This document shows positions 1-64,000 of a stretch of DNA of 64,000 nucleotides, one piece after another. Source of the stretch: Paraspadella gotoi (Eukaryota > Animalia > Chaetognatha); contig CM119263.1 of NCBI GenBank assembly GCA_051294375.1, positions 20,829,661 through 20,893,660 on the forward strand, written 5' to 3'. The notes below the pieces were generated by a model. The model was not told where the DNA came from. It worked only from the letters and a program-made list of their open reading frames with translations, and did no database searches. Position numbers and translations under genes: made by a program. The number at the start of each line of letters is the position of its first letter. Positions within the stretch are counted from its first letter, which is position 1.

Positions 1-729
1 CTCAACTTTCCTTGGCACTCTAATCAGAAGACGAAAGTGAAAATGGACAAAAATGGACATGATGTTTTCTCCTCAATGTTGCAAAAATTGTACTTTTGAA
101 ACGGGTGGATATGATTTCAACCAATCCCTAGTTTAGCCCAATTTGTATTGTGATAGAAATCAAATTAATATTGTAAGTAAAAACTGAACAAGATTGGAAA
201 GAGTTGCTTTTTTGCTAAATGCGACGTTTGTAGGCGGAACCTCTAGTAGTTGATTAGATTCAAGCTTCTCAGCAAAATTGTCAAAAGGGCAACGAAGTAA
301 ACGAGATATAAGCATTTTAAACGTAAGTGGGACAGAGCGACGGACGGACGGACATACCAATCAATCGCACTCGTCTCTCAGTCAGTGACGCGCCAATGAC
401 CCGTCACCATCGTCCATGCCCTTCATTTGCATAAACCAAGGGGGGCCAGCTCACTTTGAGCTCTTTCTTACTCCTTGAATTTCACTTTAAAGTCACCGAA
501 AAATTATCAGTTTCACATTTCAATTTCAAATTTTCACTTCACTATCCTTTAGCTAATTATTTATTCATTAGATAATTGTTAAAATTTTATCAACTTTAGT
601 TTTTCAAAGCATTATATCTTTGTTGTACATTGCATATTGTTAATATGCATTGTACAACAAAGATATAATGCTTTGAAAAACTAAAGTTGATGCAATGCAC
701 AATGTATCTTTATTATTATTTATCCCTGT

Positions 730-770
<41 letters not shown>

Positions 771-1102
771 TTCTCTCTCTCTCACACCCTTCCTATGAGA
801 TATGTCATCTCCCAAATCCTCCGCCCCGCAGGGTGGCTCTAGGGGCGGTCCCAGGGGGCAGACTATTCCAGGGGGAGCAGCAAAATGGTCATTGAGGGGG
901 CGCCCCTAATAGACCCCTGGGGCCAAAAAGAGCCTGCCCCTGGGGGAAACCCCTTGGGGAGCAAAAAAGTGCTCCCCCAGGGGCGAGTTAAAGAGAGAGC
1001 AAAGTTTAGATAAGAAAATATACTTTCTGACAATGTTATCGTATCTGAGAATATCTCTCCCTGTCTGTTACTCTCTCTTTCTCTCTTTCTCTTTCTCTCT
1101 TA

Positions 1103-1182
<80 letters not shown>

Positions 1183-2189
1183 TTTTTTCTCTTTTTCTTT
1201 TTCTCTCTTTTTTTTCTCTTTCTTTTTCTCTCTCTATCTCTTTCTCTCTCTCTATCTTACAAGACTTGTTTTATATAACTGAAAAAATGTACATTTTTTT
1301 CAAATTATTGTTAACTCGTTTATTCCATATTTTATCTAAAAATTATAATATTTGTATTTTTGAACTTAATTATTTTATTTCAATTAAAAGATATAGAAAC
1401 AAGTTTGATCAAACAATGTATGACGTGGCCACAATAATTTAGTGGTAAAAAGCTAATCAGTCATCTGTCTTTTTTTTTTCCTTTTTTTTTTTTGATGGAC
1501 ATACTGATGGACTGATAGAGAGAGACATAATTTTTTAAAAAAATATTCATAATTTGATGTTCAAAAAAGAATTAAATAAATCATAAATAAACAAATAATG
1601 GGCGGTAATTGACAGACCTACTTTGTGAATTATGGAGTCCCAAAAAAAACCAAAAAAACTATTTATCAAGATTTTTAATTTGTGATCAACATTAAATGAG
1701 TTCCACATCATGAAATAAATTTTTTTCATTGTAATTAATAATTATCAGATTGTAGATTGCCTCAGATGAACTCACGTTGTTGAGGAAAGGCTGATGGTTT
1801 GAGAGAGAGAGTGAGCAAAACTTTATATCTAGCTCAATCATACACTTTTCTACTCACACACAAGATTTCATTCCAATCCATATATCTAATCACGAATAAT
1901 TTGAGTTTAATTCTACCCACACACAAAATTTTATCTTAATTCATCTATGAAATTTTAAATAGTAGAATAAAGAGTAAGATGGTTTTAATTTTTTAATTCA
2001 CTTATAAAAATAATTAATTAATTAATTAATTATTAATATCAGTCTTTAAGTCCGTCCCACATTAGCAAAAGTGTGCAAGTGAAAGTGAAAGTCATATTTA
2101 CTTGAATGTTATTAAAAATTTTTTCTCACTCTTTCTCTCTTTCTATTTCTCACAGATGAAATTAATAATTAGCTAATTGTTAAGTTTAT

Positions 2190-2552
2190 TGTTAACCAAA
2201 TTATGCAAGTTGACCAAATTATCCAAGTTGTCCAAATTATGCAAGTTGACCAAATTATGTAAGTTGACCAAATTATGCAAGTTGACTAAATTATGCAAGT
2301 TGACCAAATTATAACAGTTGACCAAATTATAAAAGTTTACCAAATTATAAAAGTTTACCATATTATGAAAGTTTACTAAATTATAAAGGTTAACCAAATT
2401 ATGTAAGTTGACTAAATTATTCAAAAAATGACCAAATTATGCCAGTTGACCAAATTGTTATAGTTGACCAAATTATGAAAGTTTACCAAATTCTAAAAGT
2501 TGACCAAATTATATCAGTTGACCAAATTATGTCAATTGACCAAATTATGCAT
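2190..2552. repeat. 18-bp minisatellite (AAGTTGACCAAATTATGC)n
   Basis: About 20 degenerate tandem units. These generate the spurious NLVNLH ORF. Confidence 0.9.
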
Positions 2553-2768
2553 ATTGGTGTGGGCGCAGCTATTGGTTCATTGATTGATTAATGGAAGTGA
2601 AAAATATTATTTTTAATTGTATATTTTATTTTATTAAAAGATGAAAAAAGAAAAGAGATAGAGAAAGAGAGAGAGAGAGGGAGAGAGAGAGAGAGAAGAG
2701 AGGGAGAGAGAAATAGGAGGGAGAGCCATTCCAGGGGGCAGGCAAATTCATGCCCTTGGGGGCCACCC

Positions 2769-3123
2769 CACTGAGAAAGCTTGTATAGAGAGACCTCCAG
2801 GTTAAACTCCCGCTCTTCTCCGGACCCACCAATCGCCTACACTGAGAAAGCTTGTATAGAGAGACCTCCAGGTTAAACTCCCGCTCTTCTCCGGACCCAC
2901 CAATCGCCTACACTGAGAAAGCTTGTATAGAGAGACCTCCAGGTTAAACTCCCGCTCTTCTCCGGACCCACCAATCGCCTACACTGAGAAAGCTTGTATA
3001 GAGAGACCTCCAGGTTAAACTCCCGCTCTTCTCCGGACCCACCAATCGCCTACACTGAGAAAGCTTGTATAGAGAGACCTCCAGGTTAAACTCCCGCTCT
3101 TCTCGGGACCCACCAATCGCCTA
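2769..3123. repeat. 71-bp tandem repeat, 5 near-identical copies
   Basis: Units start at 2769, 2840, 2911, 2982 and 3053 (CACTGAGAAAGCTTG...AATCGCCTA). Confidence 0.95.
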
Positions 3124-3364
3124 TAGGGGAAAGGGGAAAGGTTTTTCTAGCCCCTGGGGGATTCCCCTGGAGTGGCCCCTTGGGGCCCAAAAAAAGAGGC
3201 TACAGGGGGCCGCCCCCAGGCAGTAAGGATTTGCTTGCCCCCCGGGGCCGCCCCGAGGGGCCACCCCGCGGGGCCGCCCCTAGCAGCGCCCCCGGGGGAG
3301 GCGATTCTGAAGGATGACATACTTGCTTCCTATGCACAAACTTCAACTCTATTTTCACAAACTG

Positions 3365-3412
3365 TTAAACGCTGATGAAAGCTTGAAAAACAAGCCAAAA
3401 CATGTCTGTTTT
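3365..3412 (+). ncRNA. Degenerate minimal type I hammerhead ribozyme (pLTR)
   Basis: CTGATGA-aagcttg...caagcc-AAAAC-ATGTC. The GAAA box is mutated to AAAA. Stem I AAACG/TGTTT. Confidence 0.6.
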
Positions 3413-3556
3413 TATATAAATAAAATTCGTTGCAAACTAAAACTTTTTCAATCTCTAAAGATTAATTCACGTGATGTTAAAGATAGTTTCTGATAAAAAC
3501 GTTGTAAACGAACTTGCTTGGTTAATTTATAAAACCTTAATAAAATAACCAAAGCA

Positions 3557-4236
3557 TGAAGAGACAGTAATTATTTATAAGCGTTAATGACAGAACCGTT
3601 CAATATAAGCAGTCCCTGAGCTTTGGATCAGGCTGTAACACCATATTACAGGCGGTTTAAGCGCCCCGTCCCTCTTAACTGCTAGGCGGCCACCGGGCTA
3701 GAACCCCGGACCTTTGGGTTGGGACGCGAATGACTTGCCTTTGGCACAAATGGCCGCTAATGAACGGTTGGTGAATTTTAGTCTAACATATATAATTTTT
3801 ATATTGGTTGTACCAATTTCATATATTGGTTCTACCAATTTCATACATCTCCCCCCCCATAGGGAGAAGTCTGTTGTGTCTCTTCAGTGAATTGTTGTTG
3901 TTGGTGGAAAGTTCGTCACCAAGTTGAGGCATGTCGCCTGATGGCGGAAAGTGCATCGCCAGGTTGAAGCATGTCGCCTGAAAGTGTTGTTGTTGCTGTT
4001 GTGTTTGGAAGTCGGACTCACCATGAAGAGACAGTAATTATTGTTATGTGTTAATGACAGAACCGTTCAATATAAGCAGTCCCTGAGCTTCGGATCAGGC
4101 TGTAACACTGTGTTACAGGCGGGTTAAGCGCCCCGTCCTCTTAACTGCTAGGCGGCCACCGGGGTTGGGAGACGAATGACTTGCCTCCGGCACCAATGGC
4201 CGCTGATGAACGGTTGGTGGATTTTAGTCTACCATA
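3557..4236 (-). mobile_element. Miniature LTR element (TRIM/retrozyme-like), family A, full length
   Basis: Two LTRs (~3557-3790, 4024-4236), PBS TGGTGAGTCCGAC (4011-4023, minus), G-rich PPT (~3850-3858), TSD AGCA on both sides. Confidence 0.9.
4077..4148 (-). ncRNA. Twister-ribozyme motif (type P5 permutation), family A 5' LTR
   Basis: Minus strand reads GCAGTT-AAGAG-GACGG-GGCGCT-TAA-CCC-GC-[P3 CTGTAACAC/GTGTTACAG]-CCTGA-TCCGAAGC-TCAGG-GACTGC. A mutated second copy lies at ~3609-3682. Confidence 0.75.
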
Positions 4237-5505
4237 AGCATATAGATATTCCAACTGCTTTTGCCAGCAAGCAATTACAATATCTATATCACATACCATT
4301 GTAAAATAGTAAACATTAACATCAAATATGAATAAAGTAAACAAACATTAACAATGTAAAATATTCTTTGTTAAAGACCAAAGAAATTCAAAGTGGAGAG
4401 ATTCTAGAAATAGAATTTGTAACAATTATTACTAGTGTTCTCTAGTAGTTTATAGTCATCTTTTGTTTTAATATACAAATAGTATCATATAGTACAATCA
4501 TAAGTATAGAAATGGAATATTTATTTTGTAACAAGGCATTGTGACTCAGAAATCTCAGGAGCAAATCCCGGTATGAATGAAGTCTTTTATTTAAATTTTG
4601 AAATAATTGTTTGTAAGTTTATAAAAGTTAGCATTAGTTAATAGTTGTCTCCGGATCAATAATAACACCTGACGCTGACGCCTCGAGCTGATATGAAAAG
4701 ATTGAGGAGGGATCGAATCCTACATTACCTATATTTATTATTTAATAAGGCGGGCCAAAATTGAACACTTTTTGAATTAGTTCATTGGGATGTTGCACTG
4801 AAGCTTTTAAATTTTTATTTATATATAACAAATAACAAATTTTTTGTAAAAAAATTATATTTTTTAAGTAACTTTAAGGTATTGAACTAAAGATTATAAA
4901 AAAAATTATCTAATATTTTGCAAGTTGGAATATTTTGTTTTTGATGTAAAAAAGGTTGTGAGTTAACACTATACACATCTTTAGGCTTTTTCCCCCCTCT
5001 TGATGACTGTAAAATATCCCAGTTATCTAAAAAAAATTTAAAAACATTATAAGCTCGTGACAAAGTTATTACCAATTATGAAACAAAATTTTAATTTTTT
5101 AAATTACCAAAATGTGACTTTATAGTGCGTTTTTTTGCCCCACAATCGTTCTGATTCTTCGAGTTCTATAAACAGATGTAACATGGGAAACGACTTTTAT
5201 GAATTTCCCATCCCTAATAACTTGTTTATGCATGACAAATCTGCAACAAGCTTGTAAGGGATAGTCCACAATGAAATTTCAGTTTATTTAAGATGATGCT
5301 TAAGTTTTTTTTCGTCTCTGTGACGGGCGAACAAGCTAATATTAATATTCGCTTCACTCCAGATTCCTATAAAATAATATGAATTAAACAATAATTAAAA
5401 TTGCTGATTATACATTAATAATAGGTAGGACGAATTACAAATTTTTAGAATTATACTGCTGTTATAATATTTTCTTTATCGTTTGTTTTTTAGATTTAAA
5501 GAAAT

Positions 5506-5608
5506 TATGGTGGACTAAAATCCACCAACCGTTCATCAGCGGCCATTGGTGCCGGAGGCAAGTCATTCGCCACCCAACCCAGAGGTCCGGTGGTCGCCTA
5601 GCAGTTAA
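5506..5608 (+). mobile_element. Family A LTR 5' fragment (tRNA-like head only)
   Basis: TATGGTGGACTAAAA...GCAGTTAA matches the family A LTR start. Confidence 0.85.
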
Positions 5609-7505
5609 TATAGTAAAACAAGTAATCTTGCAATTTTTCATAATATGAAGGATTGAAATATTAAAGCCGACACATGTCCGTTTTTCTAAATGAAAAATAA
5701 AAATCGTTGTCCAAAACTTATTTCAAATATTTCTCTAAATATAAAATAATACTTAATTCAGTTACGACGGAGAAACTCAATTCGTCACTTTCCTGTTGAA
5801 AGAAAGAGAGACAGCAAAAGATAATAAGAAAGAAAGATAGACAGGGAAATAAATAGAGAGAGACAGAGAGAGAGAAAAAGACAGAGAAAAAAAATAATAA
5901 AAAAAAGGAAAGGGAGAGAGAGTGAGAGAGAGAGAGACTAAGAGAGAGTAGTTTTAAAACAATCTTCGTGCTTCCTAAAAGGGTAATTCTGGCACCCTAT
6001 ACTGTCGTGTTCATTGCAGATGTAGAAAATACACGACGCATCTCCTGATTGCAATTACTGTTCTTTGTTTGTAAAAATTAAGTTATTTTTATTAATAACT
6101 CAACAGTGCTAAGTCGTAGAAAGTTGAGAGTGGTCTTAAATTAAAGCTCTTGTCGCGTAGATAATGTTTGATGTATAACAATATAATTTTATGTGACATT
6201 TGTAAAAATTAAGTTCTTCGTTCAGAGGTAAGTAAAAAAAAACAAAAAAACTTTTAAAAAAAAAACCCTGCCTTTACCAGGAATTTGCTAACCTATCACA
6301 GGGAGTGCCTCATAGGTGTACTTTAAAATTTTGCAGGTTTCCAAGATGGCACTTTTTTTGTTTCTTTTATATCATCTCTGCCTACCGTGTAGAGGCCAAA
6401 CTTTGTCAATGGGTGGGTCAGAAGTTTGATTTGGGAACCTTTCCAAATGAAAACTTCATAACATTTCTGAGAAAAACTTTCAATGGACCAAAATTTTCTA
6501 AATGGCTATAAGCATTAGTAATTATTTTTTTAATATTTATTTATAGATAGGAAATGTAATTTTTTTAAAAATTTTGTATTTTAAAAGCAGATTCAGATAG
6601 CTCATAAAAAGTTGTCTACACAAAGTATAATTCTTTTTTTCAATATTTTGATGATAAGTGGGCTCAAAAAAAACTTGGGAAAAACCTTAAAAAATCATCA
6701 TCATCATCAACATCCGATTTTTTTAGCAGTTTTTACTAATTTTAAGTAATAAAACATCAAAATTTTAAAATGTTGTAATTATATTTTTTGCTTAACTTTT
6801 TAAGCTCTATCAGAATCAATTAAAAAAACTTAAAATATCCAAAAACAAATTTTGACATTATATAGCAATATAATAATATTAATTAGCAAATTACTCATGG
6901 TTCGGAACATTTTTGCAAAAAAAATTTTATTACAATAATTAATACCAATAATGGATTAGTTTAATGCTGTTCCCATTAAAATTTGAATTTGGTCGGCTAC
7001 CGCTATTTTAAGAACGGATTTCTATAGAGCTTAAAAAGTTAAATGAAGGTTAGTACTACAATTTTTTAAAATTTTGACAATAAATTGGTTGAAAATAGAA
7101 AAAACCTTAAAAAATCATCATCATCATCAGCTGAATTTCATTGTTTTTTTTTAAATTTTCATCAATAAAACAAAATAATTTTAATCTATTAAAAAAATTG
7201 AAAAATTTAAAAACAATTTTAAACTTTATATAGCAATAAAATAATCTTTAAATGCTTCCGTGTGTTAATTAATAAGATAAATTTTAAAAATTATTTTCAT
7301 TTTCATTATCTCTATCAGTCACTTAACCATTATTTATTTGAGAGAACTTCTAGTTTTCAACCTGTTTCGGCCTTTGACGTTAATTAACCGCTGACTTTCT
7401 TCAGTATTCAAAAAACAAGAAGACAACAACATCAACCACAAGATACCCCCTAAACTAAAGAGACATTAAACAATTTTACATCTTCGTCTTCTCTATTGTT
7501 ATTAC

Positions 7506-8128
7506 TTTTTAGTCGGATCTGCTAATAAGCAGATCCCGACTCTATAATTCACTTTGTCAGTCCGTTGGTCCGCCCCCTCAATCTTGTCGGGCATTAACTT
7601 ATTTCATGTCAGAACATCGAATTATGATTAATTATGCAAAAAAATATGTCCATCCGTACGTCCGTCCGTCCATCCATCCATCCGCTCGTTCCACCTTAAC
7701 AAAAAACACCAATTACTGTGATTGGATAGATGGATTGAAATGAAATTTTGTATGTGGTTAGGGAAGTGTATGATTGAGCTGGATAAGAAGTTTCGAAGGA
7801 ATCGTCCGAGTGGAAATGAGTTTAAATGGAAAAAAAAACCTGTTTCACTAATTGATTATGCTTCTTTTTCTTTTTATATTAAATGTAAATGCAAGATGTA
7901 TTAATTAATCAAATAATTAATTATTTAAATAGTCAATTAGTCAATTAATGAAACAATTATTAATTAATCAGTCAATTAATCAATCAAAACAAACATTTTG
8001 GATCAAGTTAATTAATTACTTATTAATTAATTAATTAACTTGAATTTATTAATTATTAATTTATTAATTATTTAATTACCGATAATGATCATGGGCAGAT
8101 CCGACATTGTTTGCTCAAACTTGTTTAT
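7506..8128 (+). mobile_element. Helentron/DINE-1-like non-autonomous element
   Basis: Subterminal inverted repeat GTCGGATCTGC / GCAGATCCGAC, a 5' palindrome, a (GTCC/ATCC)n microsatellite and a CTTGTT end. Related ends occur at ~33080, 36710, 54680 and 59090-59320. Confidence 0.65.
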
Positions 8129-8307
8129 TTCCTTCCTTCTCCTCCTTTTTTGCGTCCTCTTAATTCCTCGTCCTTCTACCAAAATTTGCATAATCCGATT
8201 CAAATTGATGTTAATGACTCGAGGTTAAGGAAAACGAGGAAGGGGGGGAGATAGGGACTAAGATTTTAGCGGGCATTGCGCAGTTTAAGACATCCATCCC
8301 TTAGATG

Positions 8308-8404
8308 TGACCTGGTGGCTCATAGAGTGACCCATTTGGTACCGGGATTGGTCACCAAGATGGTACCAAACCTATGGGACGATTGAGGACGGCCGGAAAC
8401 CGCC
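8308..8404 (+). mobile_element. Decayed relative of the family C LTR (A-box plus 5' part of twister motif)
   Basis: GACCTGGTGGCTCATAGAGT...GAGGA-CGGCCG-GAA-ACC-GCC resembles family C ACCCGGTGGCTCATTGAGT...GAGGA-CGGCTG-TAA-GCC-GCC. Confidence 0.45.
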
Positions 8405-9584
8405 GAGGTTATGTTTGTTTGCTGGCAAAGAACTTTCAAACTTTCAAAGATCTTTAGCCAACTTTGGGACTCAACCAGAAAATGTGTAATGATACAAAAG
8501 ATCGAAGATTTCATTCCTGCCCTCGACATTTCGTATCGGAATATGTAAACCTCATTCTAATCTAATCCCTTTCGAAACTCGTTCGAGAAAGTAAACGAAT
8601 ATCAACGTCAAAGCAATTAAGTTAAATGTTTATTTAATTGGTAATGAAAAAATTATAAAAAACACACACGATTCTGTTTTTAAACCAAATACACGCAGCG
8701 GGGATCGAAAATAAAAAAAAATTAGATCTCTCGATCGGAAATCGAGATGGTCGGTATTTCTAAAATGAGAACGACTACTTGTAGAAAACACGTCTGTCAG
8801 TGCGTTACGACATACGAAATATAAGATATGGAGAGAAAATTGGAAATGGGGAGGAGAGAGGGGGGCGGAGGTTTAGCGGCAAATGCCCTTCAACAAATTT
8901 ATATAAAATTGATCTAAAATCTGAAAGGAACAGTTTTTCAAGTTAAGTCAATTTTTTTTATTTTCATGCGGTTGAATATTTTGGGTATTTGAAAATTTTG
9001 TAAAAATTCAAAGTAAAGTCAGTTGTAAATTACTATTGGCTAAGAAGTAAATACAATTAACGTTATGCCATATCTTCGATTGATCTGTTTATATCGATCA
9101 AACTATTGATTATACATTAGATACGTACTTACGAATGAAGTTTAAGCTACAAAAATATTATTATTGTCCATTAAGTTTGTCCATCCGACAAGTATGAAAA
9201 GTTTATGTGAATGAGATTTAAAGTATTAAAACTTTTTTTTTTAAATACTCGTTTTCAAGATTAATTAGGTTCATTCATTAATGGAAAAAAGCTAAACTTG
9301 ACGCCGCATCGTCGTTCAATCTCATTTTCTATCAACGCGCGTTTCATCACCATCCCTTTAAGGCAAAAGCGGTTTTCACAGAGTTCATAGACTTGAGAGA
9401 AGATTTTTCCTGAGCAAATCAAATTTATTTTTTCTTGTTTTTTTCTTGGAATAAAAAAAGTTCGACGATCCCTAAACGAGGAACGACGACCGCGCGGTGT
9501 CGCAGCCGTAGGGCCATCGCGGCAACCGCAGTTCCGCCGCGGCAGGGCAGTCACGACGCCGCCGCTGCAGAAAGGGTAGGAGCT

Positions 9585-10271
9585 TCACCCGTTGGGCGTG
9601 ACGAAGCACCACTCCCCGTTGTCGAGGCTGTAAAAGTCGAGGGCGGGAAAGCGGGCGAGCCAATCCGGTTTGGCGCGAAACCGACTTCCGGTCAAATCGA
9701 TCATCTTCATGTTGACGAAGATACGAGACGAAGATTCGGGGAGAAAATCAATCACGTGACACTCCGCAAAGTCAAACTTTTCAACCTTGGAGGAAAAGAA
9801 TGTGAGAGTGGGAGGGAAGAGAAGGGAGGGTAGGGTAGGGGAGAGGGAGGGAGGGAGAGAGAAGGAAGAGGGAGAGATAGAGTCGGAGGGGGGTTTAAGG
9901 AATGAAAAGGGATAATGATAATGATAGTGAAGAAAAAATGAGAAAAAAACGCGAAAAAAGGGAAGCGGGGATCCAATCCTCACTTTTCCCGCCTCCTTCT
10001 CCCCAACTTCGCTCATGACCCAAACGATGAATTTCCCCTTGCAGTTGGTCCACTTGCTGCTCTTGACCAACTCTTGCAGGTTGAGCTTGCCAGCCTCTTT
10101 CCGCAGGCTCTCTTCAAGGTTGTGTTTGCTGATGACAAAGTGCCAGTGTTTGGCCTTCAATTTGAGCCACTTTAGCCCTGAGGGTGGAGAAAAAAGATGT
10201 ATGTCATTTGAAGCTATTAATTAATAGTATTAAATTTTATTTTAAAATTATATACATATCTCCCCCCTCTT

Positions 10272-10315
<44 letters not shown>

Positions 10316-13300
10316 ACTCGGAAGGAGTTCGATCCAATGCGGAATATTCTTCACGCCTGATCCTTCGAGATTCACCATCTCCACATTTGCGAAGAGTTTG
10401 AGTTTTTCCACGGGTTCGATCACTTCGATTTTGCTGTAGAAAGATGGAGATGTGATAGAAAGAAATTGATATGGACCATCAGATAGGGATGGAGATGGAC
10501 TTCCCTCTGCGTTGGCAAAGCAAGACCGTCCTAGGGTAACCGCGCCAGTGACTGGAGGCGTCACTGAGGGTCGGAAGCCCCCAAAGCCAACAGTGAGATG
10601 CCCCATCCCAATGGGCATCACAGGCAACTCAGCTGTTGCCATACCTACCATTGATATCCCCACAACATTTCTCGCCTCACCTTTCATTCAATCGAATCTC
10701 CTTGAGGTGAGCGACGTCGTCTGCTTTGACTGAATCCTCGATGATGAGACTTTGGATGCTGTTGCCTCGAGTCCACGAGTTGCGCCTCTCCGCGCTCAAG
10801 TCCAGCGTCTGGTTGAATGGGACATTAAGGGAGGGGTAAAAGCGATTGAAAGAATTTGTTCACTTAAAAATTTCTTGCGTAAAAGACAATGCTTTTTTTT
10901 ACCCTGTTATCTATAAATTCTTTTTAATCGTTCGAGTGGCAACCTCAACATAACAACGGCTGAAAGTTCAGAACTTGCACTTTCAACTTCCATTTATAGA
11001 ACTCGCCAAAGCGACAAATGAAAATTTAAAACTCCTTATGAAATTGGTACAACCAATATAAAAATTTCCCATTCATTTAAATAATTAAGCTATCTTGCCC
11101 CCGACTTTGGATAGGCTTTGGTGGTTTAAGGCATCCATCACTCTTACAGATAATGACATAGCAGGTTCCTTCAAGCTTTCAATCAAGACTCTCTCACAAT
11201 CTTGTTTATTCACTCCCAGACTACCTGGCTTCCCTATCAATGAAGTGGTATAATGTTTCAAAGAATGTTTCAATTGTATGAAAAGACCACTCCCTTAAGT
11301 ATATTATATCAAATTATATTATTATCATTCAATTCTATTCCTTGGTGACTTATCCTTGCGCATTTCTTACATATTGTACCCCTTATTGACTCAACCTCGT
11401 CCTTTCCCTGCGTATTTCTTGAAAATTGTTTTCATTGGCGATTCACCGTGGGAATTTCATTTCGCATTTTTATCAAGCCATGACCGGCGAAGCCGGTTCA
11501 AGGCTTGATATTCATTCGGGTGAGCTTCTTTGTGACGTAGTCGTCGTCGTCGTCCTCGTCGTCCGTCACGCTGTTTTTCTATATAAAACTACTACGCTTT
11601 TATAGGTTTGGCTGTGACTTACCGTTTTTTAAAAATAAAAATTATTATGAATTATGATAAAGTTTTACAAAAGTGTGCATTCATAGTAAGTTAAAAATTT
11701 AGATAATGGCTTCTCATCTTGAAATAGCTTTGATATTTTCTTATTACATTTGGATTTAAGTATTTTTGTTTGAATTTCCACTTCATTATGATTTACTGCA
11801 ATATGCAAATGAGATTATAGTACTCATTATCATATTCCAAATTAGTATATAGAAATGCTTTAATCTAATTTACATATTGCAGTATATAATATTGAAGATG
11901 AAATTCAAAAAATTTTTTTTAAATCTCTAATAAAAATGGGAACTCAAAATAACTTTTTAATGAGAAGCTATATCTTAATTTTAATACAAATAAAAATAAA
12001 ATCTTTTACAAGCTGCGATTGGAAAAAATTGGAAAAATTTCAAATTGTAAACCATTGTAACATTTTTTGCCTTTCTTTTTATTTTTTTTATTTCTTTTAT
12101 TTCAGAAAAAAACGAGTTTCAGTTTTTGCACTGACTGTACAGCGGCCTTCAAACAGCTGTCCAGCTTTGTCTCTCTTTCTCTCTCTCCTCTCTCTCTTTC
12201 TCTTCTGTCTCTTTCTCTCTTTACGATCTCTTGCGTGATCGTTTCTTTTTTGAAAAATTATGATTATGTTTTTCTCTTAAAAACTTTTATTTCGGGCTTT
12301 TTTCTCAATACAAAATCCCAAATTTACATCCGAGATTTTCGTGGATACATTTTTAAAAAGTGAAGAATAACTTATATTGACATGCATTGTCACATATAAA
12401 TCAGCTAATGTGACTTATTATATATGCAGCACTTTCGCCGAACAATATGCATTACATTTAAAAAAATAAATTTGTAATTTATTATTATTGTAACTTTGAA
12501 CCGGTTGCCCACTATTGGCAAATTATATCTTAAATAGTAGAGTTGATAAGAGAGATATAGTCAAATTAAACATTACTTTTTTTGTTATTCTGAATATTTA
12601 TACTATTATTAATTTATAAATATTTTTAGTGTATATATTAATCATTTTTATCTTTTTTTAAATAATAATTATTTGAGTTGTGAATAACTATTTATAAATT
12701 ATTAAATATGCAAATATAAAATTTGACCTCGGTCTGTTTCTTCCTAAAAAGAACAATCAAAAATTTCATTCAAGATAATTTTTTAAAATGAGGAAATAAA
12801 ATTTTTTTGATAAGTAAAAAAATATTTGGAAGTCAAAAATATTATAGTCGTTAACTGAGTATTTTTCAACTATATATTTGTTAATAGGGATTATAATTTT
12901 TGGATCAATTATTATTGAATAAGAGTGAAAGAGAGTTTAGTTTTTTTTCTTCTGAATAGGGGTAGCCCCTCTCAATGGGGTGAATCAAAAATTTTGTATG
13001 GGAACATGCTCAAACGAAATTTTATGCTTTTTTAAGTTTACTTTTCAATGTACAAAAAATTTTTACATGTCTCTATAGTCTCTATATGTCTCTTATACCA
13101 ATATTTATTTTGTAATATTTTTTTATAGAAAGGAAAAGAGTTCGTCCCTACTCATATTCGTCGGAAAATGAGTTCAGCTCTGCAGCGGCGGTCCAGCGGC
13201 GGTCCCAGCGGCTTGTCCAGCTTCTCTCTCTCTCTTTCCTCTCCTCTCTCTCTCTCTCTCTCTTTTTTTCCTTCTAAAAACTTTTATTATCGCCATTTAT

Positions 13301-13438
13301 TCCGCGCTTTTTTCTCAATACAAAATCCCAATTTACATCCGAGATTTTCGTGGATTTTTTCCTTAAAAATTCTGAATATTCTTTATATAAACGAGAGAGA
13401 CCTAATAATGCGTTTCGTTGGCGCGGAAAACTGTCCAG

Positions 13439-13474
<36 letters not shown>

Positions 13475-16400
13475 ACTCATACACCGCATTTGTTTGTTTT
13501 ATTTACGATGAATGATTCATCGCGTCAATGAATGACTATCATCGCATCAATGAATGACTATCATTTCATGGCTTGATCCTTATGCTTTTAAGATTTTTTG
13601 TATATTGTCTTCATTGGTGACTCACCGTCGGCGTTTCCTTGCGCATTTCATGCAGATTGTCTTTGTTAAGGACGAATCTCCAGTTTCCATCGTCGAGTCG
13701 CATCATCGCCAGACCCGTCAATTCCTTCGACCAGGAAGGCACGTCCGCTAACCCCGTGCCGGTCAACTCCAACACCTGGCCCAAGGATTCAATAAAATAC
13801 AAAAAAATACAAAGTTAAAATACCAATTAAAGCTAAGAACTATTGAAAATATTCTAATTCAAATTATTTAACTATATATATTTGCTTCAGGTATACAAAG
13901 TAGTGCCATAAAAAAAAACAAACTACGACCTTATTTTTTTCTGTACCAGACCTTACCTTGACGTTTTTGAAGGCCCTGAGTTTCTCGGGCGGTTGAACCG
14001 TCTTGATCTTGGAGGACATCATCCCCATCTCTTTAACTTTGGAGGCCTCGACTTCGTCGACGTCGGAGTCGATGATCAAAGTGTTGATGCTGTGACCTTC
14101 CGTCCATCTTTAGAAAGGAGAATGATTGTTATGATTCATTAAACGATTAACTGATTGGTCAATTGATTGATTGATTAATTTACTAATGACATGATGATTC
14201 ATTAACTAATTTAATTCATTAATATTGACTGATCGGTATACAAGCAGTATATGTATATAATTTGCCTTTCCCATGTTTCTTTTTTTCCCCGATCATCCAT
14301 TCGGCAAACTTGATTAACTTCCAACCAATGTCGTTTTCCTATTTTCTCGTAACCCGAGGGTTTCATGAGTTTGCGACCAGCTCCAATTTTGTCAGAACAA
14401 CAACGAAAGCAACAAAAACTACAACGACAACGCAGAAAAGACAAAATCGAACGAAGACAACAACAACAACAACAACTGGCCTACAATCCATCCTCCCTTC
14501 CAGCGTGAGGCGCGGGCTCCGGTTGTTTTCGATCATGTCCTCAATTTGATCCTTGGTCACCACGAAGTCCCACACGTCGGTGGAGCGGCGGACCAGCCCG
14601 CCCGAGAGCGGTTTGCCTACCCGAACCGTCCGACCGGGGTTGAAAGTGACCCAGTTGAGTCCGCGAAACTCGGACGCCCAGTCAGGCAGATCGGACAAGC
14701 CCGTCCACGTCAGGTTGAGGCTCTTTACGTTGGCGAAGAGACGGAGGAGGTCGGGCGGGAGGACGGAGATCACGCGGGAGAATTGGAGGTTAATCTCGTG
14801 AACCTGAAAAAAAGATAAATAAATAAATTGTATTAATCCTTTCTTTTTTTGTTTGTTGAGATTAATTAAAAACGAAAATTTTCGTGGAACAACAATAAAG
14901 TTTTTTATTAACTTTGGACATGTTTCGGCTTACAACTCAAGCCTTCATCAGCATTTGAAATCACAAATAATTTATTTCACAAACATTGAGAGAGAGAGAG
15001 AGAGGGAGAGTTCCAACAAAGAACTTAGTAAAGGAAAGTGGTCAGATGTGAGGACAGGTGAAGATGAGGACAGGGATGAAAAGGAGAGTGAATGTGAAAT
15101 TGGTGAAAAGGGAGAGAGAGACACAGAGAGAGAGAAATAATAGTACACATTAGGCAATGTACAACAAAGATAAATAGTATTATAAACTAGACATAACAAA
15201 GATTGAAATAAATTAAATTAGGCTGTTTGTGCATTTTTGAAATAGTGAAATATTGAAAATGAAATGGAAAAGGATAGTTTTTGAGGGATAGTTAAGATAA
15301 AGAGGTAAGAGAAAAATAAGTAAGGAAAAGAGTTCAAAATGAGCTGGTCCCCCCCCAGCCGGGCAAATGAGGGATATTACTGATGAATTCGAGTGGCACT
15401 GGGCATTTTTCCAGGTGGGTCATTACCAGATCCCAGCCTAACTAACTCCACCACAATACTCTCTCAACCTATGACAGGCCTATGAACCGAAATTCATCAG
15501 TAATATCCCTCATTTGCCCGGCTGGGGGGGGGGAACCAGCTCATTTTGAGCTCTTTTCTTTACTTATTTTTCTCTTACCTCTTTATCTTAACTATCCCTC
15601 ACAAACTATCCTTTTCCATTTCATTTTCAATATTTCACTATTTCAAAAATGCACAAACAGCCTAATTTAATTTATTTCAATCTTTGTTATGTCTAGTTTA
15701 TATTGTAATGATTCTTTCTTTTTCGTTGTGTTTATGAATTTAAGGAATAACAGATTTTTTAAAGTTCAACAACGAATTTTTTATTTCATAGGGACATGTT
15801 TCGCCTCTGTGGTTCAGAGTCTTCATCAGCATCTGACCTAATCAACAAATTTTTCTCTTTAATGTCAGTTTTTAGAGAGAGAGAGAGAAGAGAGAGAGAG
15901 AGAAATAAAGAGAGAGATAAAAGAGGGAGATTCCAACAAAGAATTGAGAAAGGACAGTGGTCAGATGTGAGGACAGGTGAAAGTAAGAGGGGGGGGGCCA
16001 GCTCTTTTTTGAGCTCTTTCTTTATCTTTATATTTCACTAACATCTTCACTTAACTATCCCTAACAACTTATTTTCCCTTTCATATTTCATTCTTAATAG
16101 TTAAACTAAGTTATTAATTGATTGTTACTACTAGATTAACATTAAGTTTGTCCATTTTTACTTTGTTGTACATTACCAAATGTAACTATTTTCTCTGCCT
16201 CTTATTCTTCTCTCTCTCTCCCTCAATTTTTCACCTTTCAAAATTTCAACCAATTTATCTTCTTCCTTGCTCTTACTCACCTGTCCTCACATCTGACCAC
16301 TGTCCTTTCTCAATTCTTGTTGGAATCTCCCTCTTTTTATCTCTCTCTCTATTTCTTTCTCTCCTCTCTCTCTCTCTCTCTCTAAAAACTGACATTAAAG

Positions 16401-16716
16401 AGAAAATTGTTGATTAGGTCAGATGCTGATGAAGACTCTCAACCACAGAGTCGAAACATGTCCCTATGAAATAAAAAATTCGTTGTTGAACTTTAAAAAA
16501 TCTGTTATTCCTTAAAGTCTAGTTTATAATATATTTATCTTTGTACATTGCCTAATGTATACTATTATTTCTCTCTCTCTGTGTCTCTCTCTCCCTCTCT
16601 CTCTCCCTTTTCACCAATTTCACATTCACTCTCCTTTTCATCCCTGTCCTCATCTTCACCTGTCCTCACATCTGACCACTTTCCTTTACTAAATTCTTTG
16701 TTGGAACCTCTCCTCT

Positions 16717-16750
<34 letters not shown>

Positions 16751-19700
16751 TCTCAATGTTTGTTGAAAAAATTATTTGTGATTTCAATGCTGATATGAAG
16801 GCTTGAGTGTAAGCCGAAACATGTCCAAAGTTAATAAAAAAAATTTATTGTTCCAAGAAAATTTTCGTTTTTAATTAAGTAAATAAATAAATAAAAAAGA
16901 AATAATAAAAAAAACTTAAATAAATAAAGGAACAAAAAGAGGGCTTATGAAAAAAGGGACAAAAAGGAAAAATTAGCCAAAGAAAGAAAATAAAAAAAAA
17001 ACAAAAAACGTCGATGGCAGAAAAAAAAGGTAAAAGCTAAAAAAAAGAAAAAAGCTAAGGTTAGAAAAAGATGATCGGAATGAAGAATGCAGAGGAGAAA
17101 AGGTTGATGGTGAAATTAAAAAAAAGAAAGAAGTAATGAGGTTTTAACGATTATCTGTCCACGACACGAGTGGAACATGAAACCAAGCGTAAATTTTTTA
17201 GATGCCGACGAAGTATTAATTATTTATAATACGTTCTTTTGTCGTTATTTAAATGAATATGATTTAATCATTATAACTTCCAAATTAATAGATTAATCAA
17301 AGTGAAATGAAATAAGAAAAGGACATCATCAAAGCTAAATTTTATTTTTTTTAATTAGAGATGAAAGGGACACAACTCGCTTTCACCATCTATCCCCTCT
17401 CGAGTTTCACAATCTCACCATCTTCACTTTTCTCCCTCAAAAGATGATCACCGCTTTGTTAGTTCGTGCCGCTAAAGAAGGCAGCCAACGGCCAAAAAGG
17501 CCACCGCCGCAGCCGCCGCAGCCGCCACCGCCGTAGCCGCCACCGCTGCCGCCGCCCAAAAAGACATAACAAAGGCGGAGTGGCGCATAAAAACGTCTGC
17601 CTTGTTGTTTTTACGGACAAATAGCGGAGGAGTCTCGTCACGAAACTGGTCGCGGATCGGTACGATCTTGCTCGAAAAGCATAAAGCGAAAATTGTTACT
17701 ACTGTCGGCGCCGTCGTTTGAAACGTTGACTAAAAGATGGGTCAGTGTCCGCTCTTATAGAGTCAGGTCGGTTCCGTCGGGTGTGTTATTTGGGGTTGTG
17801 GCGGAAAAAAGAGGTTGTGGGGGTAAGGAGAGTGGGATTGCCGTGATGGGTAAGTTTGCGGAGAGCGGAATAAGGTTGAGCCAGAGAGAGAGAGAGAGAG
17901 AGAGAAAAATTGAATGGCAGTAAAAAATTTCGCGGTCGACAGTAAAACGTCCGAGAGGAGGGAGCAGCGGGCAATGTGACCTTTGGCAACGGACCGTGCA
18001 AGATTGCGGACCGGACACTGATGGCGGTGACGTGTGTCTGATTAAATCATGTGTAATATTGTATATTATAATGTAAAAATATCAACATCTGAATAAAAAA
18101 ACTTGACGGTCTGTCTCTCTCTCTCTCTCTCTCTCTGCCATTCCTACATCCTTTCACTAACAAACTTCAAAAAACCTCTTTAAACTCATAAGAAAAAAGA
18201 GGGGACAGCGCCACGACCCATGACCCGACCAGAATATGAGACGGGAAGCCGCTCGACCTATGACCCGAGGTCGGAGATGAGACGAAGGCGGGCGACGCGA
18301 TTACCTTTGATCTGACCTAAAACAAATGACAGGAAATGCAAAAAATCTCAGGCAGACATTTTCGTGACCGAAAAGTTTTTCTCTTTGCGTTGGTCGACGG
18401 ATGACAATTATAATTTATATATGGAGACAAAACTGAAAACATATGAAGATAAAAAAAGTTACAAGCAATTTAGCTCCATAACAACCTTAGTACGAACGCT
18501 GTTCAGTTAGGTCTAAAAAAATGGGAGTTCATCTTCCTCCAACCCAACCCATGGCATAGAGAGATACCCCGGGATCCGATTTTCCGAAACCAATGGCAAC
18601 TGACGGAAAAATCTCTCAGATCGTAATAAGTGTGGAGGTAATCCGAACGATCGGAGAGGCATGTCGACCACTTTTCTCTCAGTAACTTCAGCATTAATTA
18701 AAAAACCAATCATGCCAATCATATCTAATCCACTCTGCTTAGAATATCTTATTCCAAAATAATCAATGTCGTTCCAATTAATGCATCTCGAATAAAACGT
18801 CGTACATTTTTTAAATTTGGCAAAAACCCTAATTCGAAATTTCTTATCGTTACCGATCTTAAATTTTATTTTCTTGAATAAAAAAAAACCAAGAACCTCC
18901 AAAAACTATATAATTTGTCAATTTGTTGCTCTTTTTCTTGCTTTTTCTTTCGAAGAACCGCATATACAAAGTAGTAACCTAAAAATTTATAAATTCATTA
19001 ATATCATGGCATTCAGAAACAACGATCACCAAGGTTTTTAGTTGCGCCACAAGTACTCACTGAGCAACTCTATAAGTCTAGGCGAAAATCTTGTTTAAAA
19101 AATCTTAAAAGTATAGTGATCTCGCCAGACCTTACTATCAAAGAAAATTAATGAAAAAGCACTATAATCTAATTTGCAAGTTAAAAAAATTATGCAAGTT
19201 TAGAAAATTATGCAAGTTTAAAAATTATACAAATTGAAAAAATTATGCAAGTTTAAAATTACATGCAAATTGAAAAAAATTATGCAAGTTAAAAAAAATT
19301 ATGCAAAGTTAAAAAAATTATGTAAGTTGAAAAATTATGCAAGTTTAAAAAATAATGCAAGTTGAAAAAATTATGCAAATTGAAAAAATATATGCAAGTT
19401 AAAAAATTATACAAGTTTAAAAATTATGCAAGTTGAAAAATTATGCAAGTTGAAAAATTATGCAATTTAAAAAAATTATGCAAATTAAAAAAATATGCAA
19501 GTTGAAAAAATTATGCAAGTTAAAAAATTATGCAAGTTGAAAAATTATGCAAGTTAAAAAAATTATACAAGTATTATGCAAGTTGAAAAAATTATGCAAG
19601 TTGAAAAAATATATGCAAGTTGAAAAAATGATGCAAGTTGAAAAAATGATGCAATTTAAGAGGAAAGGTCATTCAGCATAACAATACGTAATCATTGATG

Positions 19701-20969
19701 TGTTAGAGCTAATATGTCGAGAAATACATTATAGTCATCAGTAATCACAAAGAAATAAGTTCTTATTTATTTGTGTTCATTCTGTTTTCAATATTTTTTT
19801 TTTAAATGGGTAAATAACAAAATTGTTAAGTTAAATGGGTAAGCACATTTTTTAAAGATTTGTTTTTTCAATCTGGTTGTTAAAAAATTCTAGTAAGAAG
19901 TTAAAACACGGTATGGGATAGTTTTAGAGGGAGAATTGTTGGTTTTTCCAGTCATGAACAAAATCTTCAGTTAAAATGATGGTAAAGAAATTCGAGCTAC
20001 AATGAATCTACACTGAATTTGAAGAGTTGCAGCCAAAACGACTGCAATAATATTGAATTAAAAATTTGATTAGCAATCTTAAAAACATTTGTAAAAATGT
20101 AATAGAGAGACATTTTGATAAACGCGTTCCAGTTAGAAAGAATTCAGGGTTAAAGTTTAAAAACGTTTGATTTTCAAGGATACAAGTTGAAATTTAAAAA
20201 ATGTCTCTCTATTACATTTTTCTAATTCAGTAATAAAGAATTCATAAAAATATCAGATGGATTGGCCTTTTCGTTTGACCTGCAACTCTTCAGATAGGTT
20301 TCTTTTTATTTTATATTATAATTAAAACCGATATAAAATGGGGTAGAATGTGAAAGTGAATACATTTCGGAATCGCCAGGAGCTCAGCTTTTCTGAATTT
20401 GTACTCCATTTTAGCCTATTTTGAAGTTGAATTGAATGACCTTTTTCTTAAAAAATTATGCAAATTAAAAAATTATGCAATGTTAAAAAAATTATACAAG
20501 TTGAAAAAAATTATGCAAGTTGAAAAATTATGCAAGTTGAACAAATTATACAATTTAAAAAATTATGCAAATTAAAAAAATTATGCAAGTTGAAAAAATT
20601 ATGCAAGATGAAAAAATTATATAAGTTTGAAAAAATTATACAAATTTAAAAAATTATGCAAGTTAAAAAAAGTATGTAAGTTGAAAAAAGTATGCAGGTT
20701 GGCAATATAAAAAGTGTGATGCGACGGACGACAACAATAACGACGACGACGACGACGACGACTACGTCACAAATAAGAATCAGAAGCAGCAGCGACGGAG
20801 AAAAAGAGAGAGAGAGAGCGACATATAATTAAAGAGAGAGAGAGAAGCTGAACTCGTCCGGTTGCCTCGGAGGTAGCGCGAGCTCCCCCCAATCTAAAGA
20901 CTCGGGTTCGCGGCCCTGCTAATTCACAAAAGAAAAGCAAAAAAAAAACTGAATAAAAAATTGTTTTGT

Positions 20970-21020
<51 letters not shown>

Positions 21021-24000
21021 AGAGTGAGAAAGAGAGAGAGAGAGAGTTTTCCCACCAACGAGACGCATTATTAGGTCACTCTCGTTTATTTTCGGTTTTC
21101 CGTGCCTCGCAACGGCGGCTGAAATTGGTTCATGTTGATTTATCACGTAACGTTTCCGTTGCCATTAGGTCATATTCCTCGACATTGTTTACATTGTTTA
21201 CATTGTTTTAACCACGAAATCTAGGTCAAGTAAGTTATTGTATTTTGGGATTTTGTATTGAGATAAAAATAATAAATGGCGATAAAAAAGTTTTAAAAGG
21301 AAAAAAAATAATCAGAATTTTTAAAAAATGAACGATCCACGCAAGAGATTCATACAGAGAGAGACAGACACACACAGAGAGAGAGACAGAGAGAGACAGA
21401 GAGAGAAAAGGCACACAGAGAAGACCAGATGAGAGAGGACACACAGAGGAGAGACCGCAAAACAAATTAATTTTTAGAACCGTGATAGAAATAAAATTGT
21501 GTTAGTATATGTGATTAATAACATAAACAATAACTTCTATTTTTTTTTAAATTGAAATAAGAGCTTAGAAGCGCTATAGAAAAAGAAGCCAGTGACTTTT
21601 TTTCTATATTTCTATATCGATAGAGTTGTGGAATTGACGGGGAATATTGTAAATCACAAGTTTTCGCTTAATCGGACCTCACATTGTGGAGAAATCTTAG
21701 GGAAACCCATCAAAATTCACCCCTTTTTTTTCAACATTCTCGCCTTTTTATAGATTTTCGCCGATTCTGACTTCCTCTTACAAACTTATAAATTCCGCTA
21801 GTTAATTTTTTTCTTAAAAAAGAAGGCGAAGGGAATCCATACTTTCTGTTATTTTATGATTTCTGGGTAAAAAAATATAGATGAATTACATTATTATTGG
21901 GATATTAAGAAAGTAAAATGTCTTGTGAAGCCTGTGAGAGTTAAATAATTAAAAGATTCGCCTATTTTTATTATGAAAAATGACATTAAGTGAAGTAGTT
22001 GAACCGTCTTCCAGCGTCATTTCACTAAACATTCACTGTTCTCTAACAAAAATAATGTTACTTTTTGCTGGTGGAAAAGAAAGATAAATAGTTAGGCTGT
22101 GATGGGGTGAATAATATTTTGTAGAATTTTGTGAAGCATGCTTGTAATATCAGGCAAGCAAAGTATTTAGTGAAAAAAAAAATTATATTTCCTTTATCCA
22201 AAAAACTTTAAAGTTTTACTATAGTACAATTTAGCCTTTTTTCTTTCAGAATCACTAAAAAGAATTTAATTTTCATTTTATTTTATGGGTTTCATTAGTT
22301 TTTAAAATTCATTATAATTTTGACTTAGTTTGACACTCACCCTGTAAAGAGGTTTCAGCAAAAAATAATTCTAGATATTGTAACTTGTATGTGCCCAATG
22401 ATTATGGCTTCATTTTGTACTATTGCCATCCCTGCTATCTTTGTTTCCTTCAAGAGATATCAGGAAAACATCAGTTTTTTTTCGTCTCAACCTTCCTTTT
22501 AATTCCTTATTAAATAAAAATTTTCATGTTGTCAAACCAGACCATTGGACTTTACAATGCGTTGGTTTACTATGAAGAGTTTGGTCAATATGAAAAAGAA
22601 AAATTTGGCAAGCTGCTTGAGACAAAGAGGCCTTTCTAATCTCAAATTCGAAGTTAATATTTTATAATGTTAACATACCCTAGCNNNNNNNNNNNNNNNN
22701 NNNNNNNNNNNNNNNNNNNNNNNNNNNNNNNNNNNNNNNNNNNNNNNNNNNNNNNNNNNNNNNNNNNNNNNNNNNNNNNNNNNNTTTCTTTTTTTCCTCT
22801 ACTTTTGTCTTCGAGTCTTCGAGTTAAGGACGGAGTTGAAACGGACCACGAAGGCGACAGGAAACCTTACCCTCGTTACGATCTTGACCATACCCAATTC
22901 ATTCGTCGAATCGGGTGATTAAATGCTGCTTACTGCTCAACGATCATAAATTGCGATTTATGATGCATCGAAGCGGTTGCCTAACAAATTAATTTACTAC
23001 AAATTAATGTAGTGCATTGTACAACAAAAAATTATGTATTACAAGCCTGTTTGAGAATAAAAAAAATTGAATTTTCCCCCTTAGAAAACTGAGTAAATTT
23101 CGGTTCCATTGTTACATTATTTTCTTGAGAGTCAGATTGTATATAAAATAATTATATAACAATGTAGTCTCAAAGGTTAAATAAATAAATAAATAAATAT
23201 ATATTATATATAAATTGAAGAGACAGTAATTATCGTTATATGTTAGTGACAGAACCGTTCAATATAAGCAGTCCCTGAGCTTCGGATCAGGCTGTAACAC
23301 CGAGTTACAGGCGGGTTAAGCGCCCCGTCCCCCTTAACTGCAAGGCGGCCACCAGGCTAGAACCTCTGCTGCATTTTCTAATAAAGAATTGATATAATTT
23401 TTGCTACTTTTAATAAAAAAAATTATGTCCATTTTTGTCCATTTTGACTTTTGTCTTGAGATTTGAACGTCAAGATCATTGAAGAAAATTTTTTTACTCT
23501 GGATTTTGGGTACTTCTTATCTTCTTTACCACTGAGTCGGTTAATTTGCCATTGGTAATCCATTGTTTGCCTATGAATTCATTTTTAAATTGACTAGTCA
23601 AAAATTTACATTTTTACATTTCATTACAATTTGTTCTACGAAAATACTTCAAAATATCCACAAATCTAATAAAATATTTCATTTCAACGGTGCTTCTGGT
23701 ACCTAAAAAATTAGGGCAAAAAATTTAATAGTTTTGCAGCAATTAAATTTTTAAGTCAACTTTTAATTTGTAAAGGATTTGTGAGGTGCCTTTTATTTGA
23801 ACTAAAACTGGGTTTTTGACTGATTTTATAATTTTAATAGATGAGAAATATAGTAAGGTTAAAAAAAAACCGCATTCTTTTAATGTAATGGAAAGCATCA
23901 GTAATTTTTTTCCTCTCAATCGACAGGTTTTTGCGGAAAAAATTTTCGCAAAAATCTCGATTTTTTAAATCTGCTAGGCAACCAAACTTTGAATAAAATC

Positions 24001-25759
24001 ATACGATACTTAATAATTTTTTCTTACAATACATTTTAAATATTTTTATACATCCAGTATGATATAAATGGAAAAAATGAATGAAAATGAGAAAAAGATA
24101 AGAGAAGAGAGAGCATGGGGAAAAAAAGAGAGAAAGAGTGGAAAGAAATTAATATAGAGAAGGGGGAGAACGAAAACAATTAAGAGAAAAAAAAAGATAA
24201 GAAAGAGGGAAGAAAGGGAATCAGAGAGGGAGAGAAAAGCAGAGATAGAGAGGAAGAGAAATAAAGGTAAAGGAAGAAAAGAAGGGATGACACAGAAAAA
24301 TATGAGGACAGAAAAGTCGGAGATAGGGAGAGAAAGAGAGAAAGAGAGAAAAAGAGAGGGACAGTGAGAAGGTTCAAGAGAGAAAAAAATAGTGAAAAAA
24401 ATGGAAAAAAGTTTTAAAATATAGCGAGCCGTTTTTGTTTTTTTTTGCCTAAGCTGTAGTATATCTAAAAAACGCGATAGATCTGACGAGCAATTTAATC
24501 TTTAAAAGTTGTCCTTACCATGAAAAATCGTTTTAGTTTCATCTTAATTAGGGTAGATACCTTAATTAGAATGATTAAGCCTTAATTTCTTTTACCTTAA
24601 TTTAAGGTAAAAGAAATTATGTCTTACCATATTTTGAAAGCATAGAAATTCACCCAGTGAGTTCGATGTTATAAGGAGAAAATAACTATAGCCAACCGTT
24701 TTTTAAAATAAAGCATGTTTTATATTAATCAGTGGAAACAAAAGAAATAATAGCTATATAAGCCGAATATAAATCACTGACATATATGCTCCCTCTATTT
24801 CCAGAAGACAACACTGACTTCCCCTTCCCAAAATGAGTTATTAGATATAATGATAAGTAAAAAATTTTTAAGAAAGCGATACATTGTAGTGGTAGTATTT
24901 CATACCCCACTACTCGTCCGAGAATCCGCAGCACCTATGCCATAGGCTATGGCGCCGGAGGTAGCACGAGCTCCTCCCAACCCAAAGGACTCGGGTTCGC
25001 GCCCTGCTGATTCACACAAGTAAAAGCGGGACGGGGCGTCTAACCCACCTGTAGTGTCGGACTACAGTCCGATCCGAAGTTCGGGACTTTGTGTGCAACG
25101 GACGGTAAACTGCTCGCGGCATCGTTTTCCACAACATATATATATAAATATAGATTAAAAAGTAAATCCTTCATAAAACATAAAAATAAAAAATAGTGAA
25201 ACAAGTAATTTGAAAATTTTCATATAAATAAATAAATTAATTAATTAATTAATTAATTTTTTTCCTCGAGATGTAATCCGATAAACCAAACCATAGACCG
25301 TGACTCATTCATTCACTCGTTTAACCCGGAAGGCAGTCGATCGAAGAAAAGAGGTTAAGCCTCGCGGGTGAAGCGGCTGGGGTCGGGGAGCTAAACCCGC
25401 CCTTTGACATCTTGTCGCCCCTCGCTCTCTCTCTCCCTTCTCTCTCCAGATAGAGAAGGATTCATTTTCTCTCGTAATAACTGACCGCGGCTTTCCAACT
25501 TGCACAGATAATTTCTCGATTTAACGGTTATTTCTTATATTAAGGGAGAAATTTTAGTTAAGACGAACATTGAAGTATACTTTTTTCCCTGACGATACTC
25601 CCGTTTCCTTCTCTCTCATCTTCTCACTCTCCATCTCACTATCAATATCTTACCTTTTTTCCTCTCCGCTCACGAAGGTCGATAAATTCTGATCTCACCT
25701 CCGCGCGATGAAAAAATTCTTCACTTTACAAGAACAAAATTTGCATTTCTTCCCCCCCC

Positions 25760-25841
<82 letters not shown>

Positions 25842-26327
25842 TCTCTCCTCACCTCCTCGATCTTGACCTTCCCCGTCCACTTGTTGGTTCCAAAGGGGCA
25901 GCAGCTCAAGTCGACAAGCCCCTTCTTTCTCTCCAGCATTTCCTTCAATATTTTTTTCGAGAGGACGAATCCCCACCTGTCGTTTCCGATCGGCTTAAGC
26001 CCTTCGTCCGGCCTGAGTTTCAGCCGATCGACGACGACCGGCGACTTTTCCCTGAACAGGGGGAAGGAATAATAAATATTAACATTTAAAAAAAATTAAC
26101 TAAATTAAAAATGAACAAATATTAAAAATTCTAAAAGCTCGCCTAAGAGTCACGTCCCCGACGTCGATGGCCGAGAGAGCGACGCGATTGGTCGAGGCGG
26201 CTGCGGGGGATTTCTGCGTGACTCTCCGATTGGTCGATGTTGTGGGTGTTTTTTTCGGCGGCGTCTTCCGCCTCGCCGCCGCCGACGCCGCAGCCGCCGC
26301 TGTCGACTTTGTTTGTTTGCTCGCCAT
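9585..26327 (-). CDS. Spliced gene for a ~548-aa protein with four ~100-aa LRR-like super-repeats. Exons 26327-26143, 26051-25853, 14803-14481, 14107-13957, 13775-13626, 10808-10681, 10433-10318, 10177-9984, 9785-9585
   Basis: GC-rich exons with AG acceptors and GT donors (two GC donors) join in frame to 1647 nt ending in TGA. Recurrent motif LRLFANVKSLNLTWTGLSDLPDW / LRAFKNVKVLELTGTGLADVPSW / LKLFANVEMVNLEGSGVKNIPHW / SRIFVNMKMIDLTGSRFRAKPDW. The exon 1 donor and any further exons in the 11-kb intron are uncertain. Confidence 0.8.
10451..10664 (+). mobile_element. Family D LTR-like insertion in intron 10434-10680
   Basis: Similar to the 52904-53137 insertion (P3 CAGTGAC/GTCACTG; tail GTGAGAT...CAGGC...GTTGCC). 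Boundaries are approximate and no clean TSD was found. Confidence 0.6.
10511..10591 (+). ncRNA. Twister-ribozyme motif (type P5), family D
   Basis: GTTGGC-AAA-GCAA-GACCG-TCCTAGGG-TAA-CCGC-GC-[CAGTGAC/GTCACTG]-AGGG-TCGGAAGC-CCCC-AAA-GCCAAC. T1 = CGG/CCG, P5 = GTTGGC/GCCAAC, P2 only partly paired. Confidence 0.75.
14912..14957 (-). ncRNA. Minimal type I hammerhead ribozyme
   Basis: Minus strand CTGATGA-AGGCTTG agttg TAAGCC-GAAAC-ATGTC. Confidence 0.8.
15791..15835 (-). ncRNA. Minimal type I hammerhead ribozyme
   Basis: Minus strand CTGATGA-AGACTCT gaaccac AGAGGC-GAAAC-ATGTC. Confidence 0.75.
16420..16466 (+). ncRNA. Minimal type I hammerhead ribozyme
   Basis: CTGATGA-AGACTCT caaccac AGAGTC-GAAAC-ATGTC. 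Confidence 0.8.
16785..16830 (+). ncRNA. Hammerhead motif with 2-nt insertion in the core
   Basis: CTGATATGA-AGGCTTG...TAAGCC-GAAAC-ATGTC. Confidence 0.6.
19172..19655. repeat. 17-19-bp minisatellite (AAGTTGAAAAAATTATGC)n
   Basis: Tandem array. Related arrays at ~20450-20700, 36790-36930, 37280-37355, 49700-49780 and 53575-53650. Confidence 0.9.
20852..20930 (+). mobile_element. Family B LTR fragment (tRNA-like head)
   Basis: CGGAGGTAGCGCGAGCTCCCCCCAA...CTCGGGTTCGCGGCCCTGCTAATTCAC matches 24956-25015. Confidence 0.7.
22685..22784. other. Assembly gap (100 N)
   Basis: Run of N. Confidence 1.
23216..23365 (-). mobile_element. Family A LTR 3' fragment including an intact twister motif
   Basis: TGAAGAGACAG...GCAGTCCCTGAGCTTCGGATCAGG...GGCGGGTTAAGCGCCCCGTCCCCCTTAACTGC. 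Confidence 0.85.
23366..24712. repeat. Dispersed repeat, with an inverted interrupted copy at ~32330-32890 plus ~35645-36312
   Basis: Long reverse-complement matches, e.g. GGTACTTCTTATCTTCTTTACC vs GGTAAAGAAGATAAGAAGTACC, and AACTATAGCCAACCG vs CGGTTGGCTATAGTT. Confidence 0.8.
24885..25133 (+). mobile_element. Solo LTR, family B (tRNA-like head plus twister motif)
   Basis: TGTAGT...CCACA termini, TSD ACAT (24881-24884, 25134-25137), A-box-like TGGCGCCGGAGG and B-box-like GGTTCGCGCCC. Confidence 0.85.
25015..25092 (+). ncRNA. Twister-ribozyme motif (type P5), family B
   Basis: GCGG-GACGG-GGCGTC-TAA-CCC-AC-[CTGTAG/CTACAG]-TCCGA-TCCGAAGT-TCGGG. T2 covaries to AC/GT. Confidence 0.75.
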
Positions 26328-26605
26328 TCGCTTCCGGTTTCGGCGATGGATTCTTTTCTTATTTTTTCTTGTCGGGTTGTTTTGAGAACCGACGGTTTCT
26401 TTTTTTTATTATTGGCGGGTACAGAAAGAGGGCGTGCAGCCGGTTAGTGGAGACGAGTCTTTATACCCTCCTTTAGCGACATTTTCTTTCATTTCGGCGT
26501 CATTTTCGCTGAGCGGAGAAAGTATTTCTTTTGTTTTATTTTTTTATATTTGTGGGTTTTTATTGAGCGTTGAGTTTTTTAAAAAAGTCCCTTCCCTAAA
26601 AAGAA

Positions 26606-26682
<77 letters not shown>

Positions 26683-26921
26683 AGAGAGAGAGAGGAACAA
26701 AGGAAGGAAAAAAATAAGGAGAGAAAAATTAAAAATTAGAGGATGAAAGAAAAAAGGAAATAAATATACAAAAAACATACAAAAAACCTAAACATCAAAA
26801 AAATTCATATATTAACGAATAAACCAACAAAGCGCAGAGAAAAAAAGAAAAAAAGGGACAAAAAGAAAAGAAAACATCGCTGACGTCTTTCTAAAAATAT
26901 CTCGCTGAGAGGGAAGGAGAA

Positions 26922-26959
<38 letters not shown>

Positions 26960-28290
26960 CCTACCGCTTTCCAACAACGAATCCGCCGCCCGGATGTCAT
27001 CCCAGCGACGACGCCGAGCGCCTCCATAAAAGGTGCCGCTTTTTTGTCGATGTCGATTCGTCTTTTGTCTGTGAAGATTAGTTTTTCGGTTTTCAGGACG
27101 CAACAGAGTGGAAAGGCGGTAGTAGACGGGCGACGACGACGACGACGACGGCGACTTGGATGACGATATCGACGAAAATGACGACAACGATGACGTCGGC
27201 GAAGAGAAAAGCAACGTTAATGACAATGACCACAACGATGACGTTCGAGAAAAAGATATAATTTGAATTTTGAGAGGAAACCACATTGACTAAGATGACG
27301 ACGACGACGCTGACTCAGCCTTACCACAACGACGACGTCGACGACGACGACAACTTCGATTGCAGAAAAGTCGATAGAGAGATCATCCTAAATCAATTGG
27401 ATGAAAACTAATTTCGTCGAAATATGAGTATGTGGAAAGGACCGGATAGGATAACAATAGGATAGGGTGAAAATATGTATAAAATTTGTTAGATATTACA
27501 AAGAATAATATGACATCAAGTGGTTTAGAGATCAAGATTTAATTTTGAAGAAAATAAAATCAATCAAAACCATATCTGAAGAATTTCCAGGGAGAACTGA
27601 AACGCGGAGAACGAGTTCGAGGAGAACGAGGAGAACAAGGAGAACAAATGGAGGTTTGTGGAGAATGAGAATCGGCGACTATAAGCTAACGAGAGGCTCC
27701 TCTTGGAAAAGAAGAAGAGAAAGAATTGAGGACCACAGATAATGAGATCCGTTGGGAGAATAAAAATTTTCAGAGTCGCGAAATTTAATGAAAAAAAAAG
27801 AAAGATTATTTCTGATGTTTAATTAAATTAAAACGCTGTGTTGGAAAATCTTCAACATTAATGCTACGCCGGGACAAAGTTTTCTTGACTGGCACCTATT
27901 CTCGTCACACTTTTAAAAGGCAATGGATGTTATGACAATTTGATGTTGTCAGATACAAGATAAAAGACATAAAAGACCTGTAAAGACTCTGAGTTGATCG
28001 GTTAGATTTTTAGAATTGATACTTTGGCACAAGTATTTTGAAAAATGTCAGTTAAATATAGTGACGACGACAACCCTCGGGTTTTTATACGTAACAATCG
28101 CCAGTGACAGTTTGCATAAAAGTAATGGGATACAAAATGTGTTATTGAGAGAATATATGAGCAAAATGATTAAAAGAGTTTTAATTGAAAAGAATAAAAG
28201 AATCTGAAAGACACAAAGGATAAAGGATAAAGGAGGTCGTTCGGTGAGGAACGCGAATTAATTATCGGAGAAAAGAAGAACAATTTTGAG

Positions 28291-28367
<77 letters not shown>

Positions 28368-28404
28368 TCAAAAATAACAATGATAATAATCTAATTAATT
28401 AGTT

Positions 28405-28405
28405 T

Positions 28406-28471
<66 letters not shown>

Positions 28472-28473
28472 TC

Positions 28474-28508
<35 letters not shown>

Positions 28509-28533
28509 TAATATCAATAATAATAATGATAAT
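28405..28533. repeat. (AAT)n microsatellite
   Basis: Direct observation. Confidence 0.95.
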
Positions 28534-28839
28534 TTCATACAGATATGCCTAGATACAAACCGTGGAATTTCTCGTTAACGTTACGACATCTTTCAAGCCA
28601 CGTGTCTCGGTCGCCGCTCCTCGAATTAAAACGACGCTTACGCAACGACAATAGTTTTTGACCTTTTTTTTTTCTAGAAAATACGAGGAAAACTGTAGTA
28701 CACAGACTATGAAAAAAAGTTTCGAAGGAAAAAATAGAAAAAAAAAACGAGAAGCTGAAGGAAATAAAGGTAATGACCCGCCTTTTCATTCGGTTAAGCA
28801 AGACTGTCCCAGTTGGAATGAAGTCGAGAAGGAAAGGAA

Positions 28840-28896
<57 letters not shown>

Positions 28897-29036
28897 GGAG
28901 CGCCCAGAGGCCAAAAACAAAAGCCAAGAGGTCCTGTTCTCAACAGGATGTCGCGTGACCTAGAGAGAGACTGACGTCGGCGGAAACCGAGGGAAAAAAA
29001 ATAGATGGGAGGGAGGAAGGGACGAAGGGTGGATGG

Positions 29037-30033
29037 TAGGGCGTTGAAAAATAACGAAATATAAACAAATCAAGTGAGGTACATAGCTATTTTAGTGTAA
29101 TAAAGTCTGTAGAATTCGATGATGATAACCATTTTTTTGTATAGTCTCATCTTCTTTGTCCGAAATGGCGATTCTTGCGCATATAAGGTGCTATTAAAAT
29201 GGAGCAAACATTGTAGAGTATAAGAAACTCAAATTATTAAGATTTTATAAAAGCCATATTTTAACTTACATAATATGAAAATAAAGACCCATATAAATAT
29301 TTTGGTAAGTTTTTTTAACAAATTTTATATTTTATTAATAGTTTGTGAGCTATATTTATTAATAAATAATAATAAAAATAAGCTAAAGTGAAAAAATAAA
29401 AATTTTAAATTTTAAAACCGGATTTGAATTCCTTACAAAAAGTTAGTATAAGAAAGTATAATCCATTTTAAAAAAAAATCTTTCATTAAGTAGGTTAAAA
29501 ATTATTAAAACTAAATTATTTTGTTTAATTTTTCAATTTTTTCGCTTAAAATTATTAGTTTTTTCTGAATATTTGACCAACTTAATGACATAATTTTGAT
29601 ATAAAAAATTATATTTTCTTTATCAACGTTTCCAAAGAATGCAAAATCCATGAAAAAATTTTTGAAATTATTATTTTTTAACTTTAGCCCAATTTTTACT
29701 CATAATTATTAATAAATTATGTTAACTAACTTTTATAAAACATAAAATTTAAAAATAAACTTACCAAAATATTTTTATAAGTCTTTATTTTTATATTTCA
29801 AAGCTCATATAATTTTTTTAAATTTTTAATAATTTGATTTATCATAACTTATAATGGTTTTGCTATTTTATAACAATTTTATAAACATTAAAAACCGCCA
29901 TTTCCGACAAGAAAGATATAATAATATTACAAAAAAATGGTCATCCCGCGTCGAATTCTACAGACTTACATTACACTAAAATAGCTATGTACCTCACTTG
30001 ATTTGTTATATTTTGTTATTTTTCAACGCTCTA
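29037..30033. mobile_element. hAT-like MITE with long TIRs
   Basis: TAGGGCGTTGAAAAATAAC...GTTATTTTTCAACGCTCTA, 8-bp TSD GTGGATGG. Confidence 0.9.
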
Positions 30034-33000
30034 GTGGATGGAAAGGAAGGGAGGAAAGAAAATCATAAAGAAAGATTGAGATGAAGGGAAGAGGAATGGA
30101 GAGAATAAAGTTATGGAGGGGAGGAGGATTAGGTAATATTTAAACCAGTACAATGCGTCATGTATTTCTCAAAAATTTCTGGAATTGGGGGAAAGCAAAG
30201 GAAGAAAAAAAGGGGAGAAAGTAAAAGAATTAGGAGCCGACGTCGTTTTTAGAGATCAAGGAAGATATTTTCAATGGAGATTTTCGTTCAAACTACCAAA
30301 CAATATAAACGTTCCTGGGAAAATTCCGGTAAAAAATCGATGTAAAAAAACTTGATTCTGATCCTGTTGTATCTGAAGGGCTCGCATTTTTCTTTCTCTT
30401 GTCAAATCATCATCACCTTTGATATCAAACAAGCCAGAACAAATAGACTGCTTCTGGATGGAAAAATTTTTTATCTCTGATTTTATATAGAAATAAAAAG
30501 GGATTTTTTTCCCTGAAAATGATATAAACGTCACTGAGGTATGTTCCTGTTCAAAAAATGACATCAAATTTTGGAATCCTTTGGCAAAGTGTCTGAAGGG
30601 CTCTCAAAATTTTTTTTTACATTTGTTTGGTTTATTTTGATATGATACATCATGGGAAAGTGAATTAGTCCATTTTTGGTAAAAATTTTATTTTAAAGTA
30701 AAAGGCAGTGATTTCTATTTGGGTATTTTCAACAATAAAATTGAAACTTATATAACTATTATTAGATACCTCACTCGAGAGCCAATATTAGTTTATTTTT
30801 TATATATTTTTATGCCGGTCCTGGAGGATGATATCAATATTCACTTGCAAAAAACCGTTTTTAAATTCCTACAATGGTTTCCGAGATATAGTCTAAAACG
30901 TCAGCCTTGAAAGGCAAAATTTGTCAGAATAAAATTTTCGAGTTTCTTCTTAGATTTCTGACGCGCTAGCACAAACTATTTAAAAAAAAGAGAAAACGTT
31001 TTGCTGATTTCTTCCAGCATAATCCATAAATGTGTAAGACGATGGGTACACCTGAAAGTGATATGTCTCTAGATTACGGAAAATTTTTCTTTAGGTTTTA
31101 TTTTAAAATTTAGGTATTGTACCAATAGGATAAATTAAGATACTCCCGCTTTGCCGAAATTTTTATTTAACAAAGATTTGTACTGGGTAGTTCAAATCCT
31201 TAGTTCTCTAACTGTAAAAAAAGTTATTTTCTTGAATAACTTTGGAAAGAAAAGAGGTAGGAATGTGGGTGAGGTATCAATCATGGGACACCTCTCTAAA
31301 ATAGTTTTATTAAATTTTATCCACAAATCTTTACACAGCTTTTATTTAAATCGGAGTTAAAAATATAACAGTTTTTTGCAATAAAAATTTCAATGAAGGC
31401 ATGTGAAATTTTTTTTCTTCTTTCCTAATTTGATAAAGGAAAGACTAAATTACATTTTGATTACCATTAAATTTCTCTACACTATAAATTTGCTTGTATT
31501 TTTTAGTTAAAGTAAAAAAAAAGCAAAAATTTATGAAGTAGCTGGATAAAATGTTTTTTTAAATATGAAAAATGATAAATACAAAAATATTTTCAGATTG
31601 ATATAAACAGTCTGGACGTCTACCTTCTTGTCTGTGAAAAAAAAATTGTCATTTTTCATTATCTTCAACTGCAAACAAAAAGCTTGACACACTGCTTGTT
31701 TATCATAATAAAATTTTAAAAAATTACATAGCTGGCGACATATTTGACAAAGCAAGACATCATTGTGTTTATTTGTTTTGATAATTTTCTTTTAAATAGA
31801 ACAACCTTTATACAAGGAATTTAATTCTATTACTTATCATCCGTTTTAATTAAGAAAAAAAATTTCGCGGAATAGCCCATTGGAAAGGGTTCATTGACTG
31901 ACTTAATGATCGAATTTTTTAGGTTTCTTTACTGCCCCCATTTCACAAGATTGATTATCATGTCAGTATTTCCAGATTATCTGTACCCTTTCTGCAACCT
32001 GCATTCTGAATTTTCTTTTTTTCCCTTTCAAATGTATTTAAATAAAAAAAATTATTTGAGAGAACGATCGGCATGGAGGATGCCATTGGTAAGCCTTAGT
32101 TACCCCACTGCCCGATCGAATTTTTAAACAAGGTTTTTTTAAAATCTATTCGAGACATAACACTAACTATTGGTACTATTATTTTTTTTATTTTTTTATG
32201 AAATTTTGCGTAATCAGAGAAACGTTTTGCGTGTCAAAAAAATATGGAAAAAAAAAGAGAAAAACGTTCTGACAAATTTAAAAATTTATGGAGGAATCTA
32301 CTATTATTTCTTTTTTTTCAACTGATTAATATAAAAAACGGTTGGCTATAGTTATTTTCTCCTTATAACATCGAACTCACTGGGTGAAATTTTATGCTTT
32401 CAAAATACGGTAAGAAAAATTTCTTTTACTTAATCATTCTTAATTAATGGTATCTGCTCTAATTAAGATGAAACTAAAACGATTTTCATGGTAAGGGCCA
32501 ACTTTTAAAGATTAAATTGCTCGTCAGATCTATCGCGTTTTTTTAGATATACTACAGCTTAGGCAAAAAAACGGAACGCTATATTTAAAAACTTTTTCAA
32601 ATTATTCCACTATTTTTTTCTCTCTTAACCTTCTCTCTGTCCCTCTCTTTTTCTCTCTTTCTCTCCCTTTCTCCGACTTTTCTGTCCTCATATTTCTCAT
32701 ATCATCCCTTCTTTTCTTACCTTTATTTCTCTTCTCTCCTATCTCTACTTTTCTCTCTGATTCTCTTTTTCCCTCTTTCTTATCTTTTCTTTTCTCTTAT
32801 TGTTTTCGTTCTCGCCCCCTTCTCCCCCATATATTAATTTCTTTCCACTCTTTCTCTCTCTCCCTTCAACTTTTTTTCACCCATGCTCTCAAGAGCTCCC
32901 AGAAATACCAATGCACTTTTTGAAAAGTTCCTGATACCTGCAAAGTTCTTGTGCCAAATTTAATGAAGAAAACGAATATCACAATAAAAAATTCCCTGAA

Positions 33001-33628
33001 TGCTCTTGATGGATTTTCCACGCCAGTTTTTGCATTATATCGACTTCCGGTTTTAAAAAAATGCAGGACTTTTGAAAACAAGTTTGAGCAACAAATGTCG
33101 GATCTGCCTACGATAATAATTAATTAATTAATAAGATTACTAATTAATTAATTAATAGATTAATATTAAATTAATTTTAATATTAAGTATTTTTATTCAG
33201 CTTGTCATTCATCGTGTCCTTAAAATTGAGGTCAGGACAGTTTTTAAATGTTTTGTTTACATTTTAATCAACAAACAAATATCCTCTGTTTCGACCAGCG
33301 GGCAAAGCCCCGTCCTGGCTAAGATTTGATTCGGTTTTAGCTTTCGGTCACGCTTTTTGCAAATCATGGCTTCTGGATGTGATATGCATAGGGAGTTGAA
33401 ATTTCATATATGGCTTCTAATCATCAGATTCTTAAAATTCTCATGTTCATATCAATATTCGTATTTGTTTATAGTTTATTTACACAACAAAAACGTTTTT
33501 TTATTGTCGCTCTTCTCTCTCTCTTTCTTTTAAATATATGTCGCTCTCTCTCTCTTCTTTTTCTCCGTCAACTGCTTCTTCTGATTTGTCTAAAAACGAG
33601 TTCCCGGCTTGCAGCGTCATGTCCAGCT

Positions 33629-33663
<35 letters not shown>

Positions 33664-33916
33664 TCTCTCTCTCTCTCATCTCTTTTTATCGAGCTTGACC
33701 GGCGAAAGCCGGGTCAGGCTCTATAATGTTTTTAGGGGTTGTTTCTTTGTGACGTAGTCGTCGTCGTCGTCGTCGTCGTCTCGTCCGTCACGCTTTTTTG
33801 TATAAAAAACTACTACGCTTTTATAGGTTTGGCTGTGACTTCATTGTGCCCTCTCTCTCTCTCTCTGTTTATCTCTTTTTCTCTCTTCCTTTACACAAAA
33901 TATTTTCCAAATTCAC

Positions 33917-33962
33917 AATAACGCTGATGAAGGCTTGAAATGAAGCCGAAACATGTCTGTTT
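33917..33962 (+). ncRNA. Minimal type I hammerhead ribozyme in a short pLTR fragment
   Basis: AACG-CTGATGA-AGGCTT gaaatg AAGCC-GAAAC-ATGTC-TGTT. Confidence 0.8.
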
Positions 33963-34054
33963 TGCATAAAAATAAAATCGTTGTCAAAATTAAACTCAAA
34001 CTGTCTCTAATCGTCCCAAACAACGAAAAGAAAGGATTTATATCACAATGTCTG

Positions 34055-35292
34055 ATTTGGTTATACAAATAGAACTCTGTAAGGGATTTTACATATTTAA
34101 TCCTTAAGCCAATATATTGGCCTTTAAAGGTTTGCCAAATAATGCAAAAAGAAAATAGCAAATTAGATAGAAGGCGCCTTAGCCCAGGTCATTTATTCAT
34201 TTGCAAGCCGCAACCCTAATCTTAATATCCCTAGTACAAGCCTTTTTAAGCTAGCTAACAGCAAAACTATCATTTGGCCAGGTTGCCATGATTAAGTTTT
34301 GTGATTTTGCAATTTGGACAGGCTCAGAAAAGGATAGGAAGCTTAGGTTCGGGTTAGGGAAGGTACTGGGTAAGGAAAATAAGGATTAAAGTTTGGCTAT
34401 ATTGATGGCCGGGAGACAGGGATGCCTGAGTTGTGGCTCAGAGGTGAACCTCAGGCTGAGGTGAGGGTTGGTGGAGAGGCTCTGGAATGATGCAGGGTTA
34501 GGGTTCTGGCATAAATAAAACAGCAGCTGCTCGGGTTAAGATTCAGACTTAGGGTATGACAAGAAGCCCACGTTAGGGTTAGGGTTAGGGTTAGTTGGAT
34601 ATCCAAGCCAGGGAAACTGATTAAGATTAAGGTTTTGTTTAGGGCCCGGTTAGGGTTAGGGTTGAGTGAGAGGCTTGCTAGCTGCAAAGTAGAGCGTTGA
34701 AAAATAACAAAATATAACAAATTAAGTGAGGTACATAGCTATTTTAGTGTAATGTAGTCTGTAGAATTCGATGGTGATGACCATTTTTTTGTATAATTTT
34801 ATTTTTTCCTTTTAACTTATTTTTTATTATTATTTATTTATAAATATAGCTAATAAACAATTAATAAAATATAAAATTTGTAAATAAACTTACCAAAATA
34901 TTTATATGGGTCTTTATTTTCATATTATGTAAGTTAAATATGGCTTTTATAAAATCTTAATTATTTGAGTTTCTTATACTCTACAATGTTTGCTCCATTT
35001 TAATAGCACCCTATATGCTGCAAAAATCGCCATTTCCGACAAAAAAGATGAGACTATACAAAAAAATGGTTATCATCATCGAATTCTACAGACTTTATTA
35101 CACTAAAATAGCTATGTACCTCACTTGATTTGTTATATTTCGTTATTTTTCAACGCCCTACTGCAAAGGTCACGTCGCCTTCCATCTAATTTGCTACTTG
35201 CATCACTTGGTAAACTTTTTAGAGGCCAATATCTTGGTTTAAAGATTAAAGATTTAAAATCCCTTAGACAGTTCTATTTGTTTAACCAGATA
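34055..35292. mobile_element. TIR element with a degenerate (TTAGGG)-rich core
   Basis: ~120-bp imperfect TIRs (...GCAAATTAGATAGAAGGCG / CGCCTTCCATCTAATTTGC...) and GGTTAGGGTTAGGG units at 34340-34665. Confidence 0.65.
34690..35160. mobile_element. hAT-like MITE, shorter copy of 29037-30033 in opposite orientation
   Basis: Same TIRs, 8-bp TSD CTGCAAAG. Confidence 0.9.
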
Positions 35293-37068
35293 GTAAAATT
35301 TTATTAAAATTAGTGGAGTAGTTTGGTCAGGGCCAATTTGGTTAAAAAAAAAGCCTTTTATAATAATATTTTTATAACTTTATTTATAAACCAAAACATA
35401 AAAGGTAATATTAAAGTTAATGGTAACTTTATTTTTATGCTGGCTGAATAACAGCTTATTTGTTTCCAAAAATCCTAAATTTTTAAAACCAAAAATGGTT
35501 CGACTCAAAGACTGGCGTGGAAAATCCATAATGAGCATCCATGAAAATTTTTCATTGTGATATTCGTTTTCTCCCCTAAATTTGGCACAAGAAGCTTTGC
35601 AGGTATCAGAAACTTTCATAAATGTATGATATTTCTGGGAGCTCTAATGCTCTCTCTTCTCTTATCTTTTTCTCATTCTCACTCATTTTTTGCATTTATA
35701 TCATACTGGATGTATAAAAATCTTTAAAATTTTTTTCACCAAAACCTGTCGATTGAGAAGAAAAAAAATTACTAACGCTTTCCATTACATTAAAAGAATG
35801 CTTTTTTTTTAAATTCGTTAACCTTAGTATATTTCTCATCTATTAAAACTATAAAATAAGTCAAAAACCGAGTTTTAGTTCAAATAAAACGCACCTCATA
35901 AATCATCACAAATTAAAAGTTGACTTAAAAATTTAATTGCTGCAATACTATTGAATTTTTTTCCTTAATTTTTTAGGTACCAGAAGCACCATTGAAAGGG
36001 AATATTTGATTAGATTTGTGGACATTTTGAAGTATTTTTGTTTAACAAATTGTAATAAAATGTAAAAATGTAAATTTTTGATTAGTCAATTTAAAAATTA
36101 ATTCATAGGCAAACAATGGATGACCAATGGCAAATGAACCGACTCAGAGGTAAAGAAGATAAGAAGTACCCAAAATCCGCAGTAAAAAATTTTTCTTCAA
36201 TGATCTTGACGTTCAAATCTCAACACAAAAGTCAAAATTGACAAAAATAGACATAATTTTTTTTATTAAAAGTTGCAAAAATTATATCGATTCTTGATTA
36301 GAAAATGCTGTAGATGATTTTAATTTATCCGTAGTCCAGCCCACTTTGTCTTAGGGTTCAAATTTAATCAATTCTGTTGATAATATTCTAGCAATATTGC
36401 AAAAAGTGGTTTTTTTGCTGATTTCCGCAATAGAAATCACTGCCAAAAGTAAAAGAGGAGCTAACGATCGGAGTTCTAAGAGTTTTCAACCGGGAGTCAG
36501 ATTCGGAAAAAATCTTCCAAAGAAGGGGTGGATTTTCCAAAGATTTTGGTTAATATTTTCTATATTTAAGGTAGGATTTTTTTGAAACTTAATATTAACA
36601 ATATTGCCATCATTCTACCTTGGCCGGAATAAGAATATATTAAAAAACCTCTGGCTTTGTTCGTCCGAGCTTAGTCTTAAAAGAATAGAGAAAGAGAAGG
36701 AGATGAAAACAAGTTTGAGCAAACAATGTTGGATCTGCCTACGATAATTAAGCGAAAATCAGCTAATCAGATGATAAATAAAAATTTTTTTAAAAATTTT
36801 TTTAACTCACATTATTTTTCAACTCGCATCATTTTTTCAACTCACATCATTTTTTTTAATTTGCATCATTTTTACAATTCGCATCATTTTTTCAACTTGC
36901 ATCATTTTTTTAACTAGCATCATTTTTATGATCATTTTAGTGCTGATTCATCGGAAAAAAGTCTGCAGCTGGCTCTGCAGGGGCTCTTTCTTTTTCTATC
37001 TTTTCTCCTGCGGCTTCTGCTGCTGCCTTTTGATTCCTTTCTTTTTTTCTGGCTGCCTCTGCTGCTGC

Positions 37069-37112
<44 letters not shown>

Positions 37113-38380
37113 GTTTTTATTTAAAAAAAAATGAATTAGGATTGAACTCGTAAAATTAGGCATCGCATTTGCGCTATCGCAAAATCGTGTTTTTATTTTG
37201 TTTTTATCTCTCTCTATCTCTCTCTCTCTCTTTCTCTCTCTCTCTATGCATTGCGACGATCATTTTGCTTTTAAGATTTTTTTAACTTGCATCATTTTTT
37301 CAACTTTTATAATTTTTTTCCACTTGCATAATTTTTTAAATTGCATCATTTTTTCACATTAATTATTTAATATTAATTAAAACATTTATTAGTAATCATA
37401 AATAATAAAGATTCAAGTAAAAGTGACTTAGGTTTTTTCCAATTTAAACTCATTTCCACTTGGCACAATTCCGTCAAAACTTATATCTAGTTCTTCACAC
37501 ACTTTCCTACCCGCTCACAAAATTTCATCTCAAATCTAATTCATGGGTTAAAATAAGTAAAAAGATTCAAGTAAATGTGAGTCATATTTTTTTCATATAA
37601 ACTCATTTCCACTCGTACCGAAACTTTATATCAAGCTTCGTCAGACACTTTCTTAGCCACACACAAAATTTGTACTCAATCTATCCATCGAATTATGATT
37701 AATTAGAGTATTTATTGGTTAAAATAAGTAAAAGGATTTTAGTAAATGCGACTTATGTTTTTTCCATTTAAACTCATTTCCACTCACACGATTCCATCGA
37801 AACTTTATTTCCAGCTTTATCACACTCTTTACTACCCACACACAAAATTTTATTCCAATCTAACCAGGTAATCACTAGTTATTGGAGCTTTTTGCTAAGG
37901 TGGGACGGATTGACGGATTTATTGACTGATTAATTAATTAATTATTGATTAATTAATTGACTAATTAATTAATTAATTAGTCAATTAATTATTGATTAAT
38001 TAATTGACTAATTAATTAATTAATTAATTATCTGATAAAAAGAAAAAGAAGCCTAATCAATTAGTGAAACAGGTTTTTTTTCCATTTAAAATCATTTCCA
38101 CTCAAACGATTCCATCTAAATTTGATTTCCTGTTCAATCACACATTTTACTACCAACATACAAAATTCCAGGTCAATCGCCCCATTCACTCATGAGCAAT
38201 TGGTGTTCAAATAGTGAAATATATTTTTTTGTTTCTTCCATTTAAACTCATTTCCACTCGGACGATTCCATCGAAACTTCATATCAAGCTCAATCACCCA
38301 CTTCCCTACCCACACACTCAAAAAAAAAGAAAATGGAGTTGGAACTGAGAGACTTTGAGTGGGAGGACAAAACAAAGTTA

Positions 38381-39034
38381 TGAAGAGACAGTAATTATTG
38401 ATATGTGTTAATGACAGAACGTTCATTAAGCAGTCCCTGAGCTTCGGATCAGGCTGTAACACCATGTTACAGGCGGGTTAAGCGCCCCGTCCCTCTTAAC
38501 TGCCAGACGACCACCGGCAGAACCCCGGACCTTTGGGTTGGGAGGCGAATGACTTGCCTCCGGCACCAATGGCCGCTGATGAATGGTTGGTGGGTTTTAG
38601 TCGCACCATACATCCCCCCCGCCCGTAGGAAGATGTCTGTTGCGTCTCTTCAGTGAATTGTTGTTGTTGTGGAAAGTGCGTCACCAAGTTGAGGCATGTC
38701 GCCTGATGTGTTGTGTGGCGGAAAGTGCATCGCCAGGTGAGGCATGTCGCCTGAAAGTGATTGTTATTGCTGTGTGTCGAAGTCGGGCTCACCAATGAAG
38801 AGACAGTAATTATTGATATGTGTTAAACTGTTAATGACAGAACCGTTCAATATAAGCAGTCCCTGAGCTTCGGATTCAGGCTGTAACCCATGTTACAGGC
38901 GTGTTAAGCGCCCCGTCCTTCTTAACTGCCAGACGACCACCGGGCTAGAACACCGGACCTTTGGGTTGGGAGGCGAATGACTTGCCTCCGGCACCAATGG
39001 CGCTGATGAACGGTGGTGGGTTTAGTCCACCATA
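38381..39034 (-). mobile_element. Miniature LTR element family A, full length
   Basis: LTRs 38381-38610 and 38796-39034, PBS TGGTGAGCCCGAC (38782-38794), PPT ~38613-38622, TSD GTTA. Twister motifs at ~38429-38503 and ~38857-38929. Confidence 0.92.
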
Positions 39035-39651
39035 GTTAGAACAATCCGTCATCGATAGATATGAGGGAAAAACAAGAAATAGTTTACTCTCAGAACAAGA
39101 AAACAAAACAATCCAAAAATAAACAAGAATAGTTTACTCTCAGAACAAGAAAAACAAAACCAATCCCAAATATGAAAGCAAAACAAGAGAGGGAGGGAAA
39201 GAGTAGGATAAGAATTTCATCAGACAGGGAAATATTTAGACGACAAAACATTGGATGTGGAATCATGTGTTCTGGCGTCGCCAGGCAACGACGAAGAAAG
39301 CGAAAAAGGAGGAGAGAGAGAGAGGAGAGAGTGGGAGAACACGTTCTAAATGTTTATTAACATCGAATACGCGATGACAGAAGGAAAAGAGAGTGGATAT
39401 AAATAGAAATAAAAATAGAAATAAACAGAAATAAAGATATATTCCAAACCAAGTCGACAGCAAATAAAAATAAATAAAAAAAGGTTGAGTAGAACGATTA
39501 ATAAAAAAACCCTACTCTAAACCAAAAAAAATCTTAAAAGCATAGGATCAAGCCATGATGATAGTATTCATTATGCGATGAATAGTCATTACATTCATCG
39601 TATAATAAAAAAAACAAATGCGTGTTATGAGTGAAAGAGAGAGAGAGAGAG

Positions 39652-39689
<38 letters not shown>

Positions 39690-40897
39690 GAGAGAGAGAG
39701 ATGATGAGAGGTGGACAAGTTTTCCCGCCACGAAACGCAATCAGAATTTTAGGGAAAAATCTTAAAGCCAATAGGGGATTCGAGCCAAGCTTTTGATTGG
39801 TAACCAATTATTAATGCGATTGATACTTATCTTATGCGAATGAATAACCAATAATTGATGCGATGATTTATAAAATAACTGATGTGATATGAATCAAATG
39901 AATGAGGACGATGCATAGTCATTTCATTGATGTGATGATAATCAATTCATTGATATGATGATAATCATTTCATTGATGCGATGATTAGTGCATTCATTGA
40001 CGCGATGAGTCATTCATCGTAAATAAAACAACAAATGCGTGTAGAATGAAAGAGAGAGAGAGAGCAGAGACAGAGAGAGAGAGAGAGATGAGAGAGAAGA
40101 GAGAGATGAGAGGGAGAGATGAGAGACGAGAGAAAGCTGAACAGAGCCGGAAACTTCGGTACTCGTTTACTCGTCGCCTTGGTGAAAAAAAAAGGACGCT
40201 AAAAAATTTTATTTTTGTAAAAAAAAATGAGGAGAGAGAGAGATAGAAGAAGCCGGAACTCGTTTAATGACCGAGGTGAAAAAAGGTGACTAAGAAAGAT
40301 AGTTGTTTACAAAAAAAAGAGATAGAAAGAGAGAAAGGAGAGAGAGAGCAGATAGAGAGAAAGTAGAGAGAGAGAGGAGGGAGATAAGAGAGAGAGCCGG
40401 AACTTGTGTTTACTCGTTTAGCAAGATGAATAATTTTTTTTTTTGTAAAAAACAAAAAAAAGAGAGAGACGAAAGAGAGAAGAGAGAGAGAGAAAGGAGA
40501 GAGGGAAAAGAGAGAGAGAGAGGAAAGTTTTTCCTCGCCAACGATACGCAATATTTAGGTCCACTCTTTTTTATACTGAGTTCGCAATGATCTCGTGTCA
40601 AGTTGATTTTTTTTTATACAAGTAACGTTTCCGTTGCCAATCCAAACCGTTATTAGTGCATGTTCTCGAATTGTTTACTCGTTGCCCCGCACGGCCACGA
40701 AATCCCGGTCAGTAAGTTTTCTTCACATTTTCTCAATAAAATCCACGAAAAATCTCAGATGTAAATTTGGGATTTTGTATTGGAGAAAGAAGCGGCGGAA
40801 TAATGGCGATAATAAAAAGTTTTTAGAGGAAAGAAAAATAAGAATTTTTCAAAAACGGTGTAAACAAAGTGAATAATTTTTTTTGTAAAAAAAAGAG

Positions 40898-40939
<42 letters not shown>

Positions 40940-43748
40940 GGAGACGGAGGGAGCCGGAGGGAGAGAGAGAGAGAGAGCCTGACTCGTTTTTTTTAAACGA
41001 TTTCAGAAAGGCCGCGCCTGATCAAAATATATGTTTTTTAGAAGAAAAATAATCAGAATTTTCAAAAAACGAAGAATTCACGAAAGAGATGCACAGAAAG
41101 ACAGACAGAGAGAAACTTGAACTCGTTTTTTAAACGATTCAGAAAAAAAAATTATATATAATTTAAAAAAATAAATAAAAGAAAGGCAAAAATGTTCCAA
41201 TGGGTTTACAATTGGAAACTTTTCCAATTTTTTTCAATCGAGCTTGTAAAATATTTTATTTTTAATTTGTACTTAAAAATTTAAGGGCAAAAATATAAGC
41301 CCCTTTTTCCCCTCCCAATTTTTTAAAAAAAAAAATCTTTTGAGTTCCATTTTTTATTAGAATTTGAACAAGTTTTTGAAGAGAGATTTAATTTTTTTTT
41401 AAATTTCATCTTCAATATTATAATAATCTGAATTGTAAATTAGCTTAAACATTTCTATATACTAATTTTGGATATTTAATCAGTAGGTTTTTCTATAATC
41501 TCATTTGCATATGCAGTAAATCATAATGAACGTGGAAATTCAACAAAAATACTTAAAATCAAATGTAATAAGAAAATATCAAAGTATTTCAAGTTGAGAA
41601 AGCCAATATCTATTTTTTTAAACTTCACCTATGATGCAACTTTTGTACTTTAGAATAATTCATAATAATTTTTATTTAAAAAAAACGTAAGTGACAGAAA
41701 ACTATAAGTAGTTAGTTTTTAGTTTAAAACAGCGTGACGGCAGACGACGACGACGACGACGACGACGACGCCGACGCCGACGACGACGAACTACGGTCAC
41801 AAGAATCTCACCGGCGATCAATTCAAAGAAACTGTCCGGCTTCGCCGTCATGGCTTGATAACAAGACTAATTATTAATGTAATGTATACAAGAAATCAGG
41901 TTTTAATAATTTGAACATAAAGAAATAACGACTTGGTTGTCGCGCTACGGGGAAATTCAGAAAAAAAAGAATAAAAAAATCTTAAGCAATTAGGATCGAG
42001 CCTACTTTTGATGATAACCAAAATTGATGCGATGATAACAATATTGATGGATGATAACAAATATTGATGCGATGATAACGAAGGATTGATGCGATGATAA
42101 CCAAATGATGGATACGATTGATAGTCTTCTTGATGCGATGAAATATTCATTGATGCGATGATACGTCCTTCAATTGGATCGGATGTAATCATTCATTGAT
42201 GCGATAATAGGTCATTCATTGATGCGATATAGTCATTCATTGATGCGATGCCTAGTCATTCATTGACGTGGTGAGTTAATTAGAGAGAGAGGAGAGCGAG
42301 AGCGACAGAGAGTTGATGAGAGAGAAATATAGAGAGAATAATAAAAATAATAATAAATGTTTTTAGAAGAAAAACATACAAAATCCACGAAAAATCTCAG
42401 AAATAAATTTGGGATTTTGTATTAAGAAAATGTTTATTAGAGGTGTGATTAAGCATCAATTAACTTTCTATTTTTTTTTTCAATTGAAATAAGACTGAAG
42501 TCTTTGTTCATCTAGTTCAAAATGAGGTTGAAAACCTATTTTTTTGCATAATTATTGAAATTAATGAGATGATATTGCAATTGTATGCAATGAAAACTCG
42601 TCGGGCTTTAAGGACTAAACTAATTTTCAATAATAAAGGTCAAAAATATCAATCTCTATTAAAAATATATAGTGACAATAATCAGTTAACGACTATGATA
42701 TTTTGACTTAAAAATTTTTTTTTACTTATTCACTAAAATTTCATTTCCTCATCTTAAAAATTTTTTCTTGAATGAAATTTTTAGATTGTTATAAATTTTA
42801 TATTATATATTAATTATATTATATATCTTAATTATATATTAATATATTAATTAATAGTTTAGTTTTACTTGTTTTGCTTCTAGTTACTTAACTGATACAC
42901 TGTTTTTGATTTTGTCAATACTGTTTTTGGTTAATATAAAAAAAAAAAAAAAATTATTTATGCTAAAAAAAAAAAAAATATATATATATATAAAAAATAT
43001 ATATATATATAATTTAAATTTAAACGTTCTTGACGTTGTATTTATGTTTCATATGAATTAGTTCATAATATTGTTATTCATGAGTCCATTTAAACGTTAG
43101 TGTCTTTTGTATTTTTTGAATTTAATAAATTAGTTTTTACTTTTGAATTAAAATAATAATGTTGCTTCGCTTTTATAATTGAGTTTTTTGGTTAAAAAAG
43201 TGAATTTAGACGTTCTTGAACGCTTATATTTGACAGTTTCATTATAATTAGTTTCATAACATTTTATTTATTTTGAGTCCATTTTAAACGTTAGTGTCTG
43301 GTTAGTGTTTGTCTTCTGTTGAATTTTAATGTTAGTTTTTACTTGCTTACTGTTTTCTAGTTTTATCACTGTACTGTTTTTTGATTTGTTCATACTGTTT
43401 TTGGGTATTATAAAAAAAAAAAAAAAAAAATATTATTATGTCAATACTGTTTTTTGTATTAATAAAAAAAAAAAAAATATTATTTATATTAATCCGCCCA
43501 ATTGCCGGATATATAGCAGGTATCGCTTACCTGTCACAGAAGTCGATGTACATGTGGCATTGCCTGCATTATAAGTTATTCTTCCCTTTTTCTAAAATGA
43601 ATCCACGAAAATCTCGGATGTAAATTTGGGATTTTGTATTGAGAAAAAAAATAAATGGCGATAATAAAAGTTTTTAGAAGGAAAGAAATAATAAGAATTT
43701 TTCAAAAATCGGTGGTGAAAAAAGTGAATAATTTTTTTTTTGTAAAAT

Positions 43749-43779
<31 letters not shown>

Positions 43780-44005
43780 CGGAGGGAGAGAGAGAGAGAG
43801 AGCCTGAACTCGTTTTTAAACGATTCAGAAAAGGCAGCGCCTGATCAAATATATATTTTTTTTAGAAAGAAAAAAATAATCAGAATTTTTCAAAAAATGA
43901 ACGATCACGCAAGAGATCGTACAGAAAGAGTCAGACGCACACAAAGAGAACAGAGAGAGACTGATTTCGTTTTTAAACGATTCAGAAAAGGCAGCGCCTG
44001 AAAAA

Positions 44006-44445
44006 CCACAGGATCCCCCCACCAGACTTCTCCACAGGGGCCTCAATCCTGAGGAGATGTCTGAGAGAAGGTTTTGATCTCATTGCCATAGTGAGAGCGA
44101 GCGGGCGAGCGAGCGAGCGAGTCTGGAGCGTTACCAGAGAAGTAGGGCATAGGCGTGATATGCATACCCTAAGCGACGTAAGCGTGGGCGCACGGTGCGC
44201 AGCGGTTGCGTGTTCGAGAGTAGGGCTCACCACTTATGGACGACACAAGTTTCAGATCAAGAATGATTTATTCTTCAACAAGGTTATAAACAATAACAGT
44301 CAAAATGCTCAGATGCTAAGTCTATTACAATGGTATTTACAAAGGTCAACGATTTGACCACATATAACTGGGGGAACCGAGCGGGGTCAGGTTGTTAAGG
44401 TCAAGTGGTTTGACCGAGGTTGCGTGTTCTATATGTTCGTCCACA
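44006..44445 (-). mobile_element. Second miniature LTR element type (family E): 5' LTR, PBS, short internal region, PPT; 3' LTR truncated
   Basis: LTR TGTGGACGA...AATAAA...TCGTCCATA (44445-44235), PBS TGGTGAGCCCTAC, GGTGGGGGGA followed by TGTGG. Duplicate at 49978-50413. Confidence 0.7.
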
Positions 44446-44905
44446 AGTTCCCATTTTTATTATAGATTTAAAAAAAAAATTGAATTTCATCTTCCATATT
44501 AAATACTGCAATATGTAAATTAGATTAAAGCATTTCTATATACTAATTTGGATATTATAATGAGTACTATAATCTCATTTGCATATTTCAGTAAATTATA
44601 ATGAAGTGGAAATTCAAACAAAAAAATTCAAACAACAAATGTAATAAAAAAATATCAAAGCTTTTTCAAGATAAGAAGCCATATCTAAATTTTTAACTTA
44701 CTATGATGGCACACTTTTATAATACTTCATTGTAATTCATATAATTTTTATTTAAAAAAAACGGTAAGTCCCAGCCAAAACTATAAAAGCGCAGTAGTTT
44801 TTATATAAAAACAGCGTGACGCCGACGACGACGACGACGACGCCGACGACGACGAAGACGACGACGACTACGTCACAAAGAAGCAATCCTAAAACAATTA
44901 ATAGA

Positions 44906-44930
44906 NNNNNNNNNNNNNNNNNNNNNNNNN
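44906..44930. other. Assembly gap (25 N)
   Basis: Run of N. Confidence 1.
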
Positions 44931-47374
44931 AAATATATTATAATTAAAAAATAAATAAAAAAAGCAACAAAATGGTTTATTAGATTTCCCTTCAGCGCAA
45001 AGGCTCTCGAAGCACCTCTCTTGGCAAGAGAGTTCCCTAATAGGGAAAGATACATACTTTAAACAAAATTGAAACCAATAAATACTAAATTATAAGCTTG
45101 CATATGTATCAGAGCAGAAATTGTGTTTTTACAATGGCTTTTTGAAATAGATTTCAGTTGGTGAACTTTATATATCAAACAATATCGCAGTTCTTGAGCC
45201 CTGTTTACTGCAAAATATTATTACCTGAGCTTTAATTTTGTATCATAACTAATCAAATATGAAAAAGATATTTTTATGAATAATTGCTAGCTAATATTGA
45301 CTTTTGATTAGAACCATAATAGTCCAAGCTTACTCCACTTTTGATGATCCGCATTTTCTGTTTTATGTGCATGTAAAGAGCCAGAAAAAGCACTCGTCCA
45401 TTAAGTTCTTCAACACAATAAAGTTTCGGGATAAGTACTGATTCATTTAGCGCTTCTATCAGTTAAAGTTTATCGAAGTTTTTGTTAACCAGCAAAATTT
45501 ATAGTATCGAGATTAAGAGCAAAAAAAGCATCAAGAGATAAGGAAGTGAAGAGAGAGTGAGTGGAGTGTGCGAGGTGAGAGAAGAAACTCCATGCAGATA
45601 GTCCGACTTGATATTCAAGAATATTGCTCTACATCCGTACCACGTTGCCTACATCGGTGCTTAACTCTGATCACAAATCTACCCGAGTGAGAGTGAGGGT
45701 GCTGCTTAGTACTGATTGGGTGAGCGTCGGTGGGGTGGGTGTGAGTGTGCGTGCCGTGTGGATGAGCGCGCGAGTGTGAGCGAGGAGCTCCGAAGTTGAG
45801 CGAGAGGTTGGCCGCGAGTGAGTGTGTAATGGGTACCCAGGGATATTGACAAATATATATGATTGAAAAATGCATATTTTTCTCAATTATCATTTAAATG
45901 GAGCTTCAGAATGAATCTTTTCAAAGGGAACTGCTGAATATAAAAGCAATTTTCTTTTGTTCCAACATAGAAATAATCATCTTGAGAGCCAAAACCTTAA
46001 GACCAAAATTTTGTTATAAATAAATATGTGGGGGGGGGGGTGGGGATGACCGGTGAGCGGTGGTGAGAGAGTGTGTGGTGTTCGAGGGCAGGGAGGCTGG
46101 AAGCGGTGGAGAGGGTGCGCCGGTGTGAGAGTACAGGAGCGTGGTGGTAAGCAGGGGATGAAGGAGGCTAGGTCGAAGTGATGTGAGAGCTGGTGCCGAG
46201 AGTGTGGTGTGGCGGTAGTGTTTGGTGGTGGTGGTGTGGTGTGGTTTATTAATTTTTAAGTTGCCCACTTTAATCAAGCAAGTGGGGTTTTGGCTGATAC
46301 TAAAGATTACAGACACTTGAGTCCTTTGAAATTTATAATAACTATTAAAAAATGAATCTGAAGATATTTTATGAACACTTGGTAACTATATATTGTTATC
46401 TTTTGTTATGAAAAAATTAGGCCCATAAATACGACTTGCTTCTGATAAATCAGCATCTGTTTTCTATGCAAAAGCAGAGTTAGAAAAGCTCGTCTTCAAG
46501 TTCTGGCAGGAGACAGAAAGTGGGTGGTGTGTTCATTTTCAACTATTCAAGTAGAGGTTATTGAAGTTTTTTTATCTCAGCTAATTGATATATCAAAGAT
46601 TTAGCAACAAAAGATAAAAGTCATCAACGACAATAAGGTATCCTAAGAAGTTTTATTTGCTTTGAAAGAAACTCATGCAGATAAGCCGACTTTGAATCCA
46701 TGATATGTTGCTTACGTCCAATACCCACGTTTCATACACTGGTTCTGAAATAAAAGCAATTTTCTTTTCAACATAAGAATATTCATCTTTGACACCAAAC
46801 TTTAACCAAGATTTGTAATAAAAATATTTCATGACCATCATTTATAGATTTCTCAGACAAGCTCAAGCAGCTCTCTTAAGAAGGAGTTCCATGAAGGGAA
46901 GATACATACTGCTAACAAATGAACTACTCAATTATAAGCTTCATTTTCACGTGTATATTTTTTCTTGCCATACGTTGCTTGGAAATTTTTTGAGTTAGCC
47001 ACTTAATGCAAGCAAGTGGAGTTTTAGCCATTTATACTAATAGAATAAGACCACTTGAGTGAACAGTATTTATAATAATATTAAAAGAATGAGTGAAGAT
47101 ATTTATATGAATAATGTAACTAATATTTTTAGCTTTTGATTATGTGAAAAATTAGTCCAATATTACGCCGCTCTCATAATCATCTCTCTCTTTTGCCTGA
47201 ACCGGCTTCGCCGGTCATGGCTCGATAAAAATCCTTGTGGATGATTTGGTGTCCGACCAGAAAAAAATATGATCTTAATGGTATTTTCATTTTTTCAATA
47301 TTACTTGAAATAAAAATATGAATAATATTATCATAATATTTTCATAACATTGTCACTCACTTCTTGTTATCACT

Positions 47375-48010
47375 ATGGCTTATCTTAATAATATACAAAA
47401 ATGCAACAAAAGTAGGTGCGGCACTTCTCCCTTTATTCAAGAATGTAATTTTTTTCAATCTACCCAAACAAATATAACATATTTTCCAATATTAAATGGC
47501 TCAAATACTTTAAATTGTAATAAAGAAAATATAATATATTTAATATCATGTCATATCTGTTCAATGCAATATATAGGAGAAACAAAGAATAGTCTAAGAA
47601 TAAGGTTTAATGGTCATAAACATTCTATAAGGTCAGGAAAAAGTTCTCAAATTATCCATCAACATTTTAACAATGAAAATCATGGTCTAGAAAACTTAAG
47701 AATTTTACCAATAGAAAAAATTAGACCAATGAATAATAAAATAAATCAAAATAAATTAAAACTAGAAAGAAAAGCACATTGGGAAAAAAAATTTAAATCT
47801 CTTTACCCTTTGGATTAAATGTAAGATTAAAAGGTATGGGAGATTTTGTACCATTTCAACAAAACTATCAAATATATGGAAACACAAGGAGAAAAAAACG
47901 ATCACACGGAAAAAGAAAACCAAAAAATAAAAGACCAGGGCGTATTTTTACTTTAACTTATTTAAAAAAAATATATAATAATATAAAAAATAAAGAATAT
48001 CACATGCATT
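47375..48010 (+). pseudogene. 5' fragment of a Naiad/Chlamys-type Penelope-like ORF with N-terminal GIY-YIG endonuclease
   Basis: KCNKSRC...CNKENIIYLISCHICSMQYIGETKNSLRIRFNGH...HF...PIE...LYP(LGLN), then basic RRKKRSHGKRK. Frameshift near 47810, truncated by the insertion at 48015. Confidence 0.8.
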
Positions 48011-48014
48011 ATAT

Positions 48015-48326
48015 AGTGGAGGTGGTCGAGATAAAAATGGCGAACAAAATGAGATGAATCGATTTATTGAAATCAGAAAAACGAATGGAATCGAATTGGC
48101 TCATTGTACAAAGTGGCATTCATTTTTATACGGCGAGAGAGAGAAAATTTGGTTTACATTTGTAAAGTAAACAATTCTAAAAATACTTCCAAATAAGGTA
48201 ACGTTTTGCGACCGGCGTTTGAACAGAGGGAGCAAAATATTTCTTAGCGGGCATTGGAATTTTTAAAGAATTCGGCCGGCGATTTTATTTACTTTCTTAC
48301 TAATAATAATAATCAGGATCTCCACT
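48015..48326. mobile_element. Solo LTR (AGT...ACT termini) or small TIR element
   Basis: AGTGGAG...CTCCACT with ATAT on both sides, AATAAA on the minus strand. Copy at ~51669-51977. Confidence 0.6.
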
Positions 48327-48554
48327 ATATTAAAACCTGAGTTTTAGTTCATTCAAATAGCGATGTCGCCGGCGATTCACACACGAGTCGCAGGTGTGAT
48401 TCTAGTTGGTTGGCGACTCTGCCATGGCGATGTCGCCAGGGCCCTGGCGATGTCGCCAGTGATAAAAGTAGCGAATATAATGAAAGGCGAGAGTTAGAGG
48501 AGAGGCTCACGACTGATGTTGAGACACGGAGATGAACGCATCACCCACGGACTC

Positions 48555-49025
48555 CTCCCCCAACCCTAACCCTAAACCAGGCCTCCTGTTCTACTCCATG
48601 CCTCTCCCCAAACCCTAACCCGGGCAACCCTAACCTAAATGACTTTGACACGTCAACCACGGGCCCCTCCCCCAACCCTAACCCTAAACCGGGCCTCCTG
48701 TTCAACTCTGTGCCTCTCTCCCAACCCTAACCCTAAACCGGGCCCAGGCCCCCCCTACATCTCCGTGTCTCAACCCTAATGTCCCTCGCCAGTACCTTCA
48801 CTAATCCTAACCCTAACGCGGGCCTCCTGTTCATCAACAACACCCTCCCTGCCCCTAACCTTAAAATTGACATTAATATTAAACCTAAAATGAATTTAAC
48901 TCGACCCTAACCCTAAACTACTCAACCCTAACCCTAAACTATTCAACCCTAACCCTAACTACTACCAACTCAACCTTAACCCAAACCCTAAACCAACTCA
49001 ACCCTAACCCTAACCCTAACCCTAA
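48555..49025. repeat. Interstitial degenerate (CCCTAA)n telomere-like tract with GC-rich spacers
   Basis: Repeated AACCCTAACCCTAA units. Duplicated at ~52205-52655. Confidence 0.85.
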
Positions 49026-49616
49026 TCTGAGTTTAGTTTAGGCGAAATCGCCATAACTAGAACGCTAGATGTAGTTCAGTGCGAAATCGCTAAATCGCGA
49101 CTAAGCCTTGACGCCATGATTTTTCAACATTATATCCATCCTTCCTCATTACGAAATCAAGAGTAAGCTACAAATTTCATTCTGAACAATTTTTTCTAGG
49201 GAAAATAAAACATATTAAACGAGAATCTTGCTTAAAAAAAAATTCAACATTTTTCTAATAGAGATTTCCGTTAAAATCTGACTACCCAAATTGCAAACGC
49301 GATTGCCAGAAATTCGGGTAAAAAACAGTTGTAAAAACGCACGAATTTTCAAACCTCGTTTTTACTATAGAAATGAACGGGAAATTTTGCTTTTCAAAAA
49401 TTTCAATTGGGGTTATGGTATGTTAACATTATAAATATAACTATATAATTATGAGATTTGGAAAGCCTCTTGTCTCAAGAGCTTGTCAAATTTTTCTTTT
49501 TATTATTGACCGAACTCTTCATAACCAACGTGGAAAATTCAATTGCTCTGGTTTCACAACATGAAATTTTTATTTATTTTAATTTAAATTGCGACGATCC
49601 TTTTGCTCAATTTTCT

Positions 49617-49671
<55 letters not shown>

Positions 49672-51043
49672 AATTGCGACGATCCTTATGCTTTTAGGAT
49701 TTTTTTTAACTTGCATCATTTTTCTGCTTGCATCATTTTTTCAACTTGCATAATTTTTTTAAATTGCATCATTTTTTCACATTAATTAAAAAACATTTGT
49801 TAGTAATCATAAATTATTAATCATAAATAATAAAGATTCAAGTAAATGTGACTTATGTTTTTTCCATTCAAACTCATTTCCACTGGCACAATTCCGTTAA
49901 AACTTTATATCTAGCTTCTTCACACACTTTCCTATCTGCTCACAAAATTTCATCTCAATCTATTAAGGGTTAAAATACCACAGGATCCCCCCACCAGACT
50001 TCTCCACAGGGGCCTCATCCTGAGGAGATGTCTGAGAGAAGGTTTTGATCTCATTGCCATAGTGAGAGCGAGCGGGCGAGCGAGCGAGCGAGTCTGGAGC
50101 GTTACCAGAGAAGTAGGGCATAGGCGTGATATGCATACCCTAAGCGACGTAAGCGTGGGCGCACGGTGCGCAGCGGTTGCGTGTTCGAGAGTAGGGCTCA
50201 CCACTTATGGACGACACAAGTTTCAGATCAAGAATGATTTATTCTTCAACAGGTTATAAACAATAACAGTCAAAATGTCAGATGCTAAGTCTATTACAAT
50301 GGTATTTACAAAGGTCAACGATTTGACCACATATAACTGGGGGAACCGAGCGGGGTCAGGTTGTTAAGGTCAAGTGGTTTGACCGAGGTTGCGTGTTCTA
50401 TATGTTCGTCACAAGTTCCCATTTTTTATTATAGATTTAAAAAAAATAATTGAATTTCATCTTCCATATTAAATACTGATATGTAAATTAGATTAAAGCA
50501 TTTCTATATACTAATTTGATATTATAATGAGTACTTATAACTCATTTGCATATTTCAGTAAATTATAATGAAGTGGAAATTCAAACAAAAAATTCAAACA
50601 ACAAATGTAATAAAAAAATATCAAAGCTTTTTCAGATAAGAAGCCATATCTAAATTTTTAACTTGACATGATGGCACACTTTTATAATACTTCATTGTAA
50701 TTCATATAATTTTTATTTAAAAAAAACGGTAAGTCAGCAAAACTATAAAAGCGCAGTAGTTTTATATAAAAACAGCGTGACGCGACGACGACGACGACGA
50801 CGCGCGACGACGACGAGACGACGACGACTACGTCCACAAAGAAGCAATCCTAAAACAATTAATAGAGCCTGAACGGCTTCGCCGGTCATGGCTCGATAAA
50901 AATCCTTGTGGATGATTTGGTGTCCGACCAGAAAAAAATATGATCTAATGGTATTTTCATTTTTTTCAATTTACTTGAAATAAAAATATGAATAATATAT
51001 CATAATATTTTCATAACATTGTCACTCACTTCTTGTTATCACT

Positions 51044-51665
51044 ATGGCTTATCTTATAATATACAAAAATGCAACAAAAGTAGGTGCGGCACTTCTCCCT
51101 TTATTCAGAATGTAATTTTTTTCAATCTACCCAAACAAATATAACATATGTTTCCAATATTAAATGGCTCAAATACTTTAAATTTAATAAAGAAAATATA
51201 ATATATTTAATATCATGTCATATCTGTTCAATGCAATATATAGGAGAAACAAAGAATAGTCTAAGAATAAGTTTAATGGTCATAACATCTATAAGGTCAG
51301 GAAAAAGTTCTCAAATTATCCATCAACATTTTAACAATGAAAATCATGGTCTGAAAACTTAAGAATTTTACCAATAGAAAAATTAGACATGAATAATAAT
51401 ATAAATCAAAATAAATTAAAACTAGAAAGAAAGCACATTGGAAAAAAAATTTAAATCTCTTTACCCTTGGATTAAATGTAAGATTAAAAGGTATGGGAGA
51501 TTTTGTTACCATTTCAACAAAACTATCAAATATATGGAAAACACAGGAGAAAAACGATCACACGGAAAAGAAAACCAAAAAATAAAAGACCAGGGCGTAT
51601 TTTTACTTTAACTTATTTAAAAAAAATATATAATATATAAAAAATATAAGAATATCACATGCATT
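51044..51665 (+). pseudogene. Duplicate of the Naiad-type GIY-YIG fragment, heavily frameshifted
   Basis: IIYLISCHICSMQYIGETKNSLR is present in ORF 51084-51362. Confidence 0.75.
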
Positions 51666-52903
51666 ATTAGTGGAGGTGGTCGAGATAAAAAATGGCGAAC
51701 AAAATGAGATGAATCGATTTATTGAAATCAGAAAACGAATGGAATCGAATTGGCTCATTGTACAAATGGCATTCATTTTTATACGGCGAGAGAGAGAAAA
51801 ATTTGGTTTACAATTTGTAAAGTAAACAATTCTAAAAATACTTCCAAATAAGGTAACGTTTTGGACGGCGTTTAAACAGAGGGAGCAAAATATTTTTAGC
51901 GGGCATTGGATTTTTAAAGAATTCGGCCGGCGATTTTATTTACTTTCTTACTAATAATACATAATCAGGATTCCACTATATTAAAACCTGAGTTTTAGTT
52001 CATTCAAATAGCGATGTCGCCGGCGATTCACACACGAGTCGAGGTGTGATTCTAGTTGGTTGGCGACTCTGCCATGGCGATGTCGCCAGGGCCTGGCGAT
52101 GTCGCAGTGAATAAAAGTAGCGAATATATGAAAGGCGAGAGTTAGAGGAGAGGCTCACGACTGATGTTGAGACACGGAGATAACGCATCACCCACGGACT
52201 CCTCCCCCAACCCTAACCCTAAACCAGGCCTCCTGTTACTCCATGCCTCTCCCCAAACCCTAACCCGGGCAACCCTAACCTAAATGACTTTGACACGTCA
52301 ACCACGGGCCCCTCCCCAACCCTAACCCTAAACCGGGCTCCTGTCAACTCTGTGCCTCTCTCCCAACCCTAACCTAAACCGGCCAGGCCCCCCCTACATC
52401 TCCGTGTCTCAACCCTAATGTCCTCGCCAGTACCTTCACTAACCTAACCTAACGCGGGCCTCCTGTTCATCAACAACACCCTCCTGCCCTAACCTTAAAA
52501 TTGACATTATATTAACCTAAAATGATATTAACTCGACCTAACCTAAACTACTCAACCCTAACCCTAAACTATTCAACCCTAACCCTAACTACTACCAACT
52601 CAACCTTAACCCAAACCCTAACCAACTCAACCCTAACCCTAACCCTAACCCTATCTGAGTTTAGTTTAGGCGAAATCGCCATATACTAGAACGCTAGATG
52701 TATTCAGTGCGAAATCGCTAAATCGCGACTAAGCCTTGACGCCATGATTTTTCAACATTATATCCATCCTTCCTCATTACGAAATCAAGAGTAAGCTACA
52801 AATTTCATTCTGACATTTTTTCTAGGAAATAAAACATATTAAACGAGAATCTTGCTTAAAAAAATTCAACATTTTTCTAATAGAGATTCCGTTAAATTGA
52901 TAC

Positions 52904-53137
52904 TGTGGCAGCAAGACTTAAAGCTGCTCACTGTGTCCGTCCTCAGCCTCGTCTCAATGGTGGCAGCTAATCATCTCATCCACCGTGCGTCCGGGCATCC
53001 CGGGATCCCGTTCTGGCTTAAAGTGACGTGCCGTATAACATGCCAGTGACAGGAGGCGGTCACTGAGGTCCGCAGCCCCTAGCCAGTTGGTGAGATTACC
53101 CCGCCCCGGGTATACAGGCTATCCTCCGTTGCCGATA
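52904..53137 (+). mobile_element. Solo LTR family D-like insertion with degenerate twister motif (~53004-53087)
   Basis: Absent from the paralogous site at ~49280 (CTGACTACCC), flanked by (c)TAC/CTAC. Contains CTGGC...TAA-CAT-GC-CAGTGAC...GTCACTG-AGG-TCCGCAGC-CCC-TA-GCCAG. Confidence 0.75.
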
Positions 53138-53472
53138 CTACCCAAATTGCAAACGCGATTGCCAGAAATTCGGGTAAAAAACAGTTGTAAAAACGCACGA
53201 ATTTCAACCTCGTTTTACTATAGAAATTAACGGGAATTTTGCTTTTCAAAAATTTCAATTGGGGTTATGGTATGTTAACATTATAAAATATAACTATATA
53301 ATTATGAGATTTGAAGCCTCTTGTCTCAAGAGCTTGTCAAATTTTTCTTTTTATTATTGACCGAACTCTTCATAACCAACGTGGAAAATTCAATTGCTCT
53401 GGTTTCACAACATGAAATTTTTATTTATTTTAATTTAAATTGCGACGATCCTTTTGCTCAATTTTCTGCTCT

Positions 53473-53540
<68 letters not shown>

Positions 53541-54857
53541 TTGCAATTGCGACGATCCTTATGCTTTTAGGATTTTTTTAACTTGCATCATTTTCTGCTT
53601 GCATCATTTTTTCAAATTGCATAATTTTTTAAATTGCATCATTTTTTCACATAAATTAAAAAAATTTGTTAGTAATCATAAATTATTAATCATAAATAAT
53701 AAAGATTCAAGTAAATGTGACTTATGTTTTTTCCATTCAAACTCATTTCCACTGGCACAATTCCGTTAAAAACTTTATATCTAGCTTCTTCACACACTTT
53801 CCTATCTGCTCACAAAATTTCATCTCAATCTATTAAGGGTTAAAATAAGTAAAAAGATTCAATTAAATGTGACTCATTTTTTTTCATTTAAACTCATTTC
53901 CACTCGTACGTTTCCACCGAAACTTTTTATCAAGCATCGTTCACATTTTTCTACCCACACAAAAAATTTGAACTCAATCTATCCATCCAATTATGATTAA
54001 TTAGAGTACTTATTGGTTAAATAAGTAAAAATATTTTAGTAAATGCGACTTATGTTTTTTCCACTTAAACTCATTTCCACTCTCACGATTCCGTCGAAAC
54101 TTTATATCCAGCTTTATCACACACTTACTACCACACACCAAAATTTCATTCCAATCCAACCAGCCAATCACGAGTTATGAAGCTTTTTGCTAAGTGGGAC
54201 GGATGGACGGATTGATTGACTGATTAATTAATTAATGATTAATTAATTGATTAATTGATTAATTAACTGATTATTTATTTGATTATTAATACATCCTGCA
54301 TATACATTTAATATAAAAGGAAAAAGAATCATAATCAATTAGTGAAACAGGTTTTTTGTTTTTTTCCATTTAAACTCATTTCCACTCAAAAGATTCCATC
54401 GAAACTTGGTTTCTTAAAAATTTTTTACTTATCATTATATCTAATTACTCATTTTGGAATGGAAGTCAGTGTTGTCTTCTGGAATTAGAGGGAGCATCTA
54501 CAGGGATGTTTACTGAAATGAGCCGGAAGACATTCAACTTCTTCACTTTAATTTTCAATAATAAAATAGGGGAATTTTTTAATTATTTAACTTCAACAGG
54601 CTTCAGGAGACATTACACTTTCATAATATCCCAATGTTAATGTAGTTCATTATATTTTTTTAACCTGAAATTATTAAACAAGTTTGAGCAACAAATGTCG
54701 GATCTGCCTACGATAATTAATGAATTAAATAATTAATCGATTAATTAATTAATTAATTAATAATTTTAATATGTATATGGTTAATCTTTCTTTTTCGTTG
54801 TCATAGGTATTAGAGAGAGCAAAGGAATTTGAATTTAACAACGATTTTATTATGTAC

Positions 54858-54902
54858 TTGGACTGTTTCGGCTTGCTTATTTCAATGCCTTCATCAGCAT
54901 AT
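54858..54902 (-). ncRNA. Hammerhead motif (degenerate) in left pLTR
   Basis: Minus strand CTGATGA-AGGCATTG...CAAGCC-GAAAC-AGTC. Confidence 0.6.
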
Positions 54903-55481
54903 GACATTCATAATAAATATTTTGTGCAAAAGAGTAGTGTGAGAGAGAGAGAGAGAGAGAGAGGAGGGTAAAGAGTTTTCCAACAAAGTGGTGAGACAGA
55001 ATAGTGGTCAGATGATTGAGACAGGTTGAAGTGAGGAAGATTGAGTGAGTTGTGAAAGAAGTGAAATTGTTAAAGAGAGAGAGATGAGAGAGAGAGAGAG
55101 AGAGAACAAAAAACAACAGGATAAATAAAATAATAAGATACATTTTTGCAATGTACAACAAAGATAAGAGATGTTTGAAAAACTAAATTGAGAAATTTTA
55201 ACATTTAACTAGTGAATAAATTAAGTAATTGCTCAAGCGGATAGTTGAAGTGAAAATGAATCTGAAAGAAAGTAGTTTTTAGTTTTCAGTTGATAATTGA
55301 GATTAAGAAAGTAACGTTCAAGGGAAAGAAAGAGCTCAAAGTGAGCTGCCCCCCTTGTTGCAAATGAGGACAAGACGATGTGACGGGTCATTGGCGTGTC
55401 AGTGGCTGAGAGGAGAGTATGAGAACTGATGAATGCCGGATTGGGAAGCGATCCTTGCGGAAAGATCCACCAGGGCTACTC

Positions 55482-57125
55482 TTATGTTCTTTGGCCTGAT
55501 ACGCCTGCCGGATGCCCTCTTCTCGCCTGCTGACGAGGTGGGCGTGTCCTTTGCCACTTTTTGTGACAGGAGTGACGGACCTCCTCTCCCTCCTCCTGAA
55601 GCCGTCGCTTTGGGCGACGCTCAGTCCGCAGAGAGAGGGACTGAGTTGCTGCATCTAGAGGAGAGGCATTGTTTGCCATTGCCTGCGGCAGGGTCTCCGC
55701 TGTCTCTGAGTGGAGACTAGGGGAGTCATTGTGCGGCGTGGTGGCGTGCGGGGCCTCACCACGCTTTTGATTAAGCGAATCATAGCTTGGAGGGAGATCG
55801 AAACGTCCTCCATCACGGTTCAAAGAGTCGAGGGCTTTGATGTAAATTGCCTCTCTAATACCTCTTGAGAACAGTTTCGGGTCATGGGACAGCACGAGAC
55901 AGTCTGATTCCCTGAACAGATGGCCTGTGTCTGCTGAATGTTCGCAATTGCGGACAAATAGTGACCTCGGGCGATCACGGTAAGGTTTTTTGTGTTGTTG
56001 GAATCGATCTGTCAGAGACTTTCCTGCTCTCCCACAGTATGCTGGCTGCACAGGATTGGTTGCCCACCCCTGCACAGGCCGCCCAGTAGACGGCTCTGAT
56101 GTTTTCCGGTCTGGGGATTTTATCTTTCGGTTTCACCATTGCTCACGTAGGAGCCGCGGGCCGTCACTGAAGTGGAGATCCCCTGCTTTGCCAGCACCCG
56201 CCAAAGCTTCAGTGATCCCCCTGGTGGTAGGGGAGGGACAAGTGACCCACGTTCCTTGGCGCTCTCTGCTTATCTTCCACTTGCGCGCTGTGGTGGGCGC
56301 GGTCGCTCTCAGCAGCAAGCTCCGTTCTGCCTCCTGGGGGTGGAGGTAGAACCTGCGTCAGCGGTTACTGGACAGCCCCTGGTTGGCCACTGTCCTCAGC
56401 AGGCGCGGCCGATATAGCCTTCTCGAAGCCACAATGGGTAGCCATTGATCGCCAGGCTCTTTTGATGTGCTCAAGCTCGGCGGCCTGAAGCTCGGGGGTC
56501 GACGGAATCAGTGCAGCTCTCCTGGTAAGGATCTGACCGTGGCGAGCTTGTGAGACAAGGGAGCATGTGAGATGAAGGGAATGTATTGGTCCGTGTGGGT
56601 CGGTTTGCGATATACTGAGAATTCCAATGAGCCGCCCTTTGCGTTGAATCAACACATCGAGCATTGGAATTGACCCATTCACCTCCCTCTCACATCGTCC
56701 ACTTGATCGCACATGGATGCTGTTCAGGTGGTTTAGTAGATCCTCAATGAGCTTTGCGCACAGCCAGAATGGTATCGTCTGCTTTCCGATACCAGAAGAG
56801 GACTGACTCTGCCCCATGCAACAATCGAAAAGAGGCCAAAGCTTCCACCTCATAGTCCTCCATATAAAAATCGCCAGAGGACTTGACGTTGATTTGCCCA
56901 TCCCTAAGCCACCAGGCTGGGCATAATATTGTCCATCGACCTGAAGTACGCCGTTCCAGGTCCAGCCGCAGCAATGCCATGATATCATCCAATTGGATTG
57001 GCGTAGCTCGTGCAATGACCGGTCTTCCCTCGAGCGGCGCTCTGCGGAAGCTAACGCCAAGTCTTGGGGAATGTTCGTAAACTGCTTTGTAAATCGCACG
57101 AGACCAAGGAGGACGTTTCGATCTC
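55482..57125 (-). pseudogene. Penelope-like reverse transcriptase plus C-terminal GIY-YIG endonuclease, multiply frameshifted
   Basis: [59 protein letters not shown] (RT). AYCG...DRFQQH, EHSADTGH, RGIREAIYIK...LNRDGG (EN). Confidence 0.9.
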
Positions 57126-58021
57126 CTCCAATGCTATGATTCGTTATCAAAAGCGTGGTGGAGGCCCGCCGCCACCACGCTCCGCGACAATGACTCCCCT
57201 ATCTCCACTCAACGAGACAGGCGAGACCTTGCGCAGGCAATGGCAAACGATGCTCTCCCTCTAATGCAGCAACTCAGTCCCTCCCTCTGCGGACTGAGCG
57301 TCGGCCCAAAGCGACGGCTTCAGGAGGAGGGAGAGGAGTCCGTCACTCCTGTCACAAAAGTGGCAAGAACGGACAACCGCCCACCTCGTCAGCAGGCGAG
57401 AAGAGGCAGCCGGCAGGCGTATCAGGCCAAAGAGACATAAGAGTAGCCCTGGGGATCTTTCCGCAAGGATCGCTTCCCAATCCGGCATTCACAGATTCGG
57501 TCATACTCTCCTCTCAGCCACTGAGCACGCCAATGACCCGTCATCATCGTCCTGTCCTTCATTTGCATAAAACAAGGGGGCCAGCTCACTTTGAGCTCTT
57601 TCTTTCCTTGAATTTCACTTTCTTAATCTCTTAATTATCAACTAAAACTAAAAACTACTTTCTTTCATATTTCATTTTCACTTAACTATCCCTTAGCTAA
57701 TTACTTATTTATTCACTAGTTAAATGTTAAAATTTCTCCAATGTTATTTTTCAAACTCCTTTATCTTTGTTGTACATTGCAAAAATGTATCTTTATTATT
57801 TATTTATCTCTGTTGTTTTTTGTTTCTCTCTCTCCTCTCTCTCTCTCTCTTTAACAAGTTTCACTTCTTTTCACAACTCACTCAATCTGTCCTCACCTTC
57901 AACCTGTCCTCACATCTGACCACTATTCTGTCTCACCACTTTGTTGGAAAAACTTTTACCCTCTCTCTCTCTCTCTCTCTCTCTCACACTCTTCTTTTGC
58001 ACAAAATTTATTATTGAATGT

Positions 58022-58068
58022 CATAAGCTGATGAAGGCTTGAAATAAGCAAGCCGAAACATGTCCAAC
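58022..58068 (+). ncRNA. Minimal type I hammerhead ribozyme in right pLTR
   Basis: CTGATGA-AGGCTTG aaataag CAAGCC-GAAAC-ATGTC. Confidence 0.8.
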
Positions 58069-59108
58069 TACTAATAAAAAATCGTTGTTAAATTCAAAAT
58101 TCTTTGCTCTCTCTAATATGTAATAATTAATTTTTATGTTATATTCAACTTATCATCATCAATGTCCTTAAAATTGGGTTGGACAGTTATTAAATTTGAT
58201 TTTGTTTACATTTTATCAAAAACAAATATCCTCTATTTTATTTTTATGTCTCCTTCTCTCTTTTCTCTCAACATCTCTCTCTCTCTCTTCTCTCTCTCTT
58301 TTTATGCAATTACGACGATCATTTATGCTTTTAAGATTTTTTTAACTTGCATCATTTTTTTCACAATTTAATTATTAATTAATTAATTAATTAATTAATT
58401 AATTAATTAATTAATTAAAACATTTATTAGTAATCATTAATATTAAAGATCAAGTAAATGTGACTTATGTTTTTTCCATCTAAACTCATTTCCGCTGGCA
58501 CAATTCCGTCAAAACTTTAATATAATTATTATATATTAATAAATATTAAAAGCTTCAGTGCAACAACCCAATGACTAATTCAAAAAGTTACAAGAAAATA
58601 GATTTAGTAGTAAAAGGAAAAAATTTTTTTTATAAGAGAACTAGAAGTTATAAAGAGTGTTTAATTTTGGCCCGCCTTACTAGATATTAGGCCGGAACAG
58701 GTTGAAAACATAAATTATAAATCATAAATAATAAGATTCAAGTAAATGTGATTTATGTTTTTCCATTTAAACATCATTTCCACTGGCACAATTCCGTCAA
58801 AACTTTATATCTAGGCTTCTTCACACACTTTCCTACCTCACAAATTTTATCTCAATCTATTATTGGTTAAATACAAAATTTCAAGTCAATTGCCCTATCC
58901 ACTCATGAGCAATTGGCGTTCAAATAGTGAAATATATTTTTTTGTTTTTTTCCATTTAAACCAATTTCCACTCGCACGATTCCCTCGAAACTTCATATCC
59001 ATATCAATCACACAGTTTCCTACCCACACACAAAATTTCATACCAATCCATCCATCCAATCACGAGTAATTGGAGTTTTTTTGCTAAGGTGGGACGGACG
59101 GACGGACG

Positions 59109-59179
<71 letters not shown>

Positions 59180-59355
59180 GGACGGACATAGTTTTTTTGC
59201 ATAATTTATCATAATTCGATGTTCTGACATGATATAAATGTGTGCCCGACAATATTGAGGGGGCGGACCGACGGACCGACAAAGTGAGTCGGGATCTGCT
59301 GATAAGCAGATCCGACTAAAACTAAAGTAACATAAGTTAGTAATAAATAAATGTT

Positions 59356-59380
59356 NNNNNNNNNNNNNNNNNNNNNNNNN
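59356..59380. other. Assembly gap (25 N)
   Basis: Run of N. Confidence 1.
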
Positions 59381-60329
59381 TGTGAGAATTGTTTAATAGT
59401 AAGAATGAAATATGAAATATAAAATGGAAGAATAAGTTATGAGGGATAGCTAAGGTAAGTTTTTTAGAGAAAAAAAAGATGAGAAAGAGCTCAAAATGAC
59501 CAAAACTGGTTCTCAAGAGGCATTAGAGAGGCGATTTACATCAAAGCCCTCGAACCCTCTTTGAACTGTGATGGAGGACGATTCGAACTCCCTCCAAGCT
59601 ATGATTCGCTAATCAAAACTGTGGTGGAGCACCCTACGCCACCTCAGCCGCATGGTGATTCCCCTGTCCCCACTCAACGGGTCAGGCAGAGACCTCCTAG
59701 CAGGCAATGGACATCTGATGCCTCTCCTGAGCCTGCAGCAACTTGGCACGACTCTTCTCGTGCTGAGCGCCGCCCAAAACGACAGGCCAGAACAGACAAC
59801 TGCCCGCCTCATCATCAGGTGAGAAGAGGGCTCTCGGCAGGCCTATCAGGCCAGAGAGATATACGAGTGGCACTTGGCATTTTTCCAGCCGGATCTTTGC
59901 CAGACCTGAACCAATCCCACTCCACCACAATATCCTCTCAGCCCATTACAGGCCAATGAACCGATCACATCGGTAATGTCCTTCATTTGCCCGGCCAGGG
60001 GGGGCCAGCTCATTTTGAGCTCTTTCTCATCTTATTTTTCTCTAAAAAACTTACCTTAGCTATCCCTCACAACTTATTCTTCCATTTCATATTTCATATT
60101 TCATTCTTACTATTAAACAATTCTCACAAACATTTATTTATTACTAACTTATGTTACTTTAGTTTTTTCACTTCTATTCACTGTTGTACATTGCCAAATG
60201 TATTGATCTCTCTCTCTCTCTCTCTCTCTTTCTTTTTCACCAATCTCAAATTCACTCACTCTCCTTCCCTTCCCTCACTTTCTCCTGTCCTAACATCTGA
60301 CCACTGTCCTTTACTCAATTTCTTTGTTG

Positions 60330-60404
<75 letters not shown>

Positions 60405-60570
60405 TCTCTCAATATCTCCCTCCTTCTCTCTCTCTCTCTAACAATATAAAAAAAGTTTGTGAAAGTATCTTTTTTTCAATGCTGATGAAGACTCGAAAAC
60501 TAGAGTCGAAACTTGTCCATTACATAAGAATAAATGTTGTTAAAGCGCGAAAAATTTCGTTTCTCCTTTA
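59381..60570 (+). mobile_element. Penelope-like 3' fragment (endonuclease C-terminus plus pLTR) preceded by an inverted pLTR piece
   Basis: RGIREAIYIKALEPSLNCDGGRFELPPSYDSL at ~59516-59610. 59381-59498 is the reverse complement of 60011-60128. Confidence 0.85.
60477..60522 (+). ncRNA. Minimal type I hammerhead ribozyme
   Basis: AATG-CTGATGA-AGACTC gaaaacta GAGTC-GAAAC-TTGTC-CATT. Confidence 0.8.
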
Positions 60571-61026
60571 GGTTCTAAACATATATAAATGTAAATTATA
60601 GTAAAGCATATTTTTCAAATACTAAGAATAAGGGGTATATTTCTTTTACTGAGAAAGATTTAAATATTGTCTTAGAGAAAAACAAAGTTTTATTAGTTTC
60701 AACGAATTTGTTTTTATTGGAAAACAGACATATCATATATAAATATTGTCTTTAACTTTATTTTAGATAATGTGTTTGTCAAATTTGGCTCCTTAATATA
60801 TAATTTATCCAATGATTTATCCAATTGGTATTCCTAATGTTTGTTTATATTATAAACAAACATTAGGAATACCAATTTTTTTTCGTTGCTAAGTGAATAT
60901 TAAGAAATGTTTATTAATGTGCCAATATAACGATTTTTATTATTAATAGTACAGGTTTCGACACTGTTGGTTCGAGTCTTCATCAGCTTTGAAAAAACAT
61001 TAACAAAATGCTCTACACATTAAGTT

Positions 61027-61070
<44 letters not shown>

Positions 61071-61665
61071 AGAGAGATTGAGGGAGAGTTTCCAACAAAT
61101 GGCTGAGTAAAGGACAGTGGCCAGATGAGAGGACAGGTGAAGGTAAGAACAAAGAAGAATAAGATAATTTTGAAATGGTGAAAAGTGAAAGAAAGAGAAA
61201 GAGAAAGAGAGAGAGAGAGAAATAATTACATTTGACAATGTACAAAAAAGATAAAATTGGAAAAACTTAGAAATAAGCTGAGATTTTGAATTAATAACAA
61301 AAGTTAAATAAGTAGTAATGAAAATTGAAATGGAGGAATAGGTGGTGAGGGATAGATAAGGTAAGAGTTTAGTGAAATATATGAGAGAAAAAAGAGCTCA
61401 AAAATGAGCTGCCCCCCCCGGGTGGACAAAGGTGGGACGCTGACGATGTGATCGGGTCATTGGCTTGTCATAGACTGAGATGATATTCTTGTAGAGTGGG
61501 ATATAATGGGGTCAGGTAAAGACCCGCCTGAGAAAATACCAAGTGCCACTCTATGAGTGGGGGGGCCAGCTCATTTTTGAGCTCTTTCTTCTCTTATATA
61601 TTTCACTAAACTCTTACCTTATCTATCCCTCACCTCCATTTCACCTCCATTTCAATTTTTATTAC

Positions 61666-61949
61666 TGTGGATAAGGTGCTAAGTGGGCTGAGGATGAAGA
61701 TATCTAACTTCTTTAACCCCCTCTAGCAGCTATGGCACGGGTCCTGGGCTTGGAACCAGGCTTGAGGGTTTTCCACGCCCCCAAGGCGGCTTACAGCCGT
61801 CCTCACACTTCCAGCAGGGTAGGTACCGGGTTGGGATTGAACCCGGTACTGAGTGGTCATGAGCTGACGGCTTTACTCAATGAGCCACCGGGTCACGACT
61901 GAAGGTGTCATGCTTAGAAGCGGGGTGAACTTTGCTATGCCCGACTACA
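61666..61949 (-). mobile_element. Solo LTR, family C (tRNA-like head plus twister motif)
   Basis: Minus strand TGTAGT...CCACA, TSD TTAC, and the empty site is visible in the opposite pLTR arm. A-box TGGCTCATTGAG and B-box GGTTCAATCCC (~61830-61893). Confidence 0.88.
61741..61812 (-). ncRNA. Twister-ribozyme motif (type P5), family C
   Basis: GTGT-GAGGA-CGGCTG-TAA-GCC-GC-[CTTGGGGG/CCCTCAAG]-CCTGG-TTCCAAGC-CCAGG. T1 covaries to TCC/GGA. P5 is weak. Confidence 0.72.
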
Positions 61950-62404
61950 TTACTACTTATTTAACTTTTGTTATTAATTCAAAATCTCAGCTTATTTTTA
62001 AGTTTTTCCAAATTTATCTTTGTTGTACATTGTCAAATGTAATTATTTCTCTCTCTTTCACTTTTCACCATTTCAAAATTATCTTCTTCTTCTCTGTTCT
62101 TACTTTCACCTGTCCTCTCATCTGGCCACTGTCCTTTACTCAGTCCTTTGTTTGAAACTCTCCCTCAATCTCTCTCACTCACTCTCCGAGAAAATTACTG
62201 GACCAAATTCATTTTTTCTTAAATATTTTGCTTATATTTATTTTTAAAAATAAATAAAACAATATATTTTCTTTTATTGTTTTAATTTCATTATCAACTA
62301 TATTTTTAATTTGTTATTACTATATTTTAAGCCCAAAATTACTTTTCCCAGATGGCATGAAATATGAGTATTATGGTGGACTAAAACCCACCAACCGTTC
62401 ATCA

Positions 62405-62477
62405 GCGGCGCATTGGTGCCGGAGGCAAGTCATTCGTCTCCCAACCAAAGGTCCGGGGTTGTAGCCCTGTGGTCGTC
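62405..62477 (+). promoter_or_regulatory. tRNA-derived Pol III (A/B box) head within the LTR
   Basis: TGGTGCCGGAGG (A-box-like), CGCCTCCCA (resembles a Gly-CCC anticodon loop; cleaner in the second LTR), GGTT(C/G)TAGCCC (B-box-like), closing GCGGCCA/TGGCCGC in some copies. Confidence 0.6.
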
Positions 62478-62479
62478 TG

Positions 62480-62553
62480 GCAGTTAAGAGGGACGGGGCG
62501 CTTAACCCGCCTGTAACATGGTGTTACAGCCTGATCCGAAGCTCAGGGACTGC
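62480..62553 (+). ncRNA. Twister-ribozyme motif (type P5), family A 5' LTR
   Basis: GCAGTT-AA-GAGG-GACGG-GGCGCT-TAA-CCC-GC-[CTGTAACA/TGTTACAG]-CCTGA-TCCGAAGC-TCAGG-GACTGC. Predicted cut between 62503 and 62504. Confidence 0.8.
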
Positions 62554-62901
62554 TTATATTGAACGGTTCTATCACTAACTCATAACAATAATTACTGTCT
62601 CTTCATTGGTGAGCCCGACTTCCGAACACAACAGCACAAACAACACTTTCAGGCGACATGCCTCAACCTGGCGATGCACTTTCCGCCCACAACACATCAG
62701 GCGACATGCCTCAACTTGGTGACGCACTTTCCACCAACAACAACAATTCACTGAAGAGACGCAACAGACATCTTCCTACGGGAGGGGGGGATGTATGGTG
62801 GACTAAAACCCACCAACCGTTCATCAGCGGCCATTGGTGCCGGAGGCAAGTCATTCGCCTCCCAACCCAAAGGTCCAGGGTTGTAGCCCTGTGGTCGTCT
62901 G

Positions 62902-62975
62902 GCAGTTAAGAGGGACGGGGCGCTTAACCCGCCTGTAACATGGTGTTACAGCCTGATCCGAAGCTCAGGGACTGT
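62902..62975 (+). ncRNA. Twister-ribozyme motif (type P5), family A 3' LTR
   Basis: Identical core. Predicted cut between 62925 and 62926. Confidence 0.8.
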
Positions 62976-63963
62976 CTTATATTGAAGGCGGGCGGTTCTA
63001 TCACTAACTCATAACAATAATTACTTTCTCTTCAGTATCAGCATTAAGTATGTAAACTACTTGGCTACTACCAGACCCAGAACCAATAAAATTATTAAAG
63101 AAGATTAATTCATTGATAAATAAAAAAATTAACAGATAATAAAAAAATTAGTAATAAAAATAAGGATGCATACATTTAAAGAGATTTGCATTGTAACATA
63201 TTCAGTTGTATCCTGATATGATTGGCAAGATTAAAACCTCGATCAAAGATGATGTAAAAATGTACACAAGACTCAAGTCGCCCAAAACCGTTTTGTATCT
63301 TATTTAGAATGTCAAAGCTCATTAGAATTCTTTGCAGAATATGATAGGGATTACTCAATACCTCCCTAGCTGATTATATTAAAAAATTCGAGCTCGATAT
63401 GAAAAGTAAGTATCCTATGGATATGATTTTCAAATAAAAAAATCTAAAAAAAATTTCTTTCTATTTTTTTATCATTAATAAAAATTTTAACTCAAAGTAA
63501 AAAAATGATATTCTTGAACATACTGAAAAATGTTTATCTTAATTAAAAACAACTATATAATAGACTCCAACCCCAATCACCAAACACCAAATACCAAACA
63601 CCAAACATATTCTTAGCTATTAATTTTTTTTTTATAAAATTATTTTATCTTACATTAAAAATATTTGGGCTAAAACTAATTGAATTTCAATGTTGAGCAA
63701 ATTAAAGTTTTATATTTGATAAAGATTTTGTTTAAAAATTAATACCGAAAAATATCCTATTTTGTTATTTTTTTAATTTTATATGAAAATTTACAAAATT
63801 ACTTGTTTCACTATCTTATATTTTTATATTTTATGAATGTTTTACTATTTAAACTATATTATTTAATTATATACTTTTTTAAAATATTATTTGATTATTA
63901 TATCTAATAACTCATTTTTAGAGGGGGAGGTCAGTATCGTCTTCTGGAAATAAAGGAAGCATC

Positions 63964-64000
63964 TGAAGAGACAGTAATTATTGATAAGTGTTAATGACAG
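63964..64000 (-). mobile_element. End of another family A LTR, running off the window
   Basis: TGAAGAGACAGTAATTATTG...TTAATGACAG. Confidence 0.8.

Follow-up and report, generated by a model that had tools for sequence, protein, structure and literature searches.

Two kinds of small non-coding LTR element, described separately, come closest to the repeats reported here. The Helenus/TRIMp3 elements are TRIMs with tRNA-like LTRs, a primer-binding site (PBS), a polypurine tract (PPT) and, in the animal members, a 4-bp target-site duplication (TSD) (PMC10886601). In the sections of that work on which we draw (Kojima, 2024), they have two LTRs and a published size range of 311–1263 bp, carry tRNA-like A and B boxes in the LTR, occur as several families and solo LTRs within one genome, and use a Trp-type PBS in the wasp Helenus-2; their transcription by Pol III is described there as unvalidated. 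Plant LTR retrozymes, in the sections used of Cervera, Urbina and de la Pena (2016, PMC4918200), have a self-cleaving type III hammerhead at the same place in both LTRs, a non-coding core, a Met PBS, a PPT and a 4-bp TSD. Their LTRs measure ~350 nt and their units 600–1000 nt, solo LTRs accompany them, a Gypsy helper is presumed, and circles have been shown for them.

The ribozyme that most resembles the fold described below is the type-P5 twister (RF02684), which has a strand order that opens at P5, the pairings T1 and T2, the GA and UAA of L1, L4 and P4. This class is reportedly that of Roth et al. 2014, and dimer-dependent hammerheads are said to be tied to Lunse et al. 2017. In the sections drawn on of PMC7761336 and PMC7229834, such hammerheads are found in Penelope pseudo-LTRs and amphibian retrozymes, where the closing helix is reduced to a palindrome and each transcript holds two copies. 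Twisters are tied in the literature covered only to non-LTR elements. According to the part used of Liu et al. (2021, PMC8501958), the T-variant twisters of Schistosoma Perere-3 have an altered P1 that is formed partly from the target site and lie at the 5' end of a non-LTR element, and an LTR-type reverse transcriptase lies within 10 kb of T-variants in 1.6%; twisters of RTE elements are mentioned as in preparation in the part used of PMC7761336.

The window (the whole stretch of 64,000 nucleotides of Paraspadella gotoi DNA that was analyzed) holds three complete elements of one family, which we call A, 654–680 bp long and with the distinct TSDs GTAT, TAAC and TGCT (Table 1). In each of them, two LTRs of ~235 bp enclose a short non-coding core of 185–233 bp that begins with a tRNA-Trp-like primer site and ends with a polypurine tract. 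At the level of sequence anatomy, this layout establishes that the family A repeats are LTRs. In A1 and A2, the two LTRs of the element are closer to each other than to the LTRs of other elements (about 95%), while the two LTRs of A3 are not mutual best matches. The small indels of A2 could reflect either decay or assembly error. All three elements have TA rather than TG right after the TSD (at 62372, 39034, and 4236), and in A1 and A2 a TG sits between the PPT and the 3' LTR. The extra bases that follow the PPT of A3 (3794–3845) match a 30-base stretch just downstream of the fold of family E (11037–11066).

Table 1. Positions of the LTR-like units and twister-like folds in the window.
Feature	Position	Strand	Remarks
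Complete element A1, 663 bp, TATGG...TTCA	62372..63034	+	TSD GTAT; LTRs 62372–62605 and 62794–63034, 98.7% identical
A1 primer-binding site	62606..62619	+	13/14 bases as in the tRNA-Trp PBS of wasp Helenus-2 and Gypsy-32_NVi (compared by eye with Fig. S2 of PMC10886601)
A1 polypurine tract	62780..62791	+	directly 5' of the 3' LTR
A1 5' LTR twister-like fold	62480..62553	+	predicted cut after 62503
A1 3' LTR twister-like fold	62902..62975	+	predicted cut after 62925; unit 422 nt
Complete element A2, 654 bp	38381..39034	-	TSD TAAC; LTRs 97.3% identical; predicted unit 426 nt
Complete element A3, 680 bp	3557..4236	-	TSD TGCT; LTRs 92.0% identical; 46 extra bases 3' of the PPT; broken pairs in both cores
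5'-truncated family A LTR, intact core	23216..23364	-	sequence similarity and descriptor
Family A LTR fragment, head only	5506..5608	+	sequence similarity
Family A LTR 3' end, cut by window edge	63964..64000	-	sequence similarity
Family B LTR-like unit, probable solo LTR, TGTAGT...CCACA	24885..25133	+	TSD ACAT at 24881–24884 and 25134–25137
tRNA-like head of B	24950..25003	+	box A-like at 24950, box B-like at 24994
B twister-like fold, P5 order	25013..25095	+	GA at 25030; predicted cut after 25041
Family B fragment, tRNA-like head without core	20868..20938	+	sequence similarity
Family C LTR-like unit, probable solo LTR, 284 bp	61666..61949	-	TSD TTAC; box A-like at 61887, box B-like at 61843
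C twister-like fold	61737..61816	-	GA at 61804; predicted cut after 61793
D1 twister-like fold, 8-nt palindromic P1, broken P2	10511..10591	+	antisense in a probable 247-nt intron
D2, decayed D1 relative, insertion of ~229 bp	52904..53132	+	core 53013–53086; approximate empty site near 49280
E, P5-order twister-like fold without P3, partly decayed	11094..11151	-	T1 CCA/TGG, T2 AC/GT

The family B unit comprises 249 bases with TG...CA ends between 4-bp target duplications, and its 71% identity over 142 nt with the family A LTR shows that the two are homologous, not independent. Because of this homology, B is probably a solo LTR. Family C has the same TGTAGT...CCACA ends and lies in one arm of a fold-back repeat, the opposite arm of which is an empty site with a single TTAC; from its ends, TSD and shared anatomy, it is also probably a solo LTR. 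A reading made earlier from the sequence alone had spoken of a twister fold in four divergent LTR families, with B and C as solo LTRs that have these ends and 4-bp TSDs. The ends and duplications were found as it had described them, and the solo status of both units is probable on the grounds just given; A qualifies as an LTR family by anatomy, but to speak of four LTR families is too much, as D1 has no demonstrable LTR ends or TSD in the flanks examined. An AT-rich host repeat with copies at 24783–24876, 54410–54500 and 63874–63962 holds both the B insertion and the family A insertion at the window edge.

For D1, one 5-bp and one 6-bp TSD candidate were set aside, being about as many as a rough chance estimate gives, and the boundary of the 5-bp candidate cuts a conserved exon. 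A TGTAG...CCACA pair at 10435–10664 was likewise rejected as the ends of D1; no TSD flanks it, and the complement of its TGTAG is a probable splice acceptor. The probable intron (10434–10680) lies in a leucine-rich-repeat gene, of which three paralogous repeats (9788, 14040, and 14809, minus strand) are uninterrupted at this point, and the D1 site is a candidate for intron gain from the element. In D2 one A of L4 is changed. The flanking sequence of E contains no LTR ends or boxes.

Family A thus has the non-coding design of Helenus, with two LTRs, PBS and PPT, while A, B and C share with animal Helenus the tRNA-like boxes in the LTR and the 4-bp TSD (5/5 complete units); the coexistence of several families with solo LTRs and the Trp-type PBS agree too. 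Relative to the Helenus material drawn on here, a fold of ~75 nt resembling a twister, 3' of the tRNA head, is peculiar to the present elements. In the main text of PMC10886601, a term search found “twister” absent and “ribozyme” only in a reference; supplement parts 1 and 5–9, inspected by eye and with short-motif searches, contained no twister, the coverage of the fungal parts 2–4 being incomplete. In the same supplement (DataS1), the sequences Helenus-2_SyJa-LTR and Helenus-2_SyUm-LTR of gall wasps, which have a tRNA-Trp PBS, show by eye what resembles a complete type III hammerhead directly 3' of the tRNA head, its loops I and II being complementary to each other across ~12 bases; the main text, in the sections used, is silent on it.

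The likeness to plant LTR retrozymes extends to the placement of the self-cleaving motif (predicted here) in both LTRs, the non-coding core, PBS, PPT, TSD, solo LTRs and the presumed Gypsy helper. In contrast to them, the present elements have a twister-type fold, a Trp-like PBS, tRNA-like boxes in the LTR, shorter LTRs (~235 nt) and shorter units (422–467 nt), and their circles are predicted from sequence. A pattern search found no hammerhead core inside the LTRs. As the hammerhead and Met-primer features are absent, we do not file the element as an LTR retrozyme, although it may work like one. Non-LTR retrozymes and Penelope pseudo-LTRs consist of tandem units without PBS and PPT and have no short fixed TSD, and family A does not fit this description. 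The fold shares the named features of type-P5 twisters, but here there are a P3 hairpin, a 2-bp P2 and a loop-less palindromic P1, and it falls below the Rfam threshold. Like the Perere-3 T-variants, it has an altered P1 and lies in a retrotransposon, but it is permuted, internal to the LTR and present in two copies. The palindromic closing helix and the two copies per transcript are shared with dimer-dependent hammerheads, a different ribozyme in a different class of element, dimer dependence being hypothesized here. A full-text literature search that covered few subscription papers, and in which hits were judged mostly by title and abstract start, found no report of a twister in an LTR or of a ribozyme in Helenus. 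The combination of the Helenus design with a ribozyme would make this a retrozyme-like element with a twister, for which we found no earlier report.

The strands of the fold follow the order P5-P2-GA-T1-P1-UAA-P2-T2-P3-P4-L4-P4-P5, which is circularly permuted and opens at P5. As the sequence-only reading had listed, T1 is CCG/CGG in A and B, TCC/GGA in C and CGG/CCG in D1, and T2 is GC/GC in A, C and D1 and AC/GT in B; E adds a fourth T1 pairing. P3, of 7 bp, and P4, of 5 bp (3 bp and an A.C mismatch in D1), vary in sequence and keep their pairing, and A, B, C and D1 all have GA, TAA and AAG, so that this part of the description also holds. The general-base G, the U-A-A cut site and the adenines of L4 are found in all of these and in E. 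P2 is short, at 2 bp, in A, B and C and is broken in D1, and 3/7 family A cores have a broken pair in P2 and/or T1.

Selection on the RNA fold, likewise proposed before, is well supported by the comparison of these sequences, because the pairs change between A and B without breaks and the double changes exceed both the shuffled and the slid controls. In a gap-free core alignment of A and B with 22 pairs (three of them P1 self-pairs), 15 are unchanged, 3 are changed on one side, 4 on both and none is broken; when the 11 A–B substitutions are placed at random, all pairs survive with P = 2e-5. The comparisons of C with A and with B give 10 and 11 double changes, respectively, with 22/22 pairs kept in each. 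In an alignment of seven rows (five A copies, B and C, at most three lineages; D was excluded as misaligned), 97.3% of cells are paired vs 86.8% after shuffling and 22–50% after sliding, and both sides change in 11/21 pairs vs 2.1 when shuffled and 0–2 with slid partners; the structure was read from the same rows, and these statistics are not equivalent to an R-scape test.

A strict descriptor of the fold gave 8 matches in the window, against 0 across 40 locally shuffled copies of it, and a looser one 7 sites vs 2 in 20 shuffles; both were shaped on these sequences and on a general twister consensus, so that all one can conclude from 8 vs 0 is that noise does not commonly produce the pattern. 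As a more independent check, a model trained only on A, B and C recovers D2 at 19.3 bits (E 3e-5) and E at 17.1 bits (E 2e-4) and scores D1 poorly (6.6 bits, E 1.7). Pattern scans for relatives gave no metagenome loci in a first round and 12 metagenome loci and one viral locus in a second, none of which exceeded 9.4 bits with the model; we judged them chance matches.

Rfam reported no twister above threshold in the whole window or in six short stretches. Its best result was a partial match of P4/L4 of C to positions 38–58 of Twister-P5 (RF02684), at 16.8 bits vs a threshold of 37.6, and it gave no twister match for A, B or E. The 58-position Rfam model probably fits the P3 hairpin poorly, which would account for the missed matches. 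According to the part used of PMC11662667, direct tests show that natural twisters can have a defective P1, P2 or P4 and still be active; what they need is the catalytic G and A together with both pseudoknots. A, B and C retain the pseudoknots and catalytic bases on which tested twister activity depends, and judged by sequence these three families very probably carry an active twister.

P1, which lies between T1 and the cut site, has no room for a loop; it is 6 bases long in each of A, B and C, and 8 bases long in D1. It is fully self-complementary (G.U allowed) in 4/4 of the best-preserved types vs 3–5% of LTR hexamers, and not fully so in the decayed D2 and E (0/2). No P1 hairpin is predicted for A, B or C, and the pairing of two P1 strands is worth -6 to -11 kcal/mol. 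By exchanging halves, two LTR copies can form one nested structure with a full 6-bp P1, and this swapped fold beats two local folds by 5.9, 1.1, and 3.6 kcal/mol; each of these alternatives is 14–25 kcal/mol less favorable than the unconstrained optimum, and a pseudoknot-free ensemble gives the P1:P1 pair a probability of 0.0, the energy models used omitting pseudoknots. The loop-less palindromic P1 hints that the two LTRs may jointly form a double twister. In the part used of PMC5408937, P1 is dispensable in known twisters, and therefore a single copy may cut. Provided that the fold is active, we give dependence on the dimer, as modeled, roughly even odds.

Upstream of the twister, the LTRs of A, B and C contain box A-like and box B-like motifs 44 nt apart, and box pairs as good were found in 19, 9, and 1 of 1000 shuffles, respectively. 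Box A deviates from TRGCY in A and B, and D1, D2 and E have no box pair. Neither ARAGORN at default settings nor Rfam at normal thresholds called the head a tRNA; ARAGORN matches at lowered thresholds were discarded, as the twister itself was then also called a tRNA. The tRNA-like promoter boxes, PBS, PPT, permuted order and loop-less palindromic P1 were all absent from the sequence-only reading. Family A has no T4 run, which is not significant given that 5–16% of shuffles lack one likewise; the 3' end of B carries a T4 run.

Our preferred reading, to which we assign a probability of about 0.6, is that these are gene-less miniature LTR elements of the Helenus design whose LTR twister-type fold likely self-cleaves and feeds a retrozyme-like circle mechanism. 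Transcription by Pol III would begin ~100 bases upstream of the cut site, in the tRNA-like head of the 5' LTR, and then read through, which we propose because family A has no T4 run. The fold would cut U/A at the same place in both LTRs and thereby release a unit of 422, 426, or 467 nt with a 5'-OH and a 2',3'-cyclic phosphate. A host ligase would then close the unit into a circle; in the part used of PMC7229834, RtcB closes the ends of retrozyme monomers in vitro. As the released unit would have no terminal repeat for minus-strand transfer, a two-LTR DNA copy could arise only from a circle or multimer, the template assumed in the retrozyme model (PMC4918200 and PMC7761336, in the sections used). 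A Gypsy-type reverse transcriptase primed by tRNA-Trp would copy the circle across its junction, and the Gypsy integrase would insert the copy with a 4-bp TSD; later recombination would leave solo LTRs such as B and C. The Gypsy helper is presumed because of the PBS and TSD, and a six-frame motif search found no Gypsy protein motif in the window. A less certain step is that the loop-less palindromic P1 might make cutting most efficient in the swapped double twister and so spare the single-copy circle.

A more specific version is put forward tentatively, and we regard it as somewhat doubtful: a lineage of Pol III LTR retrozymes, probably in an animal, in which the permuted twister cuts only when strand-swapped between two LTRs and frees a 420-nt circle whose lone copy is silent, within a tRNA-Trp-primed branch of Helenus with an exchangeable ribozyme slot (twister here, type III hammerhead in gall-wasp Helenus-2).

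Several rivals to the circle mechanism must be weighed. The first accepts an active twister and makes it an end-former or attenuator only, which trims read-through or Pol III transcripts, so that replication would proceed, as in ordinary Helenus, from a linear RNA that keeps a repeat reaching from the tRNA head to the cut site or to the LTR end, and no circle would be needed. In the published material used, most animal Helenus LTRs have no ribozyme; their tRNA head is followed by a short tail, which in most cases contains a T run. In family A, which is without a T4 run, the ribozyme could replace the terminator. Moreover, the predicted circles are only moderately structured (52–55% paired; z of -2.3, -0.4, and -4.0). 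On the other hand, the same fold occupies both LTRs, where cutting at the 5' copy removes the repeat unless it is partial, and B has the fold and a terminal T4 run together. We consider this explanation unlikely.

The ribozyme-free Helenus bear on a further claim as well. The sequence-only reading had concluded that the structure is probably required for transposition. Most animal Helenus LTRs have no ribozyme in the material drawn on, and therefore elements of the Helenus design move without one; as a general rule the requirement is unproven, and these elements would argue against it.

A second rival treats the fold as a passenger: the tail of a Penelope-like element would have supplied the twister module in a single capture, and the module would have been retained for something other than catalysis, for instance RNA dimerization or packaging via the palindromic P1, or transcript stability. 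D1, D2 and E sit outside recognizable tRNA-headed LTRs, the window is rich in Penelope-like remains, and the predicted energy of the P1 duplex speaks for such a role. The conservation of the catalytic G, the UAA site and both pseudoknots while the stems turn over is nevertheless expected for catalysis and needless for a pure structure, which makes the passenger explanation quite improbable in our view.

The elements might also be tRNA-headed SINEs or Penelope pseudo-LTRs (non-LTR retrozymes), their two-repeat layout being a tandem duplication. The pairing of a tRNA head with a ribozyme resembles schistosome SINEs (PMC6765202, in the part used), family A begins with TA rather than TG, and D and E have no LTR ends. 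Against this, three independent insertions share boundaries marked by 4-bp TSDs, with the PBS directly 3' of the 5' repeat and the PPT directly 5' of the 3' repeat; non-LTR retrozymes have neither PBS nor PPT, and their TSDs are longer (PMC7229834, in the sections used), while a TA start also occurs in some published Helenus LTRs among those considered. For family A this interpretation is largely refuted, and overall we find it very improbable. That the fold is a chance pattern in GC-rich repeats has a negligible probability: the sequences were known when the descriptor was written, and no Rfam threshold was reached, but the shuffled windows gave no match, the gap-free A–B compensation is hard to obtain at random, and two more copies were recovered by a model not trained on them.

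If the retrozyme-like circle reading is correct, the locus joins Helenus/TRIMp3 and retrozymes, LTR retrozymes extend beyond the plant hammerhead elements, and the twister gains a concrete role in an LTR element. An element of 660 bases would then make it testable whether the retrozyme circle is the real template of reverse transcription and whether a natural twister is switched on by the pairing of two copies. As Rfam misses the variant, similar ribozymes in repeat libraries may be under-counted.

The window also holds repeats of other kinds. Among 13 matches to the hammerhead core, nine (16426+, 33924+, 58028+, 60482+, 60986-, 54897-, 15829-, 14951-, and 7404-) resemble minimal type I hammerheads, most with a short palindrome after them and several inside long fold-back repeats; by sequence, these nine sites are probably Penelope pseudo-LTRs. 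Broken Penelope-like GIY-YIG and reverse transcriptase remains occur at 47348–47815, 51017–51472, 55440–57526 and 59483–59956, the GIY-YIG match having an E of 5e-4, below the Pfam cut-off. Judged by the sequence, the host is a eukaryote with introns, and the 4-bp TSD, the type of PBS and these Penelope-like remains make an animal likely; protein searches with the window gave 0, 0 and 3 hits, and the Atlas gave generic leucine-rich repeats only. Tandem arrays of 18-bp and 71-bp units lie at 2139–2592, 19129–20728 and 2698–3123.

Follow-up and report, generated by a model that had tools for sequence, protein, structure and literature searches.

Putative tRNA-derived heads joined to predicted twister ribozymes within the LTRs of Helenus-type miniature retrotransposons in Paraspadella gotoi

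LTR retrozymes are known mainly from plants, where they carry hammerheads; a 2026 preprint, in its accessible part, likewise describes them as primarily plant elements with type III hammerheads. In plant LTR retrozymes (Cervera 2016, PMC4918200), as PMC7761336 and PMC9695139 describe them, each LTR bears a ribozyme, the element has a PBS, a polypurine tract (PPT) and a 4-bp TSD, and unit-length RNA arises between two cuts, a plan to which the elements described below are alike. The plant elements differ in that their ribozyme is a type III hammerhead and their PBS matches tRNA-Met, with no tRNA head noted in the accessible parts of these sources. For the plant retrozyme NbRZ1, an LTR promoter upstream of the ribozyme has been demonstrated (PMC7761336, PMC9695139), and plant retrozyme circles have been demonstrated as well (PMC7761336, PMC9695139), whereas the circles of the present elements are predicted from sequence. 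The SINE-like hammerhead repeats of Schistosoma (PMC6765202) are alike in having a Pol III promoter followed by a ribozyme, so arranged that the unit, once cut, carries the promoter at its 3' end, but they are tandem, non-LTR repeats, and single copies lose the promoter and are dead.

The closest relatives in overall build are the Helenus TRIMs, or TRIMp3 (Kojima 2024, PMC10886601), which are non-coding elements of <1 kb with two LTRs, a PBS and a PPT, and which further share with the present elements a tRNA-like LTR head with A and B boxes, the 4-bp TSD of the animal group and a Gypsy-type PBS. The use of Pol III by Helenus was inferred, not validated, in that paper, and Helenus heads are inferred promoters without an account of RNA end formation. 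Most of the Helenus LTRs read for this comparison end in a T-rich tract soon past the B box; in the accessible parts of the paper, ribozymes appear solely in a citation of retrozymes and none is named for Helenus. Cassandra, as described in the same source, also has an internal Pol III promoter in its LTR, but that promoter is 5S-derived, the element belongs to plants, its transcript ends are set by a terminator, and no ribozyme is described for it there. Twisters, in turn, have been associated with retroelements through the T-variants of Perere-3 (PMC8501958), a non-LTR element that carries them at its 5' end, whereas the twisters reported here sit in LTRs.

Here, we describe three families (A, B and C) from one window, meaning the whole stretch of 64,000 nucleotides that was analysed, and we consider it on balance probable that they are Helenus-type miniature LTR retrotransposons whose LTR combines a tRNA head, likely a Pol III promoter, with a predicted self-cleaving twister. 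The window holds three full copies and three fragments of family A, with B and C present as solo LTRs. The segment at 62405-62553 covers the head and the twister fold in the 5' LTR that opens a full, 663-bp, non-coding family A copy with TA...CA ends (62372..63034, +), flanked by the 4-bp TSD GTAT (62368-62371 and 63035-63038). Contigs of two public runs (X1 and X9) contain a joint that skips 667 bp, as an empty site for this copy would; run X9 consists of contigs, is RNA only by guess, and is silent on transcript start, ends and strand. The 5' LTR (62372..62605, 234 bp) is 95% identical to the 3' LTR (62794..63034, 241 bp), in which the A box lies at 62835, the B box at 62879, the twister at 62902-62975 and the predicted cut at 62925/62926. 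Behind the 5' LTR stands the PBS TGGTGAGCCCGAC (62607..62619), matching in 12 of 13 nt the tRNA-Trp-CCA PBS given in Kojima's Fig. S2 for Gypsy-32_NVi and Helenus-2_SyJa (PMC10886601), and the polypurine tract (62780..62791) is separated from the 3' LTR by a 2-nt spacer. The predicted cut-to-cut unit (62504..62925, 422 nt) would thus comprise U5, PBS, internal part, PPT, U3 and head; its circular fold has z = -2.3.

The second and third full family A copies lie on the minus strand at 38381..39034 (TSD TAAC) and 3557..4236 (TSD TGCT), and all three are non-coding, 654-680 bp long and equipped with two LTRs, a PBS and a PPT. The copy at 38381-39034 has many single-base indels, which are perhaps assembly errors, and statements on single copies that rest on indels are correspondingly uncertain. 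Truncated family A LTRs are found at 23216..23364 (-; from the B box to the LTR end) and 5506..5608 (+; U3 and head with the B box deleted). Family B is represented by a solo LTR (24885..25133, +; TG...CA, TSD ACAT) with its A box at 24950, B box at 24994, a palindrome at 25035-25040 and a predicted cut at 25041/25042, and by a decayed head lacking a twister (20855..20940, +). The solo LTR of family C (61666..61949, -; TG...CA, TSD GTAA) has its A box from 61887, its B box at 61843-61833 and a predicted cut at 61793/61792; it is nested in a long inverted-repeat element (61000-62190, of which 61020-61420 mirrors about 61560-62190) that is probably a MITE-like host. All five insertions retaining both ends carry a 4-bp TSD (GTAT, TAAC, TGCT, ACAT and GTAA). 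Families A and C are abundant repeats: in a public DNA run, 17,525 contigs cover the family A stretch plus flanks and 5,510 cover C, numbers that are not copy numbers. Runs X10 and X11 gave 1-3 contigs, and run X12 gave no cover of family C.

Several further features of the window were noted. A hairpin stands at the start of the LTR (U3) in A (62374-62393) and B (24886-24913), which places it directly behind the PPT in the cut unit, and the internal part of family A (62643-62735) contains a duplicated motif of about 45 nt and is A/C-rich and weakly folded. A decayed family-C-like copy at 8307-8420 (+) keeps an A box, a partial head, the 5' half of a twister and a perfect palindrome, CGGCCG; another decayed stretch at 25280-25420 (+) is similar to the A/B head and a twister 5' half (nhmmer E 1.8 only) and is perhaps an old subfamily. 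Penelope-like remnants, with broken RT/endonuclease-like frames recognised by eye, occur at 47348-47815 (+), 55482-57200 (-) and 59483-59956 (+), and a below-cut-off GIY-YIG match falls among them (E 5e-4). A loose regular expression picked out at least 11 motifs that resemble type I hammerheads (CTGAnGA...GAAA) and are likely ends of Penelope-like elements, among them 3372, 16426, 33924, 58028 and 60482 (+) and 60986, 54897, 37644, 15829, 14951 and 7404 (-). Together with the 4-bp TSDs, the Penelope-like remnants and these motifs point to an animal host. Among the window frames searched against Pfam (11, then 83 of the 131 listed), no Gypsy domain was found, the only hit being the sub-cutoff GIY-YIG, and no helper element was found within the window.

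The head of the family A 5' LTR spans 62407..62478 (+), Pol III being predicted to initiate near 62407 (T8 minus 7), with an A box TGGTGCCGGAGG at 62414..62425 and a B box GGTTGTAGCCC at 62457..62467 that carries C56G in this copy. The earlier note had claimed A and B boxes at tRNA spacing in all three families, and this is borne out: the distance from T8 to G52 is 43 in this LTR and 44 in its 3' LTR (62835/62879), in B (24950/24994) and in C (minus strand, 61887/61843), and 27 of 33 reference tRNAs have a spacing of 43-45. A head pattern from family A fetched 121 viral loci, from which the pattern-matching tRNAs were dropped, leaving 45 neighbouring tRNAs as an unbiased panel. By mean alignment score to this panel, each of the six heads tested exceeded all 300 of its dinucleotide shuffles, which upholds the earlier claim of a tRNA-like head inside the LTR; judged by this likeness, the heads of A, B and C are tRNA-derived. 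In a box-pair matrix built from 33 of the 45 panel tRNAs, C ranked 1st and B 3rd among the 567 scored pairs of the window, and shuffles of their own LTRs reached the observed score in 0 of 300 cases (C) and 1 of 300 (B). The copy at 62372 ranked only 20-21, with 23/300 and 17/300 shuffles reaching its scores (P about 0.06-0.08), because C56G is present in both of its LTRs. Box pairs at 59641, 35441, 4670 and 63619 also scored highly but have no twister or LTR context and were set aside.

None of these heads is a tRNA gene. ARAGORN at default settings called none in the window, and its relaxed calls (33 at -ps80) were discarded as noise; the relaxed covariance search proposed earlier as a check came back empty, Rfam giving no tRNA match in the heads even at E<=10. 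The cloverleaf of a functional tRNA is absent, as the head folds without an anticodon stem. The loops CCTCCCA and CTCATGA noted earlier are indeed present, but no anticodon stem closes them, so that reading these unstemmed loops as Gly(CCC) and Met(CAT) is unsupported; loop words much like these can be read in Helenus LTRs of fish and fungi too (PMC10886601). With the anticodon masked, the family A pattern matched 122 sites in viral contigs (GTT 94, CAT 13, GAT 6, ACG 5, TTT 3, TCT 1). In the viral panel, which is biased by the search pattern, A and B aligned best with Met/Asn and C with Lys/Asn; in the unbiased panel other tRNAs came first (Ile, Gly, Trp and Phe). The winners thus differ between the two panels, and we name no parent isotype. 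As to the suggestion that different tRNAs were captured, the heads of A and B, going by their sequences, represent one capture because they are 67% identical, while the head of C is 46-52% identical to A and B, like unrelated tRNAs (medians 49-52%).

Directly behind the head, as had been proposed, follows a type-P5-like twister fold with P3 (62480..62553, +; the head ends at 62478), with a predicted cut between T62503 and A62504. The distance from start to cut is 97, 98, 99 or 102 nt, and the cut lies 47-51 nt past G52 in A, B and C. A structure-aware regular expression matched seven twister sites in the window, every one of them inside an A, B or C LTR; 40 windows shuffled locally gave no match. 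The order of elements is that of a P5 twister (core U^AA, GA and L4; P2, P4 and P5) plus the extra P3, and the likeness to type P5 (RF02684) extends to the conserved residues and two pseudoknots; the differences are a 6-nt palindrome in place of P1, the added P3 and a score below the gathering threshold. The T1, T2 and P4 pairs all form in A (fully intact in 4 of 7 copies), B and C, and the pseudoknots covary between families (T1 CCG/CGG versus TCC/GGA; T2 GC/GC versus AC/GT), while P3 and P4 differ between families yet stay paired. The best Rfam match in C was Twister-P5 RF02684, at 15.9 bits against a gathering threshold of 37.6 (E 2.9); A and B gave no Rfam twister match at gathering or E<=10, no Rfam hammerhead was found in the A, B or C LTRs, and the unconstrained fold of family B differs from the twister fold. 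We predict self-cleavage by the LTR twisters with considerable confidence. The A/B twister pattern had no match in metagenome contigs and the C-type pattern none in viral contigs; the sole metagenome match to the C-type pattern (L122) is GC-rich, probably coding and lacks the pairings, and was dismissed as chance. A fourth twister (11092-11152, -) is of P5 type with linker ATGCCT, T1 CCA/TGG, T2 AC/GT and no P3; no A/B-box head is seen upstream of it, it has no second copy in the window, and its palindrome is imperfect. To judge from this site, the twister module also occurs without a head.

We propose the following course of replication. Pol III would probably start at the 5' LTR head and read through to the 3' flank, a step suggested because family A lacks T4 runs, and the twisters of both LTRs would likely cut. 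Cleavage would drop a 5' piece of about 98 nt and release the 422-nt unit with the 3' LTR head retained; the earlier idea that the head is passed on through the 3' LTR copy would hold if the twister cuts, the head lying inside 62504..62925. The 422-nt unit has no terminal repeat, and reverse transcription would therefore need a circle or a template jump. It is reasonably likely that a host RtcB-type ligase closes the unit, so that the circle stands in for the R region: RtcB circularises the monomers of animal retrozymes (PMC7229834) and also joins the ends of Tornado transcripts, which ribozymes flank. In contigs, the junction of such a circle would read the same as the LTR. A Gypsy-type helper that uses tRNA-Trp as its primer would then copy round the circle, and a two-LTR copy would integrate with the promoter restored at both ends, both heads deriving from the parent 3' LTR. 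Compared with the Schistosoma repeats, the LTR pair, PBS and PPT of family A would rebuild the promoter. What counts for this course are the tRNA-like heads, the 43-44 spacing in three families, the covarying pseudoknots and the population variants that spare the C boxes; damaged B boxes, C56G, off-consensus boxes, sub-gathering Rfam scores and a T4 in B count against it.

One alternative keeps the Pol III head as in Helenus and assigns replication to ordinary uncut RNA, with R reaching from the head to the LTR end and a slow or partial twister that limits or turns over the RNA. The short P1 of only 6 nt and the low Rfam scores would suit it, as would T1 variants, of which the most frequent is a G>A at 62538 in 14% of family A depth; moreover, most of the Helenus LTRs examined spread without a ribozyme (PMC10886601). 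Against this stand the covariation of both pseudoknots between families, a second lineage with apparently a different ribozyme at the same place, and population variants that spare the twister fold: those of family C lie in a P2 bulge (61807), in the arm or loop of P3, or at 61790, where pairing is retained, and P5 forms again with the letter that prevails at 61813. Replication from uncut RNA is, we think, unlikely.

The A box is unchanged in 6 of the 7 family A LTRs that cover it. Of the 8 family A LTRs of the window that cover the B box, 6 have it damaged, among them the 5' LTR of every full copy, and 2 keep GGTTCTAGCC. For genomic copies this touches the box conservation on which the earlier note staked its reading, but it does not do so for the population majority: C is the majority letter at C56 in contigs of run X1 (96% and 94% of summed depth), whereas the copy at 62372 has G in both LTRs. 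In the copy at 3557..4236 (-) the 5' LTR has no B box and the 3' LTR retains GGTTCTAGCCC. The LTRs at 4024-4236 (-) and 5506-5608 (+) lost their B boxes through different deletions, both between repeated CC/CCGG words of a T-arm-like hairpin. Kojima's box B word GGTTC is present in B, in C and in the majority sequence of A, the copy at 62372 having GGTTG; the box A word TRGCY is present only in C, and A and B have GG but not YGG, with none in C. The majority boxes of family A are off consensus, with T at R57 and no A14, and two A-box places vary at about 12% in family A contigs. For family C, none of the 40 variable places listed (there are 9 further ones) falls in the A or B box; U3 has 5. 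A C subfamily apparently has GGATCGA for GGTTCAA in the B box (loose end 61827), a change that still fits the box. C56G abolishes the B-box-dependent integration of TRE5-A (PMC5391098), and as both of its LTRs have this change, the copy at 62372 is probably a daughter with a dead promoter. That the B box is dead in each LTR would be accounted for if both heads derive from the parent's 3' LTR, which need not work as a promoter, or by a copying error.

Termination signals are less informative. Neither the 422-nt unit, as reported earlier, nor the three full family A copies contain a sense-strand T4, the first one downstream of the copy at 62372 lying at 63291, and in this and in the 74-nt twister fold that follows the head family A is unlike most of the Helenus LTRs read. 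As a sign of read-through this counts for little, as 27-52% of shuffles of the 422-nt unit also have no T4 and the family B LTR has one about 10 nt before its end; the absence is compatible with Pol III and weak as evidence. The only TATA-like word common to the family A LTRs lies behind the twister, and a Pol II start there would lose sequence upon cleavage.

These data also bear on a second alternative, namely that the head is what remains of a captured SINE, or only a landing site for TFIIIC, and that the RNA arises by host Pol II read-through from which the twisters excise the unit whichever promoter is used. Such a scheme was first put forward for plant retrozymes, and PMC7761336 models read-through by Pol I, II or III. 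The damaged B boxes in 6 of 8 window A LTRs, C56G in both LTRs of one insertion, the T4 in B and internal T4 runs in the wasp relatives discussed below are what such a relic would lead one to expect, but the 44 spacing and intact B boxes persist in heads that are just 46-52% alike, no listed variable place lies within the C boxes, and C remains the majority letter at C56. We regard a relic head as distinctly unlikely. Highly improbable is a head retained for the shape of its RNA (mimicking a tRNA towards RNase P/Z, a ligase, Gag or RT) and not as a DNA promoter. Family A does form 7 of 7 pairs of an acceptor-like stem, shifted by one position, and on the 3' side of this stem both segregating changes are C/T facing a G, but B and C form only 5 of 7, an anticodon stem and CCA are missing, and the head, read from its sequence, is not complementary to the PBS, which makes self-priming impossible.

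Returning to the favoured reading of a Pol III head with a cleaving twister, the place of stem P1 deserves separate attention. It is occupied by a 6-nt linker (GGCGCT at 62497..62502, +). In all three families this linker is self-complementary, centre pair included, as are 5.3% of 6-mers; A and B being related, two of the three palindromes are independent. The centre pair cannot close inside a single molecule, and a strand-swapped dimer lies below two monomers by 11.7 (A) and 10.1 (B) kcal/mol when pseudoknots are ignored. That P1 is a 6-nt palindrome suggests that the twisters of the two LTRs pair through it, and we lean slightly towards cutting by two twisters that have swapped strands and are held together there. 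In axolotl, dimers favour cleavage by hammerheads whose stem has 1 bp and whose tetraloop is palindromic (PMC7229834). On the other hand, P1 is dispensable in twisters and defects in it are tolerated (PMC11662667), and monomer cleavage would therefore also be possible. A dimeric twister of this kind was not found in the literature searched.

With regard to classification, a tRNA head in the LTR is the defining mark of Helenus and already known; family A would function as an LTR retrozyme driven from a Pol III head does, but files under Helenus and not under retrozymes as they are defined. Cassandra, which the earlier note had offered as precedent, proved the wrong one: the nearest system is Helenus, with its tRNA head and, in animals, its 4-bp TSD, and no 5S match was found in the A, B or C LTRs by Rfam at gathering or E<=10. 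No twister-bearing LTR element and no ribozyme-bearing Helenus was found described in the open literature searched, Repbase, subscription journals and preprint supplements being outside that scope. The published consensus LTRs of Helenus-2_SyJa and Helenus-2_SyUm from Synergus wasps (PMC10886601) do, as read by eye, contain a complete, unannotated type III hammerhead, with a cut about 93 nt past the head start and a loop-loop pairing of ~12 bp. These two elements are alike in having a tRNA head and then a ribozyme, no T4 in the LTR and a tRNA-Trp PBS; they differ in that the ribozyme is a hammerhead and not a twister and in having at least 4 internal T4 runs by eye. In the accessible Helenus supplement, hammerhead core words gave 7 matches, 2 of them with full context, and twister L4 motifs gave 3, all in internal parts, with line breaks that may hide some. 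The recurrence of head and ribozyme in published consensus LTRs would both support the design and trim its novelty.

A bolder version may be put forward tentatively, as possible rather than probable. The present elements would be self-sufficient animal LTR retrozymes, a natural 'Tornado' system, in which a Pol III head drives an obligate strand-swapped double twister that cuts only two-LTR transcripts to a circle replacing R, and the ribozyme would be an exchangeable module of a hidden TRIMp3 branch, with a hammerhead in the same slot in wasp Helenus.

What appears new against the literature searched is the joining of a tRNA head and a twister within one LTR, two tricks so far described in separate element families. 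If the reading is true, Pol III makes the RNA of such an LTR and the ribozyme sets both of its ends, while having two LTRs avoids the promoter loss that the Schistosoma repeats suffer (PMC6765202). These elements would then represent a natural circle made by Pol III, twister and RtcB in an animal, together with a candidate dimeric twister.

Follow-up and report, generated by a model that had tools for sequence, protein, structure and literature searches.

Plant LTR retrozymes are non-coding elements that carry a type III hammerhead ribozyme in each of two short LTRs, together with a primer site and a polypurine tract, and they are further marked by a 4-bp target duplication, many solo LTRs and a cut-to-cut unit without terminal repeat (PMC4918200). 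Their RNAs, reported to be more than 70% paired, circularise and are then reverse-transcribed as circles (PMC4918200). A 2026 preprint (10.64898/2026.07.22.740005) places LTR retrozymes mainly in plants. In the dimeric type I hammerheads of Penelope-like elements, a newt satellite and a viroid, a short self-complementary element replaces the helix by the cut site (PMC4209133, PMC6765202), and the resulting double hammerhead with its small palindromic loop cuts multimers and spares monomeric circles (PMC4209133, PMC6765202, PMC7761336). Among twisters, whose permutations include type P5 (PMC5408937, PMC10085705), altered-P1 forms tied to a retrotransposon are represented by the T-variants of Perere-3, an RTE LINE of Schistosoma mansoni (PMC8501958). 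These are type-P1 ribozymes located at the 5' end of a non-LTR element and their P1 is drawn from the flank. Finally, a short palindrome drives a strand swap between two ribozymes in the hatchet, even if it is neither needed for catalysis nor strictly conserved (PMC7357161).

The window analysed here is a whole stretch of 64,000 nucleotides from the chaetognath Paraspadella gotoi. The family A elements that it contains share the anatomy listed above with the plant LTR retrozymes, but they carry a twister fold instead of the hammerhead, in a smaller predicted unit of 422 nt and in an animal host; their predicted circle is moderately structured, with 52% of its bases paired (z = -2.5 over 60 shuffles), less than in the retrozyme RNAs. 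Like the dimeric hammerheads, they have a short self-complementary element by the predicted cut site in repeated copies, and these direct-repeat copies would, as proposed below, share it as one helix so that multimers are cut and monomeric circles spared. The ribozyme class is however another one, and the pseudo-LTRs of the hammerhead elements are replaced by true LTRs with a primer site and a polypurine tract. Unlike the Perere-3 twisters, those described here are type-P5 and LTR-internal, with a fixed palindromic P1 which, unlike the hatchet palindrome, adjoins the cut site. Neither a natural dimeric twister nor a twister in true LTRs was found in the literature searched, most subscription papers lying outside it. 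The main text of two RNA-dimer reviews does not include the twister, and one review (PMC5408937) mentions twister dimers only as crystal artefacts.

Family A elements and other LTRs

Family A shows, in three elements, the anatomy of an LTR retrozyme: two LTRs, a primer site, a polypurine tract, a 4-bp target duplication and no coding sequence (Table 1). No open reading frame of at least 100 aa lies inside the 62372-63034 element, no tRNA gene was found in the 64-kb window, and the unit between the two predicted cuts, 422 nt long, is devoid of terminal repeat. When the contigs of run X1 were compared with this element, 17,645 of them aligned to it and at least 172 left its 3' end into unrelated flanks. 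The empty allele, seen as a joint skipping 667 bases at the insertion, was present in three of the four public runs. The contig pile-up, the varied flanks and the empty site together indicate a high-copy family with a polymorphic insertion.

Four further families and a relic core were also located. They are seen only as solo LTRs or remnants, paired copies being confined to family A. Families A and B are related (71% identity over 142 nt), as are D and E (87% over 39 nt), while C and the relic are alike by eye only. Fragments of family A/B LTRs without a twister core lie at 5504-5598, 20868-20938 and 63963-64000, and the family E insertion is absent from a paralogous stretch near 49280 (49200-49350 compared with 52880-53200).

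Table 1. Coordinates of the LTR elements, twister folds and linkers in the window, numbered from its first letter.
Feature	Position	Strand	Details
Family A element, non-coding two-LTR retroelement (TRIM-like)	62372-63034	+	663 bp; 4-bp target duplication GTAT
5' LTR of this element	62372-62605	+	234 bp, TA...CA; ends seen as loose ends of 172 and 108 contigs, run X1
Twister fold copy 1, 5' LTR	62479-62554	+	GA+CGG 62492-62496; P4/L4 TCCGAAGC; predicted cut 62503^62504
Family A linker, P1 replacement	62497-62502	+	GGCGCT between GACGG and TAA; pairs G.U, G-C, C-G
Primer-binding-site-like sequence	62607-62619	+	starts TGG, one base past the 5' LTR; from sequence
Polypurine tract	62780-62791	+	followed by TG, then the 3' LTR; from sequence
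3' LTR	62794-63034	+	241 bp, 95% identical to the 5' LTR
Twister fold copy 2, 3' LTR	62901-62976	+	linker 62919-62924; predicted cut 62925^62926
Second full family A element	38381-39034	-	two twister cores; target duplication TAAC
Third full family A element	3557-4236	-	two twister cores; target duplication TGCT
5'-truncated family A LTR	23216-23364	-	one twister core
Family A cores, GA	62492, 62914	+
Family A cores, GA	38917, 38491, 23329, 4137, 3670	-
Family B solo LTR	24885-25136	+	inferred ends, no clean duplication
Family B linker	25035-25040	+	GGCGTC; core GA 25030
Family C solo LTR	61666-61949	-	TG...CA; duplication GTAA
Family C linker	61799-61794	-	CGGCTG; core GA 61804
Family D twister core, decayed LTR remnant	10508-10592	+
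Family D linker	10529-10536	+	TCCTAGGG; core GA 10524
Family E solo LTR	52904-53137	+	3' end approximate; core GA 53025; linker GCCGTA
Relic core	8385-8403	+	GAGGA-CGGCCG-GAA, no L4
Relic linker	8390-8395	+	CGGCCG; core starting 8385

Type-P5 twister folds and their conservation

The strands of these folds follow the order P5a, P2', GA+T1, linker, UAA, P2, GC, P3, P4/L4 and P5b, which is that of the type-P5 permutation. By their anatomy the folds are type-P5-ordered twisters with predicted cleavage at U^A, and the cut sites of Table 1 were placed according to the twister U^A rule (PMC8501958). Strand order, GA+T1, UAA, P2, P3, P4, an eight-base L4 and both pseudoknots are shared with the described type-P5 twisters (RF02684, clan CL00120), from which the present folds differ by their location in eukaryotic LTRs, by unusual T1/T2 letters and by scores below the Rfam threshold. 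In the whole window, no Rfam match reached the gathering score, and for family A none was obtained even at E up to 10, with chance matches only around it. The P4/L4 of family C gave a partial match to RF02684 of 16.8 bits, covering model positions 38-58 only, for a gathering threshold of 37.6 bits. No hammerhead family of Rfam was matched in the window. The folds are considered twister-like by anatomy and outside RF02684 by threshold. A relaxed descriptor applied to the window returned mostly A/T-rich noise among the matches listed.

The two pseudoknots covary between families. T1 is formed by CGG/CCG in A, B and sibling contigs of E, by GGA/TCC in C and by CCG/CGG in D, all of them complementary, and T2 is formed by GC/GC, or by AC/GT in B, where both sides are altered. 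The sequences of P3 and P4 also vary among families with retention of pairing. P2 has 2-4 bp, partly mismatched in the window copies of D and E, and P4 has 3-5 bp; the MAFFT cross-family alignment, which misplaces D and E, was left out of the pair counts. The conserved GA, which provides the general-base G, and the UAA cleavage loop are found in A to E and fail in the relic, that is, they are kept in 5/6 families. Within family A, 9 of 378 aligned bases differ in the core and 88 of 804 in the LTR flanks, over six pairwise comparisons to the 62492 copy that are not independent; changes are about four times rarer in the core than in the remaining LTR.

Self-complementary linkers in the place of P1

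A sequence-only reading of this DNA had reported that P1 is replaced in every family by a short palindrome, and had proposed from this that the twisters work as dimers. The five linkers that it quoted, those of A, B, C, D and the relic, are all present and all pair with themselves from end to end when G.U pairs are allowed. The GANGG...TAA frame in which they had been placed holds for A and B only. The 5' motif consists of GA and three pseudoknot bases, GACGG in A and B, but GAGGA in C and the relic and GACCG in D; these three letters are the T1 strand and vary in step with the L4 loop. The relic has GAA instead of TAA and lacks a recognisable L4. Descriptor searches on both strands of the window found GGCGCT in all seven family A cores. 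In the six copies other than 62492, none of the 36 aligned linker bases differs (pairwise comparisons to that copy, not independent), and no linker variant occurs among the best 40 of 197 variant rows for this family.

Family E, which that reading had omitted, limits the claim of a palindrome in every family, the linker of its window copy being not self-complementary. In sibling contigs of E, T1 is nevertheless intact and complementary, P2 has 4 bp, and the linker is 8 nt long, with an A.C mismatch at its outermost position and three pairs (G.U, C-G, C-G) among the six letters inside it; this suggests that the window copy is degraded or misread. The sibling sequence comes from loose contig ends, 31 in run X1, 27 in X2 and 19 in X5, with an agreement of about 0.75, and from one single contig in run X9; minor E groups of 2-4 contigs each differ, and their linkers are not self-complementary. 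The related D and E linkers differ at both sides of two pairs, yet pairing is kept. Linker length is even in all families (6 or 8 nt) and the linkers are G/C-rich. Their innermost pair, which is the one that a hairpin cannot form, is of the Watson-Crick type in 6/6 families: C-G in A, B and the E siblings, G-C in C and the relic, U-A in D.

Phage twisters were used as controls. Two scans of viral contigs, with linkers of 4-30 nt allowed and the canonical P4/L4 letters fixed, yielded 18 loci, two of which (L031 and L032) were dropped as they have no P2. The other 16 hold 17 P5-type twisters with 14 distinct P1s. In all 17, P1 begins directly after GA+3 and ends directly before TAA, the very register occupied by the linkers. 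In contrast to the 6-8-nt self-complementary linkers, these P1s are hairpins of 16-30 nt with energies of -8.4 to -24.5 kcal/mol; none of the 17 has a self-complementary loop and many have UNCG/GNRA-like loops, whereas no stable tetraloop of this type exists in the six window linkers. One phage contig (L042) contains two P5-type twisters (151-203 and 504-553), separated by about 350 nt and both equipped with a complete P1 hairpin. Since the P4/L4 letters were fixed, short-linker twisters of other sequence could escape these scans. A family-A-type pattern with a 4-12-nt linker gave 27 loci in viral contigs, none of which passes the structure filter, and a similar pattern gave 13 loci in metagenome contigs, none with a twister fold on inspection. 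As these scans produced chance matches only, the sample of short linkers stays small.

The probability that a random 6-mer is self-complementary with G.U allowed is 0.053, or 0.10 at the linkers' own composition, and that of an 8-mer is 0.020, or 0.046. With the independent lineages taken as about three (A/B, C/relic and D/E) and products obtained by simple multiplication, whole-linker symmetry has a chance probability of 6e-5 to 5e-4. A shrunken hairpin would also retain outer pairs, which leaves the inner four letters as the only discriminating ones; for these alone the values are 0.14-0.215 each and 0.003-0.01 over the three lineages. Shuffling each linker's own letters gives P = 0.018, and the strictest null, in which the inner four letters are shuffled, gives P = 0.15, which is not significant. 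These figures apply to a feature chosen after the fact and to lineages that may share an ancestor. As read from the letters, the changes from A to B and from C to the relic are transitions opposite G, through which pairing would survive by default, and the U-A centre of D may be a decayed C-G, as D decays elsewhere.

A proposed double twister sharing P1

The linkers had been described as too short for a stable hairpin, and the energies bear this out: the best hairpin of each linker lies at +2.7 to +5.6 kcal/mol, so that no intramolecular P1 stem is found, whereas the duplex formed with a second copy of the same linker reaches -6.3 to -10.7 kcal/mol. The strand-swapped fold of the 5' and 3' LTRs of family A is nested, and two monomers are less favourable by about 6 kcal/mol. 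Considering the helices alone, it scores -43.7 kcal/mol, as compared with -37.3 for two monomers without P1 and -29.5 when each has a 1-bp P1, and when the rest of the element is also folded the values are -202.1 (swapped) and -196.6 kcal/mol (monomers). The unconstrained optimum of the whole element, calculated without modelling of pseudoknots, is -226.0 kcal/mol and corresponds to neither twister state; the linker-linker pairing probability is 0.0 in this calculation and the swapped fold lies about 24 kcal/mol above the optimum.

The two LTR twisters are likely to come together as a strand-swapped double ribozyme with one P1 in common, which would cut faster than a single copy, a reading to which a probability of roughly 60% is given. 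Each copy would contribute its 5' half (P5a, P2' and GA+T1) to pairing with the other copy's 3' half (UAA, P2, P3, P4 and P5b), and linker 1 would pair with linker 2, forming a single helix of 6-8 bp that serves as P1 for two active sites placed back to back. Besides the pairing of P1, this model requires that the two copies exchange strands in P2 and P5, a requirement absent from the sequence-only reading. In a transcript spanning both LTRs, the swapped fold would be intramolecular and nested, and the two U^A cuts would release the 422-nt unit without terminal repeat, whose ends, held by P2 and P5, might be ligated into a circle. This circle is proposed to be stable because just one weak monomeric site would remain in it and, as has been suggested for plant retrozymes, it would be copied by the reverse transcriptase of a helper LTR-retrotransposon that starts at the primer site. 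For monomers and solo LTRs, slower cutting is more probable than none.

The hammerhead precedent invoked by the sequence-only reading, dimer cleavage with a palindromic stem III, is as quoted (PMC4209133), and its proposal that the twisters of the two LTRs pair through P1 agrees with the exact P1 register, the stable duplex, the Watson-Crick innermost pair and the more favourable swapped fold. Its step from a short linker to a dimer does not follow, and the dimer is not forced. Hammerheads are impeded by a weak helix III, whereas twisters can dispense with P1: a P1-less twister cleaves at almost the wild-type rate according to PMC5408937, while such cleavage is called inefficient in PMC8501958, and in the PMC11662667 screen, which covered natural type-P1 twisters, cleavage was unaffected by the length, the stability or defects of P1. 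A graded preference for pairs is likelier than a strict need for them, given that twisters cleave without P1 and that the hatchet palindrome is dispensable for catalysis. The further proposal of the sequence-only reading, efficient processing of full two-LTR transcripts only and quiet solo LTRs, is conjectural.

The main alternative makes each LTR twister act alone, the linker being either a mere tether or a shrunken P1 in which one or two pairs close a loop of four bases, and its symmetry a leftover of the collapsed hairpin or a small boost. A 6-nt linker could indeed close as one pair with a four-base loop, and a monomer is therefore plausible. The dispensability of P1 and its tolerance of defects (PMC5408937, PMC11662667), the paired arms that remain by default after the collapse of a hairpin, the strictest shuffle and the hatchet, which dimerises through a palindrome not needed by its catalysis (PMC7357161), all speak for such an autonomous twister. 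It is nonetheless considered unlikely, as the stable tetraloops of the phage controls are missing from the linkers, the innermost pair is maintained as Watson-Crick in three forms across the six families, and the E siblings have lost the outermost pair that a mini-hairpin needs for its closure while keeping the inner palindrome. A plain tether would have no need of the G/C-rich composition, the even length or the invariance in family A that the linkers show.

Pairing could also take place in trans, between two genome copies, with the palindrome acting as a dimer-initiation signal for packaging in the particle of a helper and cutting being either triggered by dimerisation or independent of it. 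Six-base palindromes do initiate the dimerisation of retroviral genomes (PMC7357161), the linker duplexes, at -6 to -11 kcal/mol, are stable enough for this role, and cis and trans partners cannot be separated by sequence alone. The palindrome occupies the exact P1 register in every family, however, instead of lying in a free stem-loop, and a partner in cis lies on the same molecule at a distance of about 420 nt, in a fold that is nested, which makes the trans reading improbable. Even less credit is given to the idea that the folds are inactive here, through competing helices or decay, with an incidental linker symmetry. It can appeal to the Rfam scores, none of which reaches the gathering score in the window or, for family A, E up to 10, and to the trapping of the T1 strand and linker in other local helices, which is frequent in local folds. 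The covariation of both pseudoknots, the catalytic G and UAA kept in 5/6 families and a core about four times more conserved than other LTR sequence make this inactivity very hard to sustain.

A stricter form of the double twister can be considered, in which the dimer would be obligate and would count LTRs: only two-LTR or otherwise paired transcripts would be cut, the monomeric circle and thousands of solo LTRs would stay intact, and this animal LTR clade would hold the first dimeric twister found in nature as well as the first LTR retrozyme of an animal. This version is held only tentatively and is somewhat doubtful. If true, the double-hammerhead trick of cutting multimers and sparing circles would have arisen twice, the second time in a ribozyme class unrelated to the first, and the presence of a fast ribozyme in thousands of genomic LTRs without harm to host transcripts would be explained. 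The range of LTR retrozymes would widen to include animals and twisters besides plants and hammerheads, the P5 permutation would gain a biological role, and a class of twisters missed by the Rfam models would be indicated. The double twister would also be a compact RNA switch gated by two copies. Should monomers cleave as well, true LTRs that bear twisters are still without counterpart in the literature searched.

Competing helices were seen near several cores. In A and B, a GCCC-containing stretch located 23-30 nt upstream (62464-62469 and 25000-25006) is able to bind both the linker's first half and the T1 strand, with a pairing probability of 0.6-0.97 in three copies. It is a possible off-switch, which may be weak since most A copies are mismatched there (62468 T>G in the majority). 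Small local hairpins that join the P2/T2 strand to the T1 strand or the linker compete with the monomer fold in A and C (62494-62509, +, and 61799-61785, -).

No LTR-retrotransposon helper was identified in a Pfam search of eight open reading frames of the window, the sole match being GIY-YIG (E 0.0005). Decayed Penelope-like coding remnants, marked by RT-like motifs seen by eye and by the GIY-YIG match, lie at 55480-57640, 59480-59960 and 47348-47818, and several of them are flanked by long inverted repeats with CT/AG microsatellite arms. Such remnants, like the telomere-like repeats mentioned below, are in keeping with a repeat-rich animal genome. The open frames 14363-14929 (-) and 10217-10687 (-) are leucine-rich-repeat-like by eye and have no Pfam match; the family D twister lies within the second of them, on the opposite strand. 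A degenerate CCCTAA telomere-like array is present at 52200-52660, and a 71-bp tandem array and arrays of 18-bp units occur at 2698-3123, 2139-2592 and 19129-20728.
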